From: Okamejei kenojei
Lineage: Eukaryota
Direction: 5' to 3'
Assembly: GCA_035221665.1 (NCBI GenBank)
Contig: CM069133.1
Span: forward strand, 7,502,001-7,566,000
DNA length: 64,000 nt
The translations under genes were made by a program, and so were the position numbers. The notes below the pieces were generated by a model. The model was given only the letters and a program-made list of their open reading frames with translations. It did not search any database and was not told the origin of the DNA. Positions 1 to 64,000 of the stretch are shown one piece after another; position 1 is the stretch's first letter, and the number at the start of each line of letters is the position of its first letter.

Positions 1-2580
1 ATCACCAGCTCTAGCTCCAGCGCCATTCTAGCTCCAGTACTAGCCCTAGCTCAATCTCCAGCTCCATCTCCCATATCTAGATTTAGCTCCAAATTGGGGG
101 GGGCTGAAGGCGCTCCAGCTCCATCTGCATCTCTAGCGCTCTACAGCTTTCTCAGATCTATCTCCATCTCCAGCTCTAGGCTCATGCTCTATTTCCAGCT
201 CAAGCTCTCGCATCATCTCCAGCATCAATCGTCAGCTCGAGCTCAGCTCCATCTCCAGCTCCATCTACAGATCTCGCTTTAGCTAATCTCCAGTTGCAGA
301 AACTCCATCTTAGCTCAATTTCCAGCTCTAGCTCTACGAGCTGTGCTAGCTACAGTTTCCTCTCCAGTTCCATCTACAGGTTCATCTCCAGCTCTAGCTC
401 CAGCTCCAGCGCCAATTCCAGCTCCAATTCTAGCTCCAGCTCTATTGCAAGCTCCATCTCCAGCTCCACATCCATATCTAGATTTAGCTACATCCCCAGC
501 TCCAGCTTTAGCCCAATCCCCAGCTCAATCGCCAGTTCTAGCTCTAGCTCCACCTCCATCTCCATCTGCATCTCCATCTCCAGCTCCATCTCTAGCTCCA
601 TCTCCAGCTCCATTTACTGCTCCATCTCCAGTTCCAGCTCTACATGGATGTAGTTAAATCTAGATCTGGATATGGAGCTGGAGATGGAGCTTGAGCTAGA
701 GGTGGAGCTAGAATTTGAGCTAGAATTGGAGCTGGAGCTGGAGCTAGAGCTGGAGATGAACCTGGAGGTGGAACTGGAGATGGAGCTGTAGCTAGCACAG
801 CTCATAGAGTGAGAGCTGGAAATTGAGCTAGAGATGGAGTTTGAACTGCATCTGGTGATGGAGCTAAAGCGAGATCTGTAGATGGAGATGGAGCTAGAGC
901 TGGTGCTGGAGATGGAGCTAGAGCTAGAGCTGACGATTGAGCTGGAGATGATGCTAGTGCTTGAGCTGGAAATAGAGCATGAGCTAGAGCTGGAGATGGA
1001 GCTGTAGATGGAAGCTAGAGCTGGGGCTGGAGATAAGAGCTGAGATTAGAGCTTTAGAGCTAGAGCTGCAGATGGAGCTCGAGATGCAACTTGAGTTAGT
1101 GAAACAGCTAGAGATAGAGCTGGAAATGGAGCTGTAAGTGGAGCTGGAGGTAGAGCTATTTCTAGAACTGGAGATAGACATGGAGCTGAGAGCTGGAGGT
1201 AGAGCTAGGAGATGGAGCTAGAGCTGGAACTGGGAAAGGAGCTTTAGCTAGATGCAGCTGGAGATGGAGCTGGTGATGGAGCTACAGCTAGAGCAGGAGA
1301 GCGAGCTGGAGATGAAGCTGGAGATGGAGTTGCAGATTCAGCTGCAGATGGGACCTGGAGCTGGAAGCTGTAGATGGAGCAGAGGGTGGACATAGGGCTA
1401 GAGCTAGAGCTGGACCTCGATTTGGAGATGGAGCTGGGGATAGAGTTGGAGTTGGAGCTGGAGATGGAGCTAGAGATGGAGATAGCTAGAGCTGGAATTG
1501 GAGATGGAGCTGGAACTGGAGAATTGAGATGGATGTTAGAGTTGGAGATGGAGCTGGAACTGCAGATGGAGCTAGAAGCTGCAGATGCAGGTGGAGCTGG
1601 AGGAGATGGAGATGGAGCTGGAGGAGATGGAGATGGAGCTGGAGGTGTAGGGCTGGAGCTGGGGCTAAAGATGGAGGTGGAGCAGGAGCTGGAGGGAGCT
1701 GGAGCTGGAGATGGAGCTGGATCTAGAACTGGAAATTGAGCTGGAGATTGAGCTAAACATGGAGCTGGAGATGGAGCTGGAGGTAGTGCTGGAGATGGAA
1801 GTTGAGATGGAGCTAGAGATGGGGATGAGCTGCAACTGCAGATTGAGCTAGAGCTGCAGATGGAGGTGGAGCTGGAAGAGATGGATGGAGCTAGAGCTGG
1901 AGGTGTAGAGCTGGAGCTGGTGCTGAAGATGGAGGTGGAGCAGGAGCTGGAGGGAGCTGGAGCTGGAGATGGAGCTGGAGCCAGAACTGGAAATTGAGCT
2001 GGAGATTGAGCTAATGATGGAGCTGGAGATGGAGATGGAGCTATACCTAAAGCTGGAGCAGGAAATGGAGCACAAGATCGAGCTGGAGCTGGAGATGGAA
2101 GTGGAGATGGAGTGGTAGCTAGAGTTGCAGATGCAGCTGGAGATGGAGCTAGGGCTAGAGTGGGAGATTGAGCTGGTGATTGAGCAGCGTCTAGAGCTGA
2201 CGATGGAGCTAGAGATGGAAATGCATCTCCATCTCCAGCTATAGCTCCAACTCTAGCTCCACCTCTAGCTCTAGCTCTTGCTCCATTTTCAGCTCCAGCC
2301 CCATCTCCAGCTCCAGGTCCATCTCCATCACCAGCTCTCGCTCCAACTCTAGCTCCAGTTCCAGCTCCATCTCCAGCTCCATCTCCATCTCCAGCTCCAT
2401 GTCCAGTTGTACCTCCAGTTCTAGCTCTAGCTCCAGGTCCGGCTCCCCTAGCTCCATCTTCAGCTCCATCTTCAGCTCCATCTCCAGCACACCATCTTAT
2501 AGCACACATCTCCATCTTTAGCTCTATTTCCAGCTCCAGCTCAAGCTCCATCTCCAACAGTATCTCCAGCTTCAGCTCTA
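1..2580. repeat. AGCT-rich hexamer satellite (GGAGCT/GGAGAT/AGAGCT variants); orientation flips at ~645 and ~2220
   Basis: Continuous degenerate CTCCAG/CTCCAT/CTCTAG hexamers. C-rich on + at 1-645 and 2221-2580, G-rich on + at 646-2220. It explains the spurious ELEME/APSP ORFs. Confidence 0.95.
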
Positions 2581-2670
2581 TAATAACAGTTATAAAACAA
2601 TAAACTATCATAACATACCATAATAGATGATACTGTGACTGTTTTAGGTATGGAGCTATATAGTGTCGTC

Positions 2671-3737
2671 TACTGGTTTGTAATTCCCCGTTTTTTCTCT
2701 CGCTCCTTTCTTAAAAAGTGGGATAACATTAGCTATCCTCCAATCCACAGGAACTGATCCTGAATCTATTGAACATTGGAAAATGATCACCAATGGAGTC
2801 CAACTATTTCTAGAGCCACCTCCCTGAGGACCCTGGGATGCAGACCATCAGGCCCAGGGGATTATCATCCTTCAGTCCCATTAGCCTGCCCAATATTATT
2901 TCTCGCCGAATGAAAATTTCTTTCAGTTCCTCTACCCCCTTAGATCCTCTGTCCTCTAGTACATCTGGGAGATTGTTTGTGTCTTCCTTAGTGAAGACAG
3001 ATCTGAAGTACCTATTCAACACTTCTGCCATTTCCTTGTTGCCCATAATTATTTCACCCGTGTCTGCCTTCAAGGGATCCACATTTGACTTTGCCACTCT
3101 TTCCCTTCCTAAAGAAGCTTTTACTGTCCTTTATATTCCTGGCCAGCTTCCCCTCGTACTTCATCTTTTTAGCCCGTTTTGTTTCCTTCTGTTGTCCTAT
3201 GAACGTTTCCCAATCCTCTGGCTTCTGGCTACTCTTTGCTGTGTTATACATCTTTTTTAGTTTTATTCTATCCCTAACTTCTCTTGTCGGCCACGGTTGC
3301 CTCCTACTCCCCTTAGAATCTTTCTTCCTTTTTGGAATGAAATGATCCTGCGTCTTCCGGATTATGCCCAGAAATGCCTGCCATTGCTTTTCCACCGTCA
3401 TTCCTGCTAGGATCCCTTTCCAGTCTACGTTGGCCAGCTCCCCTCTCATGCCTTCATAGTTCCCTTTGTTCAACTGCATCACTGCCACTTCCGATTTAAC
3501 CTTCTCCTTCTCAAATTGCAGATTATAACTAATCATATTATTATCATTACTTCCAAGCGGTTCCTTTACCTCGAGTTCTCTTATCATATCTGGTTCATTG
3601 GACAACACTAAATCCAGAATTGCCTTTTCTCTGGTCGGCTCCATTACAAGCTGCTCTAAGAATCCATCTCGGAGGCACTCTGCAAACACTCTTTCTTGGG
3701 GTCCTGAACCAACCTGATTTTCCCAGTCTACCTGCAT
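2671..3737 (-). mobile_element. CR1 LINE ORF2 fragment (endonuclease C-terminus and linker)
   Basis: ORFs 3054-3737 (FLEQLVMEPTREKAILDLVLSNE) and 2810-3097 (EMAEVLNRYFRSVFTKED) are typical CR1 ORF2. Confidence 0.9.
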
Positions 3738-4024
3738 ATTTTAAGGATAAGTCTTTTAGGACCAAGATGAGAAAATCATTTTTCACACAGAGAGTGGTGA
3801 ATCTGTGGAATTCTCTGCCACAGAAGGTAGTTGAGGCCATTGGCTATATTTAAGAGGGAGTTAGATGTGGCCCTTGTGGCTAAAGTGAACAGGGGGTATG
3901 GAGAGAAGGCAGGTACAGGATACTGAGTTGGATGATCAGCCATGATCATATTGAATGGCGGTGCAGGCTCGTAAGGCCGAATGGCCTACTCCTGCACCTA
4001 TTTTCTATGTTTCTATATTTCTAT
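3738..4024 (+). mobile_element. CR1 3' end inserted into the minus-strand CR1
   Basis: FFTQRVVNLWNSLP C-terminus, 3'UTR and (TTCTATGT)n tail. It interrupts the host GDFN|MQVDW motif, with ATATT on both sides. Confidence 0.85.
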
Positions 4025-4629
4025 ATTGAAATCCCCCTTCACCACAGTACCTTTGTTACATGCCAGTTTTAACTCCTGCTGCAACTTACACTCTACATCC
4101 AGGCTACTATTTGGGGGTTTGTAAATAACACCAATTAGTGTCTTCTTGCCTTTACAATTCCTCAACTCATCAGTCCCTATGTCTTCCCTCGCAAGGGACT
4201 GAATTCCATCCCTCACCAGCAGAGCTACCCCCCCTCCTCTGCCCACCTGCCTGTCCTTTCTATAGGATGTATAACGCTGAATATTAAGATCCTCCTGCAG
4301 CCACGTCTCAGTAATCCCCACAATGTCATATCTACCAACCTCTAACTGAGCCTCAAGCTCATCTACTTTACTTCTTAAACTTTGCGCATTCATATACAAT
4401 ACTTTTAATTCCTTACGCATCTCATCTTTCACATTGATCCCTATTACACATGGCCATACTCTCCTATCCCTTTGTGAGCTTCCTTTCCCGTTAATTCTGG
4501 GGTCATTAACCATCCCTTTACTCTCTTTCCCTGTAACTCCATCCTCGACTATCCCATTTGACACTCCACCCCCCTTATTCAGTTTAAACCCACCCGTGTA
4601 GCAGTGGCAAACCTGCCTGCCAGAATGCT
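4025..4629 (-). mobile_element. CR1 ORF2 N-terminal AP endonuclease (continuation of 2671-3737)
   Basis: ORF 4013-4657: LYMNAQSLRSK...IVGITETWL...RKDRQVGRGGGVAL...GDFN. Confidence 0.9.
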
Positions 4630-4738
4630 GGTTCACCTGCACCTCCTCCAACCTCATCTATTGCATCCGCTGCTCTAGGTGTCAGCTGCTGTACATCGGT
4701 GAGGCATGGCAATCGCTTTGCCCAACACCTCTGCTCAG
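4630..4738 (+). mobile_element. Penelope-like element GIY-YIG fragment, 5' half (split by Tx1)
   Basis: TCTSSNLIYCIRCSRCQLLYIGE; colinear with the uninterrupted copy at 38660-38790. Confidence 0.8.
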
Positions 4739-7700
4739 TTTTCTTTTCAAAATAGACTTTATTTAGGTAATAAATATATACTATTCATGAACCGTGCAAA
4801 AAAAATTCATCCGATATTTTTGGAGGCTCTAGAAATTGTTCAATACAGTCTACATACATTGCTCAAATTTCATGAATTTGTCCCCCATCCTTACCACTCA
4901 TGTGGCCCACTGCCATAGAATCCCTTCCCTTATTTTGAGGGGTGTCTCCACCACACCCTGCCCCCCATGTCCAGCAGCGGAAGGACCTTAGACTGTGGTC
5001 CTCCCCCACCGAGCCTTGGCGTTGGCTGCACCGAGCTTCAGTGCGTCCCTCAGCACGTACTCCTGCAGTCTGCAGCGGGCCAGTCGGCAACATTCCCTGA
5101 CGGACATCTCGCTCTGCTGGGTGGTGAACAATGATCGGGCAGACCAAAGAGCGTCTTTCACCGAGTTGATGACCTTCCAGCAGCACTCAATGTCAGTCTC
5201 TGAATGTGTCCCTGGGAACAGTCCGTAAATCACAGAGTCTGTGACGGAGCTGTTCAGAATAAACCGTGACAGGGACCCTTGCAGACCTCTCCAGACTCTC
5301 TTTGCGAATCCACACTCTGCAAAGAGGTGGGCAACCGTCTCCTCTCCAAAGCAGCCATCCCGAGGGCAGCGTGCTCTGGCAGTGAGGTTCCGACGGTGCA
5401 GGAAGGATCTAACTGGGAGGGCTCCCCTCACCGCCAGCCAAGCCAGGTCTTGGCACTTGTTGGTGAGTTCTGGCGATGAGGCATTTTGCCTTACAAGCTG
5501 GACAGTCTGCTCTGGGAACCACGTCACTGGATCCATGGAGTTCTTTCCATGCAGTGCCTGCAGGACGTTCCATGCTGACCACTGCCCGATTGACTTGTGA
5601 TCAAAGGTGTTCGTCTGGAAGAACCTTTCCACAAACGACAGATGGGGGCGGCAATGTCCAGTTGACTGACACATTGCGTGGCATCTGCTTCACAACACCG
5701 GGGACAGGTAGAACTTGGTGCCCACGTGCCTTGCCCCTACGCTCCGCCTGATGCATCCACACATGAAGGTGGCCATCAGGGTGAGGGCGACATTGGGCAC
5801 GCTTTTACCCCCTTTGTCTGCCGACTTGTGCATTGTGGCCCGTCGCACCCGGTCTATCCTCGACCCCCAGATGAACTGGAAGATGGCCCGGGTGATCCCT
5901 GTGGCATAGGAGGGAGGGACAGGCCACACTTGCACCAAGTACAGCAGCCCAAGAGCACCTCACACCTGATCTTTCCCCCTTATGGCGAGGGAGCGTTGCT
6001 TCCACAGCTCCAGCTTCTTCCCCACCTTGGCTATCCGCTCCAGCCAATTCTTGTCACATGCCTCAGCCCCCCCGAACCAGATCCCCAGCACCTTCAAGAA
6101 GTCAGGCTTGATGGTGAAGGGGATGGAAGATCAGTCGGGCCAGTTGCCAAAGCATGGCCTCGCTCTTCTTGCGGTTTACACTGGCTCCCGTGGCCGACTC
6201 CAACAGGTCGCAGATGCTGATCAATCTGCGGACCGACCCTGGATCCGAGCAGAAGACGGCGACATCGTCCATGTACAGGGAGGTTTGGACCTGACTGCCT
6301 GGCAATGTCACTCCTCTTATGCTCGCGTCCTTCCTGATGGACTCGACAAAAGGTCTCCTGATGGACTCAATACAACAGACGAGAGAGAAAGGGAGAAAGG
6401 ACTGACTCTAGACCTGACTCCAGACCTGACGGGGAAGCTGTCTGATTCCCACCCATTGGTTTGGACTGCATTACAGATATCGATGTAGAGCAGTATGATC
6501 CAATTTCTGATTCCCTCCCCAAACCCCACTTTGGAGAGCATGTCCCCCATGTACGTGTGCGAAATCCTGTCGAAGGCCTTTTCCTGGTCCAAGCTGACTA
6601 GACAGGCATCCACCCGTCTGTCCTGCATCGTAGGCGATGGTTATCTTCAGCAGCGCTAGGCTGTCTGAGATTTTCCTGCCAGGTACAGCACAGGTTTGGT
6701 CCGGGTGGATCACCCGTCCCAGGGCAGACTTGACCCGGTTGGCGATGGCCTTGGACAGGATCTTGTAATCGACATTCAACAATGTAATGCATCTGCAATT
6801 CCCCATTCTGCTTTGTAGATTAGGGTGATGCTGCCGTCCTTGAGTCTGACATGCTGCCAGCTAGAAGCATGTCGTTGTACACTTCCAGCAGGTCCATGCC
6901 CACCCTGTCCCACAGAGCCAAATACAACTCGGCCAGTAAGCCATCACTTCCAGGAGTTTTACTCAAGTCAAAGGAATGGATGGAGCCAGTCAGCTCCTCT
7001 AGGGTCAGTGGTTGGTCCAGACTCTTCCACCTGCTGTCCTCCAAGACCTCTGTGACAGGAAGTTCTGGGAGGCTGTGCTGTCTGTGGCCTTTCTGTCATA
7101 CAAATCCGTATAAAAGGATTTGCAGATCCTCAGCATATCCGTCTGCAAGGATGTTACCGAGCCTTCCTCCTCCCTAAGGCTGTTCATCACAGAGCTCCCC
7201 CTGTGATCCTTATGGAAAAAGAAGCGTGAGCACGTCTCCTCCTGCTCCACATGGCGGACCCTGGATCGGAAGATGATCTTGGAGGATTCAGAGGTAAAGT
7301 GCCGAGCTTGCTGGCCCTTCCACTCTACGTTCCTCCCTCACATCCACCCCGCTCGACTGCAGAAGGAGCAGTGGCTGCAAATCTGTCTGGAGTTGGCACA
7401 ATTCCCTCTGACTCTCTGAACCCCTTTAAATATGAAGAACTTCTTATTGTTCTCATTGGTTGCTTCCCATCAGTGTCGGGGAGTCAAAGAGGGGCTTCAC
7501 CGTTCTCCAACATGCGTAGTCCCTCTTTAGCTCCTCAACGTTCTCTGGGGTCAACTGTTTCACATTTAAACTTCCACGTCAGTGTGGGTGACAGGAGGCC
7601 TGAAGGAGGCAATGGTCAGAGACGAAGTGTGAGGGTCGGTGGGTCTGACCGTGACGGCCTTTGTCTGTTTCAGCGCTGCCGGATCGTCCAGCCGCATCAA

Positions 7701-7823
7701 TGATGCAGTTGAAAGTCACCGGCCAGACAGAATGAGCTGTTGGGACATGGCCAGCAGCGATGGGAGCTGCTGGAGAACGGCCAGCCACTCGCTCTGCACG
7801 GGTGAGGCATACACATTAATCAG

Positions 7824-7866
<43 letters not shown>

Positions 7867-9657
7867 AACCCGCCCCCCCCCCCCCCCCTCCCCCCCCCGG
7901 TTTTTTTTTGAAGAACCACGGTAACATAACATCCACGAGTCGACGCCCCCCAACACCCACCTGACCTCCGTGATGACGAAACTCCCTCCCCGCAGCAAGA
8001 TCCCCCCAGACTAGAAGCGTGACAGTCATTGCCTCCCGACCACACCGACAGCCCGTGGGGCCACCATCGTGACCACCTCCGATCAGCAGCGGAGGTGTGG
8101 CCGCCCGCACTCCTGCAGAAAAGTCACGTCCGCCTTGACCTTGGCCTGGTACTGCAAGGCGTTCACACATTGTGCTGTGTTCTTTATACTGATGCCAGTT
8201 TTAGCTCCATTGTCCATTAAAGTCACTGACCGGCATCTTGCCCCTCATGCCCACCGCTTTGGTGGATTGCAGCACCATACCAGGGCTTAGGTATTAGGTG
8301 CCAGCATCCTCAAGGAGGGGCGGTTCCCTCTGGCGTAACCGGCGTTGTTGTCGGGGGGGACCCTCCTTGTTCCGCCCCCTTCTGCGTGCACCGACCCGTC
8401 CATCTCCTACAGCTGGGGTACGCTGGCTGATTCACTGCTCCTGGTCTTCCGGAGCTGTAGCTGGGGCCCATTGGCCACTGCACTGCTTCCCGGTATTCCG
8501 GAGCCAGGGCCCATCCGCCGCTGCACTGCTCCTGGTATCCCGGAGCTGGGGCCCATCCGCCGCTGCACTGCTCCTGGTATCCCGGAGCTGGGGCCCATCC
8601 TCTGCCATTTTCCTCCTCTGCCTCCGTCATCGGGTCGTCAAGGTCGCCTTATCCTCCAACGAGGAGAGGTTGCTGGCATCTGTCTGGGGAAGAACTCTTT
8701 TTTTGGACTTACCCGTCCCTTCTGGCTTCGGCATTTTGGGCTGAACCCTCTGGTGTTTCTTCCTGTTCACTACGTGCCATTCCTCCTGCTGCTCCCCCTC
8801 TTCCATTGACTCTCCCCCCTGGACAGGGGGCTGGGGGTCTCTGTCCAGCACTTGGGGGCTCGAGGTGGTTGGCCTGTCCTTATCTCTGTTCTCCCTATCT
8901 GCTGGGGTCTTGGTGGGTGTCTCGCCCACCCTGAGGGTGCTGGCAGCAGCCCCTCTTGTCGCCTGTGCGTACGTGCAGGCCCTTCTAGGGCAGGCCCTGT
9001 AGAGATGGCCTGCCTCCCCCCCAACACAGGGTGCCAGTTCTTGCTGGCTTTGACACTCCTTTGTCTCGTGGCCCTCCAGCTTGCAGTTCTTGCTGACAAC
9101 TGCACTGCATTTGTTGTGCTGCCACATGCCCAGGTTTGTTGCATTTCCTGCACAACCTGGGTTTGCCCGCGTAGGTCATGTACCCTCGGTTCCCTCCGTT
9201 TAGCAAACACCAAGGGAGGGTGGATGATGTCTCCGTTCTTGTCCACCCTCAGCTTCAACTTCACTTGCTGCATGCTCGTCCAGATCCTGAACAGGTCCTT
9301 CACATCTACACAGTTCCCTGCTCCCCTCGACATAGCGAGGCAAGGAAGGTGATCATCCGTACCTTCTGGGTGGGGGTGAGGGGGATGCAAAGAGCGGCTG
9401 CACCTTCAGCAGCGACAGCGGGAACCTCGTTCACCTTCTCCCGGAAGTCTTGCATCAGCTTCTGCCATTCCGGTCGGACCCTGTAAAGTAACATCTAAAT
9501 TTCCGTTACCCGGGAAGTCCTGGAGGCAGAAGCTGTCCTTGGCCTCGAATTTGCAGGCCTCTAGCAACAAGACCTTCCTCATGAAGGGAGTCCCCTCGCT
9601 GAGTATTAACTTTTAACTGACTCTAAGAGTATTGTGGATACCCTCCCCTGCCAGGTA
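4739..9657 (-). mobile_element. Near full-length, frameshifted Tx1-clade (L1 group) LINE
   Basis: ORF1 remnants with CCHC knuckles (CRKCNKPGH, CKLEGHETKEC, GEAGHLYRAC; ~8220-9650). ORF2 remnants include EN (FLQECG), RT (KTPGSDGL, ITLLNVDYKILSK, LDQEKAFDRI, LYMDDV) and a C-terminal CPRDGC..ETVAHLFAEC. AATAAA plus an A-rich tail at ~4740-4765. Confidence 0.9.
8455..8600. repeat. 42-bp tandem repeat (~3.5 copies) in the Tx1 ORF1 region
   Basis: Unit GGAGCTGGGGCCCATCCGCCGCTGCACTGCTCCTGGTATCCC; reads APAPGYQEQCSGGW on the minus strand. Confidence 0.9.
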
Positions 9658-9838
9658 TAACCAACCAGTAGCTCAGCACTTCAACTCTCCCTCCCATTCT
9701 GAATCCAACCTTTCTGTCCTGGGCCTCCTTCATGGCCAGAGTGAGTCCCACCATAAATTGGAGGAGCAGCACCACATATTTTGCTTGAGTAGTTTACACC
9801 CCAGCAGTATGAACATCGACTTCTCCAATTTCAGATAG
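9658..9838 (+). mobile_element. Penelope-like element GIY-YIG C-terminal fragment, 3' half
   Basis: NQPVAQHFNSPSHS...KLEEQHHIFCLSSLHPSSMNIDFSNFR*; colinear with 38790-38980. Confidence 0.8.
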
Positions 9839-10770
9839 TAGCAATGTTACAAAATTTTTAGATTTTTAAAATCAAGTCTGCAATTTATCTCACCAGATAA
9901 AGCATAAAAAGAAGTTTAATTTAACACCTAATTCACTTTCATATCTTCAGTATTATAAAAGTTATGACCATTTTCATACTCGGAAATTAGCGTCTTGTTC
10001 CCTATTGCTTTTCCGTTGATTTAACACAAAAGCTGTGATCGAGGACAGTCAAAAGCCCATAACCATCTTAAAAATTAAGAGAACTGAATGAAATGTTCAG
10101 TTATTATAGGTTGAAGCATTCTGAAACAAATATAAAACATCTTACTTGGATGACCAGAAATTAAAGCATATAATTAGCTAGTTATCTAATTGTAGCTAAT
10201 TACAAAGTTGACCGTTGTGTCCAAATAGTAATAAACACCCAGACTGCCTTGAAAATTAAAAAATGTTATATTCTCAAGATCGGAACTTTAACATTATTGT
10301 ATTATATGCTGTAAGTCTGTAACATAGGTAAATAAATTACAATTTCTAGCAATAGACCATGCTGCAGCCAGCTCTCCTCCAAAAACGCAGCCATTTTTTT
10401 TCCCCGCTGGCGATTTTGGCTTATTTCGTTGCCGATTTTGCTGCCTCCACTCCTCCACTTCCTCCACTCCGCCCCCCCCCCCGGCCCGGCTCGGCTCGGC
10501 TTTATCACGCTGACTCAAGCCAAAGATCGCCTCATCCACGGCTGCTTTTCACCGTGTTCTGAAATACAGCGGGGGAACAGCCGATCTTTCCCCTGAGCCA
10601 GAGGGAAGGCAGGGACAACTTCCAATCCATCAGCAGGGTCGCTCTGTTAATGGATTCATTCCACAGTGAGTTCAGTTCGCTAACAACCCCCCCCCTCCCC
10701 CCCTCCCCCACGTACTTGGGGACTGAAGCACGTTCGGGGACCAGACCCAACGGGTCTGCACCTGGTCTAG
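9839..10770 (+). mobile_element. Non-autonomous Helitron-like element
   Basis: 3' hairpin CAGACCC-AAC-GGGTCTG (10742-10758), then 8 nt, then a CTAG terminus (10767-10770) followed by T. No TIR or TSD. The 5' boundary is approximate. Confidence 0.6.
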
Positions 10771-10782
10771 TATACTTTTAAA

Positions 10783-10784
<2 letters not shown>

Positions 10785-10841
<57 letters not shown>
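10785..10841. repeat. (TG)n microsatellite
   Basis: Pure TG run. Confidence 0.98.
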
Positions 10842-10842
<1 letters not shown>

Positions 10843-11599
10843 ATTTTGCCTTTGAGACGTATTTTCTCGAAAACCAGATGCAAATACGCTGAGATTTTTA
10901 CATATTTCAGTAGTGATTTAACTTATGATTTCAGAAATTGACTCTAATTTGATCAATTATTTCCTCAATTTTTAATAAAGTTGTTCACAAAACGGACTGT
11001 TTTTAAAAAATCAAACTGCTGTGGCAGCTGCGGATGTCACAATGCCCTTGATCACGGCACGCCCCACCTTCTCCTGCCCTCTATTAAAGCGGATGTTTCT
11101 CAAAGAGCAGGCGCACTTTCCACCATCCTTCCGCCCCCCCCCCCCCCCCCCCCCCCCCCCACCCACTCAGTCATTTTTTCGCCTCCCGCTGTGCTGAAGA
11201 TCCTGAGGGAGTAATGGCCGCCAGGACCACTTTCTCATCGCCTGCCCCGCGCAACGATAATGGCTGCTGCCTCCCAGCTCTCCTCCACATCCCCCCCCCA
11301 CCCGGCCCAGCTCTGTCACGCTGGCGGAAGCGATGATCGGCTGGACCCATGCTGCTTTTCACCATCCTCAGATCGCTCCGTGCCTTGCTCATGGTCCGCA
11401 GGCTCACTCGGGACTACGCTAGCCCACCCACACCACCCTCCCTCCCCTCCCCATACTCGGGGTCTGAAGCATTTGGGAATCGGTCCTTTGTGACGACCCG
11501 GAGATGACCGGCTGGCTCCGGGAGGACAGAGAGGATGCGCCGGAGATGCGAGGCCAAGGAACTGAGGCTGACTGAGGCCGATGGTTGCTGGGTGGCCCA

Positions 11600-12335
11600 G
11601 GCCCTCTCCTCCCTCCCTCCCTTCTGCCCCATCCCTTCTCCCCCTCCCTTCTCCCCCTTCCCCTCTCCACCCTCCCCCCACTCTCCCCTCCCCTCCCACC
11701 ACCTCCCACCTCTCCCCCACCCCCTCTACCCTCCCCCTCCCCTCGCTCCCCCTCCCCTCTCTGCCCCTCTCTCTCCCCCTATCTCCCTCCCTCCCTTTCT
11801 CTCCCTCCCTCTCTCCCCCTCCCTCTCTCCCCCTCTCTCTCCCAGCCTCTCTCTCTCTCTCTCTCTCTCCTCTTCCTCTCCCCCTCTCTCTCCCCCACCC
11901 TCCTGTCCTCCCTCCCCTACACCCCCTACACCTCTCCACCCCTCCCCTAACCCCCTTCCCCCCTCTCAGCCCCCCTCTCTCTCCTCCCCTCTCTCCTCCC
12001 ATCTCTCTCTCCCCCACCCCCCTCTCCTCCTCCCCTCCACCCCTCTCCCTCTGTCTCTTGCCCCTTCTGTCTCTGCCCCTCTGTCTGTCTCTCCCCGTTC
12101 TCTCTCTGCCCTCACTCTCATACCCCCCTGACTCTGAGGCCAATGGCTGTTGTGTGGCCCTAGCCCTCTCCTACCTCCCTCCCTTCTGCCCCCATCCCTT
12201 CTCCCCACTCCTTTCACCCCCATCCCTTCTCCCCACTTCTTCTCCCCCTCCCCCCCTCCCCCCCCTCCCCCCCCCCTCCCCCCCTCCCCCCCCCCCCCTC
12301 TCCCCCCCTCCCTCCCCCTCCCCCCTCCCCCTCTG
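11600..12335. repeat. Polypyrimidine (C/T) low-complexity tract
   Basis: Almost exclusively C/T, with a duplicated GAGGCC.ATGG.TG.TG.GTGGCCC motif at ~11573 and ~12136. Confidence 0.9.
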
Positions 12336-12344
12336 GAGTGAGAG

Positions 12345-13594
12345 GGGCAAGAATTCCAGATACTACCTTGGTAAGGCCATCAAAAAGGCCAAAAGGGACT
12401 TCTGCTCCAAACTGGAGGATGAAACAGATGTTCGGCAGCTGTGGCGGGGCCTGAATGCAATCACTTCAGTCTCAGTCACAGAGGCTGACGTCAGGAAATC
12501 CTTCAGAGGGGTGAACCCTCGAAAAGCGCCTGGACCTGATGGTATACACGGTCGTGTTCTAAAAACCTGTACGGTCCAACTGGCTGGAGTGTTTACGGAC
12601 ATTTTCAACCTCTCACTTCTAAGGTCTGAGGTCCCCACCTGCTTTAAAAGGGCATCAATTATACCAGTGCCCAAGATCAGTAAGGTGACGTGCCTCAATG
12701 ACTATCGACCTGTGGCACTAATGCCTGTGGTGATGAAGTGCTTTGAGAGGTTGATCATGGAGCTAATCAACTCCTACCATGACAAAAACCTGGGCCCACT
12801 GCAGTTCGCTTACTGCAACAGATCAACGGTGGATGCGATCTCGCTGGCTCTCCACTCCACTCTGGACCACTTGGACAACAAAAACTCATTATGTCCAGGC
12901 TGTTATTCATCGATTACAGCTCGGCATTTTAAAACAATCATCCCCCTCCCAGCTGGTTACCAAACTCGCAGAACTGGGTCTTTGCACATCCCTCTGCAAT
13001 TGGATCCTCGACATTACAGAGAGTCGGTTTGTCAAGGAGGATTCTCTCTAACTTCTACAGGTGCACAGTAGAGAGCTTGCTGACCATGCATCGTGGCGTG
13101 GTTCGGCAAATTGAGCGCCCTGGAGAGGAAAATACTTCAAAAAGCAGTAAATACTGCTGTAGATGATATGTGTGTACATCATCGGCTCTGACCTTCCTTC
13201 CATCGAGGGGATTTATCGCAGTTGCTGCCTCAAAAAGGCTGGCAGCATCATCAAGGACCCACACCATCCTGGCCACACACTCATCTCCCTGCTACCTTCA
13301 GGTAGAAGGTGCAGGAGCCTGAAGACTGCAACGACCAGGTTCAGGAAAAGCTACTTCCCCACAGCCGTCAGGCTATTAAACCTGGCTCTGACAAAACTCT
13401 AATCATTAATAACCAATTATCTGTTATTTGCACTTCATCAGTTTATTTATTCATGTGTGTATGTATTTATATAATGATATATGGACATACTGATCGGTTT
13501 TGTAGTAAATGCCTACTGTGTTCTGTGTGCTGAAGCAAAGCAAGTATTTCATTATCCTATCAGTGACACATGACTATAAACTCACTTGAACTTG
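12345..13594 (+). mobile_element. Rex1/Babar-like LINE fragment (RT with internal deletions and 3' end)
   Basis: [53 protein letters not shown]; C-terminal IIKDPHHPGHTLISLLPSGRR; tail ending CTTGAACTTG. Confidence 0.85.
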
Positions 13595-13876
13595 TGGGCC
13601 AGCAGATGTCTGTAGAGGCCGATCCGCAATCCCCACACCTTGGTGCAACGTGGGCAGTGGAGACTGGTGGTGGTTCGTAGTCATCGAGTTCCCTTCTCTC
13701 TCTTCTTACCGTGCTGTCGCTTTGTCTCTGCGACACAGCATAGTTCCATTTCGTGAGGTGCAGCTCCTTCCTGCACGGATTTCCTTCAGGAGTGCCTGCC
13801 CAGTGCAATGTGCTCCCAGTTGCTTGATGTGATGTGAAATTTCGTCAGACTGTTCTTGACGTTGTCCTTTGGACTG

Positions 13877-13954
<78 letters not shown>

Positions 13955-14478
13955 GGGGGTTGGGGGTTCGCTGACCTTCCTTCAATTGAGAGTACAGGAT
14001 TTGTCTAGGGAGACATGCGGATGACATGGCCAGTCCAGCTGCATTATTGTGGTGGTGATGCTGGTCATGTTGGCTTCCTCCAAAACCCTGATGTTGGTGC
14101 GTTTGTCCTCCCAGCTGATTTCAGAATATTTCGTAAGGATCTTTGATGGTATTGTTCCAGGGCTCTCAGGTGCCTGCTGTAGGTGGTCCAAGACTTGGCT
14201 CCATACAACAGGGTGGAGAGGACAACGGCTCTGTCGACCAGCAGTTTTGTTAAGGCCTTTAGGTCTTGGTCTTCATAGACCTTTTCCCAAGTCTGGCGTA
14301 GGCTCCGTTGGGCACAACTCAGGCAATGGTTGACCTCAGAGTCGATGTCAGCTTTTGAGGAAAGAATGCTGCCAAGGTAGGGGAAATGGTCAACATTTCC
14401 AAATGTGGCGTTGTCCACTATCTCTAAACTGGCTTCCAGTGTCTCAATTGACACAGTACATGGCCACAACAGGCCCCC
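13595..14478 (-). mobile_element. RTE (BovB-like) LINE 3' fragment
   Basis: FPYLGSILSS..LLYGAKSWTTYSRHLRALEQYHQRSLRNIL..ISWEDKRTNIRVLE..LPRQILYSQLKEGQR; interrupted by a poly-G run at 13877-13953. Confidence 0.85.
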
Positions 14479-16650
14479 TTAAATCTATTTGGCAAGACAT
14501 TCTTGCCATAGAGGGGGTACAGAGAAGGTTCACCAGACAGATTCCTGGGATGTCAGGACTTTCATATGAGGAAAGACTGGATAGACTTGGCTTGTACTCG
14601 CTAGAATTTAGAAGATTGAAAATAGGTGCAGGAGTAGGCCATTTGGCCCTTCAAATCTGCACCACCATTCAATATGATCATGGGCTGAACATCCAACCAG
14701 TATCCTGTACCTGCCTTCTCTCCATACCCCCTGATTCCTTTAGCCACAAGGGCCACATCTAACTCCCTCTTAAATATAGCCAATGAACTGGCCTCAACTA
14801 CCTTCTGTGGCAGAGAATTCTCTGTGTGAAAAAATAATGGTTCTTCATCTCGGTCCTAAAAGACCCTTATCCTTAAACTGTGACCCCACCCCTTGTTTGG
14901 ACTTCACTTCCCCAACATCAGGAACAATCTTCCTGCATCTAGCCTGTCCAACCCATTAAGAATTTTGTATGTCTCTATAAGATCCCCCTCAATCTTCTAA
15001 ATTCTAGCGAGTTCAAGCCGAGTCTATCCAATCCTTTCTTCATATGGAAGTCCTCCTGCCATCCCAGGAATCAGGTCTGGTGAACCTTCTCTGTACTCTA
15101 GTAACTCCCGTCTCTGGCAAGAATGTCTTTCCTCAGATTAGGAGACCAAAACTGTATGCAATACTCAGGTGTGACCTCACCAAGACCCTGTACAACTGCA
15201 CATATTATACTCAAAATCCTTATTGCTATGAATGCTAACCCATACCATTCGCTTTCTTCACTGCCTCGCTGCGTGACATGGCACCTAAGTAGCAGGAGAG
15301 GGGGTGAAAGATAGATCCTCCTGAAGCTCGTTCTTTTCATTAGCCTTTTCATTTTTGAGTAGTAAGGATTAAAGCAAATTGCGTTAAGTAAGTGGGAGAG
15401 TGACTAGTATGTTTTTTGTAATGGAGCATTGCATGGCTCGCATTCATGAAACGCAGTTAGTAGGCATAAGCAATTAGGAAGGCAAACAGAATATTACGGT
15501 TTATTGAGAAGGGATGGTAGAGTATTACACATATAGAAGAGTATTGCTTCAACTGTGCGAGTTCTTCTTCTTCCTCATATGACATTAAATACAAACATTT
15601 AAACTGAAGATTAATTCATGGAAGGTTTACTGTTCATTTGTGTGGTGAAGGGCTGTCTTATAAGGAATCATGAAGAAATAGATTGAGTCTCATATTCATT
15701 AGAGTTTAGATGAATCGAGATGGGATCTTACTGAGATTTCTGAGGGAACACTTTGCAATGTAAATACATAGAAACATAGAAATATAGAAATAGGTGCAGG
15801 AATAGGCCATTCGGCCCTTCGAGCCTGCACCCCCAATCAATATGATCATGGCTGATCATCCAACTCAGTATCCCGTACTGCATCTTCTCTCCATACACCC
15901 CTGATACCTTTGCCACAAGGGCCACATCTAACTCCCCTCTTACAATATAGCCAATGAACTGGCCTCAACTACCTTCTGAGTGACAGAAAAACCAGGACTC
16001 ACACTCTCGACTGTTCGGATGTTGCTTTCCATGAGAAAGTGTTGTTGAACTTGTTTAGTCGTCCAATGTAGATGGAATCCTTCAGATCTTTGGAATTGTT
16101 TGTCTTGAGTGTAAGATATGAAAGTAAGCATGCAGTACAACAGCAGTGAAGAATGCAAATGGCATGTGGCCTTTATAACAAAATGAATCAAATTATAGGA
16201 GCAAAGAGGTCCTTCTGCAATTGTACAGAGCCCTAGTGAGACCACACCTGGAGTATTGTGTGCAGTTTTGGTCCCCTAATTTGAGGAAGGACGATTCTTG
16301 CTATTGAGGTTTCTCTTAGTGCAGCGTAGGTTTACTAAGGTTAAATTCCTGGGATGGCGGGACTGTCATATGCTGAGAGAATGGAGCAGCTGGGCTTGTA
16401 CAGAGTTTAGAAGGATGAGAGGGTATCTCATTGAAACATATAAGATTGTTAAGGGCTTGGACACACGCTAGAGGCAGGAAACATGTTCCCGATGTTGAGT
16501 CCAGAACCAGGGGGCCACATTTTAAGAATAAGAGTAAGCCATTTAGAACGGAGACGAGGTGGAGGGGAGGAAACACTTTTTTCACACAGAGAGTGGTGAG
16601 TCTGTGGAATTCTCTGCCTCAGAGGGCGGTGGAGGCAGGTTCTCTGGATG
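14479..16650. mobile_element. Cluster of CR1 fragments in both orientations
   Basis: DILAIEGVQRRFTR..LGLYSLEFRR (+, 14479-14617); CR1 3' ends on - (14618-15270, 15767-15985); + strand RT C-terminus at 16110-16650. Confidence 0.85.
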
Positions 16651-17889
16651 CTGCCTCTCCGACCAGGTAATAAACAGGAAAAGTGTTTCCCCCTTACCCC
16701 CCCCACCCCCCCCCCTCACATAAAAAAAGAATAGAACTCCAAAAACAAAAACACTTTACTCACTAAAAAATAAAGAATGGTGAAAACAAACAGCTGCAGG
16801 TACTGTGGCAGCAATACTATACAGGACGGCGGCCCCCATACGATCAGAACCATTAAAGGTTTTACAAACATTTTCCAGATACAGAAAAAGGGAAGGGTGT
16901 CTTGAACCATGGGGAAATCTTTAATCACAAAAGGAGGTTGTTTCAGCACGGTAACTCGCATCAGTTCCCTTTAACCCTCTTTAATGCCCCAGTAAATTTT
17001 CAATACCCAGTAAATTATTTCAATACCCTCTTAATACCCAGTAAATTGTTTTCCCCTCAAGGTGTCTCTAAACCAATCTCTTAGGAAAAGCTCTCATTTT
17101 TACACCAACCTTCAGGCAACAAGCCGAGACCCTATCAATCAATATGTTATTTTTCCTTTCCTTTTCTTTAAGCTTTCACAATAAACTGTAACTCTGGTCC
17201 TTGAACATTCACTTCCATTAAATAAGCATGATTTATCTACCTCTTTCAAATCAAACTTCTTGGAATCCACTCCAGGCTTCTATCTTAGCTGAGCTCTTAT
17301 CTTAGAATGTCATTCCGGCAGGTCTCTCCTAGGTGATGACGTGTTTCATAATGTGGAGACCAAAATTAGAAGTAATACTCAATGTTCTATAAATTCTATC
17401 TCTAGCCTTCCAATTTTGGTTCAATCTGTGCATGTATTTACTAAAGCCTATTGCTGATAAAAATTGTCCAATTTTGGTGGGAAGTCCAGACAGGGGCTAC
17501 CAGTGTAAGACGAAAGGGGTGGCTTTTAAAACTGAGAAGAGATAATATATTTTCACCAGGTGAGTTGTGAATTTGTGGAATTCTCTGCCACAGAGGCCAG
17601 TAGAGGCCAGTTCAACTGGATGAATTTAAAAGAGAGTAAAGGGCCTGTCCCATCCGCATGCGGACTCCCTGCGCTCAAGCGCGGACCTAACAGTGGTCGC
17701 TGAGCCATCCGGCCTCGCGGTGCCATGTCCCAACTTGTCGCCGGAGCCAACTTGGAGTTGTGCGGAGTGGTCCCGAACATAGGACTCTGAATATGAGTCA
17801 TGCAGGCTGCCTATGCCGAGTTACGCACGCTCACGTCGTGCCTCTCTCTATATGTGCCTCCGTGGACCCTCTCTGTGTGCTCCATGGCC

Positions 17890-20800
17890 CTTTCTTTTTT
17901 TTTTTTTTTGTTTGTTTATTTTGTTAGAAGTAGTACAGTAGTTCTGGTACTTAAGTACCTAATAATAATACATAAATACATATTGTTCATTTTGTACAAC
18001 TTCATATTTTTGTGCATAATTAAAAGAACAGTGAGAGAAAAGAGAATAAAAGGTGTCGAATAGATAGACAAGCAAGTAGAAAAACGAAAGTAAAAAAAAA
18101 ATAAAGGACAGAGGTGAGAAGTTAAAAGATGTGAAAGAAAAAGGAAAAGTATAAGAAATGAAAGATTAGTGATGAGGGAAGAGATCTACCTATCTCATAT
18201 TTTTGCCCATTTCGTCACCCAGTTCTGAACATTTAATTTCTTAAGGTTAAGTTATGTTGCACCAGTATGCTCTGTATAAAGTTGATAAACGAGACCAAAT
18301 CTTTTAAGAATTGTTCTTACATTGCCTAGTAAGAGGAATCTCATTTCTTCAAGATGTAGCGTTTCAGAAATATTTGAGATCACATTTTGAATGTTGGGTA
18401 GGTGCGTTTTTCCAAAATTTTAAGTATAAGTTTTTTCGCTTGTTATTAGACCATAATTAAGAAAGGCTTCTTGGAATATAGTTGTTTACTTCCCTCTTCC
18501 ATGATCCAAAGATAATCAATTCAGTATTGGGGTTCAATTTTGTGTTAAAATAGTTATTGTAAAAATTCCAAAAAATTCATTCCAAAAATGTTTACAGTTT
18601 TGTACAAGAGACAATGTTGAATGTGCTATAGTGGCTTTTGAGTATAGAACATTTGTCGCGAGATGGGGGAAAAACATTTGAAAATATTTTATTCAGTCTT
18701 GTTTTCGATAATATAATATATGTAAAAATTTTAATTGAATTAGGTTATGTCTTACATTCATTGAACATTTGTTTACATATAATAGATTTTTATCCCATCT
18801 ATCGTTCGGAGAATTTTTATCAATAACTCTTGTTCCCAGTCTCTTCTAATTGCTTCTGTCGTTGGTGTTTCTATATTTAGGAATTTTATTATTAAGTAAG
18901 ATATTAAAATTGCTTGATTTTCTGCCTTTCTATTCATTCTTCCTCCAGTGGATCTGGGGGTTGAAGTTTTTGATTATCTTGTATATACTTTTTAAATAAT
19001 CATTGAATATGAGGTATTTGAAATATGATTACTTTTCAATTTATATTTTAGTTGTAATTGTTGGAATGATAAAAAGTTTTCCCATTTCATACCATATCTC
19101 CCATCATTTTTATTCTATTCTTTCCCTTGGGTAAAACGTTTTATCAATAATGGATGGTTTGGAATGAGGATTATTAGATATTGGAGAATGAAGCGATAAT
19201 TTTCTTAATTTTAAAGTTAATTTTATTTGTTTCCAATTTCGTTTATACTATGATTAATTGATTCTTCTTGTTTATTACATTGTTAGTTTTTTCGGGGAAA
19301 GGATGGATCGCTCCCGTATATTCATAAGGGAACAATCCTCTTTCTCCATTCTTGATCCAATTACCTCTGTTGGGCAGCACTGGGTCAACTCAGTAGATGA
19401 TATTTTTATATTCACTGCCATGTATTATTACATTTTAGTTTAGGGGGGGGTGAGAGAGTCAGTCCCCCTGATTCTTTAGATTTACACAAGTGGTTTTTTT
19501 TATTTCTGTGTGATTTATATTACACATATAAAGTGTATATTATCAGAATCTAATTTTTTGAGAATTTTTTTTAGGTATTGTATAATTGGTTATTGATTGG
19601 ATAATTTGTACAATATTTGTGGTAAGAAGATCATTTTTATCGCGTTTATTCTGCCTTTTAAGGACATCGGATGTGTCTTCCAAAATTTAATCAAAGCCCA
19701 TTTAATTTTTGTTATTAAAGGCATTATAGTTTGCCGTTGAGTTAATGATTTATAGTTCCTAGTAATTTGGTATGCCAAATATTTAAATTTTTCTGTTGTA
19801 ATTCTTAAAAGGGAATTTCAACAGATGGTTGTGACTCTTGAGGTTTTTATCGTCTTAATTTCGCTTTTGTTCCAATTTTTCCTTTTTCCTGAAAAAGAAC
19901 CAAATTCTCTATTAAATTTAGTATATTGGTATGCTATTTGCGAATTGTATTATATAATTAATATGGCATCTGTTATAATGAAATTTTTTTATTTGAGTGT
20001 TTGGGCTAATATTCCCATGATGTTTCGGATGATGGCCTTCTTATACTTTCAGCTAATGGATCTATACTAGTGCAAAAAGCAAGGGGAGATAACGCGCACC
20101 CCTGCCTATTGCCCCTTGCTAAGTGGAAGTTTCGGGGATAATATTTTATTAGTCAGTTTTCTAGCCGTCGGCTTTTCTATATAGTTTTAACCATGATTAA
20201 TTGATCTCCCATATTAAATTTTTCCAATACTTTGAATTTATATTATTGCCATTCTACTTGATCTCATTGCTTTTTCCTGCATCCAATGAAATAATTGCTA
20301 GTTTCTTCTTCAGTATTATGTGAGTACAGTTATATAGACAAAAACCGTCTCAAAATTGTTAACATAGTGTATCTCTTTGGTATGAAACCTGTGTGGTCAG
20401 GATTTTTATTAGTTTACTAAAAATATTTACTCAATCTTCTCGCTTGGGTCTTCGTTATTTTTTTTTGGTCTGTTGTTAGGAGTGAATAAGTCTATATGAG
20501 CCTGGGTCTTATGATTCTTTATCCTTTTTTGGTATACGTGTTAATAGTTGATGACAGTTAGTTGTATTTCTGGTAGTTTATTTTCTTTAAAATGTATATA
20601 TATAATCTTGCAACCGTGAGAAATTATTTCGTTAGATTCTTTTTAGAATTCATTACTTGAAAGCTTCTTGTTTCCTGGGGTTTTTGCCGTTCTTCATCGA
20701 ACTAATTGTTTCTTTATTTTACGGTAGTGTAATCTGAGCTCCTAATGCCTCTTGTTCCACCATTTATAATTTTGGAAGATTACAATTATCTAAGAAATTT

Positions 20801-21715
20801 GCAATTGAGCTATTATTTGCAGAGGTTTTCGATGTATATAAGTTTTGATTTTTTAAAATTGAGCAAATCTTTATTAATATCTTTAGGTTAGTAGTGTTAG
20901 TAATTCCCTTTGTCTGATTTAATTTAGTATATTGTATTTTCTGTGTCCCTATTTTTCAGTTGGCAGTGCTAAGAGTTTAATGAGGTTTATCCCAAATACC
21001 AAAATTTTTTGTTTTGTAATTTGAAATAATCTCTTTATTCTGGCCGATAAAATTTTATTTAGTTTATATTTTAGTTATATTATCTTATTATGTTTATCTA
21101 TAGTTGGTCTTTTGGCATTTTCTGAATCTAATTGTCTAATTTCTTGTTCTAACTGCAATTGTTCAGTATAATTCCTTTTTAAATTTGGAAAGCTTGAGAT
21201 GGATAAATTTTCCACTAATAAATGCCTATAAACGTTTCCATAATAAAGAGGGTGACATATCTGGTGTATATTTGTCTCAAAGAAGAATTCATCTGTCTTT
21301 TAAATATGTGCAACTTGTGAGTTATTTAAAATTTGTGGGTTTTAAACTCCAAAACGAATTTTTATGGGATTCATTTAAATTTTAAAGAAAAGTTAACGGG
21401 GAATGATCGAAATGATATATTATGATATTTTAGAATTATATTTATAATGAATAAGTTTTTGTGTATAAGAAATAAAACCACTATCAATAAACATACATTA
21501 ATCCACCCATAAACAAATTTACTTATTCAAAATATATCTATTCTCTCGCTCTCAACTACAAAATCACTAACTAGCGCTCGCCAAGCTCTTTACTCTCCCC
21601 CATATAGAGTCAAACCTCGAAAATAAAATCATCTACGCATACACTCTCTCCTGTTTCGATACCCCCCAACCCTAACACACCACTCTCCAGCTATATAGCA
21701 GATTATCATAAATAA
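17890..21715 (-). mobile_element. AT-rich L1-clade LINE, heavily indel-laden, running into the gap
   Basis: Poly-T (tail) at ~17890-17910; WKTHPMSLKGRINAIKMIFLPQILY; QGCALSP-type RT motif at ~20085-20110. Confidence 0.75.
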
Positions 21716-22215
21716 NNNNNNNNNNNNNNNNNNNNNNNNNNNNNNNNNNNNNNNNNNNNNNNNNNNNNNNNNNNNNNNNNNNNNNNNNNNNNNNNNNNNN
21801 NNNNNNNNNNNNNNNNNNNNNNNNNNNNNNNNNNNNNNNNNNNNNNNNNNNNNNNNNNNNNNNNNNNNNNNNNNNNNNNNNNNNNNNNNNNNNNNNNNNN
21901 NNNNNNNNNNNNNNNNNNNNNNNNNNNNNNNNNNNNNNNNNNNNNNNNNNNNNNNNNNNNNNNNNNNNNNNNNNNNNNNNNNNNNNNNNNNNNNNNNNNN
22001 NNNNNNNNNNNNNNNNNNNNNNNNNNNNNNNNNNNNNNNNNNNNNNNNNNNNNNNNNNNNNNNNNNNNNNNNNNNNNNNNNNNNNNNNNNNNNNNNNNNN
22101 NNNNNNNNNNNNNNNNNNNNNNNNNNNNNNNNNNNNNNNNNNNNNNNNNNNNNNNNNNNNNNNNNNNNNNNNNNNNNNNNNNNNNNNNNNNNNNNNNNNN
22201 NNNNNNNNNNNNNNN
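21716..22215. other. Assembly gap (500 N)
   Basis: Run of N. The round size suggests a placeholder of unknown true length. Confidence 1.
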
Positions 22216-22719
22216 TTTCAATCCCATCCTCCTCCTTAGTTGGTTTTTGTTCGATTCGACACATATGTAGGGAACTTCTCATGAACATGATTGGGATTTT
22301 TGTATTTTGGCCTTTCCCATTTTATGTTCGGGGGGAGAGCCGTTATGGTAAACAGTCAATCTTTCCATTTTCTGTGAATTGATGGATAGGCTATGAACCA
22401 TTTATTAAAAACCAAAACTCTGTACTCCAAATCAAATGTTTTGCCATTGGGCACGCTCTTGGGTCCAAGCGAAAACCTACCTAAATTATTTTATTTTAAT
22501 TAAATTAATGCCAAATTGTTAATTTTGGAACGTCAGTCATATCCTCCTTTGAGCCATCGTTCAATAATCATTCTATTAGTATTAGTGGGATTTACCCTGT
22601 TCTATAATTAAAATAGCAAGAACCATTCCGTTTCCAAAACGACATTCCCACATTTCTCCCAATTTCCCATTTGGTTTGGTTACATGGAAAACCTGACACA
22701 GCTGCCCCTATCCAGAATT

Positions 22720-23140
22720 CTTCCTTGTGTTACCCATGGAGGAAACTCATGGGACTTCATTAGCTACTTATGAGACCCTACTATCAAATTCTTTGGTCCA
22801 TCCCCGACACATACCTCCAATTTGTTGATCTCACTGTCTCATCGACAGGAGAAAAGACCTATCGACTGAGTATATTGCTCATCTATGGACTCCAGCTGTC
22901 AGGACTACAGCTCTTCCAGCCTTGCTCCTGCAATCACTCTATGTCCTATTCCAAATTCTACTGTCTACGCGCAACTGCTCCGCCACATGAGTTGTTCCAT
23001 ACAGAATATCCGCGGGTCCTATTCTTTAGGGAGAGGGTTTCCCACTTTTACCATAGTAAGAGGCCTCACACGTGTCCAACTGCTTCCCGTAGTTTGCCCT
23101 ATACTCCATCATCCCCAGTCATCAAACAAGGAGTGTGTTG
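22720..23140 (+). mobile_element. Degraded Penelope-like RT fragment
   Basis: WSIPDTYLQFVDLTVS..., DYSSS..., YSKFYCLR resemble PLE RT C-terminal motifs. Confidence 0.55.
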
Positions 23141-23564
23141 AGGTTGTAACCCATACGCCTACAGAGTTATAGCATTGAGAATTCCTGAGAAAACCCTGGG
23201 AATTTTACAGTAATTAATACTGGAGGCCTACGATATATTTCCAAATTGACATTGGTGCGTAGCGGTAACTGCCTGATATTGGCACCCAAGAAGTTTCAGC
23301 CAAGGTGGGATCCAAGCGGAATGTTGAAGCAGCCATGATCACCAGATGAAATGCAGTGCATGGCTCGAATGGCCTCCTCCTGCACCTATTTTCTATGTGT
23401 CTATTTTCTATGTTGAACTAATTGGTTTATGATACTCGGTTGAATTTCATGAAATTGTATATTGCGTAACGAATTGCGGATAATGATTCTTCGCACTGAA
23501 TATTTTGTCAAAATGAGCAAGAGAGGAGAGTTTAAACATTACATGGGAACTTTGACTGTTGCAG

Positions 23565-23866
23565 CGGCTGATTCAGCCCCCAACCCTTCATTCTCTTCCT
23601 ACCTGGTGGACACGGCTTCAGTGGATCGTTCAACCTACGGTTGGTTTGGCTTTGGGCTATTCCCCTGTGGGTGCCTGGGTCTCTTTGGAAGAAAAAGATG
23701 TACGACCTGAAGAATGGAGTCAAGGACTACCGGCAGTGTTCAAAAAGTTGGGAACTTACACCCGGAGCAGCGAGTTAAACCATCATGAGGCGAGAGGAGG
23801 GGGGGAGGCGCATCTTCTGTGTGGTGCCAGCAACAACCAAAAAGAGTATAAACTGAAAAGTACCAG
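23565..23866 (+). CDS. IGHM: Immunoglobulin mu heavy chain constant exon CH1 (indel-disrupted as assembled)
   Basis: TTGCAG acceptor at 23559-64 and CAG|GTTGGT donor. Residues across frames: PPTLHSL, LALGYSP, WKK, GVKDY, PAVFKKLGTYTRSSEL, C..YKLK. These fit chondrichthyan IgM CH1 (LAMDYSP, GTYTLSSQL). Confidence 0.8.
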
Positions 23867-24678
23867 GTTGGTGATGGAGTGCACCGCGAGCCGAGGGTGG
23901 TGGAGTTGGGAGTAAGAGTGTTTTATTGTATTTGTCCCAGATAGAACAATAAATTCTTGCTTCCTGCAGCAAAACACAATATGTGAACATTCATAAATTA
24001 ATATGATAACGAGATGTGATATAGATATAGTTATAGATTCAGGGTTATACATCTTATAGAAAGGACAGGCAGGGGGCAGAGGAGGGGGGGGGGGTTTAGC
24101 TCTGTGGTGATGGGGGGAAATCTTATAGAAACATATAAAATTATAAATGGACTGACCAAGCTAGATGCGGAAGAATGTTCCAATGTTGGGCGAGTCCAGA
24201 TACCTGGGGCCACAGTCTTAGTATAAAGGGGAGGTCGTTTAAGACTATTGAATTCCCTGACACTGAGGCAATGGAGGCCAAGGTCAGGATGGATTTAAGA
24301 GAGTGTTAGAGTAGGTTCTAGAGGTTTTTGTTCAGTCTCCCTAATGGTCGAAGTGGTTTCTGATCTCTATGTCCCGGCCGAAAACGCACGGATACATTGG
24401 TTGGGGCGCCAAAGTCTCCAGAGGTTTTCCGTTCGGGTTGTGTAAGTGGGAGGACGGGCATTACCGAGCTATCATTTCCCCATTTACGAAGCACTCGATG
24501 TAACGCGATATAAACAAAGAATTAGCAGAATCTCTGCTAGTCCAAGTGGAGTGAGGCGGTACGTTTAATCGGGTGGGAAAACGTTGATTTTTTTGTTTGT
24601 TTTGTAAAATAATGTTGTCGTCAATATTAATGGACGAGTGTTTAAGAGCAATTCCAATGCAGGTTTATTTTCTTTCAG

Positions 24679-24987
24679 ATGGTGGTACATCATCCAACGT
24701 CTCCCATTACAATAAATGCATGGATGAAATCAAGCGCAGCAAAAAAGCTATCGCCGTTGTGTATGGTCAATGATTTCACCCCAGCGAAAATTTCGTGAAC
24801 TGGACTGAAGAATGGAAAGCGAGTGGATTCTGGCATCGTCACCTCTATCGCTTCCAGGTGAATGGTAACGGTAACTTCTCGGCGACCAGCCAGTTGACAT
24901 TCCCCGCTTAGAGATGGATCGGACATGCCGTCTATACAGCAAGTCAACCAGGAAAATATATAAAAGACCAAAATATCAGTCGGCCAG
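24679..24987 (+). CDS. IGHM: Immunoglobulin mu constant exon CH2 (indel-disrupted)
   Basis: TTTTCTTTCAG acceptor and CAG|GTAAG donor. Residues HPT, CMVNDFTPAKI, LKNGKRVDSGIVTS, NGNFSATSQLTFP, QNISRP; C1-set domain like shark IgM CH2. Confidence 0.85.
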
Positions 24988-25492
24988 GTAAGAATACATC
25001 GTGGTGTCTCGGGTATTAGTGTAAAACATTCCAGGGCACACGGTGGTTAAAAACTTCACTGACATTGTAAAAGCCCATGTGTGGAAGAAAGTGCTGATGC
25101 TAGTTTACACCGAAAGTGGGATCACAAAATGCCGGTAGAACATCGGGTTTAGGCATCTCTAGATGCGGGAGGTTAGGCTCTCTAGAGATAAAGGAACGGT
25201 GACGATTCGGGTCGTGACTCTTCTTCGGCTAGTATTAGTGGAGGGGACACTGAAAGGTTGAGAATGTACAAAGTAAACGAAAGCCCATGATGCGATCTCT
25301 CATTTTTATTCACTGTGTTGTTTCTCTGCTCAGTGACTAGCAGTCGGTTCAAGACGATTTAGGACCACATTTCCTAGATCAAATCGGAAGCGATCGTGTA
25401 CACATTAAAGTTTGGGGGCGAATGATTGGTGTAAACCGTCCATCCGGTTAACTCTAGGAAATGGTTTTGTTCACTTTAATTATGTGCTACAG

Positions 25493-25815
25493 ATGATGGT
25501 CTGCGACGAACTGAAGATTACATATCCTTCCACCACAGTTGAACAAGAGTTAATGGAGATGACCGTGACGGTTAACCTGTCTGGTATCCGAATGGCCCCA
25601 ACCCTTTTTTATACGGTATCACAGTATTTGGAACCGCGAAAAGGTGCCTTTGGCATTAGAGATCCAGTCACACAGAACATGGGGATATCGTAGGAGAGCA
25701 AACTAAACATTTTTTCGACACGTGACTGGCCGGAGTGGGGATTATTTTGAATGACGTGGTGAGCCATGTTGATATGCCGCTCCTTAAAAAAACTGAACAA
25801 ATCAACTGGAAGAAA
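25493..25815 (+). CDS. IGHM: Immunoglobulin mu constant exon CH3 (indel-disrupted)
   Basis: CTACAG acceptor and GTGAG donor at 25816. Residues ILPP, VEQELMEMTVT, TCLVS, ESKLNI, STRDW, VVSHVDMP; compare shark [21 protein letters not shown]. Confidence 0.8.
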
Positions 25816-26024
25816 GTGAGCCGGGGTTGATGCATATAGGTTCTTGTGGCAGAATGTGCTGGTGCACATTTTTTTTGAGATAAAGCTTAAAATTTAATTG
25901 ATTGAGATCACTCCGTCGGAGGAAGGAAAAATATCTATGCATAATGAAATACTGCGTGGACCTTATGTCAAAAGATTAATTTTTCTTGTCAACATTTCCG
26001 CAAAAAAATTCCAGAGATTAGTCA

Positions 26025-28080
26025 AAATGATATTCCTTTATAAATCCATGTTGACTTGGACTATCCTTTTACTGCCTATCTAAATGCCCCTTATTACCAT
26101 AGATACATGGTGCAGAGGTAGGCCATTCGGCCCTTTCGCGCCTCTGCACCGCATTCAATATGATCTGGGCTGAAAAATTCATCCAACTCGGTATCCTGCA
26201 CCTGCCTTCTATCCATACCGATCCTTTAGCCAAAGGGCCACAAACCCTTAATATTAGCCAATGAAATGGGGGTCCTCAACTACCTTCTGTGGCAGTGATT
26301 TCCTGAGGAGTCTCACCACTCTGTGTGAATACTGTTTTCTATCTTGGTCTAAAGGAATCCCCTTTTCTTAGACTGTGACACCCTTGTTCTGGACCTCCCC
26401 AAAATTGAGGTGACTTCTTGATCTAGGCCTATCCCAACCACCTATGAAATTTTGTAAGTTACTATAAGATCCCCCCATCAGTCTTCTAATTCTAGTGAGT
26501 GTCAGACAAGTCTATCCAGTCTTTCCTCACATGAAAGTCTGAAATCCAGGAATCAGTGTGGTGGTACCTTCTCTGTACCCCCTTATGGCAAGAATGTCTT
26601 TCTTCGGATTTGGAGGAGGACCAAATGTGTACGCTTTATCCAGTGTGGGTATAACCACAATCCCTGTACAGTGCAGTAGAACCTCCCTGCCCTTGTATCA
26701 AAGCCCGTTTGCTATGGAGCCAACATACCCTCATTCGCTTTTTTCAAAGCTGCTGCACCTCATGCTACTTTCAAAGACTGGTGTGCCATGACACCCAGGT
26801 CTCGTTGAATCTCACCTTTTTCCAATCGGCACAATTCAGATAATAGTTACCCTCCTGTTTTTGCCACCATTGTGGATAACCTAAATTGAATCCACATTTT
26901 ACTGCATCTACCATGCATTTTGCCACTCACCCAGCCTATCCAGTCGCCTTGCAGAACTCCTAGCATACTCCTCACCCTATCACTACCCCCCATCTTCGGG
27001 TCATCCGCAAACTTGGGTGTGTTGCATTTCATTGCCTTGTCCAAATCATTAACTATATATGATAAAAAGTGGGGTCCCAGCACTGAGCCTTGCGGTACCC
27101 CACTAGTCACTGCCTGCATCTGAAAAAGGACCATTCAACTCCTACCCCTTTGTTACTGTCTGCCAGCCACTCAACACTGAACCCAATAACCTCTTTAATA
27201 ATTGAATCCTGATCTTTCCCACCACCGATGTCGGGCTAAAAACTGGTCTGTAATTCCCGTTTTCTCTCTCGCTCCCTTTCTTGTAAACATGGGATAACAT
27301 TAACTATCCTCCAATCGCAGGAACTGATCTGAATATTATTGAACATTGGAAAATTGTTCACCAATGCGTCCCACTATTTCTAGAGCCACCTCCCTGAGGA
27401 CCCTGGGATGCAGACCATCAGGCCCTGGGGATTTATCATCTTCAGTCCCATTAGGCCTACCCAATACTATTTCTCACCTAATGAACATTTCTTTCAGTTC
27501 CTCTACCCCCTTAGATCCCCATTCCCAGTACATCTGGGAGATTGTTTGTGTTCTTCCTCATAGTGAAAACAGATCGCGAAGTACCTGTTTTCAACTCTTC
27601 TGCCATTTTCCTTGTTCCCCTCTCATAATAATTTCACCCGTGTCTGCCTTCAAGGGACCCACATTTGACTTTGCTACTCTTTTTCCCTTAAATATCTAAA
27701 GAAGCTTTTACTGTTCTTTCTTATATTCCTGGCCAGCTTCCTCTCGTAACTTCATCTTTTCAGCCCGTATTGCCCGTTTTGTTTCCTTCTGTTGTCCTAT
27801 GAAATTTTCCCAATCCTCTGGCTTCCGGCCACTCTTTGCTGTGTTATACATTTTTTTCTTTTAGTCTTATTCTATCTCTGACTTCTCTTGTCATCCACAG
27901 TTGCTCCTACTCCTTTTTGGAATGAAGTGATCCTGTGTCTTCCTGATTTTGCCCAGAAATTCCTGCCATTGCTCTTCCACCGTCATTCCTGCCAGGATTC
28001 CCTTTGCAGACCACATTGGCCTACTCCTACCATCATGCCTACATAACCCCTTTTGTTCAACTGCTCACTGACACTCCGAT
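26025..28080 (-). mobile_element. CR1 LINE (ORF2 and 3' end) in the CH3-CH4 intron
   Basis: AVTSGVPQGSVLGP, KFADD motifs; 3'UTR at ~26100; same family as 2671-3737 and 58099-59608. Confidence 0.85.
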
Positions 28081-28179
28081 TTCATACAAATCTTTCTGCC
28101 GTTGCACTGGAGAGATTTCACATTCAGGTGTATATGTCTGAACAAAGAGGACAAGTCACAAAGAATGCAATACCGTTAA

Positions 28180-29085
28180 TAGTGGGTGTGTGCACGTAAG
28201 GTCATTGGGTCATGGGGCTTGACGCACCGAGCCGCTCATCCATCTGGAGGACATCGCAGCTTCCGGTATATGTCATTAATGCCAAGAAAAACGTGTACTT
28301 TCCTACCTGATAAAAACCGCCAAAATGTTGAATTTTTTGCGCTGTAAAAACATTGTGGAAGTCGGGCGTCGAGCGTGAGAGACGCGTACCCAACTTCAGA
28401 ATTCCAAAAGTGAATGAATGAAGGTAAAGAGAAGTGAGAGCTGAAGGGACAACAACCAGCTAAAGTGCTTGGCGGCATTGGCCATGCAGATATCGGAATT
28501 GAAAATATTGGGAATTATCACGTTTGCTCCTGCATTTCATCAACAGCAAGGCATCATTTGTGTTTTTTCTGATTCTTTGGTAACTAAAACGAAGAAAGTG
28601 ACTTTCTGGCTGTTGTAAATTTAGCTTCAGAGGCGTTTTTCTTTTTGTATGTAGGAACCCGAGAACCATGGGCGATTAAAAAAATTACAGCCAGATTTAT
28701 CACTTCTGAAATTTTTTAGATGCCAGAGGAATCAAGAAAAACCACAAATGCCTTAGTTGATGAAATGCTGTGGAGCAAATGGCTAATGTTGGCCAAGCAC
28801 TCTGGTGTTGTCCCTTCAGCTCTCGCTGTCTATCTACCATCATTTCTCCTCACTTTTGGAAATTTCTGAAGTAGGCTAAAATGGTCTCTCACTCTTATTC
28901 CCGATTTCATAATTATTTACAGCGCAAAAATAGACAATTTCGACGGTCGGGTTTTAACGGGCCCGCTACGTTGGGAAACATGGTCGAGCTACCTGCAGTT
29001 CATCGCGTGTACTCCAGTTGGCTAGTAGCGCGTGGCAGCAGTAAGGGTCACGGGTCGTGACCCGACTGCCGTGAAAACCTTCCTA
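28180..29085. mobile_element. Non-autonomous TIR DNA transposon (MITE), copy 1
   Basis: Colinear with 34969-35707; ends ...GCCGTGAAAACCTTCCTA; contains internal inverted segments. Confidence 0.75.
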
Positions 29086-29115
29086 TAAATAAACGCCATT
29101 GAAATTGTCCCGTAG

Positions 29116-29523
29116 GTCAACATCTGCTGACACCGTCCGTCTCAGTCCTTCTGCCGCCGACAGAAGAGATCTCTGCGCACAAGACTATCACCCTCACCTG
29201 CTTTGTGAGAGGATTCTCTCCTCGCAGGGTCTTCGTAACGTGGACACATGATGGACAAGCGGGTGGATAGGAGCAAGTACAGGAACACTGAGGTGGCGGC
29301 GGAGCCGAGAGCGACGGCAAAGAAACCTTCTTCACCTACAGCCTGTTATCCGTTGGGGCAGAGGGCAGTGGGCGAGCGGAGCCTCCTTCTCCTGTCTGGT
29401 GGGGCACGAAGCGCTCCCCATGAAGACCATCGTCAGAAAGTCGGTCAATAAGTCCAGCGGTAAACCCAGTTTTGTCAACGTTTCCCTTGTATTGATGGAC
29501 ACTGTCAATTCCTGTCTCAATAA
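29116..29523 (+). CDS. IGHM: Immunoglobulin mu constant exon CH4 plus secretory tailpiece
   Basis: CCCGTAG acceptor. [41 protein letters not shown] / SKYRNTEV / [10 protein letters not shown] / [49 protein letters not shown]. Internal G|GTAAA donor (29459/60) for the membrane form. A few homopolymer indels. Confidence 0.93.
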
Positions 29524-29571
29524 GAATGAATTCGTTTCAATTTTCTCTGAATTAAAATACTAAAAAAAAAA

Positions 29572-29577
29572 AATAAA
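29572..29577 (+). promoter_or_regulatory. Polyadenylation signal for secreted mu transcript
   Basis: AATAAA ~50 nt after the tailpiece stop (ATTAAA also at 29551). Confidence 0.65.
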
Positions 29578-30220
29578 ATACATTTAACTTCCAATCTTGA
29601 GCTGAACACATGGCCCGCCCAATTAATTATGTAGGAAATTTGCCAAAACGATGACTATATATTAAACGTTGATACTTGATTATCTTGGCGACCATTCAAC
29701 GGAAAACGGATGCAGACTGCGCGCACAGTAACACCGAGCAGTTTTGGAGATAAGTCAACCAGCCGCACGGACACACTTCAACATTATTGCTCTTGCTGCG
29801 CAGATATGGGTCCATGCGTCTGTGGATCTCCATTTCTCTCCTGCCTACTGTTTCCAATCCATGCCGCTCCGAGAAAAAAAAAGTAGCAACTCGCCCTCCT
29901 CCACCCGCATGAGGGGAACTTGTTAATTTTCCGTTTGCGTCTGCACGCATATTTCTGCACACATTTCTATTTTCACACATAGATTGAAATGCGCATTCAA
30001 TGTCTTATTTATGTGAACGATCATCTGCACAATCACGTGTAACGTTTACATAGTGCCATGTACTCAACATATTTGCACACTTGCACGAGGATTAACAATA
30101 TAAACACACACACGCACGCACGCACACAAACGCGCCCCAAAAAGAAGGAATGAGAGTCGAACCTCCATATAATTAATGAAAGTCTTCAGGAACGCAGTCC
30201 AAACAGCCGTTACCAATGCA

Positions 30221-30570
30221 ATAACCATATAACAATTACAGCATGGAAACAGGCCATCTGGCCCTTCTAGTCCGTGCCGAACACTTACTCTCACCTAGTC
30301 CCATCTATCTGCACCCAGACCATAACCCTCCGTTCCTTTCCCGTCCATATACCTATCCAATTTATTTTTAGAAACATAGAAAATAGGTGCAGGAGGCGGC
30401 CATTCGGCCCTTCGAGCCTGCACCGCCATTCATTGTGATCACGGATGATCGTCGCTGTCAATAAAACCCGTGCCTGCCTTCTCCCCTATCCTTGACTCCA
30501 TAGCCCCTAGAGCTCTATCCAACTCTCTCTTAAATCTCTCTCTTAAATCCATCCAGTGATTTGGCCTCCT
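30221..30570 (-). mobile_element. Two abutting CR1 3' ends of different subfamilies
   Basis: A (TAACCATA)-tailed 3'UTR at 30221-30369, then an AGAAACAT-tailed 3'UTR at 30370-30570. Confidence 0.75.
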
Positions 30571-31099
30571 TTAAATGATAAAAATGAAAGCAACGTAATT
30601 CCAAGTACAACTAAGTGCAACTTAAAGCTCGGAATAAAGTGTCACCAGATTAGATTATTCCCATGAAGAAGTGGGCCATTTAATTTCGGGTCGAGAATTA
30701 TGTGGCGCTCAGTTAATAAACGGGCATCGCTCCTGATAGTGGTGTGCAGGCGATTGATGGGATAACCGCTATGACTGGCTGGTGAGAACACGAACTTCGA
30801 GCCCAGTATCAGATGCAGCGAGAGATTTATTAGCACACGGCTCGAGCATTAGACAAGGGCAACTCCGTTTCCATCTCTCCCCCTGATGTACACGGAGTAC
30901 ACTCGTCACAAAGCATCAGCCAGCGCACGGAAATAAAATAATTTATGGGTCGGATAGAAACATACATGAAACGTAATTAACGACATAATACACCATAGTA
31001 CATGGACATGCAGCTGAACAGACCAGCAATCAAACATTCTGTAAAATACAAAATAATAGGAACGGTTATCTAAAAGCGCATATTTACACAATATAAAAC

Positions 31100-31316
31100 A
31101 CATGAAAATACAACACAAATACACGCACACACACGCACCCACACACACACACACACTCGCATACACCAGGCACACACTCACAATCACACTCACGCGCAAA
31201 CACACACACAAACATACTGGCACACACCCACACGCACCCACACACACCCACACACACACCACACACACACCCACACACACGCGCACAACACACACACGCA
31301 CGCACACACACACAAC
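31100..31316. repeat. Imperfect (CA)n microsatellite
   Basis: CA/CG dinucleotide tract. Confidence 0.9.
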
Positions 31317-32044
31317 CATGAACCAATACGAAAACCTATGTTAGGATTTAAGCAAACTTATACTTATTCGCACACGCCTACCCAGTTACAGGCAAATGGA
31401 AGGGCAATTCAGATCATTTAACCAGTAGTTTTCCACGCGTTCCAAAAGACTAAGTGTAACCGTAGATTAATTCATTGCTCCATATTTTACACCAGAAAAA
31501 ATATTGCCTATTAAATAGTTTTAAAAGCTATTTTTGTACACAAGCCTTCTTCCATTAGCTATCCGAAAACAGGATACAATCAGACAACAGGGTTCTAATG
31601 TGGGAATTATGGCAAATTGTTGGGAGCCAATGTTTTGCATTCAGTGAGTTCCTTCGCCGAGCTCGGTCACCATCTCCAAATAAAGGTTTAAGATAACATT
31701 GTAAGCAATAACCAGTTTCCATTTTTATACCATCTCGGTTAGTAAATTATTATTAATGGCAAGCGGACGTTTATAAGAATGAACAATTAATCCCAGAGAA
31801 AGATAAATACACATGGCTTTCTCTAAAACTATTCATAAACGATTCTTTATTGGATGCTGCTGTGGTTACAAATGGCCATTATTTTGTATATATTTATTGA
31901 GGGTGATTACCTCAACGTAAAAACAGTTCATAATAAATCAATATCCCAATATTATTATTCGTATTGTTTTGGTGAGTAATACATAAAAAACAATGTTCAA
32001 TATTAGAATATATTGTGAACGTCTTCGCGTTCTGCTTTGCGTAG

Positions 32045-32176
32045 ATTACGCCGACGATGTTCGTCTTGGAGGACTTCGAGGAAGACAGAGACAACATCTG
32101 GACAACCGCTTCCACATTCATTAATCCTGTTCTTCCTGAGCAATTTCCTATGGGCGCTGCCGTAACTCTGGTGAAG
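32045..32176 (+). CDS. IGHM: Immunoglobulin mu transmembrane exon TM1
   Basis: TTTGCGTAG acceptor and AAG|GTCAGT donor. EDFEEDRDNIWTTASTFI-ILFFLS-ISYG-AAVTLVK (conserved antigen-receptor TM motif), with single-base indels. Confidence 0.92.
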
Positions 32177-32294
32177 GTCAGTTCATTCCACTTACTTTTC
32201 CACCTGATTGAAAGAGTCGGGCAAAATATATAGATTATCGTACTCTTTGAATGTCCTGGTATCTTAGTCACAGACTGCTAATGCACTTTCATAT

Positions 32295-32740
32295 TAGAAA
32301 CATAGAAAATAGGTGCAGGAGTAAGCCATTCGGCCCTACGTGCCTGCACCGCCATTCAATATGATCATGGCTGATCATCCAACTCAGTATCCTGTACCTG
32401 CCTTCTCTCCATACCCCCTGATCCCTCTAGCCACAAGGGCCACATCTAACTCCCTCTTAAATATAGCCAATGAACTGGCCTCAACAACCTTCTGTGGCAG
32501 AGAATTCTAGAGATTCACCACTCTCTCTGTTTTTCACATCTAGCTCCTAAAAGATTTCCCCCCTTATCCTTAAACTGTGACCCTTGTTCTGGACTTCCCC
32601 AACATCGGGAACAATCTTCCTGCATCTAGCCTGTCCAACCCCTTAAGAATTTTGTAAGTTTCTATAGATCCCCCCTCAATCTTCTAAATTCTAGCGAGTA
32701 CAAGCCGAGTCTATCCAGTCTTTCTTCATATCAAAGTCCA
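32295..32740 (-). mobile_element. CR1 3' fragment in the TM1-TM2 intron
   Basis: AGAAACATAGAAAATAGGTGCAGGAG tail/3'UTR plus RT C-terminus. Confidence 0.85.
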
Positions 32741-32770
32741 TATAAACCATATTCTCTCCCTCTCTTTACA

Positions 32771-32779
32771 GTCAAGTGA
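32771..32779 (+). CDS. IGHM: Immunoglobulin mu TM2 exon (Val-Lys-stop)
   Basis: Polypyrimidine tract, then TTTACAG/GTC AAG TGA, completing the KVK cytoplasmic tail. One G appears shared or missing at the acceptor. Confidence 0.7.
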   Translation, partial: VK

Positions 32780-33836
32780 TGAATGAATGCTGAAAATCGC
32801 GTATTTTTCTGACCGGTCCATGGATAATATCCGTTGTAACCAAGGGAAATGTTCCAATCTGAAACGGACAATATCATAAGCAATAGTTCATTCTGTCGAT
32901 CTGACTTGTTTGATATTGTTTAGTTGCCTTTAGTATAGCGTTAATGTATCAAATTGTAATCGTAATTTGAATATCATGTGAAAATAAGTCGGTTTTCTCA
33001 AACGGTATACATGTTGTTTTTTTAAACTGTTTTTCTATACATTCTCTTTTTCTTTTACATGGGTCATATTCGTGTCATTCGGCGTTGAATGCCGTTGTAT
33101 AGAATTGCGTGACATCGCAAACTTCATGTAAATTCAGACACACCATCTATGCCTGTCATTATTCTAAAAACTTCTATCGGGTCTTCCTTCAACCTCCCTC
33201 CGAAGCTCCAAAGAAAATAATCGATGTTTAGCTCGTCACTTCTTATAGCTAATAACTTTAACCTTGCAGCATTTTAGTAAACCTTCTTCTGCATCTTCTC
33301 CAAAGCCTCTACATTATTCCTTCGAAGGGACTACCTGACCTCCACACTATACTCCAAGTGCGGCCTAACTGAGGTCCCATAAATAAAATGTAATGTAAAT
33401 GCATGTGTAAATACATACCCGAAAAAATCCAAATGCGTGCACACATTCCGTGTATGAGAAAATATCTCTTTACTCCTTTTTCTGCACAATTGTCCTCTCC
33501 ATAATTCAGAGCTAATCTTCGACTCGAGCTAAATGTTGAGTGTACCTGTTGTCATGTGGTCAGTTGTTTTGACCACTTTGTGTTATGCTTTTAAAAGCTT
33601 CTCTGTACTATATTTTCTGTGAAATTACAAATAAAAGCGGAACTACATAAAGCCGAACCTGGTTTGCTATGTTCGTTTCTCGAAGGAACCAGCACCTGGA
33701 GCTAAATACGCTCTCGTATTTCTTCATGCTCCACCATTTGCCCAAAGATAGTTTCTCTCAAATCGCCACTGGCTGGTAGAATAGGAATCACTTCGATTGT
33801 GCAGCCATTGCGCGCTCGGGTGTCTGATAACGTTAA

Positions 33837-34103
33837 TGCTCCTGTCCCACTTAGGAAACCTCTGGAGACTTTGCGTCCCACCCAAGGTTTCCGTGCGGTT
33901 CCCGGAGTTTTTTGTCAGTCTCTCTAATGGTCGAAAGCGGTTTCCGTTTTAAAAATCGGTAATTGTTTAGTCGAAGCTGATTGCGATGCTAGATGAAGGT
34001 GGTTGCCGCTCCGGGAACCGCACGGAAACCTTGGGTGGGGTGTAAAGTCTCCAGAGGTTTCCGTTCAGGTTTCCGTTCAGGTTTCCTAAGTGGGACAGGG
34101 GCA
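33837..34103. mobile_element. PIF/Harbinger-type palindromic MITE
   Basis: TIR TGCYCCTGTCCCACTTAGGAAACC with long inner inverted arms; flanked by TAA and TTA (TWA target). Confidence 0.8.
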
Positions 34104-34968
34104 TTAGGTCATATATATTTGAGTGCATTTTATGGCAAAGTTCCAGGAGAAACTTTTCGCAACCGCCCCTTATACAGTGACTATCTTCGACAAATAGGTC
34201 GTCATGACGAACTGTCTGCTCCACCAAGCACTAAGCAATATCACAATACCTTCTTATATGTCTGTCGAGTATTCAGAAAAATGTTTCAAAGCAACGAATG
34301 TGCACTTGATGCAGCCAACACCGTCAGAGAGACCAGCAAAGTACGTGGGTATGATTCTGGGTATGGAGTCTAGAACGGGCAAGAGATAAGGATAGACATT
34401 AAGAATTAATCGTCAGCATCTGGAAATAGCTGGGATCACATTACACCAACGGATGGTAAATGAGTTCAGATCGATTTGCCTCGTAACCATCTTGGTTACG
34501 CTTTCACTTCGACGTTGTTGCGGCCTTTGATGGCGAGGAGTGAGGGAATATCGCCCCCAAATAAGAATAGTCCATACGGAGACACAAGCGATGCAATCTA
34601 CTTGTCCACTAGTTGGGTATCATGGACTAGTCTCGTTTGGTTGCATTTGGCCCATTTCAGCGCATTATCAGGGTAACTGCGACTACAGTTATTGGGCCCA
34701 GTGTAATTTGTATAGAGATTGGGCCTACTTTCCGTGGCTTAATGCAAGACCAACTCTGTGTGCTTTGTGTTTCCGGACCTTAGGTTGTTTGAATATTGAG
34801 TGGGTCTGTCGTCATAGGGCCCAATGTCGGGCCTGTGTTCCCTCCAGATCTACCACCCTTAGGAGAGATAGAGCATATTTTAGAAGTTTTGCCACCAAAG
34901 TTAAATCAGTAACATGACGTGAAAAGACTTATTCGGCACCAGGGCCGAGTTGAGTCCCTTAATGGGTA

Positions 34969-35707
34969 TAGGGGGGTTGCACGTAAGGTCACTGGGTCAT
35001 AGGGCTTGATGCACTGAGCCGCTTAATCCATCTGGAGGACATCCATAACTTCCGGTATTTGTTATTAATGCAAGAAACGCATACTTTCCAACCTGTTAAA
35101 AACCGCCAAAATGTTGAATTTTTGCACTTTAAAAAATTGTGGAAGTCGGGGTAAGCGTGAAAGACATGTACCCACCTTCAGAATTCCAAAAGTGAAGCGA
35201 AAATGATGGTAAAGAATATCTAAAAAAGTCTCAGAAGTGATAAATCTGGCTGTAAATTTTGCTTCAGAGGCGTTTTCTTTTTGTATGTAAAAACCCACTT
35301 GAGAACCATGGGCGATTTTTAAATTTTACAGCCAGATTTATCACTTCTGAAACTTTTTAGATGCCAAAGGAATCAAGAAAAAAACACAAATAATGCCTTA
35401 GTTGATGAAATGCATTGAGCAAACGGGCAATGTTCGCCAAGCCCTCTGGCTGTTGTCCCTTCAGCTCTCATTACTATCTACTGTCATTTCTCCTCACTTT
35501 TGGAATTCTGAAGTAGGCTAAATGCCTCTCGCGCTTATCCCGATTTCCATAATTATTTACAGCGCAATAATTGACAATTTAACGGGCCCCCTACGCTGGA
35601 AACAATGGTCAGTGCTTACCTGCAGTTCATCGCGTGTACTCCAGTTGGCGTAGCGTAGCAACAGTATGGGTCATGGGTCGTGACCCGACTGCCGTGAAAC
35701 TTCCCTA
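34969..35707. mobile_element. Non-autonomous TIR DNA transposon (MITE), copy 2
   Basis: Imperfect TIRs TAGGGGGGTTGCACG / CGTGAAACTTCCCTA with TA on each side; internal inverted AGAAGTGATAAATCTGGCTGTAAA arms. Confidence 0.8.
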
Positions 35708-35851
35708 TAAACGTGCACCTGATGTGCTTAGATTCTCGCAGAGGCTCTTGGGAATAGTTTGGCAGAAGCAGGTCATACCAAGGGTTTGGAGGAGGGCAGG
35801 TCCACGACTAAAAAAGGTTGTGAATTAGATTGTGGAAGTGGGACAGGCCCT

Positions 35852-36100
35852 TTACAGTGCCAGACACCAGGGTTCAATCCTGACTGGGTGCTGTCTGTAT
35901 GGAGTTTGTAAGTTCATCCCATGGCCGTGTGGGTTTTCTCCCAAACTCCTAAGACATACAGGTTTCCAGGTTAATTGGCTTTAGAAAGACGTAACATTGT
36001 CCCTAATGTGTGTAGGTTAGTGTGCAGAGCGATCGCTGGTCGGAGCAGACTCGGTGAGCTGAAAGGCCTGTTTGTGCGCAGTTTCTCTGGTCTAAAGTAA
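35852..36100 (+). mobile_element. tRNA-derived V-SINE (HE1-like), 5'-truncated
   Basis: B-box GGTTCAATCC, V-domain-like TGTATGGAGTTTG..GTGGGTTTTCTCC, CR1-like 3' GGCCTGTTT tail. Confidence 0.7.
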
Positions 36101-36129
36101 AATGTATTAAAAAAAAAAAAAAATTTTTT

Positions 36130-37317
36130 AAATCATGACAAACATCGATGAGGTAGACGGTCAGAACGAGTTTCCCTGGATGGAAATATCAAATATCAAA
36201 CAGCCTGGCAGTATTTGGTACATGGATGAGGGGGGCAAGGTTTGAAGGAGATGCACGGCACGTTTTGTAAGAGAGTTTTAGGTTGTAGGAAGAGAGCGGA
36301 GTCAGGGGATATGGGGAGAAAGTGGGAACGGGGTACAGATTGGGGATGATCAGCCATGATCACATTGAATGGCGGTGCTGGCTCGAAGGGCCGAATAGCT
36401 GACTCCTGCACCTATTGTCTATTGAACAGAATTGGGCATTTGGCATCGAGTCTACTCTGCCATTCAATCATAGCTGGTCTATTCCTCTCAACTACATTCT
36501 CCTGCCTACTCCCCATAACCCCTGACACCTGCACTAAACAAGAATCTTATCAACCTCCACCTTAAAAATATCCATTGACGTGGCCTCCACAGCCTTTTGC
36601 AGAAAGATTTCCACAGAGTCATCTCCCGCCGACTAAAGATATTTCTCCTCGTCTCCTTCCTGAAGCTTCTAAGGAAGACCAGAACTTATTAGTGGGGTTT
36701 CCTGAGAGGCCAATTGTTGGCTAGGGACAGTGTGATCCCAAGAGAGTGGCGAGTCTGTGATTCTCACAGAGAGTGTTGAGTCTGTGGAATTGTCTGCCTC
36801 AGAGGGCGGTGGAGGCAGGTTCTCTGGATGCTTTCAAGAGCTAGATAGGGGTCTTAAAGATAGCAGAGTCAGGGGATCTGGGGAGAAGGCAGGAACGGGG
36901 TACTGATTGGGGATGATCAGCCATGACCACATTGAATGGCAGCGCTGACTCAAAGGGCCAAATGGCCTGCTCCTGCACCTTTTGTCTATTGTCTAAGAGG
37001 GATGATTCTTTGCAAACTCAAACTGGCTAACCATTTTTTAGTGAATGAAGGGGGGGGGGGCAGGGAAGTGATGTTTCAGGTTGGGACCCTTCTTGATTGG
37101 GCGGTGACAGTTGCAGTGGGAGGGGGGTAAGGAAGAGACAATTTCACCCCTTCCACTACAAGACGGTTAACCAGTTCACAGCGATGTCTCCCTTTTGAAT
37201 ATGGGGAGAAGGCAGGAACGGGGTACTGATTGGGGATCAGCCATGATCACATTGAATGGCGGTGCTGGCTCAAAGGGCCGAATGGCCTCCTGCACCTATT
37301 TTCTATGTTTCTATGTT
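36130..37317. mobile_element. Patchwork of short CR1 3' fragments
   Basis: Repeated GATCAGCCATGATCACATTGAATGGCGGTGCTGGCTC 3'UTR at ~36350, ~36915 and ~37236. Confidence 0.8.
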
Positions 37318-37499
37318 TTGGTATCAATCATCGTCGTTAGCCAACAATCTGCCTATCAGGGAACCACTCCTGCCTGGAGGAGGATCAACACAACTGACTT
37401 CAGTCGGAAGATGTAGACACAAGGATCGGCAGATGCTGGAATGTAGCTGAGAGCACAAAGTACTGGAATAACTGGGATTGAGGAAGTTCCCGACCCAAA

Positions 37500-37892
37500 A
37501 CATCACCTATCCATGTTCTCCAGACATGCTGCCTGACCCGCTGAGTTACTCCAGCACTCGGTGAAATGTCACCTATCCATGATCTCCATAGATGCTGCCT
37601 GACCCACTGAGTTACTCCAGCACTCAGTGAAAAGTCAACCTATCCATGTTCTCCACAGATGCTGCCAGACCCACTGAGTTACTCCAACACTCTGTGAAAA
37701 GTCACCTATCCATGTTCTCCACAGATGCTGCCTGACCCGCTGAGTTACTCCAGCACTCGGTGAAACGTCACCTATCCATGATCTCCACAGATGCTGCCGA
37801 CCCGCTGAGTTACTCCAGCACTCTGTGAAACATCACCTATCTATGTTCTCTAGAGATGCTGCCTGACCCGCTGAGTTACTCCAGCACTCTGT
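37500..37892 (+). repeat. 66-bp minisatellite (~6 copies) derived from a Penelope-associated 3' motif
   Basis: Unit GTCACCTATCCATGTTCTCCACAGATGCTGCCTGACCCGCTGAGTTACTCCAGCACTCGGTGAAAC; starts at ~37503, 37568, 37634, 37701, 37767 and 37833. Confidence 0.9.
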
Positions 37893-37994
37893 CTTCTATG
37901 CTGGCTTCCTTTGCCAATCTGAACCACCAACAGTACTGCACAGGAACAGGCTTTTTTTGATAGCCCTCGCTCATGTCTCGTGTACCCCACAGTT

Positions 37995-38505
37995 AACCAT
38001 ATAACAACCATATAACAATTACAGCACGGAAACAGGCCCTCTCGGCCCTTCCAGTCCGTGCTGACCATTTGTTTTCCCCTAGTCCCATCTACCTGCACTC
38101 AGACCATACCCCTCCATTCCCTTCCCGTCCATATACCTATCCACTTTACTTTTAAATGTTAAAATCGATCCTGCCTCCACCACTTCTGCTGGAAGCTCAT
38201 TCCACACAGCCACCACCCTCTGAGTAAAGAAGATCCCCCTCACGTTACCCCTAAACTTCTGTCCCTTAATTCTCATGTCATGCCCTCTTGTTTGAATCTT
38301 CCTACCCTCAATGGGAAAAAACGTATCCACGTCAACTCTGTCTATCCCTTTCATCATTTTAAAGACCTCAATCAAGTCCCCCCTTAACCTTCTGCGCTCC
38401 AAAGAATAAAGACCTAACTTGTTCAACCTTTCTCTGTAACATAGTTGCTGGAAACCCTGGCAACATTCTAGTAAATTTCCTCTGTACTCTCTCTATTTTG
38501 TTGAC
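37995..38505 (-). mobile_element. CR1 3' fragment
   Basis: ORF 38079-38426: LGLYSLERRRLRGDLIEVFK..FFTQRVVAVWNELP. Confidence 0.9.
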
Positions 38506-38529
38506 CCTTCTGCCCTTGCTCCTGAAATT

Positions 38530-39260
38530 TCCACCCCCTCCAACGGGATCCCACCACTAGCCACATTTTCCCATCTCACCCCACCCCCCCCCCCCCCCCC
38601 CCATTTTACCTCCTCCCTCGAATCTGTCCAGGGACCCTGACAGTCTTTTCAGGTTAGGCAGAGGTTCACTTGCACCTCCTCCAACCTCATCTACTGTATC
38701 CATTGTTCAAGATGTGGACTCCTATACATCAGCGAGACCAAACGCAGACTGGGCGATCGTTTTGCGGAACACCTTCGCTCAGCCCGCCTGAACCAACCTG
38801 ATCTCCCGGTTGCTGGACACTTTAATTCTCCTTCCCATTCCCACACAGACCTTTCTGTCCTCGGTTTCCTCCATTGTCAGAGTGAGGCTAAACGCAAATT
38901 GGAGGAACAGCATCTCATATTTCGCTTGGGCAGCTTACAGCCCAGTGGTGTGAATATTGATTTCTCTCACTTCAGGTAGCCCCGGCATTCCCTCTCTCTC
39001 TATCCCTCCCCCACCCAAGTCGCACCAGCTTCTCGTTTTCACCCAACAAACAGCTTACAATGGCCTCTTTTCTTTTATCATCGATACTTTTTTGCATATC
39101 TTTCATTCATTGTTCTTTATCTCTCCACATAACCGTCTATATCTCTCTATTTCCCTTATCCCTAACAAGTCTGAAGAAGGGTCTCGACCCTAAACGTCAC
39201 CCATTCCTTCTCTCCAGAGATGCTGCCTGATCCGCTGAGTTACTCCGGCTTTTCGTATCT
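38530..39260 (+). mobile_element. Penelope-like element 3' part (GIY-YIG endonuclease and 3' repeat with hammerhead-like core)
   Basis: FTCTSSNLIYCIHCSRCGLLYISETKRRLGDRFAEHLRS..KLEEQHLIFRLGSLQPSG; CTGAAGA-AGGGTCTCGACCC-TAAAC at 39171-39195. Confidence 0.85.
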
Positions 39261-39336
39261 ATTGTAGACTTTGTTTAATGTTGCTTTTCCATCAGATGGC
39301 ACCATAGATTACTCAAATCTTGTGTCGAATGATTAA

Positions 39337-40027
39337 AGGACCTGTCCCATTTACGTGTCCTTGGCACGCAAATTACGCTACCTCGAGGTCGCGTTGAGAC
39401 ACGATGGTCGAGCGAAGGTCGAAGGGGATTTCATGCGTACGCACAGCCGTCTGGAGCGTGTGACGTCATTTGAAGATGGACACAAAGCTGGAGTAACTCA
39501 GCGGGACCGGCAGCATCTCTGGAGGGAAGGAATGGGTGATGTTTTGTGTCGTGACTTCTTCAGTCTGAAAAGAAGAGTTTTGACCCGAAACGTCACCCAT
39601 TCCTTCTCTCCAGAGATGCTGCCGGTTCCGCTGAGTTACTCCTGCATTTTGTGTCTATATTCAATTTTCTTGGCCCACTCTGGGAGTAGAAGTGTGGACG
39701 GATCCGGACCGCAACGGACGTGTGCCCCAGACCGAGCTCGGTGATCGATTGCCTGCTTCTGCTGCTGTTGGAGGTGAGATGTTGTGTCGCGCCAGGGTCT
39801 TGGGCCTGTCCCACTTTGGCCATCAGTTACGCGACAGGCAGTCGGCGCGAAAAGATTTTGTTCACTACAAAAATTTCAGAGCCCCGTGCGATGTCGCGCA
39901 CAACTACATACCCCTCTGCGCTTCGCAGTGGGACCGGCCCCGTGTGGCCACACGATGCCCATGCGCCTCAACTCGACCACGAGGTTGCGTAATTTGCGTG
40001 CCAAGGACACATAAGTGGGACAGGCCT
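39337..40027. mobile_element. PIF/Harbinger-type MITE with a nested palindromic insertion
   Basis: ~60-bp TIRs (AGGACCTGTCCCATTTACGTGTCCTTGGCACGCAAATTACGC / reverse); TAA and TTA flanks; insert at 39479-39655. Confidence 0.8.
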
Positions 40028-40306
40028 TTAAGGACATTCATATCGGCATGCAGTTTGGAAACAGGCCCATCAGTCCAACTTGCAGAGGAACAAGCCCTTT
40101 GGTAATATATTATTACATTACAGTACACTTCAGCAAAATACACTATAATATTATAACATTATAACACGCTATGACAATAACACACTTTAACACACTAATA
40201 CAATATTATATACCATAATACAATATAATTAAAATACATTATAACACACGATAATACATATATACACGTTAACACGATATCACACGATAAAACATTAGAA
40301 CACTTA

Positions 40307-40450
40307 CGTGTACATATGGACGTGAAGGGAATGGAGGGGTATGGTCTGAGTGCAGGTTAGATGGGACTAGGGGAAAACAAATGGTCGGCACGGACTGGAA
40401 GGGCCGAGAGAGGGCCTGTCTCCGTGCTGTAAATTGTTTGTTATATGGTT
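40307..40450 (+). mobile_element. Short CR1 3' insertion with 8-bp TSD
   Basis: Flanked by AACACTTA at 40299-40306 and 40451-40458; same subfamily as 37995-38505. Confidence 0.8.
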
Positions 40451-42870
40451 AACACTTAACAAACTAGAATCTGTTATAACACTTACAATAACATCAACGA
40501 AACACATTATAAAACATCATAACTTTTATTCTGTTTCATAGTGTATTTTCCTGTAGTATAGTGTTTTTTATTCTAGTGAGTTATGTTTACAATGGTGTAT
40601 TGTCTATAGTGTTTAGTGTATATAGTTGATAGAGGGATAGAGATAAAGATATTGAACTAGATCGATAGTTAGACATGGATGGGGATAGAGATTGAGATAC
40701 TATAATGATATACTATAATAAATATATAAAATACTATAATAAATATATAATATACTAATAAAAATACTACTAAAAATACTACAATCCTTTAACATTATAA
40801 TATATTTTATAATTAACACATTATATTATACATAATACTGCTAATATTGTGCATAATATTGCATATAACCTTTTACAATATAACAATATAACACTAAAAC
40901 ATACGCTAAACACTAACACACTTTATCCTATAAAACACTATATCACTATAATACACTATACCACACTAACAGTATAATCACACGATAATACATTTTGACG
41001 CTTAACACATCACCTGCTATCACTATATTACAATGAAATACACTATGAATTAGTATAACATACTCTTTAGTTAGTGTTAGTGTGTTATAGTTTATTATAG
41101 TATTCTTGTATATTTTAGTATTATATTAGTGTGTTATACTGTTATAGTGAGTTATTCAATTTTAGTGATAGTTTTTATAATGTGTTAAATGTAGGATACG
41201 ATAGATATAACCCACTAAAACAGATGCTGTGTTGTATTGTTGTTGTTTATTCGTATGTGTTTTAGTGTATTATAGTTATAATGTGCATATAATTGTACTA
41301 TAATTGTGTCGTAATTGACTGCTTCATTTTATATAGTATTTTATAGTAGGATATAGTATAAACTAAATAATATACCATTAACACACTAACCCTATAATAT
41401 GATATTGCACGATAATACATTATAACAGAACACTAGGATCTGCTGTAACACCACAACACTATAAGACAATGTAACACACTATAAAACATTGTAAAATACT
41501 GGCTAGTTAGTGCGCTATAGACTATTATAGTGCTCTTGTTATTGTTGCGTGTTATTGTAATTATAGTGATATGGTGTGTTATAATATGTTACAGTATATT
41601 ATAATGTGTTGTATTGTTGTTGTGTATTATGGTGTCTGCTAATGTATATAGCGTGTTGCTATGTATTATGTGTAAATTTCCTGTATTTACGTGTAATTTA
41701 GTACAGTGTAATGTTTATAATAGTGCATCGTATACAGTAGACAGTGCATAGGATAGTATAGTATAATAAACATAATTGTGTATTATAGCGTACCTTGTAT
41801 TATAATGTTATGGTGTATTACAGGATGTTGCAGTGAGTGAAAGGTTAATGTGTTAGAGTGCGTTATGGTATGTTATAGAGTTTCATAGCGTTTTAAAGGC
41901 GTGTTAATGCGTGTTATACGGTGTTAAAAAAGTGTATATATTGCGTTATAGTGTATTTTAGATGTGTAATGTATTATAGTGCGTTATAGTATATTGCAAT
42001 GCGTTAGAATGTGTTATAGTGCATTGTAGTGCTATATTGTAATATAATGTATAATGTGTTATAGTTATGTGTTGTAGTGCATCTTAGTGTAATAGTGTAA
42101 TTAATCGTGTTGTAATGTGTTACAGTATAATGTATTATTGTGTATTACAGTGTGTTATTGCGTTGAACTGTGTTATAGTTATGTGTTGTAGTGCATCTTA
42201 GTGTTATAGTGTAATTAATCGTGTTGTAATATCTGCAATAATATTATCACTATAACACAATGTAACACACCATAAAACAGTATAACATACTAATAGTGTT
42301 AGTGTGTTATAGTTTATTACAATATATAGTTTATAATACTTATAACGTATAATATAACACACTAACACACCATAACGCACTTTAAAACAATATAACACTA
42401 ATATAATATATATTACAATATAACACTAATATAATACACAATCACAAACACACTAAACACACTAATAAACACACTTTAACACGCTATAATGCACTCTAAC
42501 ACATTAACACTTTCACACACTGCAACATCCTGTAATACACCATAACAATATAATACAATAAGGTACACTATAATACACAATTATGTTTATTAGTTACAGG
42601 GTTTTGTAGAGCATTATAGTGCATTAGTGTTATAGTGTGTCATAATAAACATAATATAATATGTGTTTAATAAACATAATATGTGTGTTTATTATACTAT
42701 ACACTGTCTACTGTATATGATACACTCTTTAGTAAATTACACATGAATACAGGACAATAACACTTATAATACACAGCAACACACCATAATACTCTTTAAC
42801 ACTTTCATACACTGTCAAATCCTGTAATACACCAAAACATAATACACCTAAGGCACACAATAGTTTATAT

Positions 42871-43379
42871 TATATTCGGGATCAAACATTTATCCTCCAG
42901 CGATTGGTCGAGAGAGCGTCACGTGATTTGATATAATTTCAACTATTTTAGAATGTTGGCACGCTGACACTCCAACGATGTACTATTTACAAAATGACAT
43001 CACTTTTATGACGACATTTTGTAAATAGCATTTACTATGTCGGGAAATCATGTCACAGCTCCGCGTGCATGTAACGGGAAACTCTCGCGCTGCCACGGCT
43101 ACAGCGCCACCTCTCGTCTCGACAAGTGCAGTGACTCCAACTCTGCCGCTTTCGTCGGGAGATCGCCCGCTGAAAGGGCATTTTCGGAAAATCTCCCGCT
43201 CTCGATCCCAAATATAAAACAAATATCCTTGGCCTTATTTCGAGTTTCTGGTTTAAACTATGGGCCTCGGTGCCTCCAAATAGTACTATTCACTTCGGGG
43301 CTGCGCCCCTCAGTGAATAGTACTATTTTGGAGGCACCTCTGCCCATAGTTTAACCAGAAACTCTCAAGCCCAAGTATA
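42871..43379. mobile_element. Unclassified non-autonomous element with long terminal hairpin (Crypton-like?)
   Basis: Absent from the paralogous site at ~56450-56480; 123-bp palindrome at 43242-43364; TATATTCGGGATC / GATCCCAAATATA inverted motif. Confidence 0.5.
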
Positions 43380-43418
43380 TTTGTATAATATACTATCCTA
43401 TGCAATGTGTATTACATA

Positions 43419-45037
43419 CAGTGGCTTGCAAAAAGTATTCATACCCCTTGAACTTTTCCACATTTTGTCACGTTACAACCACAAACGTAAATGTATTTTA
43501 TTGGGATTTTATGTGATAGACCAACACAAAGTGGCGCATAATTGTGAAGTGGAAGGAAAATGATACATTGTTTTCAAATTTTTTACAAATAAAAAGCTGA
43601 AAAGTGTGGCGTGCAAAAGTATTCATCCCCCTTTTACTCTGATACCCCTAAATAAAATCCAGTTGAAACCAATTGCCTTCAGAAGTCACCTAATTAGTAA
43701 ATAGAGTCCACATGTGTGTAATCTAATCTCAGTATAAATACAACTGTTCTGTGAAGGCCTCAGAGGTTTGTTAGAGAACATTAGTGAAGAAACAACATCA
43801 TGAAGCCCGAGGAACACACCAGACAGGTCAGGGATAAAGTTGTGGAGAAAGTTTAAAGCCGGGTTAGGTTATAAAAAAATATCCCAAGCTTTGAACATCT
43901 CACGGAGCACTGTTCAATCCATCATCCGAAAATGGAAAGAGTATGGCACAACTGCAAACCTACCAAGACATGGCCGTCCACCTAAACTGACAGGCCGGGC
44001 AAGGAGAGCATTGATCAGAGAAGCAGCCAAGAGGCCCATGGTAACTCTGGAGGAGCTGCAGAGATCCACAGCTCAGGTGGGAGAATCTGTCCACAGGACA
44101 AATATTAGTCGTGCACTCCACAAATCGGGCCTTTATGGAAGAGTGGCAAGAAGAAAGCCATTGTTGAAACAAAGCCATAAGAAGTCCCGTTTGCAGTTTG
44201 CCACAAGCCATGTGGGGGACACAGCAAACATGTGGAGGAAGGTGCTCTGGTCTGATGAGACCAAAATGGAAGTTTTGGCCTAAATGCAAACGGTATGTGT
44301 GGTGGAAAACTAACACTGCACATCACCCTGAACACACCATCCCCACTGTGAAACATGGTGGTGGCAGCATCATGCTGTGGGGATGCTTTTCTTCAGCAGG
44401 GACAGGGAAGCTGGTCAGAGTTGATGGGAAGATGGATGGAGCCAAATACTGGGTAATCCTGGAAGAAAACCTGTTAGAGTCTGCAAAAGACTTTTGACTG
44501 GGGCGGAGGTTCACCTTCCAGCAGGACAACGACTGTAAACATACAGCCAGAGCTACAATGGAATGGTTTCGATCAAAGCATATTCATGTGTTAGAATGGC
44601 CCAGTCAAAGTCCAGACCTAAATCCAATTGAGAATCTCTGGCAAGACTTGAAAATTGCTGTTCACAGACGCTCTCCATCCAATCTGACTGAGCTTGAGCT
44701 ATTTTGCAAAGAAGAATGGGCAAAAATTTCAGTCTCTAGATGTGCAAAGTTGGTAGAGAGATACCCCAAAAGACTTGCAGCTGTAATTGCAGCGAAAGGT
44801 GGTTCTACAAAGTATTGACTCAGGGGGGGCTGAATACTTTTGCACGCCACACTTTTCAGTTTTTTATTTGTAATAAAATTTGGAAACCATGTATCATTTT
44901 CCTTCCACTTCACAATTATGCACCACTTTGTGTTGGTCTATCACATAAAATCCCAATAAAATACATTTACGTTTGTGGTTGTAACGTGACAAAATGTGGA
45001 AAAGTTCAAGGGGTATGAATACTTTTGCAAGCCACTG
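43419..45037 (+). mobile_element. Tc1-family DNA transposon (IR/DR type, Passport-like), full length
   Basis: TA TSD at 43417-18 and 45038-39; ~210-bp TIRs beginning CAGTGGCTTGCAAAA; 1619 bp. Confidence 0.96.
43800..44818 (+). pseudogene. Tc1 DD34E transposase with about 3 frameshifts
   Basis: MKPEEHTRQVRDKVVEK/FKAGLGYKKISQ..GRPPKL..WSDETK/..[13 protein letters not shown]../[13 protein letters not shown]. 34 residues between the second D and E. Confidence 0.9.
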
Positions 45038-46775
45038 TATATGATACACTAATATATACATCTCACTGTACTAAAATACACGTAAATACAGTAAAATACA
45101 ATATAACACATGATACACAATAACACATACCATAATACAAAACAGTACAACACACAATACTGTTTTATAGTGTCTTATACATTGTCTTATAGTGTTACAG
45201 CAGATTCTAGTGTTATAATGTATTATCGTGCGATATCGTATTATAGTGTTAGTCTGGTGTGGTGTGATGTATGTTTGTAAGTGTGTGTTATGCGGTATTA
45301 TACAGCTATATGTATTATATTGTGATGCGTATTATATCATTTATACCAATATATTCTACTACAAACTACTATATAAAACAATACAGTAACTTATTACACA
45401 TAATACGAAATTTTAATTTACTATTATACAATATAATATACATTAATTCTCTATAATACACATTATCACATTAAAAATACATAACACATATAAAAAATAA
45501 CACAGTATCACACTTTTACCACTATAATACATTCTAATACATTACAACATTATAAAATACTATAACCCACTTTAACACACTATACGCACTACAACACACT
45601 ATATTATAATCTCAGTGTAATTTACTATAACACATAATACACTATAATACGTCTAGCACAATATAACAATATACCGTACCAAATTATAAAACACTATCAC
45701 ACGTTATAATAGAATTTAACACATAATCACACTCTTTTAAACACAATAATACATTATAACACACTATAGCACAATAAATACACTATAACACACAGATACA
45801 TAATAATGCACTACGACATGTAGCTATAACACATGAAATACCGTATAATACAGCATAACACTGCAATGCACTATAACATTTATAACGCTATTATAATGCT
45901 TTAACAATTGCAATATAATATAACGGACTATATACACTATAACGCAATCTAACACATTGTAACACCCAAATTCGTACTATAATACACTATAACATGATAA
46001 CACACTATAACACTATATAACAATTTAATACACTTTAACAATTGAATTCACTATAACACTATAATAATACATTATTGTGCATATCTGCTATAATTATATT
46101 GCAATGAAACACACTATGAATCAGTATAACACTATATTGTGTTGGTGTTAGTGTGTTATGGTTTATTATTGTTGTATATTTTAGTGTTATATTTTAGTGT
46201 AATAGTGAGTTATTCTATATGGTGATAGTGTTTTTATAATGTGTTACATATTATAATATGTGTTGTATTGTTATGTATTAATGTGTGTTATCGTGCATTA
46301 CAGCGTGTTATTGTGTATCATAAGTGTTATCGTGTATTACAGCGTGTTATTGTGTATCATAAGTGTTATCGTGTATTACAGCGTGGTAGTACAATAAACA
46401 TAATTGTGAACTATAGTGGGTCAGTGTTATATTCTAAAGTATTATGGTATTAGTGTGTTATAGTATTATGTATTATGTATAATATAATATGTTAGCATAG
46501 TTTTTTTTGTATAGAATAATGTATTATAGTTTATTAGTATATCTTCATCTCTGGCTCAATCTATATATCTCTATAAACTCTATACACTATATACGATACG
46601 AATACAGGAAAATACTATAAAACAGAATAACATTTATAGCGTTATAACAGATTCTAGTATGTTGTATTATAATGTTTTATCGTGTGATATCATGTTATCG
46701 TGCATATATATATTACATCGTGTTAAGGTGTTAATACTGTGTTATAATTATATTGTATTATGGTATATGGTATAT

Positions 46776-47207
46776 CCTGATTTTAAATTGTCTGACAACA
46801 ATTAGTGTCTGTAATAAGATAAAATATCTAGGGCGTATTATTACAGAACAAATGACAGATGATGAGGATATTTATAGGCAACGACGCATGCTGTATATAC
46901 AGGCGAATATCCTCTTGCGTAAATTTGGTGCATGTGCAGATGTGGTGAAGATGTCACTATTTAGAGCATACTGCACACCCCTCTACACTGCGCACCTGTG
47001 GTCGAACTATTTAAAGACAAGTATGCAGAGACTAAAGGTTGCGTATAACGATGCCATGAGAACACTGCTAAGGCAACCAAGATGGTGTAGTGCCAGTAAT
47101 ATGTTTGTGGCTGCAGGAGTCAGTACTTTGGAAGCTATCCTAAGACAACACATGTATAAATTCATTTGCAGGATAAATGAAGTTATTATTATTATTATTA
47201 TTATTAT
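46776..47207 (+). mobile_element. LINE RT C-terminal fragment (RTE-X-like; clade tentative)
   Basis: KYLGRII..DDEDIYRQRRMLYIQANILLRKF..LFRAYCTPLYTAHLW; (ATT)n tail. Confidence 0.7.
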
Positions 47208-48149
47208 ATGGTTATTGTATTATGTCTTGTAGAGTGTTATTCTTGTAATGTATTATAGCGTGTGATAGTATTATAATGTTATAGTGTAGTGTACTGTGTA
47301 GTTTACTGCAATGTGCTAATATATTACGTTAGTGTTATGTTGTATTATTACTGCATTATAGTATTATAATGTGATAGATTATTATTGTGTATTATATGGT
47401 ATTATAGTTACAGGGTTTTGTAGTGCATTATAGTGCGTTAGTGTTATAGTGTGTCATACTTTATTATAATGCATTTTATAGCGTATGTTTTTATAATAAA
47501 TGTTATAGCGCATTGTAGTGCATTGTAGTGTCTTTAAGTGTTATATTGTGTATTGTTTGTTTATGGCATTATTCTATGATATACGTATTTTATACATTTC
47601 ATTATATAGTAAGATACAGTGTGCATTATAGTGTTATTTTGCATTATATAGTATATATTGTGTTATATATATTATATATATTGCGTTAATCATTGTTTTA
47701 GTGTATTATAGTCTGTTATAGTGTAATACTGTAGTGTATTTATAATGTGATAGCGTGTTCGTGTATTATAGTATTAATAGTGCGTTATACTGTTATATGT
47801 ATCATAATTTTACATATATAATATTATACTATTATAATGTTATATTGTAATGTGTCATAATATTAGTATGTGTGTTATCGTATTGTATTATAGTATTAGT
47901 GTGTCTTATTATGTATTATAATGTTATAGTTAGTATTAGTACAATGAGTTTGTAGTGCATTATAATGAATTTTATATTGTGTTAGTATTATATATCATAA
48001 GTATTATAGTATTAGTGCATAATAGTGTTTTATAGTTTATTATAGTGTATCTTTTTAAATAGTTCAATTACTATATCCATCTATATATACATATATATAT
48101 ATCTTTAACGATCTATCTGTATATTTATCTTTCTCTATATCTCGATATC

Positions 48150-51100
48150 TATCATCTCCAGCTGCATCTCCAGCTGCTCTCCAGCTCTTGCTCCATCTCC
48201 AGCTCTATCTCAAACTCTTACTCCAATCAGCTCCATCTCCAGGTCCAACCAGCTCTAGCTCCATCTTCTACTCGATTAGCTCTATATCTCTAGCCCCATC
48301 TGTCTATGTGTCTCTCTCCCTCTCCCTCCCTCTCTCCCCTCTCTCCCCCCTCTCTCCCTCTCTCCCTCGAACATAAAAATAACATGCCTTAACACAATAT
48401 AAAACCTCTCCATCTCAAGCTCTGGTTCCATCTCCATCTCCAGGTATAGCTCCAACTCTAGCTCTATCTCTAGCTCCATCTTCAGTTCCATCTCCAGTTC
48501 CATCTCCATCTCCATCTCCACGTCCAGTTGTATCACCAAATCTAGCTCTAGCTCCAGGTCCAGCTCCACCTCCATCTTAAGCTCCATCTCCATCTCCAGT
48601 TCCATTTCCAGCTCCAGGTACCTCCGGCTCCATCTCCACCTCCGGCCCCATCTCCACCTCCTGCTCCAACTCCACCTCCGGCTCCATCTCCACCTCCGGC
48701 CCCATCTCCACCTCCTGCTCCAACTCCATCTTCAGCTCCAGCTCCAGATCCACCACCACCTCCAGCTCCACCTCCATCAGCAGCTCTAGCTCCATATTCA
48801 GCTCCAGCTCCAGATCCACCACCACCTCCAGCTCTAGCTCCAGTTCCATCTCCAGCTGCAGCTCCAGCTCCATCTTCATCTCCATTTCTAGCTCGATCTC
48901 CAGCTCTAGTATCTCCAGCTCCATCAACAGCTCTAGCCCCAGCTTAATCTCCAGCTAAATCTCCCGGTCTAACTCTAGCTCCATCTCCAGCTGCATCTCA
49001 AACTCTAGCTCCATATCCTGCTCCATTTCCTGTTCCAGCTACAGCTGCAGCTATATCTCCAGCTACAGCTGCATCTCCATCTCCTGTTCTATCTCCATCT
49101 CCAGTTACATTCCAGCTCCATTATTCCATCTCCAGCTCCATCTCCATCTCTAGCTCCACCTCCACCTCCACCTCCACCTCCATCTGCAGTTCCAGCTCCA
49201 TCTGCAGCTCCATCTCCAGCTCTATCTCTAGGTCCATCCCCACCTCCATATTCAGCTCTAGCTCAAGCTTCAGCTCCATCTCCAGCTCCATCTCCAGGTC
49301 CCTCCGGCACCATCTCCAGCTCGATCTTCAACTCTACCTGCATCTCCAGCTCCATCTCCAGCTTCTGCTCTAACTCCATCACCAGTTCCATCTCCAGCTT
49401 TATCTCTAGCTCCATCCCCAGCTCCATATTCAGCTCTAGCTCAAGCTGCAGCTCCATTTCCAGCTCCATCTCCAGGTCCCTCCGGTGCCATCTCCAGCTC
49501 CACATTCAGCTCTAGCTCAAGCTCCAGCTCCATCTCCAGCTCCATCTTCATCTGCAGCTCTAGCTCCATCTGCAGCTCCAGCTCCATCTCAATCTCTAGT
49601 GAAAACTACCTCCAGCTCCAGCTCCGCCTCCATCTCCAGCTCCAGCTCTAGCCTCAACTCCATCTTCAAATCTAGCTCTAGCACTAGGTCCATCCCCAGC
49701 CCTCGAGCTCCACCTCCAGCTGTAGATCTAGCTCCATCTCCAGCACCAGCTCGAGTTCCATCTGCAGCTCAATCTGCAGCTCAATCTCCAGCTCTATCTC
49801 CATCTAACGCTCTAGTTCTACCTCAATCTCCAGCCCTCTCCAGCTCTAGCTAAATCTCCATTCCCAGCACCAGCTCCATCTCCAACATTAGCTCCAGCTC
49901 CATCTTTAGCTCCACCTCCAGCTCAATTCCAGCTCCAGCTCTATTTCCAGCTGCAGCGACAGCTCCATCTCCATCTCTAGACCCAGCTCCATCTCCAGCC
50001 CTAGCTGTACCTCCATCACCAGCTCCATCTCCAGTGCTATCACCAGGTCCAGCTCCATCTCCATTTCTAGCTCTAGTTTCATCTTCAGTTCCAAATCAAA
50101 CTCCATCTCAATCGCCAGCTCTAGCTCCATCTCAAGCTTCTCCGGTTCCAGCTCTTATCTCTAGCTCTATCTTCAAATCCCTCCAGCCCTACTTTAAATC
50201 CACCTTCTCCACCTCGCTCCATCCCCAGCTCTAGCTAAAGCTCTATTTCCAGTGCCAGTGCCAGCCCCAGCTCTAGCTCCATCTCCTGCTCTAGTTTCAG
50301 CTCCAGCTCCAACTCTATCTCTAGCTCTACCTCCAGCTCCGTCTCCAGCTCTAGCTCCATTTCCATCTCAATTTCCAGCTCTAGCTCCATCTCCAGCTAT
50401 ATCTCCAGCTAGTGGGAGCTGGAGCGACAGCTGGAGATGATACATATCAAGATAGATATCCTGTACGAGTGCTATCTCCATCTAAAGCTCTAGTTCTAGC
50501 TCCAGCTCCAGCTGCATCTCTATCTCCTACTCTATTTCTAGCTCCATCTCTAGCTGTAGCTCCATCTCCAGCTCCAGCTCTAACTCCATATCCAGCTCCA
50601 TTTCCAGCTCTATTTCCAGCTCCATCTACAACTCCATCTCCAACTCTAGCACATGCTCCATTTCCAGCTCAAGCTATAGCACCATCTCCAGCTTAATCAT
50701 CAGCTCTAGCTCTAGCTCCGGCTCCAGCATCAGCTCTAGCTCCATCTCCAGCTCATTCTCCAGATATCTGCAGCTTCTGCTTGTTCAAGCTCTAGTTCCA
50801 TCTACATCTACATCTCCACCTCTATCTCCAGCTCTAGCTTTAGCTTCATCTCCAGCTCCATCTCCAGCGGTAGCTCCAGCTGAATCTCCAGCTCTATCTG
50901 CAGCACCAGCTCCAATTTCAGCTCCATCTCCATCTTCAGCTCCAATTCCAGCTCAAGCTCCATCTCCATCTCCATCTCCATCTCCATCTCCAGCACCATC
51001 TGCAGCTCCATCTCTAGCTCCAGTTCCATATCCAGCTCTCGCTCAAGCTCCATCTTCAGCTCCCTCCCCCAGCTCTAGCTCTACTCATTCAGCTCAGTCT

Positions 51101-53070
51101 CCAGCTCCTCCAGCACTAACACTATTTCCAGCGCCATCTCCAGCTCCAGTTCCATATCCAGCTCCCGCTCGAGCTCCACCTTCAGCTCCAGCACTAGCTC
51201 CATCTCCATCTCAATTGCCAGCTCCAGCTCTAGCTCCATATCAAGCTCCCTCCAGCTCCAGCTCCAGCACCAGCTCTATCTCAATCTCCAGCTCACTCCA
51301 GCTCTAGGTTAACTCCATCTCCAGCTCTAGTTCGGGCTCCCTCCAACTCCATCTCCAGCTGCAGCTCCAGCTCTACCTCCATCTCCAGCTCAATCTCCAG
51401 CTCTAACTCTAGCTCTATCTCCAGCTCCATCTTCAGCTCTAGCTCCAGCTCCAGCTCTAGCTCTACCTCCAGCTCTGTCTCCAGCTCCATCTCCAGCTCC
51501 ATTTCCAGCTCCATTTCCAGCTCCATTTGCAGCTCTAGCTCCAAATCCAGCTTTAGCTCTTGCTCCGTCTCCAGCTGTACAAGCTAGAGAAACATCTCCA
51601 GCTGTACAAGCTAGAGCACGATCTCCACCTCCATCTCCAGCTCCATTTCCAGCTCTAACTAGCTCTATCTCTAACTCCAGCAGCAACTCAAGCTGTAACT
51701 CTAACTCAAGCTTCAGCTCAAGCTCCATCTCCAGCTGCATCTCCAACTAGCTCCCGCTCCATCTCCAGCTCTAGCTCCATCTCCTGCTCCATTTCCTGCT
51801 CCAGGCCCAGCTGCAGCTGTATCTCCTGTTCTAGCTGCATCTCCTGTTCTATTTCCATCTCCAGTTCCAACTCCAGCTCCATCTCCAGCACCATCTCGTT
51901 CTCCTGCTCCTGCTCCAGCTCCGGCTCTAGCTCCATCACAAGCTCCATCTTCAGCTCTAGCTCTATTCCCAGCTCCATATTCAGCTATAGCTCAAACTGC
52001 AGCTCCATCTACGGCTCTACCTCCACCTCTAGCTACAGCTCTAGCTCCATCTCCAGCTCCACTTCCACCTCCATCTGCAGCTCCAGCTCCATCTCAATCT
52101 TCAGTTAACACTGCATTTTCAGCTCCAGCTCCGTCTCCATCTCCAGCTCCAGCTCTAGCTCTAGCCTCAGCTCCACCTCCAAATCTAGCTCGAGCTCTCG
52201 CATTAGGTCCATCCCCAGCTCCATCGAACTGCACCTCCAGCTGTAGATTTAGCTCCATCTGCAACTCAATCTCCAGCTCCATCTCCAGCTCCAGCCGTAG
52301 CTCCTTCACCAGCTCTAGCTGTAGACGTAGCTCCATATCCAGCTCTAGCTCTATCTCCTTCTCCGTCTAAAGCTCCAGTTCTACATCCATCTCCAGCTCC
52401 ATCTCCAGCTCTAGCTAAACCTCCATTCCCAGCTCCAGCTCTAGCTCCATCTCCAACACTAGCTCCAGCTCCTTCTTTAGCTCCATCTCTAACTCCAGCT
52501 CTATTTCAGCTCTAACTCGACATGGAGCTAGAGCTGGAGATGGAGATGGAACTCGAGATGGAGCTGGAACTGGAGCTAGAGTTGGAGGAAGAGCTGCTGA
52601 TGGAGATGGACCTGGAGCTGGAGATGGGGCTGTAGCTGAAAATTGAACTACAGCTAGAGCTAGAGGTGGAGCTAGAGTTGGAGATATAGCTGGAGATGGA
52701 GATGGAGCTAGACCTTAAGATGGGGATGGCACAGGAGCTGGAGTCGGTGCTGGACTTGCTGGAGATGGAGCTAGTACTGGAGATGGTGAAGTTTATATGG
52801 GGTGTTATGAGCTGTTATTATTATATAATACTGGAGAGAGCTCTAGGCAGAGATAGAGCTCGAGATAGATAGAACGCGATATAGAGATAGATATAGAGAT
52901 ATAGAAATAGATAGAGAGAGATAGAGATAGAGATATACAAAGTGATTCAAAGAGAGAGAGATATAGATAGATGGGGCTATTGATAGAGAGAGATAATGGA
53001 GTAGAAGATGGAGCTAGAGCTGGAGGTGGAGGGAGCAAGAGCTAGTGGGAACTGGAGCTACAGCTTGAGA
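48150..53070. repeat. AGCT-rich hexamer satellite block 2
   Basis: C-rich on + until ~52520, then G-rich; small inverted patch at 50411-50470. Confidence 0.95.
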
Positions 53071-56000
53071 TGATAGATATCGAGATAGAGAGAGAGATAG
53101 AGATAGAGATAAAGATATAGAGAGATCGATAAAGATATATTTATGGATGGACATAATGATTGAGAAATAGAAAAAGATACACTATAATAAACTATAATAC
53201 ACGATTACACACTAATACTATAATACCATAACACTATCACCTTATAATATACTTTATAATACACTAACACAATATAATATACACTATAAACACTAAACAC
53301 TATAATACTAACAGCAATAACAATATAATACATAATAAGATAACACATTAATGCATAATACATAATACGATAACACACTAATACTAAATTATATTATAAC
53401 ATTACAATAGAGCACTTTATAATACAGTATAACACTATGATAACATATAAAATTATGATACATATAACAGTATAACATACTATAACACAATAATACACTA
53501 ACACGATAATTACATTATAATATATATAATAACACACTATTATACTAAAACTATGACATTAACGCAATATATGCAAAATAACACTGCAACACACTATCTC
53601 ACTACATCTTACTAATGAAATGTATATAATACAACATATATCATAGAACAATAATGCCATAATCACACTTATAATTACACTACAATACGCTATAAATTTA
53701 ACATTTAACTATAACACACTATAAAAACGTTATAGTGTGTTTATAAAAACACTATAAAAACGTTACAATACACTACGACACACTATAATGCACTATAATA
53801 GTATAACTATAATACCATACAACGCATAATAATAAACTATAACACACTACGTCCCACTATAATACACTTTGCCAGACAATAATTCTGTAATGCAGTATAA
53901 TACAACATACGTTACATACGTTTAACAATATAACTAACATGCTACATCGATAGAGAGATAGATATAGATGGATGGAGATAGAGATATATTATAATAAACT
54001 ATCACACCATTACCAACAATATAATACTATAATGCGCTATACCCTTTTACAATATAACAATATAATATAAATGATACATATAACACACTAAAACATACAC
54101 TAAACTAACACATGTTATAAACTATAAAACATTATACCACGCAAACAGTATAATCACGATAATACATCTTCACGCTTAACACTAGAATCTGCTGTAACAC
54201 TATATTGCAATGAAATACACTATGCATCAGTATAACCTACTATATAGTGTTAGTGTTAGTGTGATTGTATATTTTAGTGTTAGTCTGTTATAGTGTTATT
54301 CTATTTTAGTTATCGTGTTTTGATAATGTTACATATGTATTATATGATACATATCAGACTAAAGCAGGTTGTGTTGTATTGTTGTCGTTATAATCTGTTA
54401 TAGTGCTATAATTGTGTCATAATTGACTGCATCGTTTTGTATAGTATTTTATAGTAACACATAATGTTATAAAATAAATAATACACCTTAACACGACATA
54501 ATACCCTGTGTTATGTGTACAGTGCACACTGTAACATGTACCAAAACACACTATGATATACACACTATCACACACTAACATACGATATCGCACATATATA
54601 CATCATATAACGCAATATACATTATAATACTTAACATTAGAATCTGCATAGAATATAAAACATTGTAAAATACTGTATAGTTTGTGCTATAGTTTATTGT
54701 AGTGTTTTTGTTAATTTTGCGTGTTATTCTAATGATAGTGAAAGTGTTAATGTGTTATAATATGTTACAGGATATTATATTATGTGTTGTTTTGTATTAT
54801 GGTGTCTACTAATGTATATATTGTGTATTATAAGTGTTGTAGTGTGTTATAGTGTGTTATAGTGTATTTTCCTGAATGTACGTGTAATTTAGTACAGTTA
54901 TGTTTATAATAGTGTATCGTATATAGTATATACAGTGTATAGGATAGTATAGTATAATAAACATAATTGTGTATTATAGTGTACCTTATTGCATTATATA
55001 TAACAATATAATGCAATAAGGTACACTATAATACACAATTATGTTTATTATACTATACTATCCTATGCACTGTATTACACAATGTTGCAGTGTGTGAAAG
55101 TGTTAATGTGTTAAATTTTGTGTTAGTGCGTTATGGTATGTTCTAGTGTTTTATAACGTAGTAAAGGTGTGTTATAGCGTGTTATACGGTGTTATATTGC
55201 GTTATAGTGTATTTTAGAGGTGTAATGTATTATAGTGCATTATAGTATATTGCAATGTGTTAGAACGTGGTAGTGCTATATTATAGTATAATGTATTATA
55301 GTGTGTTATAGTTATGAGTTGCAGTGCATCTGAGATAGTGTAATTATGCGTATTGTAATTTGTTACAGTGTTATAATGTATTATTGTGTATTACAGTGTG
55401 TTATTGTGTTAAACTGTATTATAAAGTGATAATGTGATATTGCTTTTGTGTAATATGGTGTATTATAGTGTATGATAGAGTGTATTATAGTGTGTTTCTA
55501 GTGTAATAGTATCCTAGTGTTATCGCTTATTAGTGTTTTGTATTGTTTATAGTGTTATACTATGTAGATTATAGTGTATTTAGTTGTTATATTATATTGT
55601 AATGTGACACATTACAGTATAATATACTTAAATACACTATCATCTACAGAGTATAACACTGTATGATAGTGCTTCTAGTGTAATAGTATCCTCGTGTTAT
55701 TATAGTGTACTGGTGTATTATAGTGCAGTTACAGTTTGATAGTGTTTTGTATTGTTTATAGTGTTATACTATGTAGATGATAGTGTATTTAGTTGTTATA
55801 TTATATTGTAATGTGTCACTATCACTAAATACACTATCATCTACATGGCATAACACTATAAAACAATACACTATAATACTATGTATTAACTATATTGTGT
55901 TAGACTGTGTATAACAATAACATTGTGTTAAAGTGTGTATATATATTATAGTGTGTAATAGTGTATTAGAATGTGTTATAATGTATTATATCATTTGATA

Positions 56001-58090
56001 TATTATTATATAGTACGTTATAATGTTAAAGTGTGTTTTTGTGTGATAGACTACATTAGTGTGTTATATTGTTTAGAGTGTGTTATGGTGTGTTATAAAC
56101 ACAGTTTAACACTTAATAACACAATACACAATAATACATTATAACACAATAACACACTATAACACTGGGATACATAACAATGCACTACAACATTGTACAC
56201 ATTGCAATATACTATAAAAGCACTATAATACATTACACCACTAAAATACACTATAACGCAATATAACACATTTTAACCGAATAACACACTATAAAACACT
56301 TTTAACACACTATAATACACCGTAACATACCATAACCCAGTCTAAACAGCACAATGACAATATAACAATATAATGCACTTTAGCACTTTCATACACTGCC
56401 ACACCCTGTAATACACCATAATAATATAATGCACTAAGGCACACTATAATACACAATTATGTTTATGATACTATACTATCCTATACACTGTGATGATACA
56501 CTATTATAAACATCTCACTGTACTAAATTACGCATAAATACAGGAAAATACAATATAACACATGATACACAATAACACGCTATAATACACTGTAACACAT
56601 TATAACGCACAAAACTAACAATAACACACTATAGTTAACTATATGGTATTTTATACTGTTTTATAGTATGTTACATTGTCTTATAGTGTTATAGTGTTAC
56701 AGCAGATTCTAGTGTGTTATAATGTATTATCGTACGATATCGTATTATAGTTAGTCTGGTGTGGTGTGATTGTGTGTTATCCGGTATTATAGAGGTACTA
56801 TGTGCTATATGTATTATATCGTGTTGTATATTATATAGTTTATAGCATTATATCCTACTACAATACCATATAAAACGATACTAACTTATGACACACAATA
56901 CAAAACTCTAATTTACTATTAAACAATATAATACACCATTATACATTAAAAACATTATAACATTAACATTATCACATTCAAAATATAAACACATATAAAA
57001 CATGACACATTATCACTATAATACATTCTAATATATTACATTATAAAATACTATAATACACTATAACACACTATACACACTACAACACGCTATATTATAA
57101 TCTCAGTGTAATTTACTATAACACATAACACACTATAATACATTATAATGTCTAGCACAATATAACAATATACTGTACCAAATTATATAACACTATCACA
57201 CGTTATAATAGAATTTAACACATAATCGCAATCTTTCATACACAATAATACATTATAACACTTTAACACACTATAGCACACTAAATACACTATAACAATC
57301 AGATACTTAATAATGCACTACGACATATAGCTATAACACCTTATGAAATACCGTATAATACAGCATAACTGCAATGCACCATAACATTTATAACTATAAC
57401 AATTTCAATATACTATAATAGTATTATGCACTATAACGCTATATAACACATCGCAACACCCTAATACGCACTATAATACACTATAACACAATATAACTAT
57501 ATAACACTATATAACACTTTCACACTTTCATTCACTGTAACACACTATAACAATACAATAATACATTTTTGCACATATCACACTAGAATCTGCTATAACT
57601 ATATTGCAATGAAACACACTATGAATCAGTATGACACTATATAGTGTTAGTGTTAGTGTGTTATGGTTTATTATAGTTTGTTATTGTATATTTGAGTGTA
57701 TTATTTTAGTGTGTAATAGTGTGTTATTCTATTATAGACAGTATTTTTATAATGTGTTACATATTATAATATGTTGTGTTCTATTGTTGTGTATTAATGT
57801 GTGATATAGTGTATTATAGCGTGTTATTGTGTATCATAAGTGTTATCGTGTATAATACAATAAAAGTAATTTTGTACTATAGCTGGTCTTAGTGTTATAT
57901 TGTAAAGTGTTATAGTGTATTATAGTATTAGTATGTTATAGTATTATGTATTATAATGTATAATATAATGTGTTAGTATATTATAAACTATATTATAATG
58001 TGTTAAAGGATTATAGTTTTTTTTGTACGTAGTAGTGTAACATAGTTATTATGGATATAGTTATCTCTCGCTCAATCTCTATCTCCAACC
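53071..58090. repeat. AT-rich block, copy 2
   Basis: 53946-58085 is colinear with 40660-46565 minus the insertions; 53071-53910 is the reverse complement of 47335-48150. Confidence 0.9.
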
Positions 58091-58098
58091 ATCTGTCT

Positions 58099-59608
58099 CA
58101 TAGAACCATAGAAACATAGCAAATAGGTGCAGGAGGAGGCCATTCGGCCCTTCGAGCCAGAACCGCCATTCATTGTGATCAAGGCTGATTGTCCCCTATC
58201 AATAACCCGTGCCTGCCTTCTCCCCATATCCCTTGACTTCACTAGCCCATAGAGCTCTATCCAACTCTCTCTTAATCCAGTGATTTGGCCTCCACTGCCC
58301 TGTGGCAGGGAATTCCATAAATTCACAGCTCTCTGGGTGAAAAAGTTTTTTCTCACCTCAGTCTTAAATTACCTCCCCTTTATTCTAAGACTGTGGCCCC
58401 TGGTTCTGGTCTCGCCCAACATTGAGAACATTTTCCTGCATCTAGCTTGTCCAGGTCTTTTATAATTTTATATGTTTCTATAAGATCCCCCGTCATCCTT
58501 CTAAACGCCAGTGAATACAAGCCTAGTCTTTTCAATCTTTCCTCATATGACAGTCCCGCCATCCCAGCGATCAATCTCGCGAACCTACGCTGCACTGCCT
58601 CAATCACAAGGATGTCCTTCCTTAAATTAGGAGAGCAAAACTGTACACAATACACCAGATGTGGTATCACCAGAGCCCTATACAACTGCAGAAGAACCTA
58701 TGCTCCTATACTGAAATCCTCTTGTTGTGAAGGCCAACATTCCATTAGCTTTCTTCACTGCCTGCTGTACCTGCACGCCAACTTTCAGTGACCGGTGTAC
58801 AAGGACACCAGGTCTCGCTGTACCTCCCCCTTACCTAATCTAACCCCATTGAGATAATAATCTGCCCCCTTGTTTTTGCCGCCGAAGTGGATAACCTCAC
58901 ATTTATCTATATTATACTGCATCTGCCATGCATCTGCCCACTCACTCAACCTGTCCAGGTCACCCTGCAACCTCCTAACATCCTCTTCACAGTTCACACT
59001 GCCACCCAGCTTTGTGTCATCTGCAAACTTGCTAGTGTTGCTCCTAATTCCCTCTTCCAAATCATTAATATATATAACAGTTGCGGCCCCAACACCGAGC
59101 CTTACGACACTCCACTCGCCACTGCCTGCCATTCTGAAAAGGACTCGTTCACTCCTACTCTTTGCTTCTGGTCTGCCAACCAATTTTCTATCCATGTCAC
59201 CACCCTACCCCCAATACCATGTGCTCTAATTTTAGTCACCAGTCTCCTGTGCAGGACCTTATCAAAGGCTTTCCGAAAGTCTAGATACACCACATCCATT
59301 TTACTTGTCACATCCTCAAAAAATTCCAGGAGATTAGTCAAGCATGATTTCCGTTTCATAAATCCATGTTGACGGACTAATCCTTTTACTGCTATCCAAA
59401 TGCCCCATTATTACCTCTTTAATAATTGACTCCAGCATCTTTCCCACCACCGGTCAGGCTAACTGGTCTGTAATTCCACGTTTTCTCTCTCGCTCCTTTC
59501 TTGAAAAGTGAGATAACATTAGCTATCCTCCAATCCACAGGAACTGATCCTGAATATATTGAACATTGGAAAATAATCACCAATGTGTCCACAATTTCTA
59601 GAGCCAGT
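58099..59608 (-). mobile_element. CR1 LINE (RT and 3' end)
   Basis: SCLTNLLEFFE, YLDFRKAFDKV, SKFADDTKLGG, YCVQFCSPNLRKD; CATAGAAAC tail at 58099. Confidence 0.92.
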
Positions 59609-59638
59609 TTCTCTACAACCTTAGAAACAGAAACATAC

Positions 59639-60010
59639 TAGCTCTAGTTCCAGGTCCGGCTCCACTAGCTCAAGCTCCATCTTCAGCTCCATCTCCAGCA
59701 TTGTCTACAGCACCATCTCCATTTCTAGCTCTATCTCCAGCTCCAGCTCAGGCTCCATCTCCAACAGTATCTCCAGCTCCATCTCTAGTATAACAGTTAT
59801 AAAACAATAAACTATCATAACACACCATAATAGACGACACTGTGACTATTTTAGGTATGGAGCTATATAGTGTCGTCTACTGGTCTGTAATTCCCCGTTT
59901 TCTCTCTCGCTCCTTTCTTGAAAAGTGGGATAACATTAGCTATCCTCCAATCCACAGGAACTGTTCCTGAATCTATTGAACATTGGAAAATGATCACTAA
60001 TGCGTCCACT
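59639..60010. repeat. Duplicated satellite/linker/CR1 junction (paralogue of ~2420-2805)
   Basis: Shared ATAACAGTTATAAAACAATAAACTATCATAAC...TAGGTATGGAGCTATATAGTGTCGTCTACTGG followed by the same CR1 breakpoint. Confidence 0.9.
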
Positions 60011-60374
60011 GTTATAGGTATAATTTTATATCTTATGATATAGTGTTATACTGTATTAGAAAGCATTATATTGTAATGTTATAATCTAGTATGTGTGTTA
60101 TCGTATTATGTATTATAGTATCAGTGTGTTATCTTATTATGTATTATAATGTTAATGTTTAGTATTATAGTGTTTAATGTTTATAGTGCATTATAATGTA
60201 TTATATTGTTAGTTTTACAGTATATTATAAGTTGATATAGTATTATAGTATTAGTGCATAGTGTATCATTTTCCATAGTTCAATCACTATATCTATCCAT
60301 CTATATATATCTTTAACAATCTTTAACATATCTATATATGTATCTCTTTCTCTATCTCTATATCTATCTTGATA

Positions 60375-63300
60375 CCTATCATCTCCAGCTGCATCTCAAG
60401 CTCCATCTCCAGTTTCTCCATCTCCAGCTCCATCTCCAGCTCTTGCTCCATCTCCAGCTCACCTCCAGCTTCATCTCCAGGTCCAACTCCCGGTCCATCT
60501 GCAGCTCTCTCTCCATCTCCATCTCCAGCTATATCTCCAACTCTGGCTCCAGCTCTAGCTCCGTCTTCAGTTCCATCTCCAGTTCCATCTCCATCTCCAG
60601 CTCCAGCTCTAGCTCCAGTTGTATCGCCAGTTCTAGCTCTAGCTCCAGGTCCAGCTCCACTAGCTCCATCTCCATCTTCAGCTCCATCTCCAGCTCTATC
60701 GCTAGCACCATCTCTATCTCCAGCTCCAGCTCAAGCTCCATCTCCAACTGTATATCCAGCTCTAGCTCTGGTTGCATCCCCATCTCTAGCTCCATCTTCA
60801 GCTCTAGCCCGAGCTCAATCTCCAGCTCTAGCTCTTGCTCCATCTCCACCTCCAACTCCAACTTTAGCTGCCGTTCCATATCCAGCTCCATCTCTAGCAC
60901 TAGCTCCATCTCGTGTTCCATTTCCTGGTCCATCTCCCACTCCATTCCAGCTCCAGCCCCTGCATTCCATCACAAGCTCCATCAACGGCTCCATCTCTAT
61001 CTCTAACTTCACCTCCAACTCCATCTCCAGTTCCATCTCCAGCTCCAGGTACCTCTGGCTCCATCTCTGGCTCCATCTCCAGCTTCATCTCCAGCTCCAC
61101 CTCCATCTGCAGCTCTAGCTCCATCTGCAGCTCCAGCTCCATCACCAACTAGCTCAATCCAGCTCTAGCTCTATTGCTCCATCTCCAGTTCTAGATCCAT
61201 CTCCAGCTCCATCTCTACTAGCTCCAGCTTCTTCTGCTCTATCTCCAGCTCCATCTTCAGCTCTAGCCCCAGCTCAAGCTCCAGCTCCATCTCCCGCTCT
61301 AGCTCTAGCTCCATCTCCAGCTCCATCTCCAATAGCAGCTCCATTTCCAACTAGCTCCATCTCAATCTATAGTTCTAGCTCCATCTCCAGCTCTACTAAC
61401 TCCAGCTCCATCTTCAGCTCCATCTCCAGCTCCATCTCCACCTCTAGCTCCAAATCCAGCTCCAATTCTAGCTCTAGCTCTAGCTCCATCACCAGCTCCA
61501 TCTCCATCTCCAGCTCTAGCTCTATCTCTATCTCCAGCTTCAGCTCAAGCTCCATCACCAACTGTATCTCCATCTCTAGCTCTAGCTCCATCTCTAGCTC
61601 CATCTTCACCTCTAGCCCCAGCTCAATCTCGCTTAATCTCCCGCTCTAACTCTAGCTCCATCTCCAGCTGCATCTCCAACTCTAGCTCCCGCTCCATCTC
61701 TAGCTGCATCTCCAGATCTAGCTCCATCTCCAGCTCCATTTCCTGCTCCAGCTCCAGCTGCAGCTATATCTCCAGCTCCAGCTGCATCCCCAGCTCAATT
61801 CCATCTCCAGCTCCAGTTCCATCTCCCTCCAGCTCCAACTCCAGCTCCAGCTCCAGCTCTATCTCTAGCTCCACCACAGCTCAATATTCAGCTCTAGCTC
61901 AAGCTGCAGCTCCATCTCCAGCTCCATCTTCAGCTCCATCTCCGGCTCCATCTCCACCTCCAGCTATAGCTCCAGCTCTATCTCCAGGTCCACCATCTGC
62001 AGCTCTTGCTGCATCTGCAGCTGTAGCCCTATCTCAATCTCCAGTTAAATCTGCATCTCCAGCTCCAGCTCCATATCCATCTCCAGCTCCAGCTCTAGCT
62101 CTAGCCTCAGCCCATCTCCAAATCTAGTTCCAGCTCTAGCACTAGGTCCATCTCCAGCTCCCACGAGCTCCACCTCCAACTGTGGAGCTAGCTCCCTCCA
62201 GCTCCAGCTCGAGCTCAATCTCCAGCTGAATCTCCAGCTCCTCCAGCTCCATCTCCAGCTCCATCTCCAGCTCCATCTCCAGCTCTAGCTGCATCCTCAG
62301 CTCCATATTCAGCTCTATCTCCAGCTCTAGCTCTGTCTCCATCTATAGCTAAATCCCCATTCCCAGCTCCAGCTCCAGCTCCATCTCCAACACTAGCTCC
62401 AGCTCCATCTTTAGATCCATCTCCAGCTCAATTTCCTGCTCTAGCTCCAGCATCGCCAGCTCCAGCTCCCTCTAGCTCCTGCTCCAGCTTCATCTTCAGT
62501 GCCAGCTCCAGCTTTAGCTCCATCTCCAGCTCTAGCTCCAGCTCCATCCATCTCCAGCTCCATCTCCAGCTCAGTCTTGAGTTCCATCTCCAGCTGCAGC
62601 ACCAGCTACATCTCCAGCTCCCAATCCAGCTCTAGACCCAGCCCCATCTCCTACTCTAGCTGTACCTCCATCACCAGCTACATCTCCAACTCTAGCTGCC
62701 GCTCCATATCCAGCTCCATCTCCAGCACTGGCTCCATCTCGTGCTCCACTTCCTGGTCCATTTCCCACTCCATTCCAGCTCCAGCCCCTGCATTCCATCA
62801 CAAGCTCCATCAACAGCTCCATCTCCATCTCCATCTCCATCTCCAGTTCCATCTCCAGCTCCAGGTACCTCCGACTCCATCTCCATCTCCGGCTCCATCT
62901 CCAGCTTCATCTCCAGCTCCACCTCCACCTCCAGCTCTAGCTCCATCTGCAGCTCCAGCTCCATCTCCAACTAGCTCAATCCAGCTCTAGCTCTATTGCT
63001 CCATCTCCAGTTCTAGCTCCATCCCCAGCTCTACTAGCTCCAGCTCCATCTTCAGCTTCCTCCGGCTCCATCTCCACCTCCAGCTATAGCTCCAGCTCCA
63101 TCTCCAGCTCCACCTCCACCTCCATCTGCAGCTCTTGCTGCATCTGCAGCTGTAGCCCCATCTCAATCTCCAGTTAAAGCTGCATCTCCAGCTCCAGCTC
63201 CGTCTCCATCTCCAGCTCCAGCTCTAGCCTCAGCCCATCTCCAAATCTAGTTCTAGCTCTAGCACGAGGTCCATCCCCAGCTCCCACGAGCTCCACCTCC

Positions 63301-64000
63301 AACGGTAGATCTAGCTCCCTCCAGATCCAACTCGAGATCCATCTGCAGCTCCATCTCCAGCTCAATCTCCAGCTCTAGCTGTAGCTCATTCGCCAGCTCT
63401 AGCTGCATCCTCAGCTTCATATTCAGCTCTATCTCCAGCTCTAGCTCTATCTTCATCTCCATCTATAGCTAAATCCCCATTCCCAGCTCCAGCTCCATCA
63501 CCAACACTAGCTCCAGCTCCATCTTTAGCTCCATCTCCAGCTCAATTTCCTGCTCTAGCTCCAGCTCCATCTCCAGCTCCCTCTAGCTCCTGCTCCAGCT
63601 CCATCTTCAGCACCAGCTCCATCTTCAGCACCAGCTCCAGCTTTAGCTCCATCTCCAGCTCTAGCTCCAGCTCCATCCATCTCCAGCTCCATCTCCAGCT
63701 CAGTCTTGAGTTCCATCTCCAGCTGCAGCACCAGCTACATCTCCAGCTCCAAATCCAGCTCTAGACCCAGCCCCATCTCCTACTCCAGCTGTACCTCCAT
63801 CACCAGCTACATGTCCAACTCTAGCTGCCGCTCCATATCCATCTCCATCTCCAGCACTAGCTCCATCTCGTGCTCCATTTCCTGGTCTATCTCCCACTCA
63901 ATTCCAGCTCCAGCCCCTGCATTCCATCACAAGCTCCATCAACAGCTCCATCTCCATCTCCAGCTCCACCTCCAGCTCCATCTCCAGCTCCAGGTACCTC
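60375..64000. repeat. AGCT-rich hexamer satellite block 3 with ~1.13-kb higher-order repeat
   Basis: Marker CAGCCCCTGCATTCCATCACAAGCTCCATCAAC at ~60954, ~62782 and ~63911; preceded by an AT-rich lead-in (60010-60375) matching 47780-48150. Confidence 0.93.

Follow-up and report, generated by a model that had tools for sequence, protein, structure and literature searches.

Keno retrotransposons insert in U2 snRNA genes at nt ~37 and have been described as U2-specific, and the part of PMC6136364 consulted gives a motif in their 3' flank. The crocodilian Tx1-Mar elements (Tx1-2_Crp, Tx1-2B_Crp, Tx1-4_AMi and Tx1-11_Crp) and SINEU bear U1 and U2 snRNA sequences at their 5' ends, here called heads. 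The sections of PMC4494074 that describe them, as far as consulted, favour template switching, report no insertion into a U1 gene, and leave open both how snRNA-headed SINEs and LINEs without an internal promoter are transcribed and how heads are added repeatedly; the same sections cite R2 as depending on transcription of its target gene. As of 2015, the elements listed as targeting snRNA genes in the available portion of PMC4640811 were only Keno and Utopia (U2 genes) and Dada (U1 and U6 genes). In these sources, snRNA-headed Tx1 elements and U2 targeting are already published. The copy described here is a fossil from a family that resembles Keno and Tx1-Mar and whose targeting of snRNA genes is broadened and probably position-based.

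The window, by which we mean the whole 64-kb stretch of DNA analysed, contains a broken two-ORF LINE on the minus strand (4741-9657), lying inside Penelope-like GIY-YIG sequence of a 2.76-Gb vertebrate genome (Table 1). The host was called Penelope-like from its motif translation and from a weak GIY-YIG Pfam match obtained at an intact sister site only (E 0.005, below cut-off). In Pfam searches of young copies and of the window fragments, the family ORF1 encodes ZCCHC3-like RNA-binding domains and zinc knuckles, and ORF2 encodes an AP endonuclease, a reverse transcriptase (RT) and a zf-RVT domain. The ORF1 zinc knuckles, the AP endonuclease, RT and C-terminal zinc domain of ORF2, the A tail and the target duplications are Tx1-clade traits, the class being assigned from domains and structure. 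An RT homolog search returned unnamed RT proteins; of the homologs with a name, horn shark proteins showed the highest identity (52-64%, across part of the query), which makes a cartilaginous fish the probable source. Elsewhere in the window, strongly skewed low-complexity or tandem tracts occupy 1-2800, 11300-12400, 48000-53000 and 58000-64000, and pieces of other LINE-like ORFs lie at 2800-4650 and 12300-14500.

Table 1 Features of the LINE copy and its host site, in window coordinates
Feature	Position	Strand	Basis or remark
U1 snRNA nt 6-20, putative stump of the family U1 head	9643..9657	-	U1 genes of the genome and relatives
Deletion joint	9641..9644	-	249 nt gone relative to L079; AG microhomology of 2 nt
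ORF1 remnant, broken	8260..9642	-	low end approximate, estimated by mapping
ORF2 remnant, broken	4988..8100	-	high end approximate
3' UTR and short A tail	4741..4987	-	
C-terminal GIY-YIG portion of the Penelope-like host, flanking the LINE 5' end	9658..9838	+	
N-terminal GIY-YIG portion of the Penelope-like host, flanking the LINE 3' end; recurrent family insertion site	4623..4740	+	
Weak PSE look-alike in the host, possible landing cue	9728..9744	-	100 nt before the nick in an intact sister site

The earlier note on this DNA had read the 5' terminus of the element as an exact copy of U1 nt 6-20, abutting the host directly and with no U1 remainder in the 3' flank. Each of these points was confirmed: the reverse complement of the 15-mer is identical to nt 6-20 of U1 genes in the same genome, Penelope-like sequence adjoins at 9658, and host sequence restarts at 4740, past the tail. 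The register of the match is ambiguous, as the 15-mer can also be read as U1 nt 1-4 joined to 9-20. By chance, any U1 15-mer is expected ~0.018 times within the 64-kb window, and a word from U1 1-56 no more than 20 nt from the junction ~8e-7 times. An Rfam scan of the window gave 0 matches. Alignment with L079, a relative at the identical host site, revealed that the 249 absent nt comprise U1 21-56, the 5' UTR, the ATG and the first 10 ORF1 codons; the window copy joins U1 nt 20 directly to ORF1 codon 11. In the family, ORF1 begins MAAATGEGVQGIRNTLRV, and its start lies 30 nt upstream of the base at which the window copy picks up again. By sequence comparison, then, the 15-mer is read as a deletion remnant of the U1 head carried by full-length family copies, and not as a native leader. 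With one mismatch allowed, the deletion joint has two matches genome-wide, one in the window and one in a local duplicate 82 kb downstream (G000:C3:7581000-7595900 versus window 4831-11640, 92-98% identical, also given as 95-97%), which contains the junction. A subfamily with a short 15-nt leader was ruled out, because both occurrences of the joint trace to this one duplication.

Compared with three relatives, the window copy has 13 further deletions of at least 8 nt. Its insertion retains no target-site duplication and ~5 host bases are lost; sister copies at this site have duplications of 13-25 nt. The window copy is an old, dead, off-target daughter. The exact pattern of the Penelope site has 43 matches genome-wide, and 8/40 old and 4-5/29 young family copies reside there. 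We rejected the idea that the Penelope flank is part of the element, as truncated and full copies of both ages occupy the site with their own duplications.

Full-length relatives begin with U1 1-56 and/or U2 1-~50, followed by a ~220-nt UTR and the ATG. We examined 28 relatives chosen by ORF1 5' similarity (30 loci obtained from 42 matches, minus the window copy and its duplicate). A U1/U2-derived head on an autonomous element, the Tx1-Mar trait, was present in 24 of the 28, with U1 included in 16 and U2 alone in 8; in the other 4 the truncation lies below the head. Stacking of heads is frequent, with U1 placed over U2, and the UTR contains constant internal pieces, U2 37-52 and U1 37-57. The end points of the heads vary (U1 25, 32 and 45-56), with microhomologies and partial repeats in L011, L018, L132 and L214-216, and the maximum reach is U1 57 and U2 54. 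The joint between a U2 1-47 head and the UTR is identical in seven loci (L026, L029, L139, L141, L143, L165 and L268). Some heads match particular U1 gene variants, that of L268 the gene at L155 and those of L214-216 and L220 the gene at L132. In L075/77, L078, L083, L084 and L268 the target duplications enclose the heads, indicating that the head travelled with the element. Furthermore, among copies picked by 3' similarity, a head match of at least 11 nt was found in 0/38 and 0/39 truncated copies (0/77 in all) and in 3/3 full-length ones; this census leaves out 11 loci whose 5' end lies beyond the retrieved stretch and 11 duplicates. The U4 head word was absent from the loci obtained before the U4 pattern search, and Rfam on 39 dispersed loci found a U6atac piece alone, distant from the junction.

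The head of L018/L089 (G000:C16:31.57 Mb) consists of U1 9-25, ~30 nt of the Penelope target site and U2 12-44, which suggests either that a copy lying at the Penelope site acted as source or that a template switch occurred. L218 (G000:C18:19626129-19626492) joins U1 1-56 and 17 nt of UTR to no more than the 3'-terminal ~270 nt, and is thereby internally deleted in the manner of SINEU; a SINEU-like family founded on it was unsupported, as no second such copy appeared among the 40 scored of 3141 candidates. L219 (C28:30328439) is a retrocopy of U1 2-156 that derives from a variant gene and has an A-rich tail behind it.

A scan of U1, U2 and U4 genes showed that family copies reside in snRNA genes themselves. 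Exact patterns of element tail followed by snRNA numbered 28 for U1 and 22 for U2, and 0 in reversed controls. After the tail, U1 resumes at nt 32-43 and U2 at nt 33-38, and the junctions continue into the 3' flank of the gene in 24/27 (U1) and 19/20 (U2) cases. Among 18 U4 matches there were two distinct insertions, before nt 33 and nt 37. The family therefore inserts into real U1, U2 and U4 genes at one offset, ~32-43 nt inside. The U1 set has at least 12 different 5' truncation points, and some of its copies are amplified single insertions. At one of the 27 U1-junction loci, L132, a promoter and the U1 5' part are joined directly to the element: an intact U1 promoter and U1 1-55 precede a complete element that carries U1 and U2 heads of its own and ends in a tail, and U1 41-164 follows. 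As assembled, no ORF in the L132 copy reaches 250 aa. The equivalent loci in U2 genes are L165 and L100. Some of the copies found behind an intact promoter are flanked by target duplications. Three dispersed copies carry snRNA sequence at their 3' ends: L114, at the Penelope site, ends in U1 40-164 and an A tail; L137 ends in U1 35-164 and 24 nt of flank, within a ~31-nt duplication; and L091 ends in U2 38-153 and an A tail. These 3' transduced parts indicate that gene-resident copies were sources, copied through RNA.

Most family copies are nonetheless off-target, and specificity is weak. U1 genes hold 2/29 young copies (one amplified insertion) and 0/39 old relatives, and U2 genes hold 0/29 young copies (one lies inside the U2 head of another copy) and 0/39 old relatives. 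Several snRNA clusters are heavily invaded (G000:C37:15.2-20.5 Mb; C33:11.5-11.8 Mb; C30:30.0-35.0 Mb). That on C37 has at least 18 interrupted U2 junctions versus at least 6 top-scoring intact genes, and C30 contains tandem arrays of element plus U1 remainder. At L136 and L158, insertions into U1 genes, the PSE and the U1 5' part are removed up to about -68. L093 (C21:199.6 kb) and L157 (C593:44.2 kb) start with upstream promoter sequence of U1 type, continue with a short piece of LINE 3' end and then read U2 35-191 with U2 flank; each is either a U1/U2 gene hybrid or one of a class of U2 genes whose upstream region resembles that of U1. Eight near-identical U4 4-80 fragments on unplaced contigs (L289-L293, L295, L297, L302) are probably one amplified 3'-truncated retrocopy.

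A tree of 61 rows, built from the 3' 750 nt, has a young clade (14 rows, support 100/99) in which copies from U1 genes, U2 genes and dispersed sites are mixed. Young family copies are 98-99% alike. The window copy belongs to an older clade (22 rows, 97/94), and every one of the 6 full-length copies in that clade includes a U1 head. One tip, L088, is a nested young copy whose head label is wrong, and L138 is a rearranged outlier.

We consider it likely that the 15-mer is a U1 head cut down by deletion, from a family that enters U1, U2 and U4 genes 32-43 nt in and owes its heads to transcription from their promoters. From the anatomy of the DNA we infer this transcription as follows. A copy resident in an snRNA gene would be transcribed from +1, and its RNA would begin with the first ~45-57 nt of the gene, a stretch reaching to the distal edge of the target duplication. 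The transcript would carry the head because snRNA promoters lie externally, as described in the consulted sections of PMC4494074. Daughter copies would take the head to other sites, and landing in another snRNA gene would stack a new head over the old one, as in U1 over U2. The earlier note had offered a U1-gene-targeting family with a U1 leader as one of two origins. This option is largely borne out, as copies do lie in U1 genes and dispersed full-length copies are U1-headed within their target duplications; it needs correcting in that the family has U2 and U4 genes among its targets as well, with most of its sites outside snRNA genes, and in that the 15-mer is the apparent stump of a ~56-nt head.

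It is rather unlikely, though by no means far-fetched, that heads arise by template jumping, in which the RT, on reaching the 5' end of a full-length element RNA, jumps to U1 or U2 snRNA or to a nascent 5' piece; insertion into snRNA genes would then be a separate trait, and the window copy still a deleted headed copy. The variable head ends, short homologies and partial duplications are what Kojima's template-switch model predicts, the consulted part of PMC4494074 proposes such switching for SINEU, and the composite head of L018, with U1 and U2 pieces on either side of Penelope sequence, fits as well. A jump at the RNA 5' end would likewise spare truncated copies. Against it, the heads never extend past the far edge of the duplication in gene-resident copies, identical joints between head and UTR recur across many copies, and the 3' transductions show that gene-resident copies are transcribed sources. 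The other origin offered in the earlier note, a U1/Tx1 template-switch chimera, is weakened by the census, since such chimeras would join snRNA pieces to 5'-truncated copies at varied points and none of the 77 has one. We regard as improbable a one-off chimera at this junction alone, in which a cDNA ending early at ORF1 codon 11 would have switched, while integrating, to U1 RNA or to the head present on its own RNA. The joint is unique but for its local duplicate, and L218 offers a comparable isolated case of a U1 head with an internal deletion; yet the window copy has its 13 other deletions and has also lost its target duplication, and the full-length members of its clade are U1-headed. Lastly, the earlier note's caveat that the match is coincidence or the start of ORF1 has next to no probability: the 15 nt are short and run in frame into ORF1, but relatives place a UTR and ATG before a different ORF1 N-terminus and contain these 15 nt as part of longer U1 heads, and the chance expectation at the junction is ~8e-7.

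The family resembles Keno in being an AP-endonuclease LINE with a U2 site at nt ~37 (here U2 resumes at nt 33-38) and in the same 3' flank motif, as given in the parts of the Keno literature consulted; it differs in that one young clade has U1 and U4 genes among its targets as well, at an unchanged offset, and in that most copies lie off-target. Measured against the >20% of flanks that counts as specificity in the consulted part of PMC4494074, the family falls short at U2 genes, which hold 0/29 young and 0/39 old copies. With Tx1-Mar and SINEU, as described there, it shares a Keno-related Tx1 affiliation, U1/U2 heads, recurrent head stacking and a fixed site in another transposon. Tx1-Mar prefers Mariner-N4 (Mariner-N4_AMi), whereas the recurrent host here, by which we judged this preference, is a Penelope-like element; and, unlike in those sections of PMC4494074, promoter-linked source-type copies exist. 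The likeness to R2, as cited in the same source, would be dependence on target-gene transcription, and that to Utopia (PMC4640811, available portion) is the frequent loss of the target 5' part and weak specificity. These two, however, use a restriction-like endonuclease and one target gene, in contrast to the AP endonuclease and several unrelated targets here. Dada-U1 also inserts in U1 genes but is, in the consulted part of PMC8869645, a DNA transposon with an unrelated mechanism. In the open literature, surveyed mostly by title and the start of the abstract and excluding Repbase, we found neither a LINE insertion into U1 or U4 genes nor targeting by distance from a PSE. The presence of a young family in three unrelated snRNA genes at one offset makes the questions of transcription and head addition testable, and the single offset points to position-based targeting in a vertebrate LINE.

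Across U1, U2 and U4 genes the cut offset is common to all, with no common sequence at the cut. At 41 dispersed sites, with target duplications of 7-33 nt, no common sequence was found at the cut except an A-tail artefact at -1. PSE-like sequence upstream was scored at 31 of these sites, 10 having been dropped (6 Penelope, 3 tandem or element-internal, 1 repeated instance of a CR1-like site), in an interval (-106..-96) that was fixed after 20 of the 31 had already been inspected. The score was above all 5000 random-window draws for two models, a matrix from genes of the same genome and a vertebrate consensus; for the 11 later sites the same models gave 19 and 4 of 5000 draws. The excess was significant in 3/4 models with all 31 sites and in 2/4 with the later 11; it was not significant on the opposite strand, with a U1-only matrix (549 of 5000) or, at the later 11 sites, with a matrix lacking the C33-type site (1080 of 5000). 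The best PSE-like match fell inside the interval at 7/31 sites versus 1.9 expected, and the look-alikes are weak. In one intact Penelope site, the best-scoring PSE-like word of 175 upstream positions lies at -100, with a low score. In genes whose PSE seems to lie 5 nt further upstream, the cut is not shifted.

Whether the family picks its sites by how far they lie from the snRNA transcription complex bound at the PSE, and not by the cut sequence, we judge to be evenly poised; such a choice would also explain the Penelope hot spot. Ty3, Ty1 and the Dictyostelium TRE elements insert at a fixed distance from a promoter-bound complex, with Pol III factors at tRNA genes. The present family would resemble them in position-specific insertion and differ in its anchor, which here would be the snRNA PSE complex. 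The full proposal, that the LINE homes on the PSE-bound complex, cuts ~95-100 nt past a PSE or look-alike and lives on borrowed U1, U2 and U4 promoters, is more tentative still. If true, the stacked snRNA heads are a record of past hosts, and the PSE rule would account for the U2 site of Keno, for the hot spots that Tx1-Mar has in another transposon and for the transcription of SINEU. As a separate observation, L251, L255 and L078 share a second recurrent target, a repeat labelled CR1-like from the appearance of its motifs, with a PSE-like word 92-102 nt upstream.
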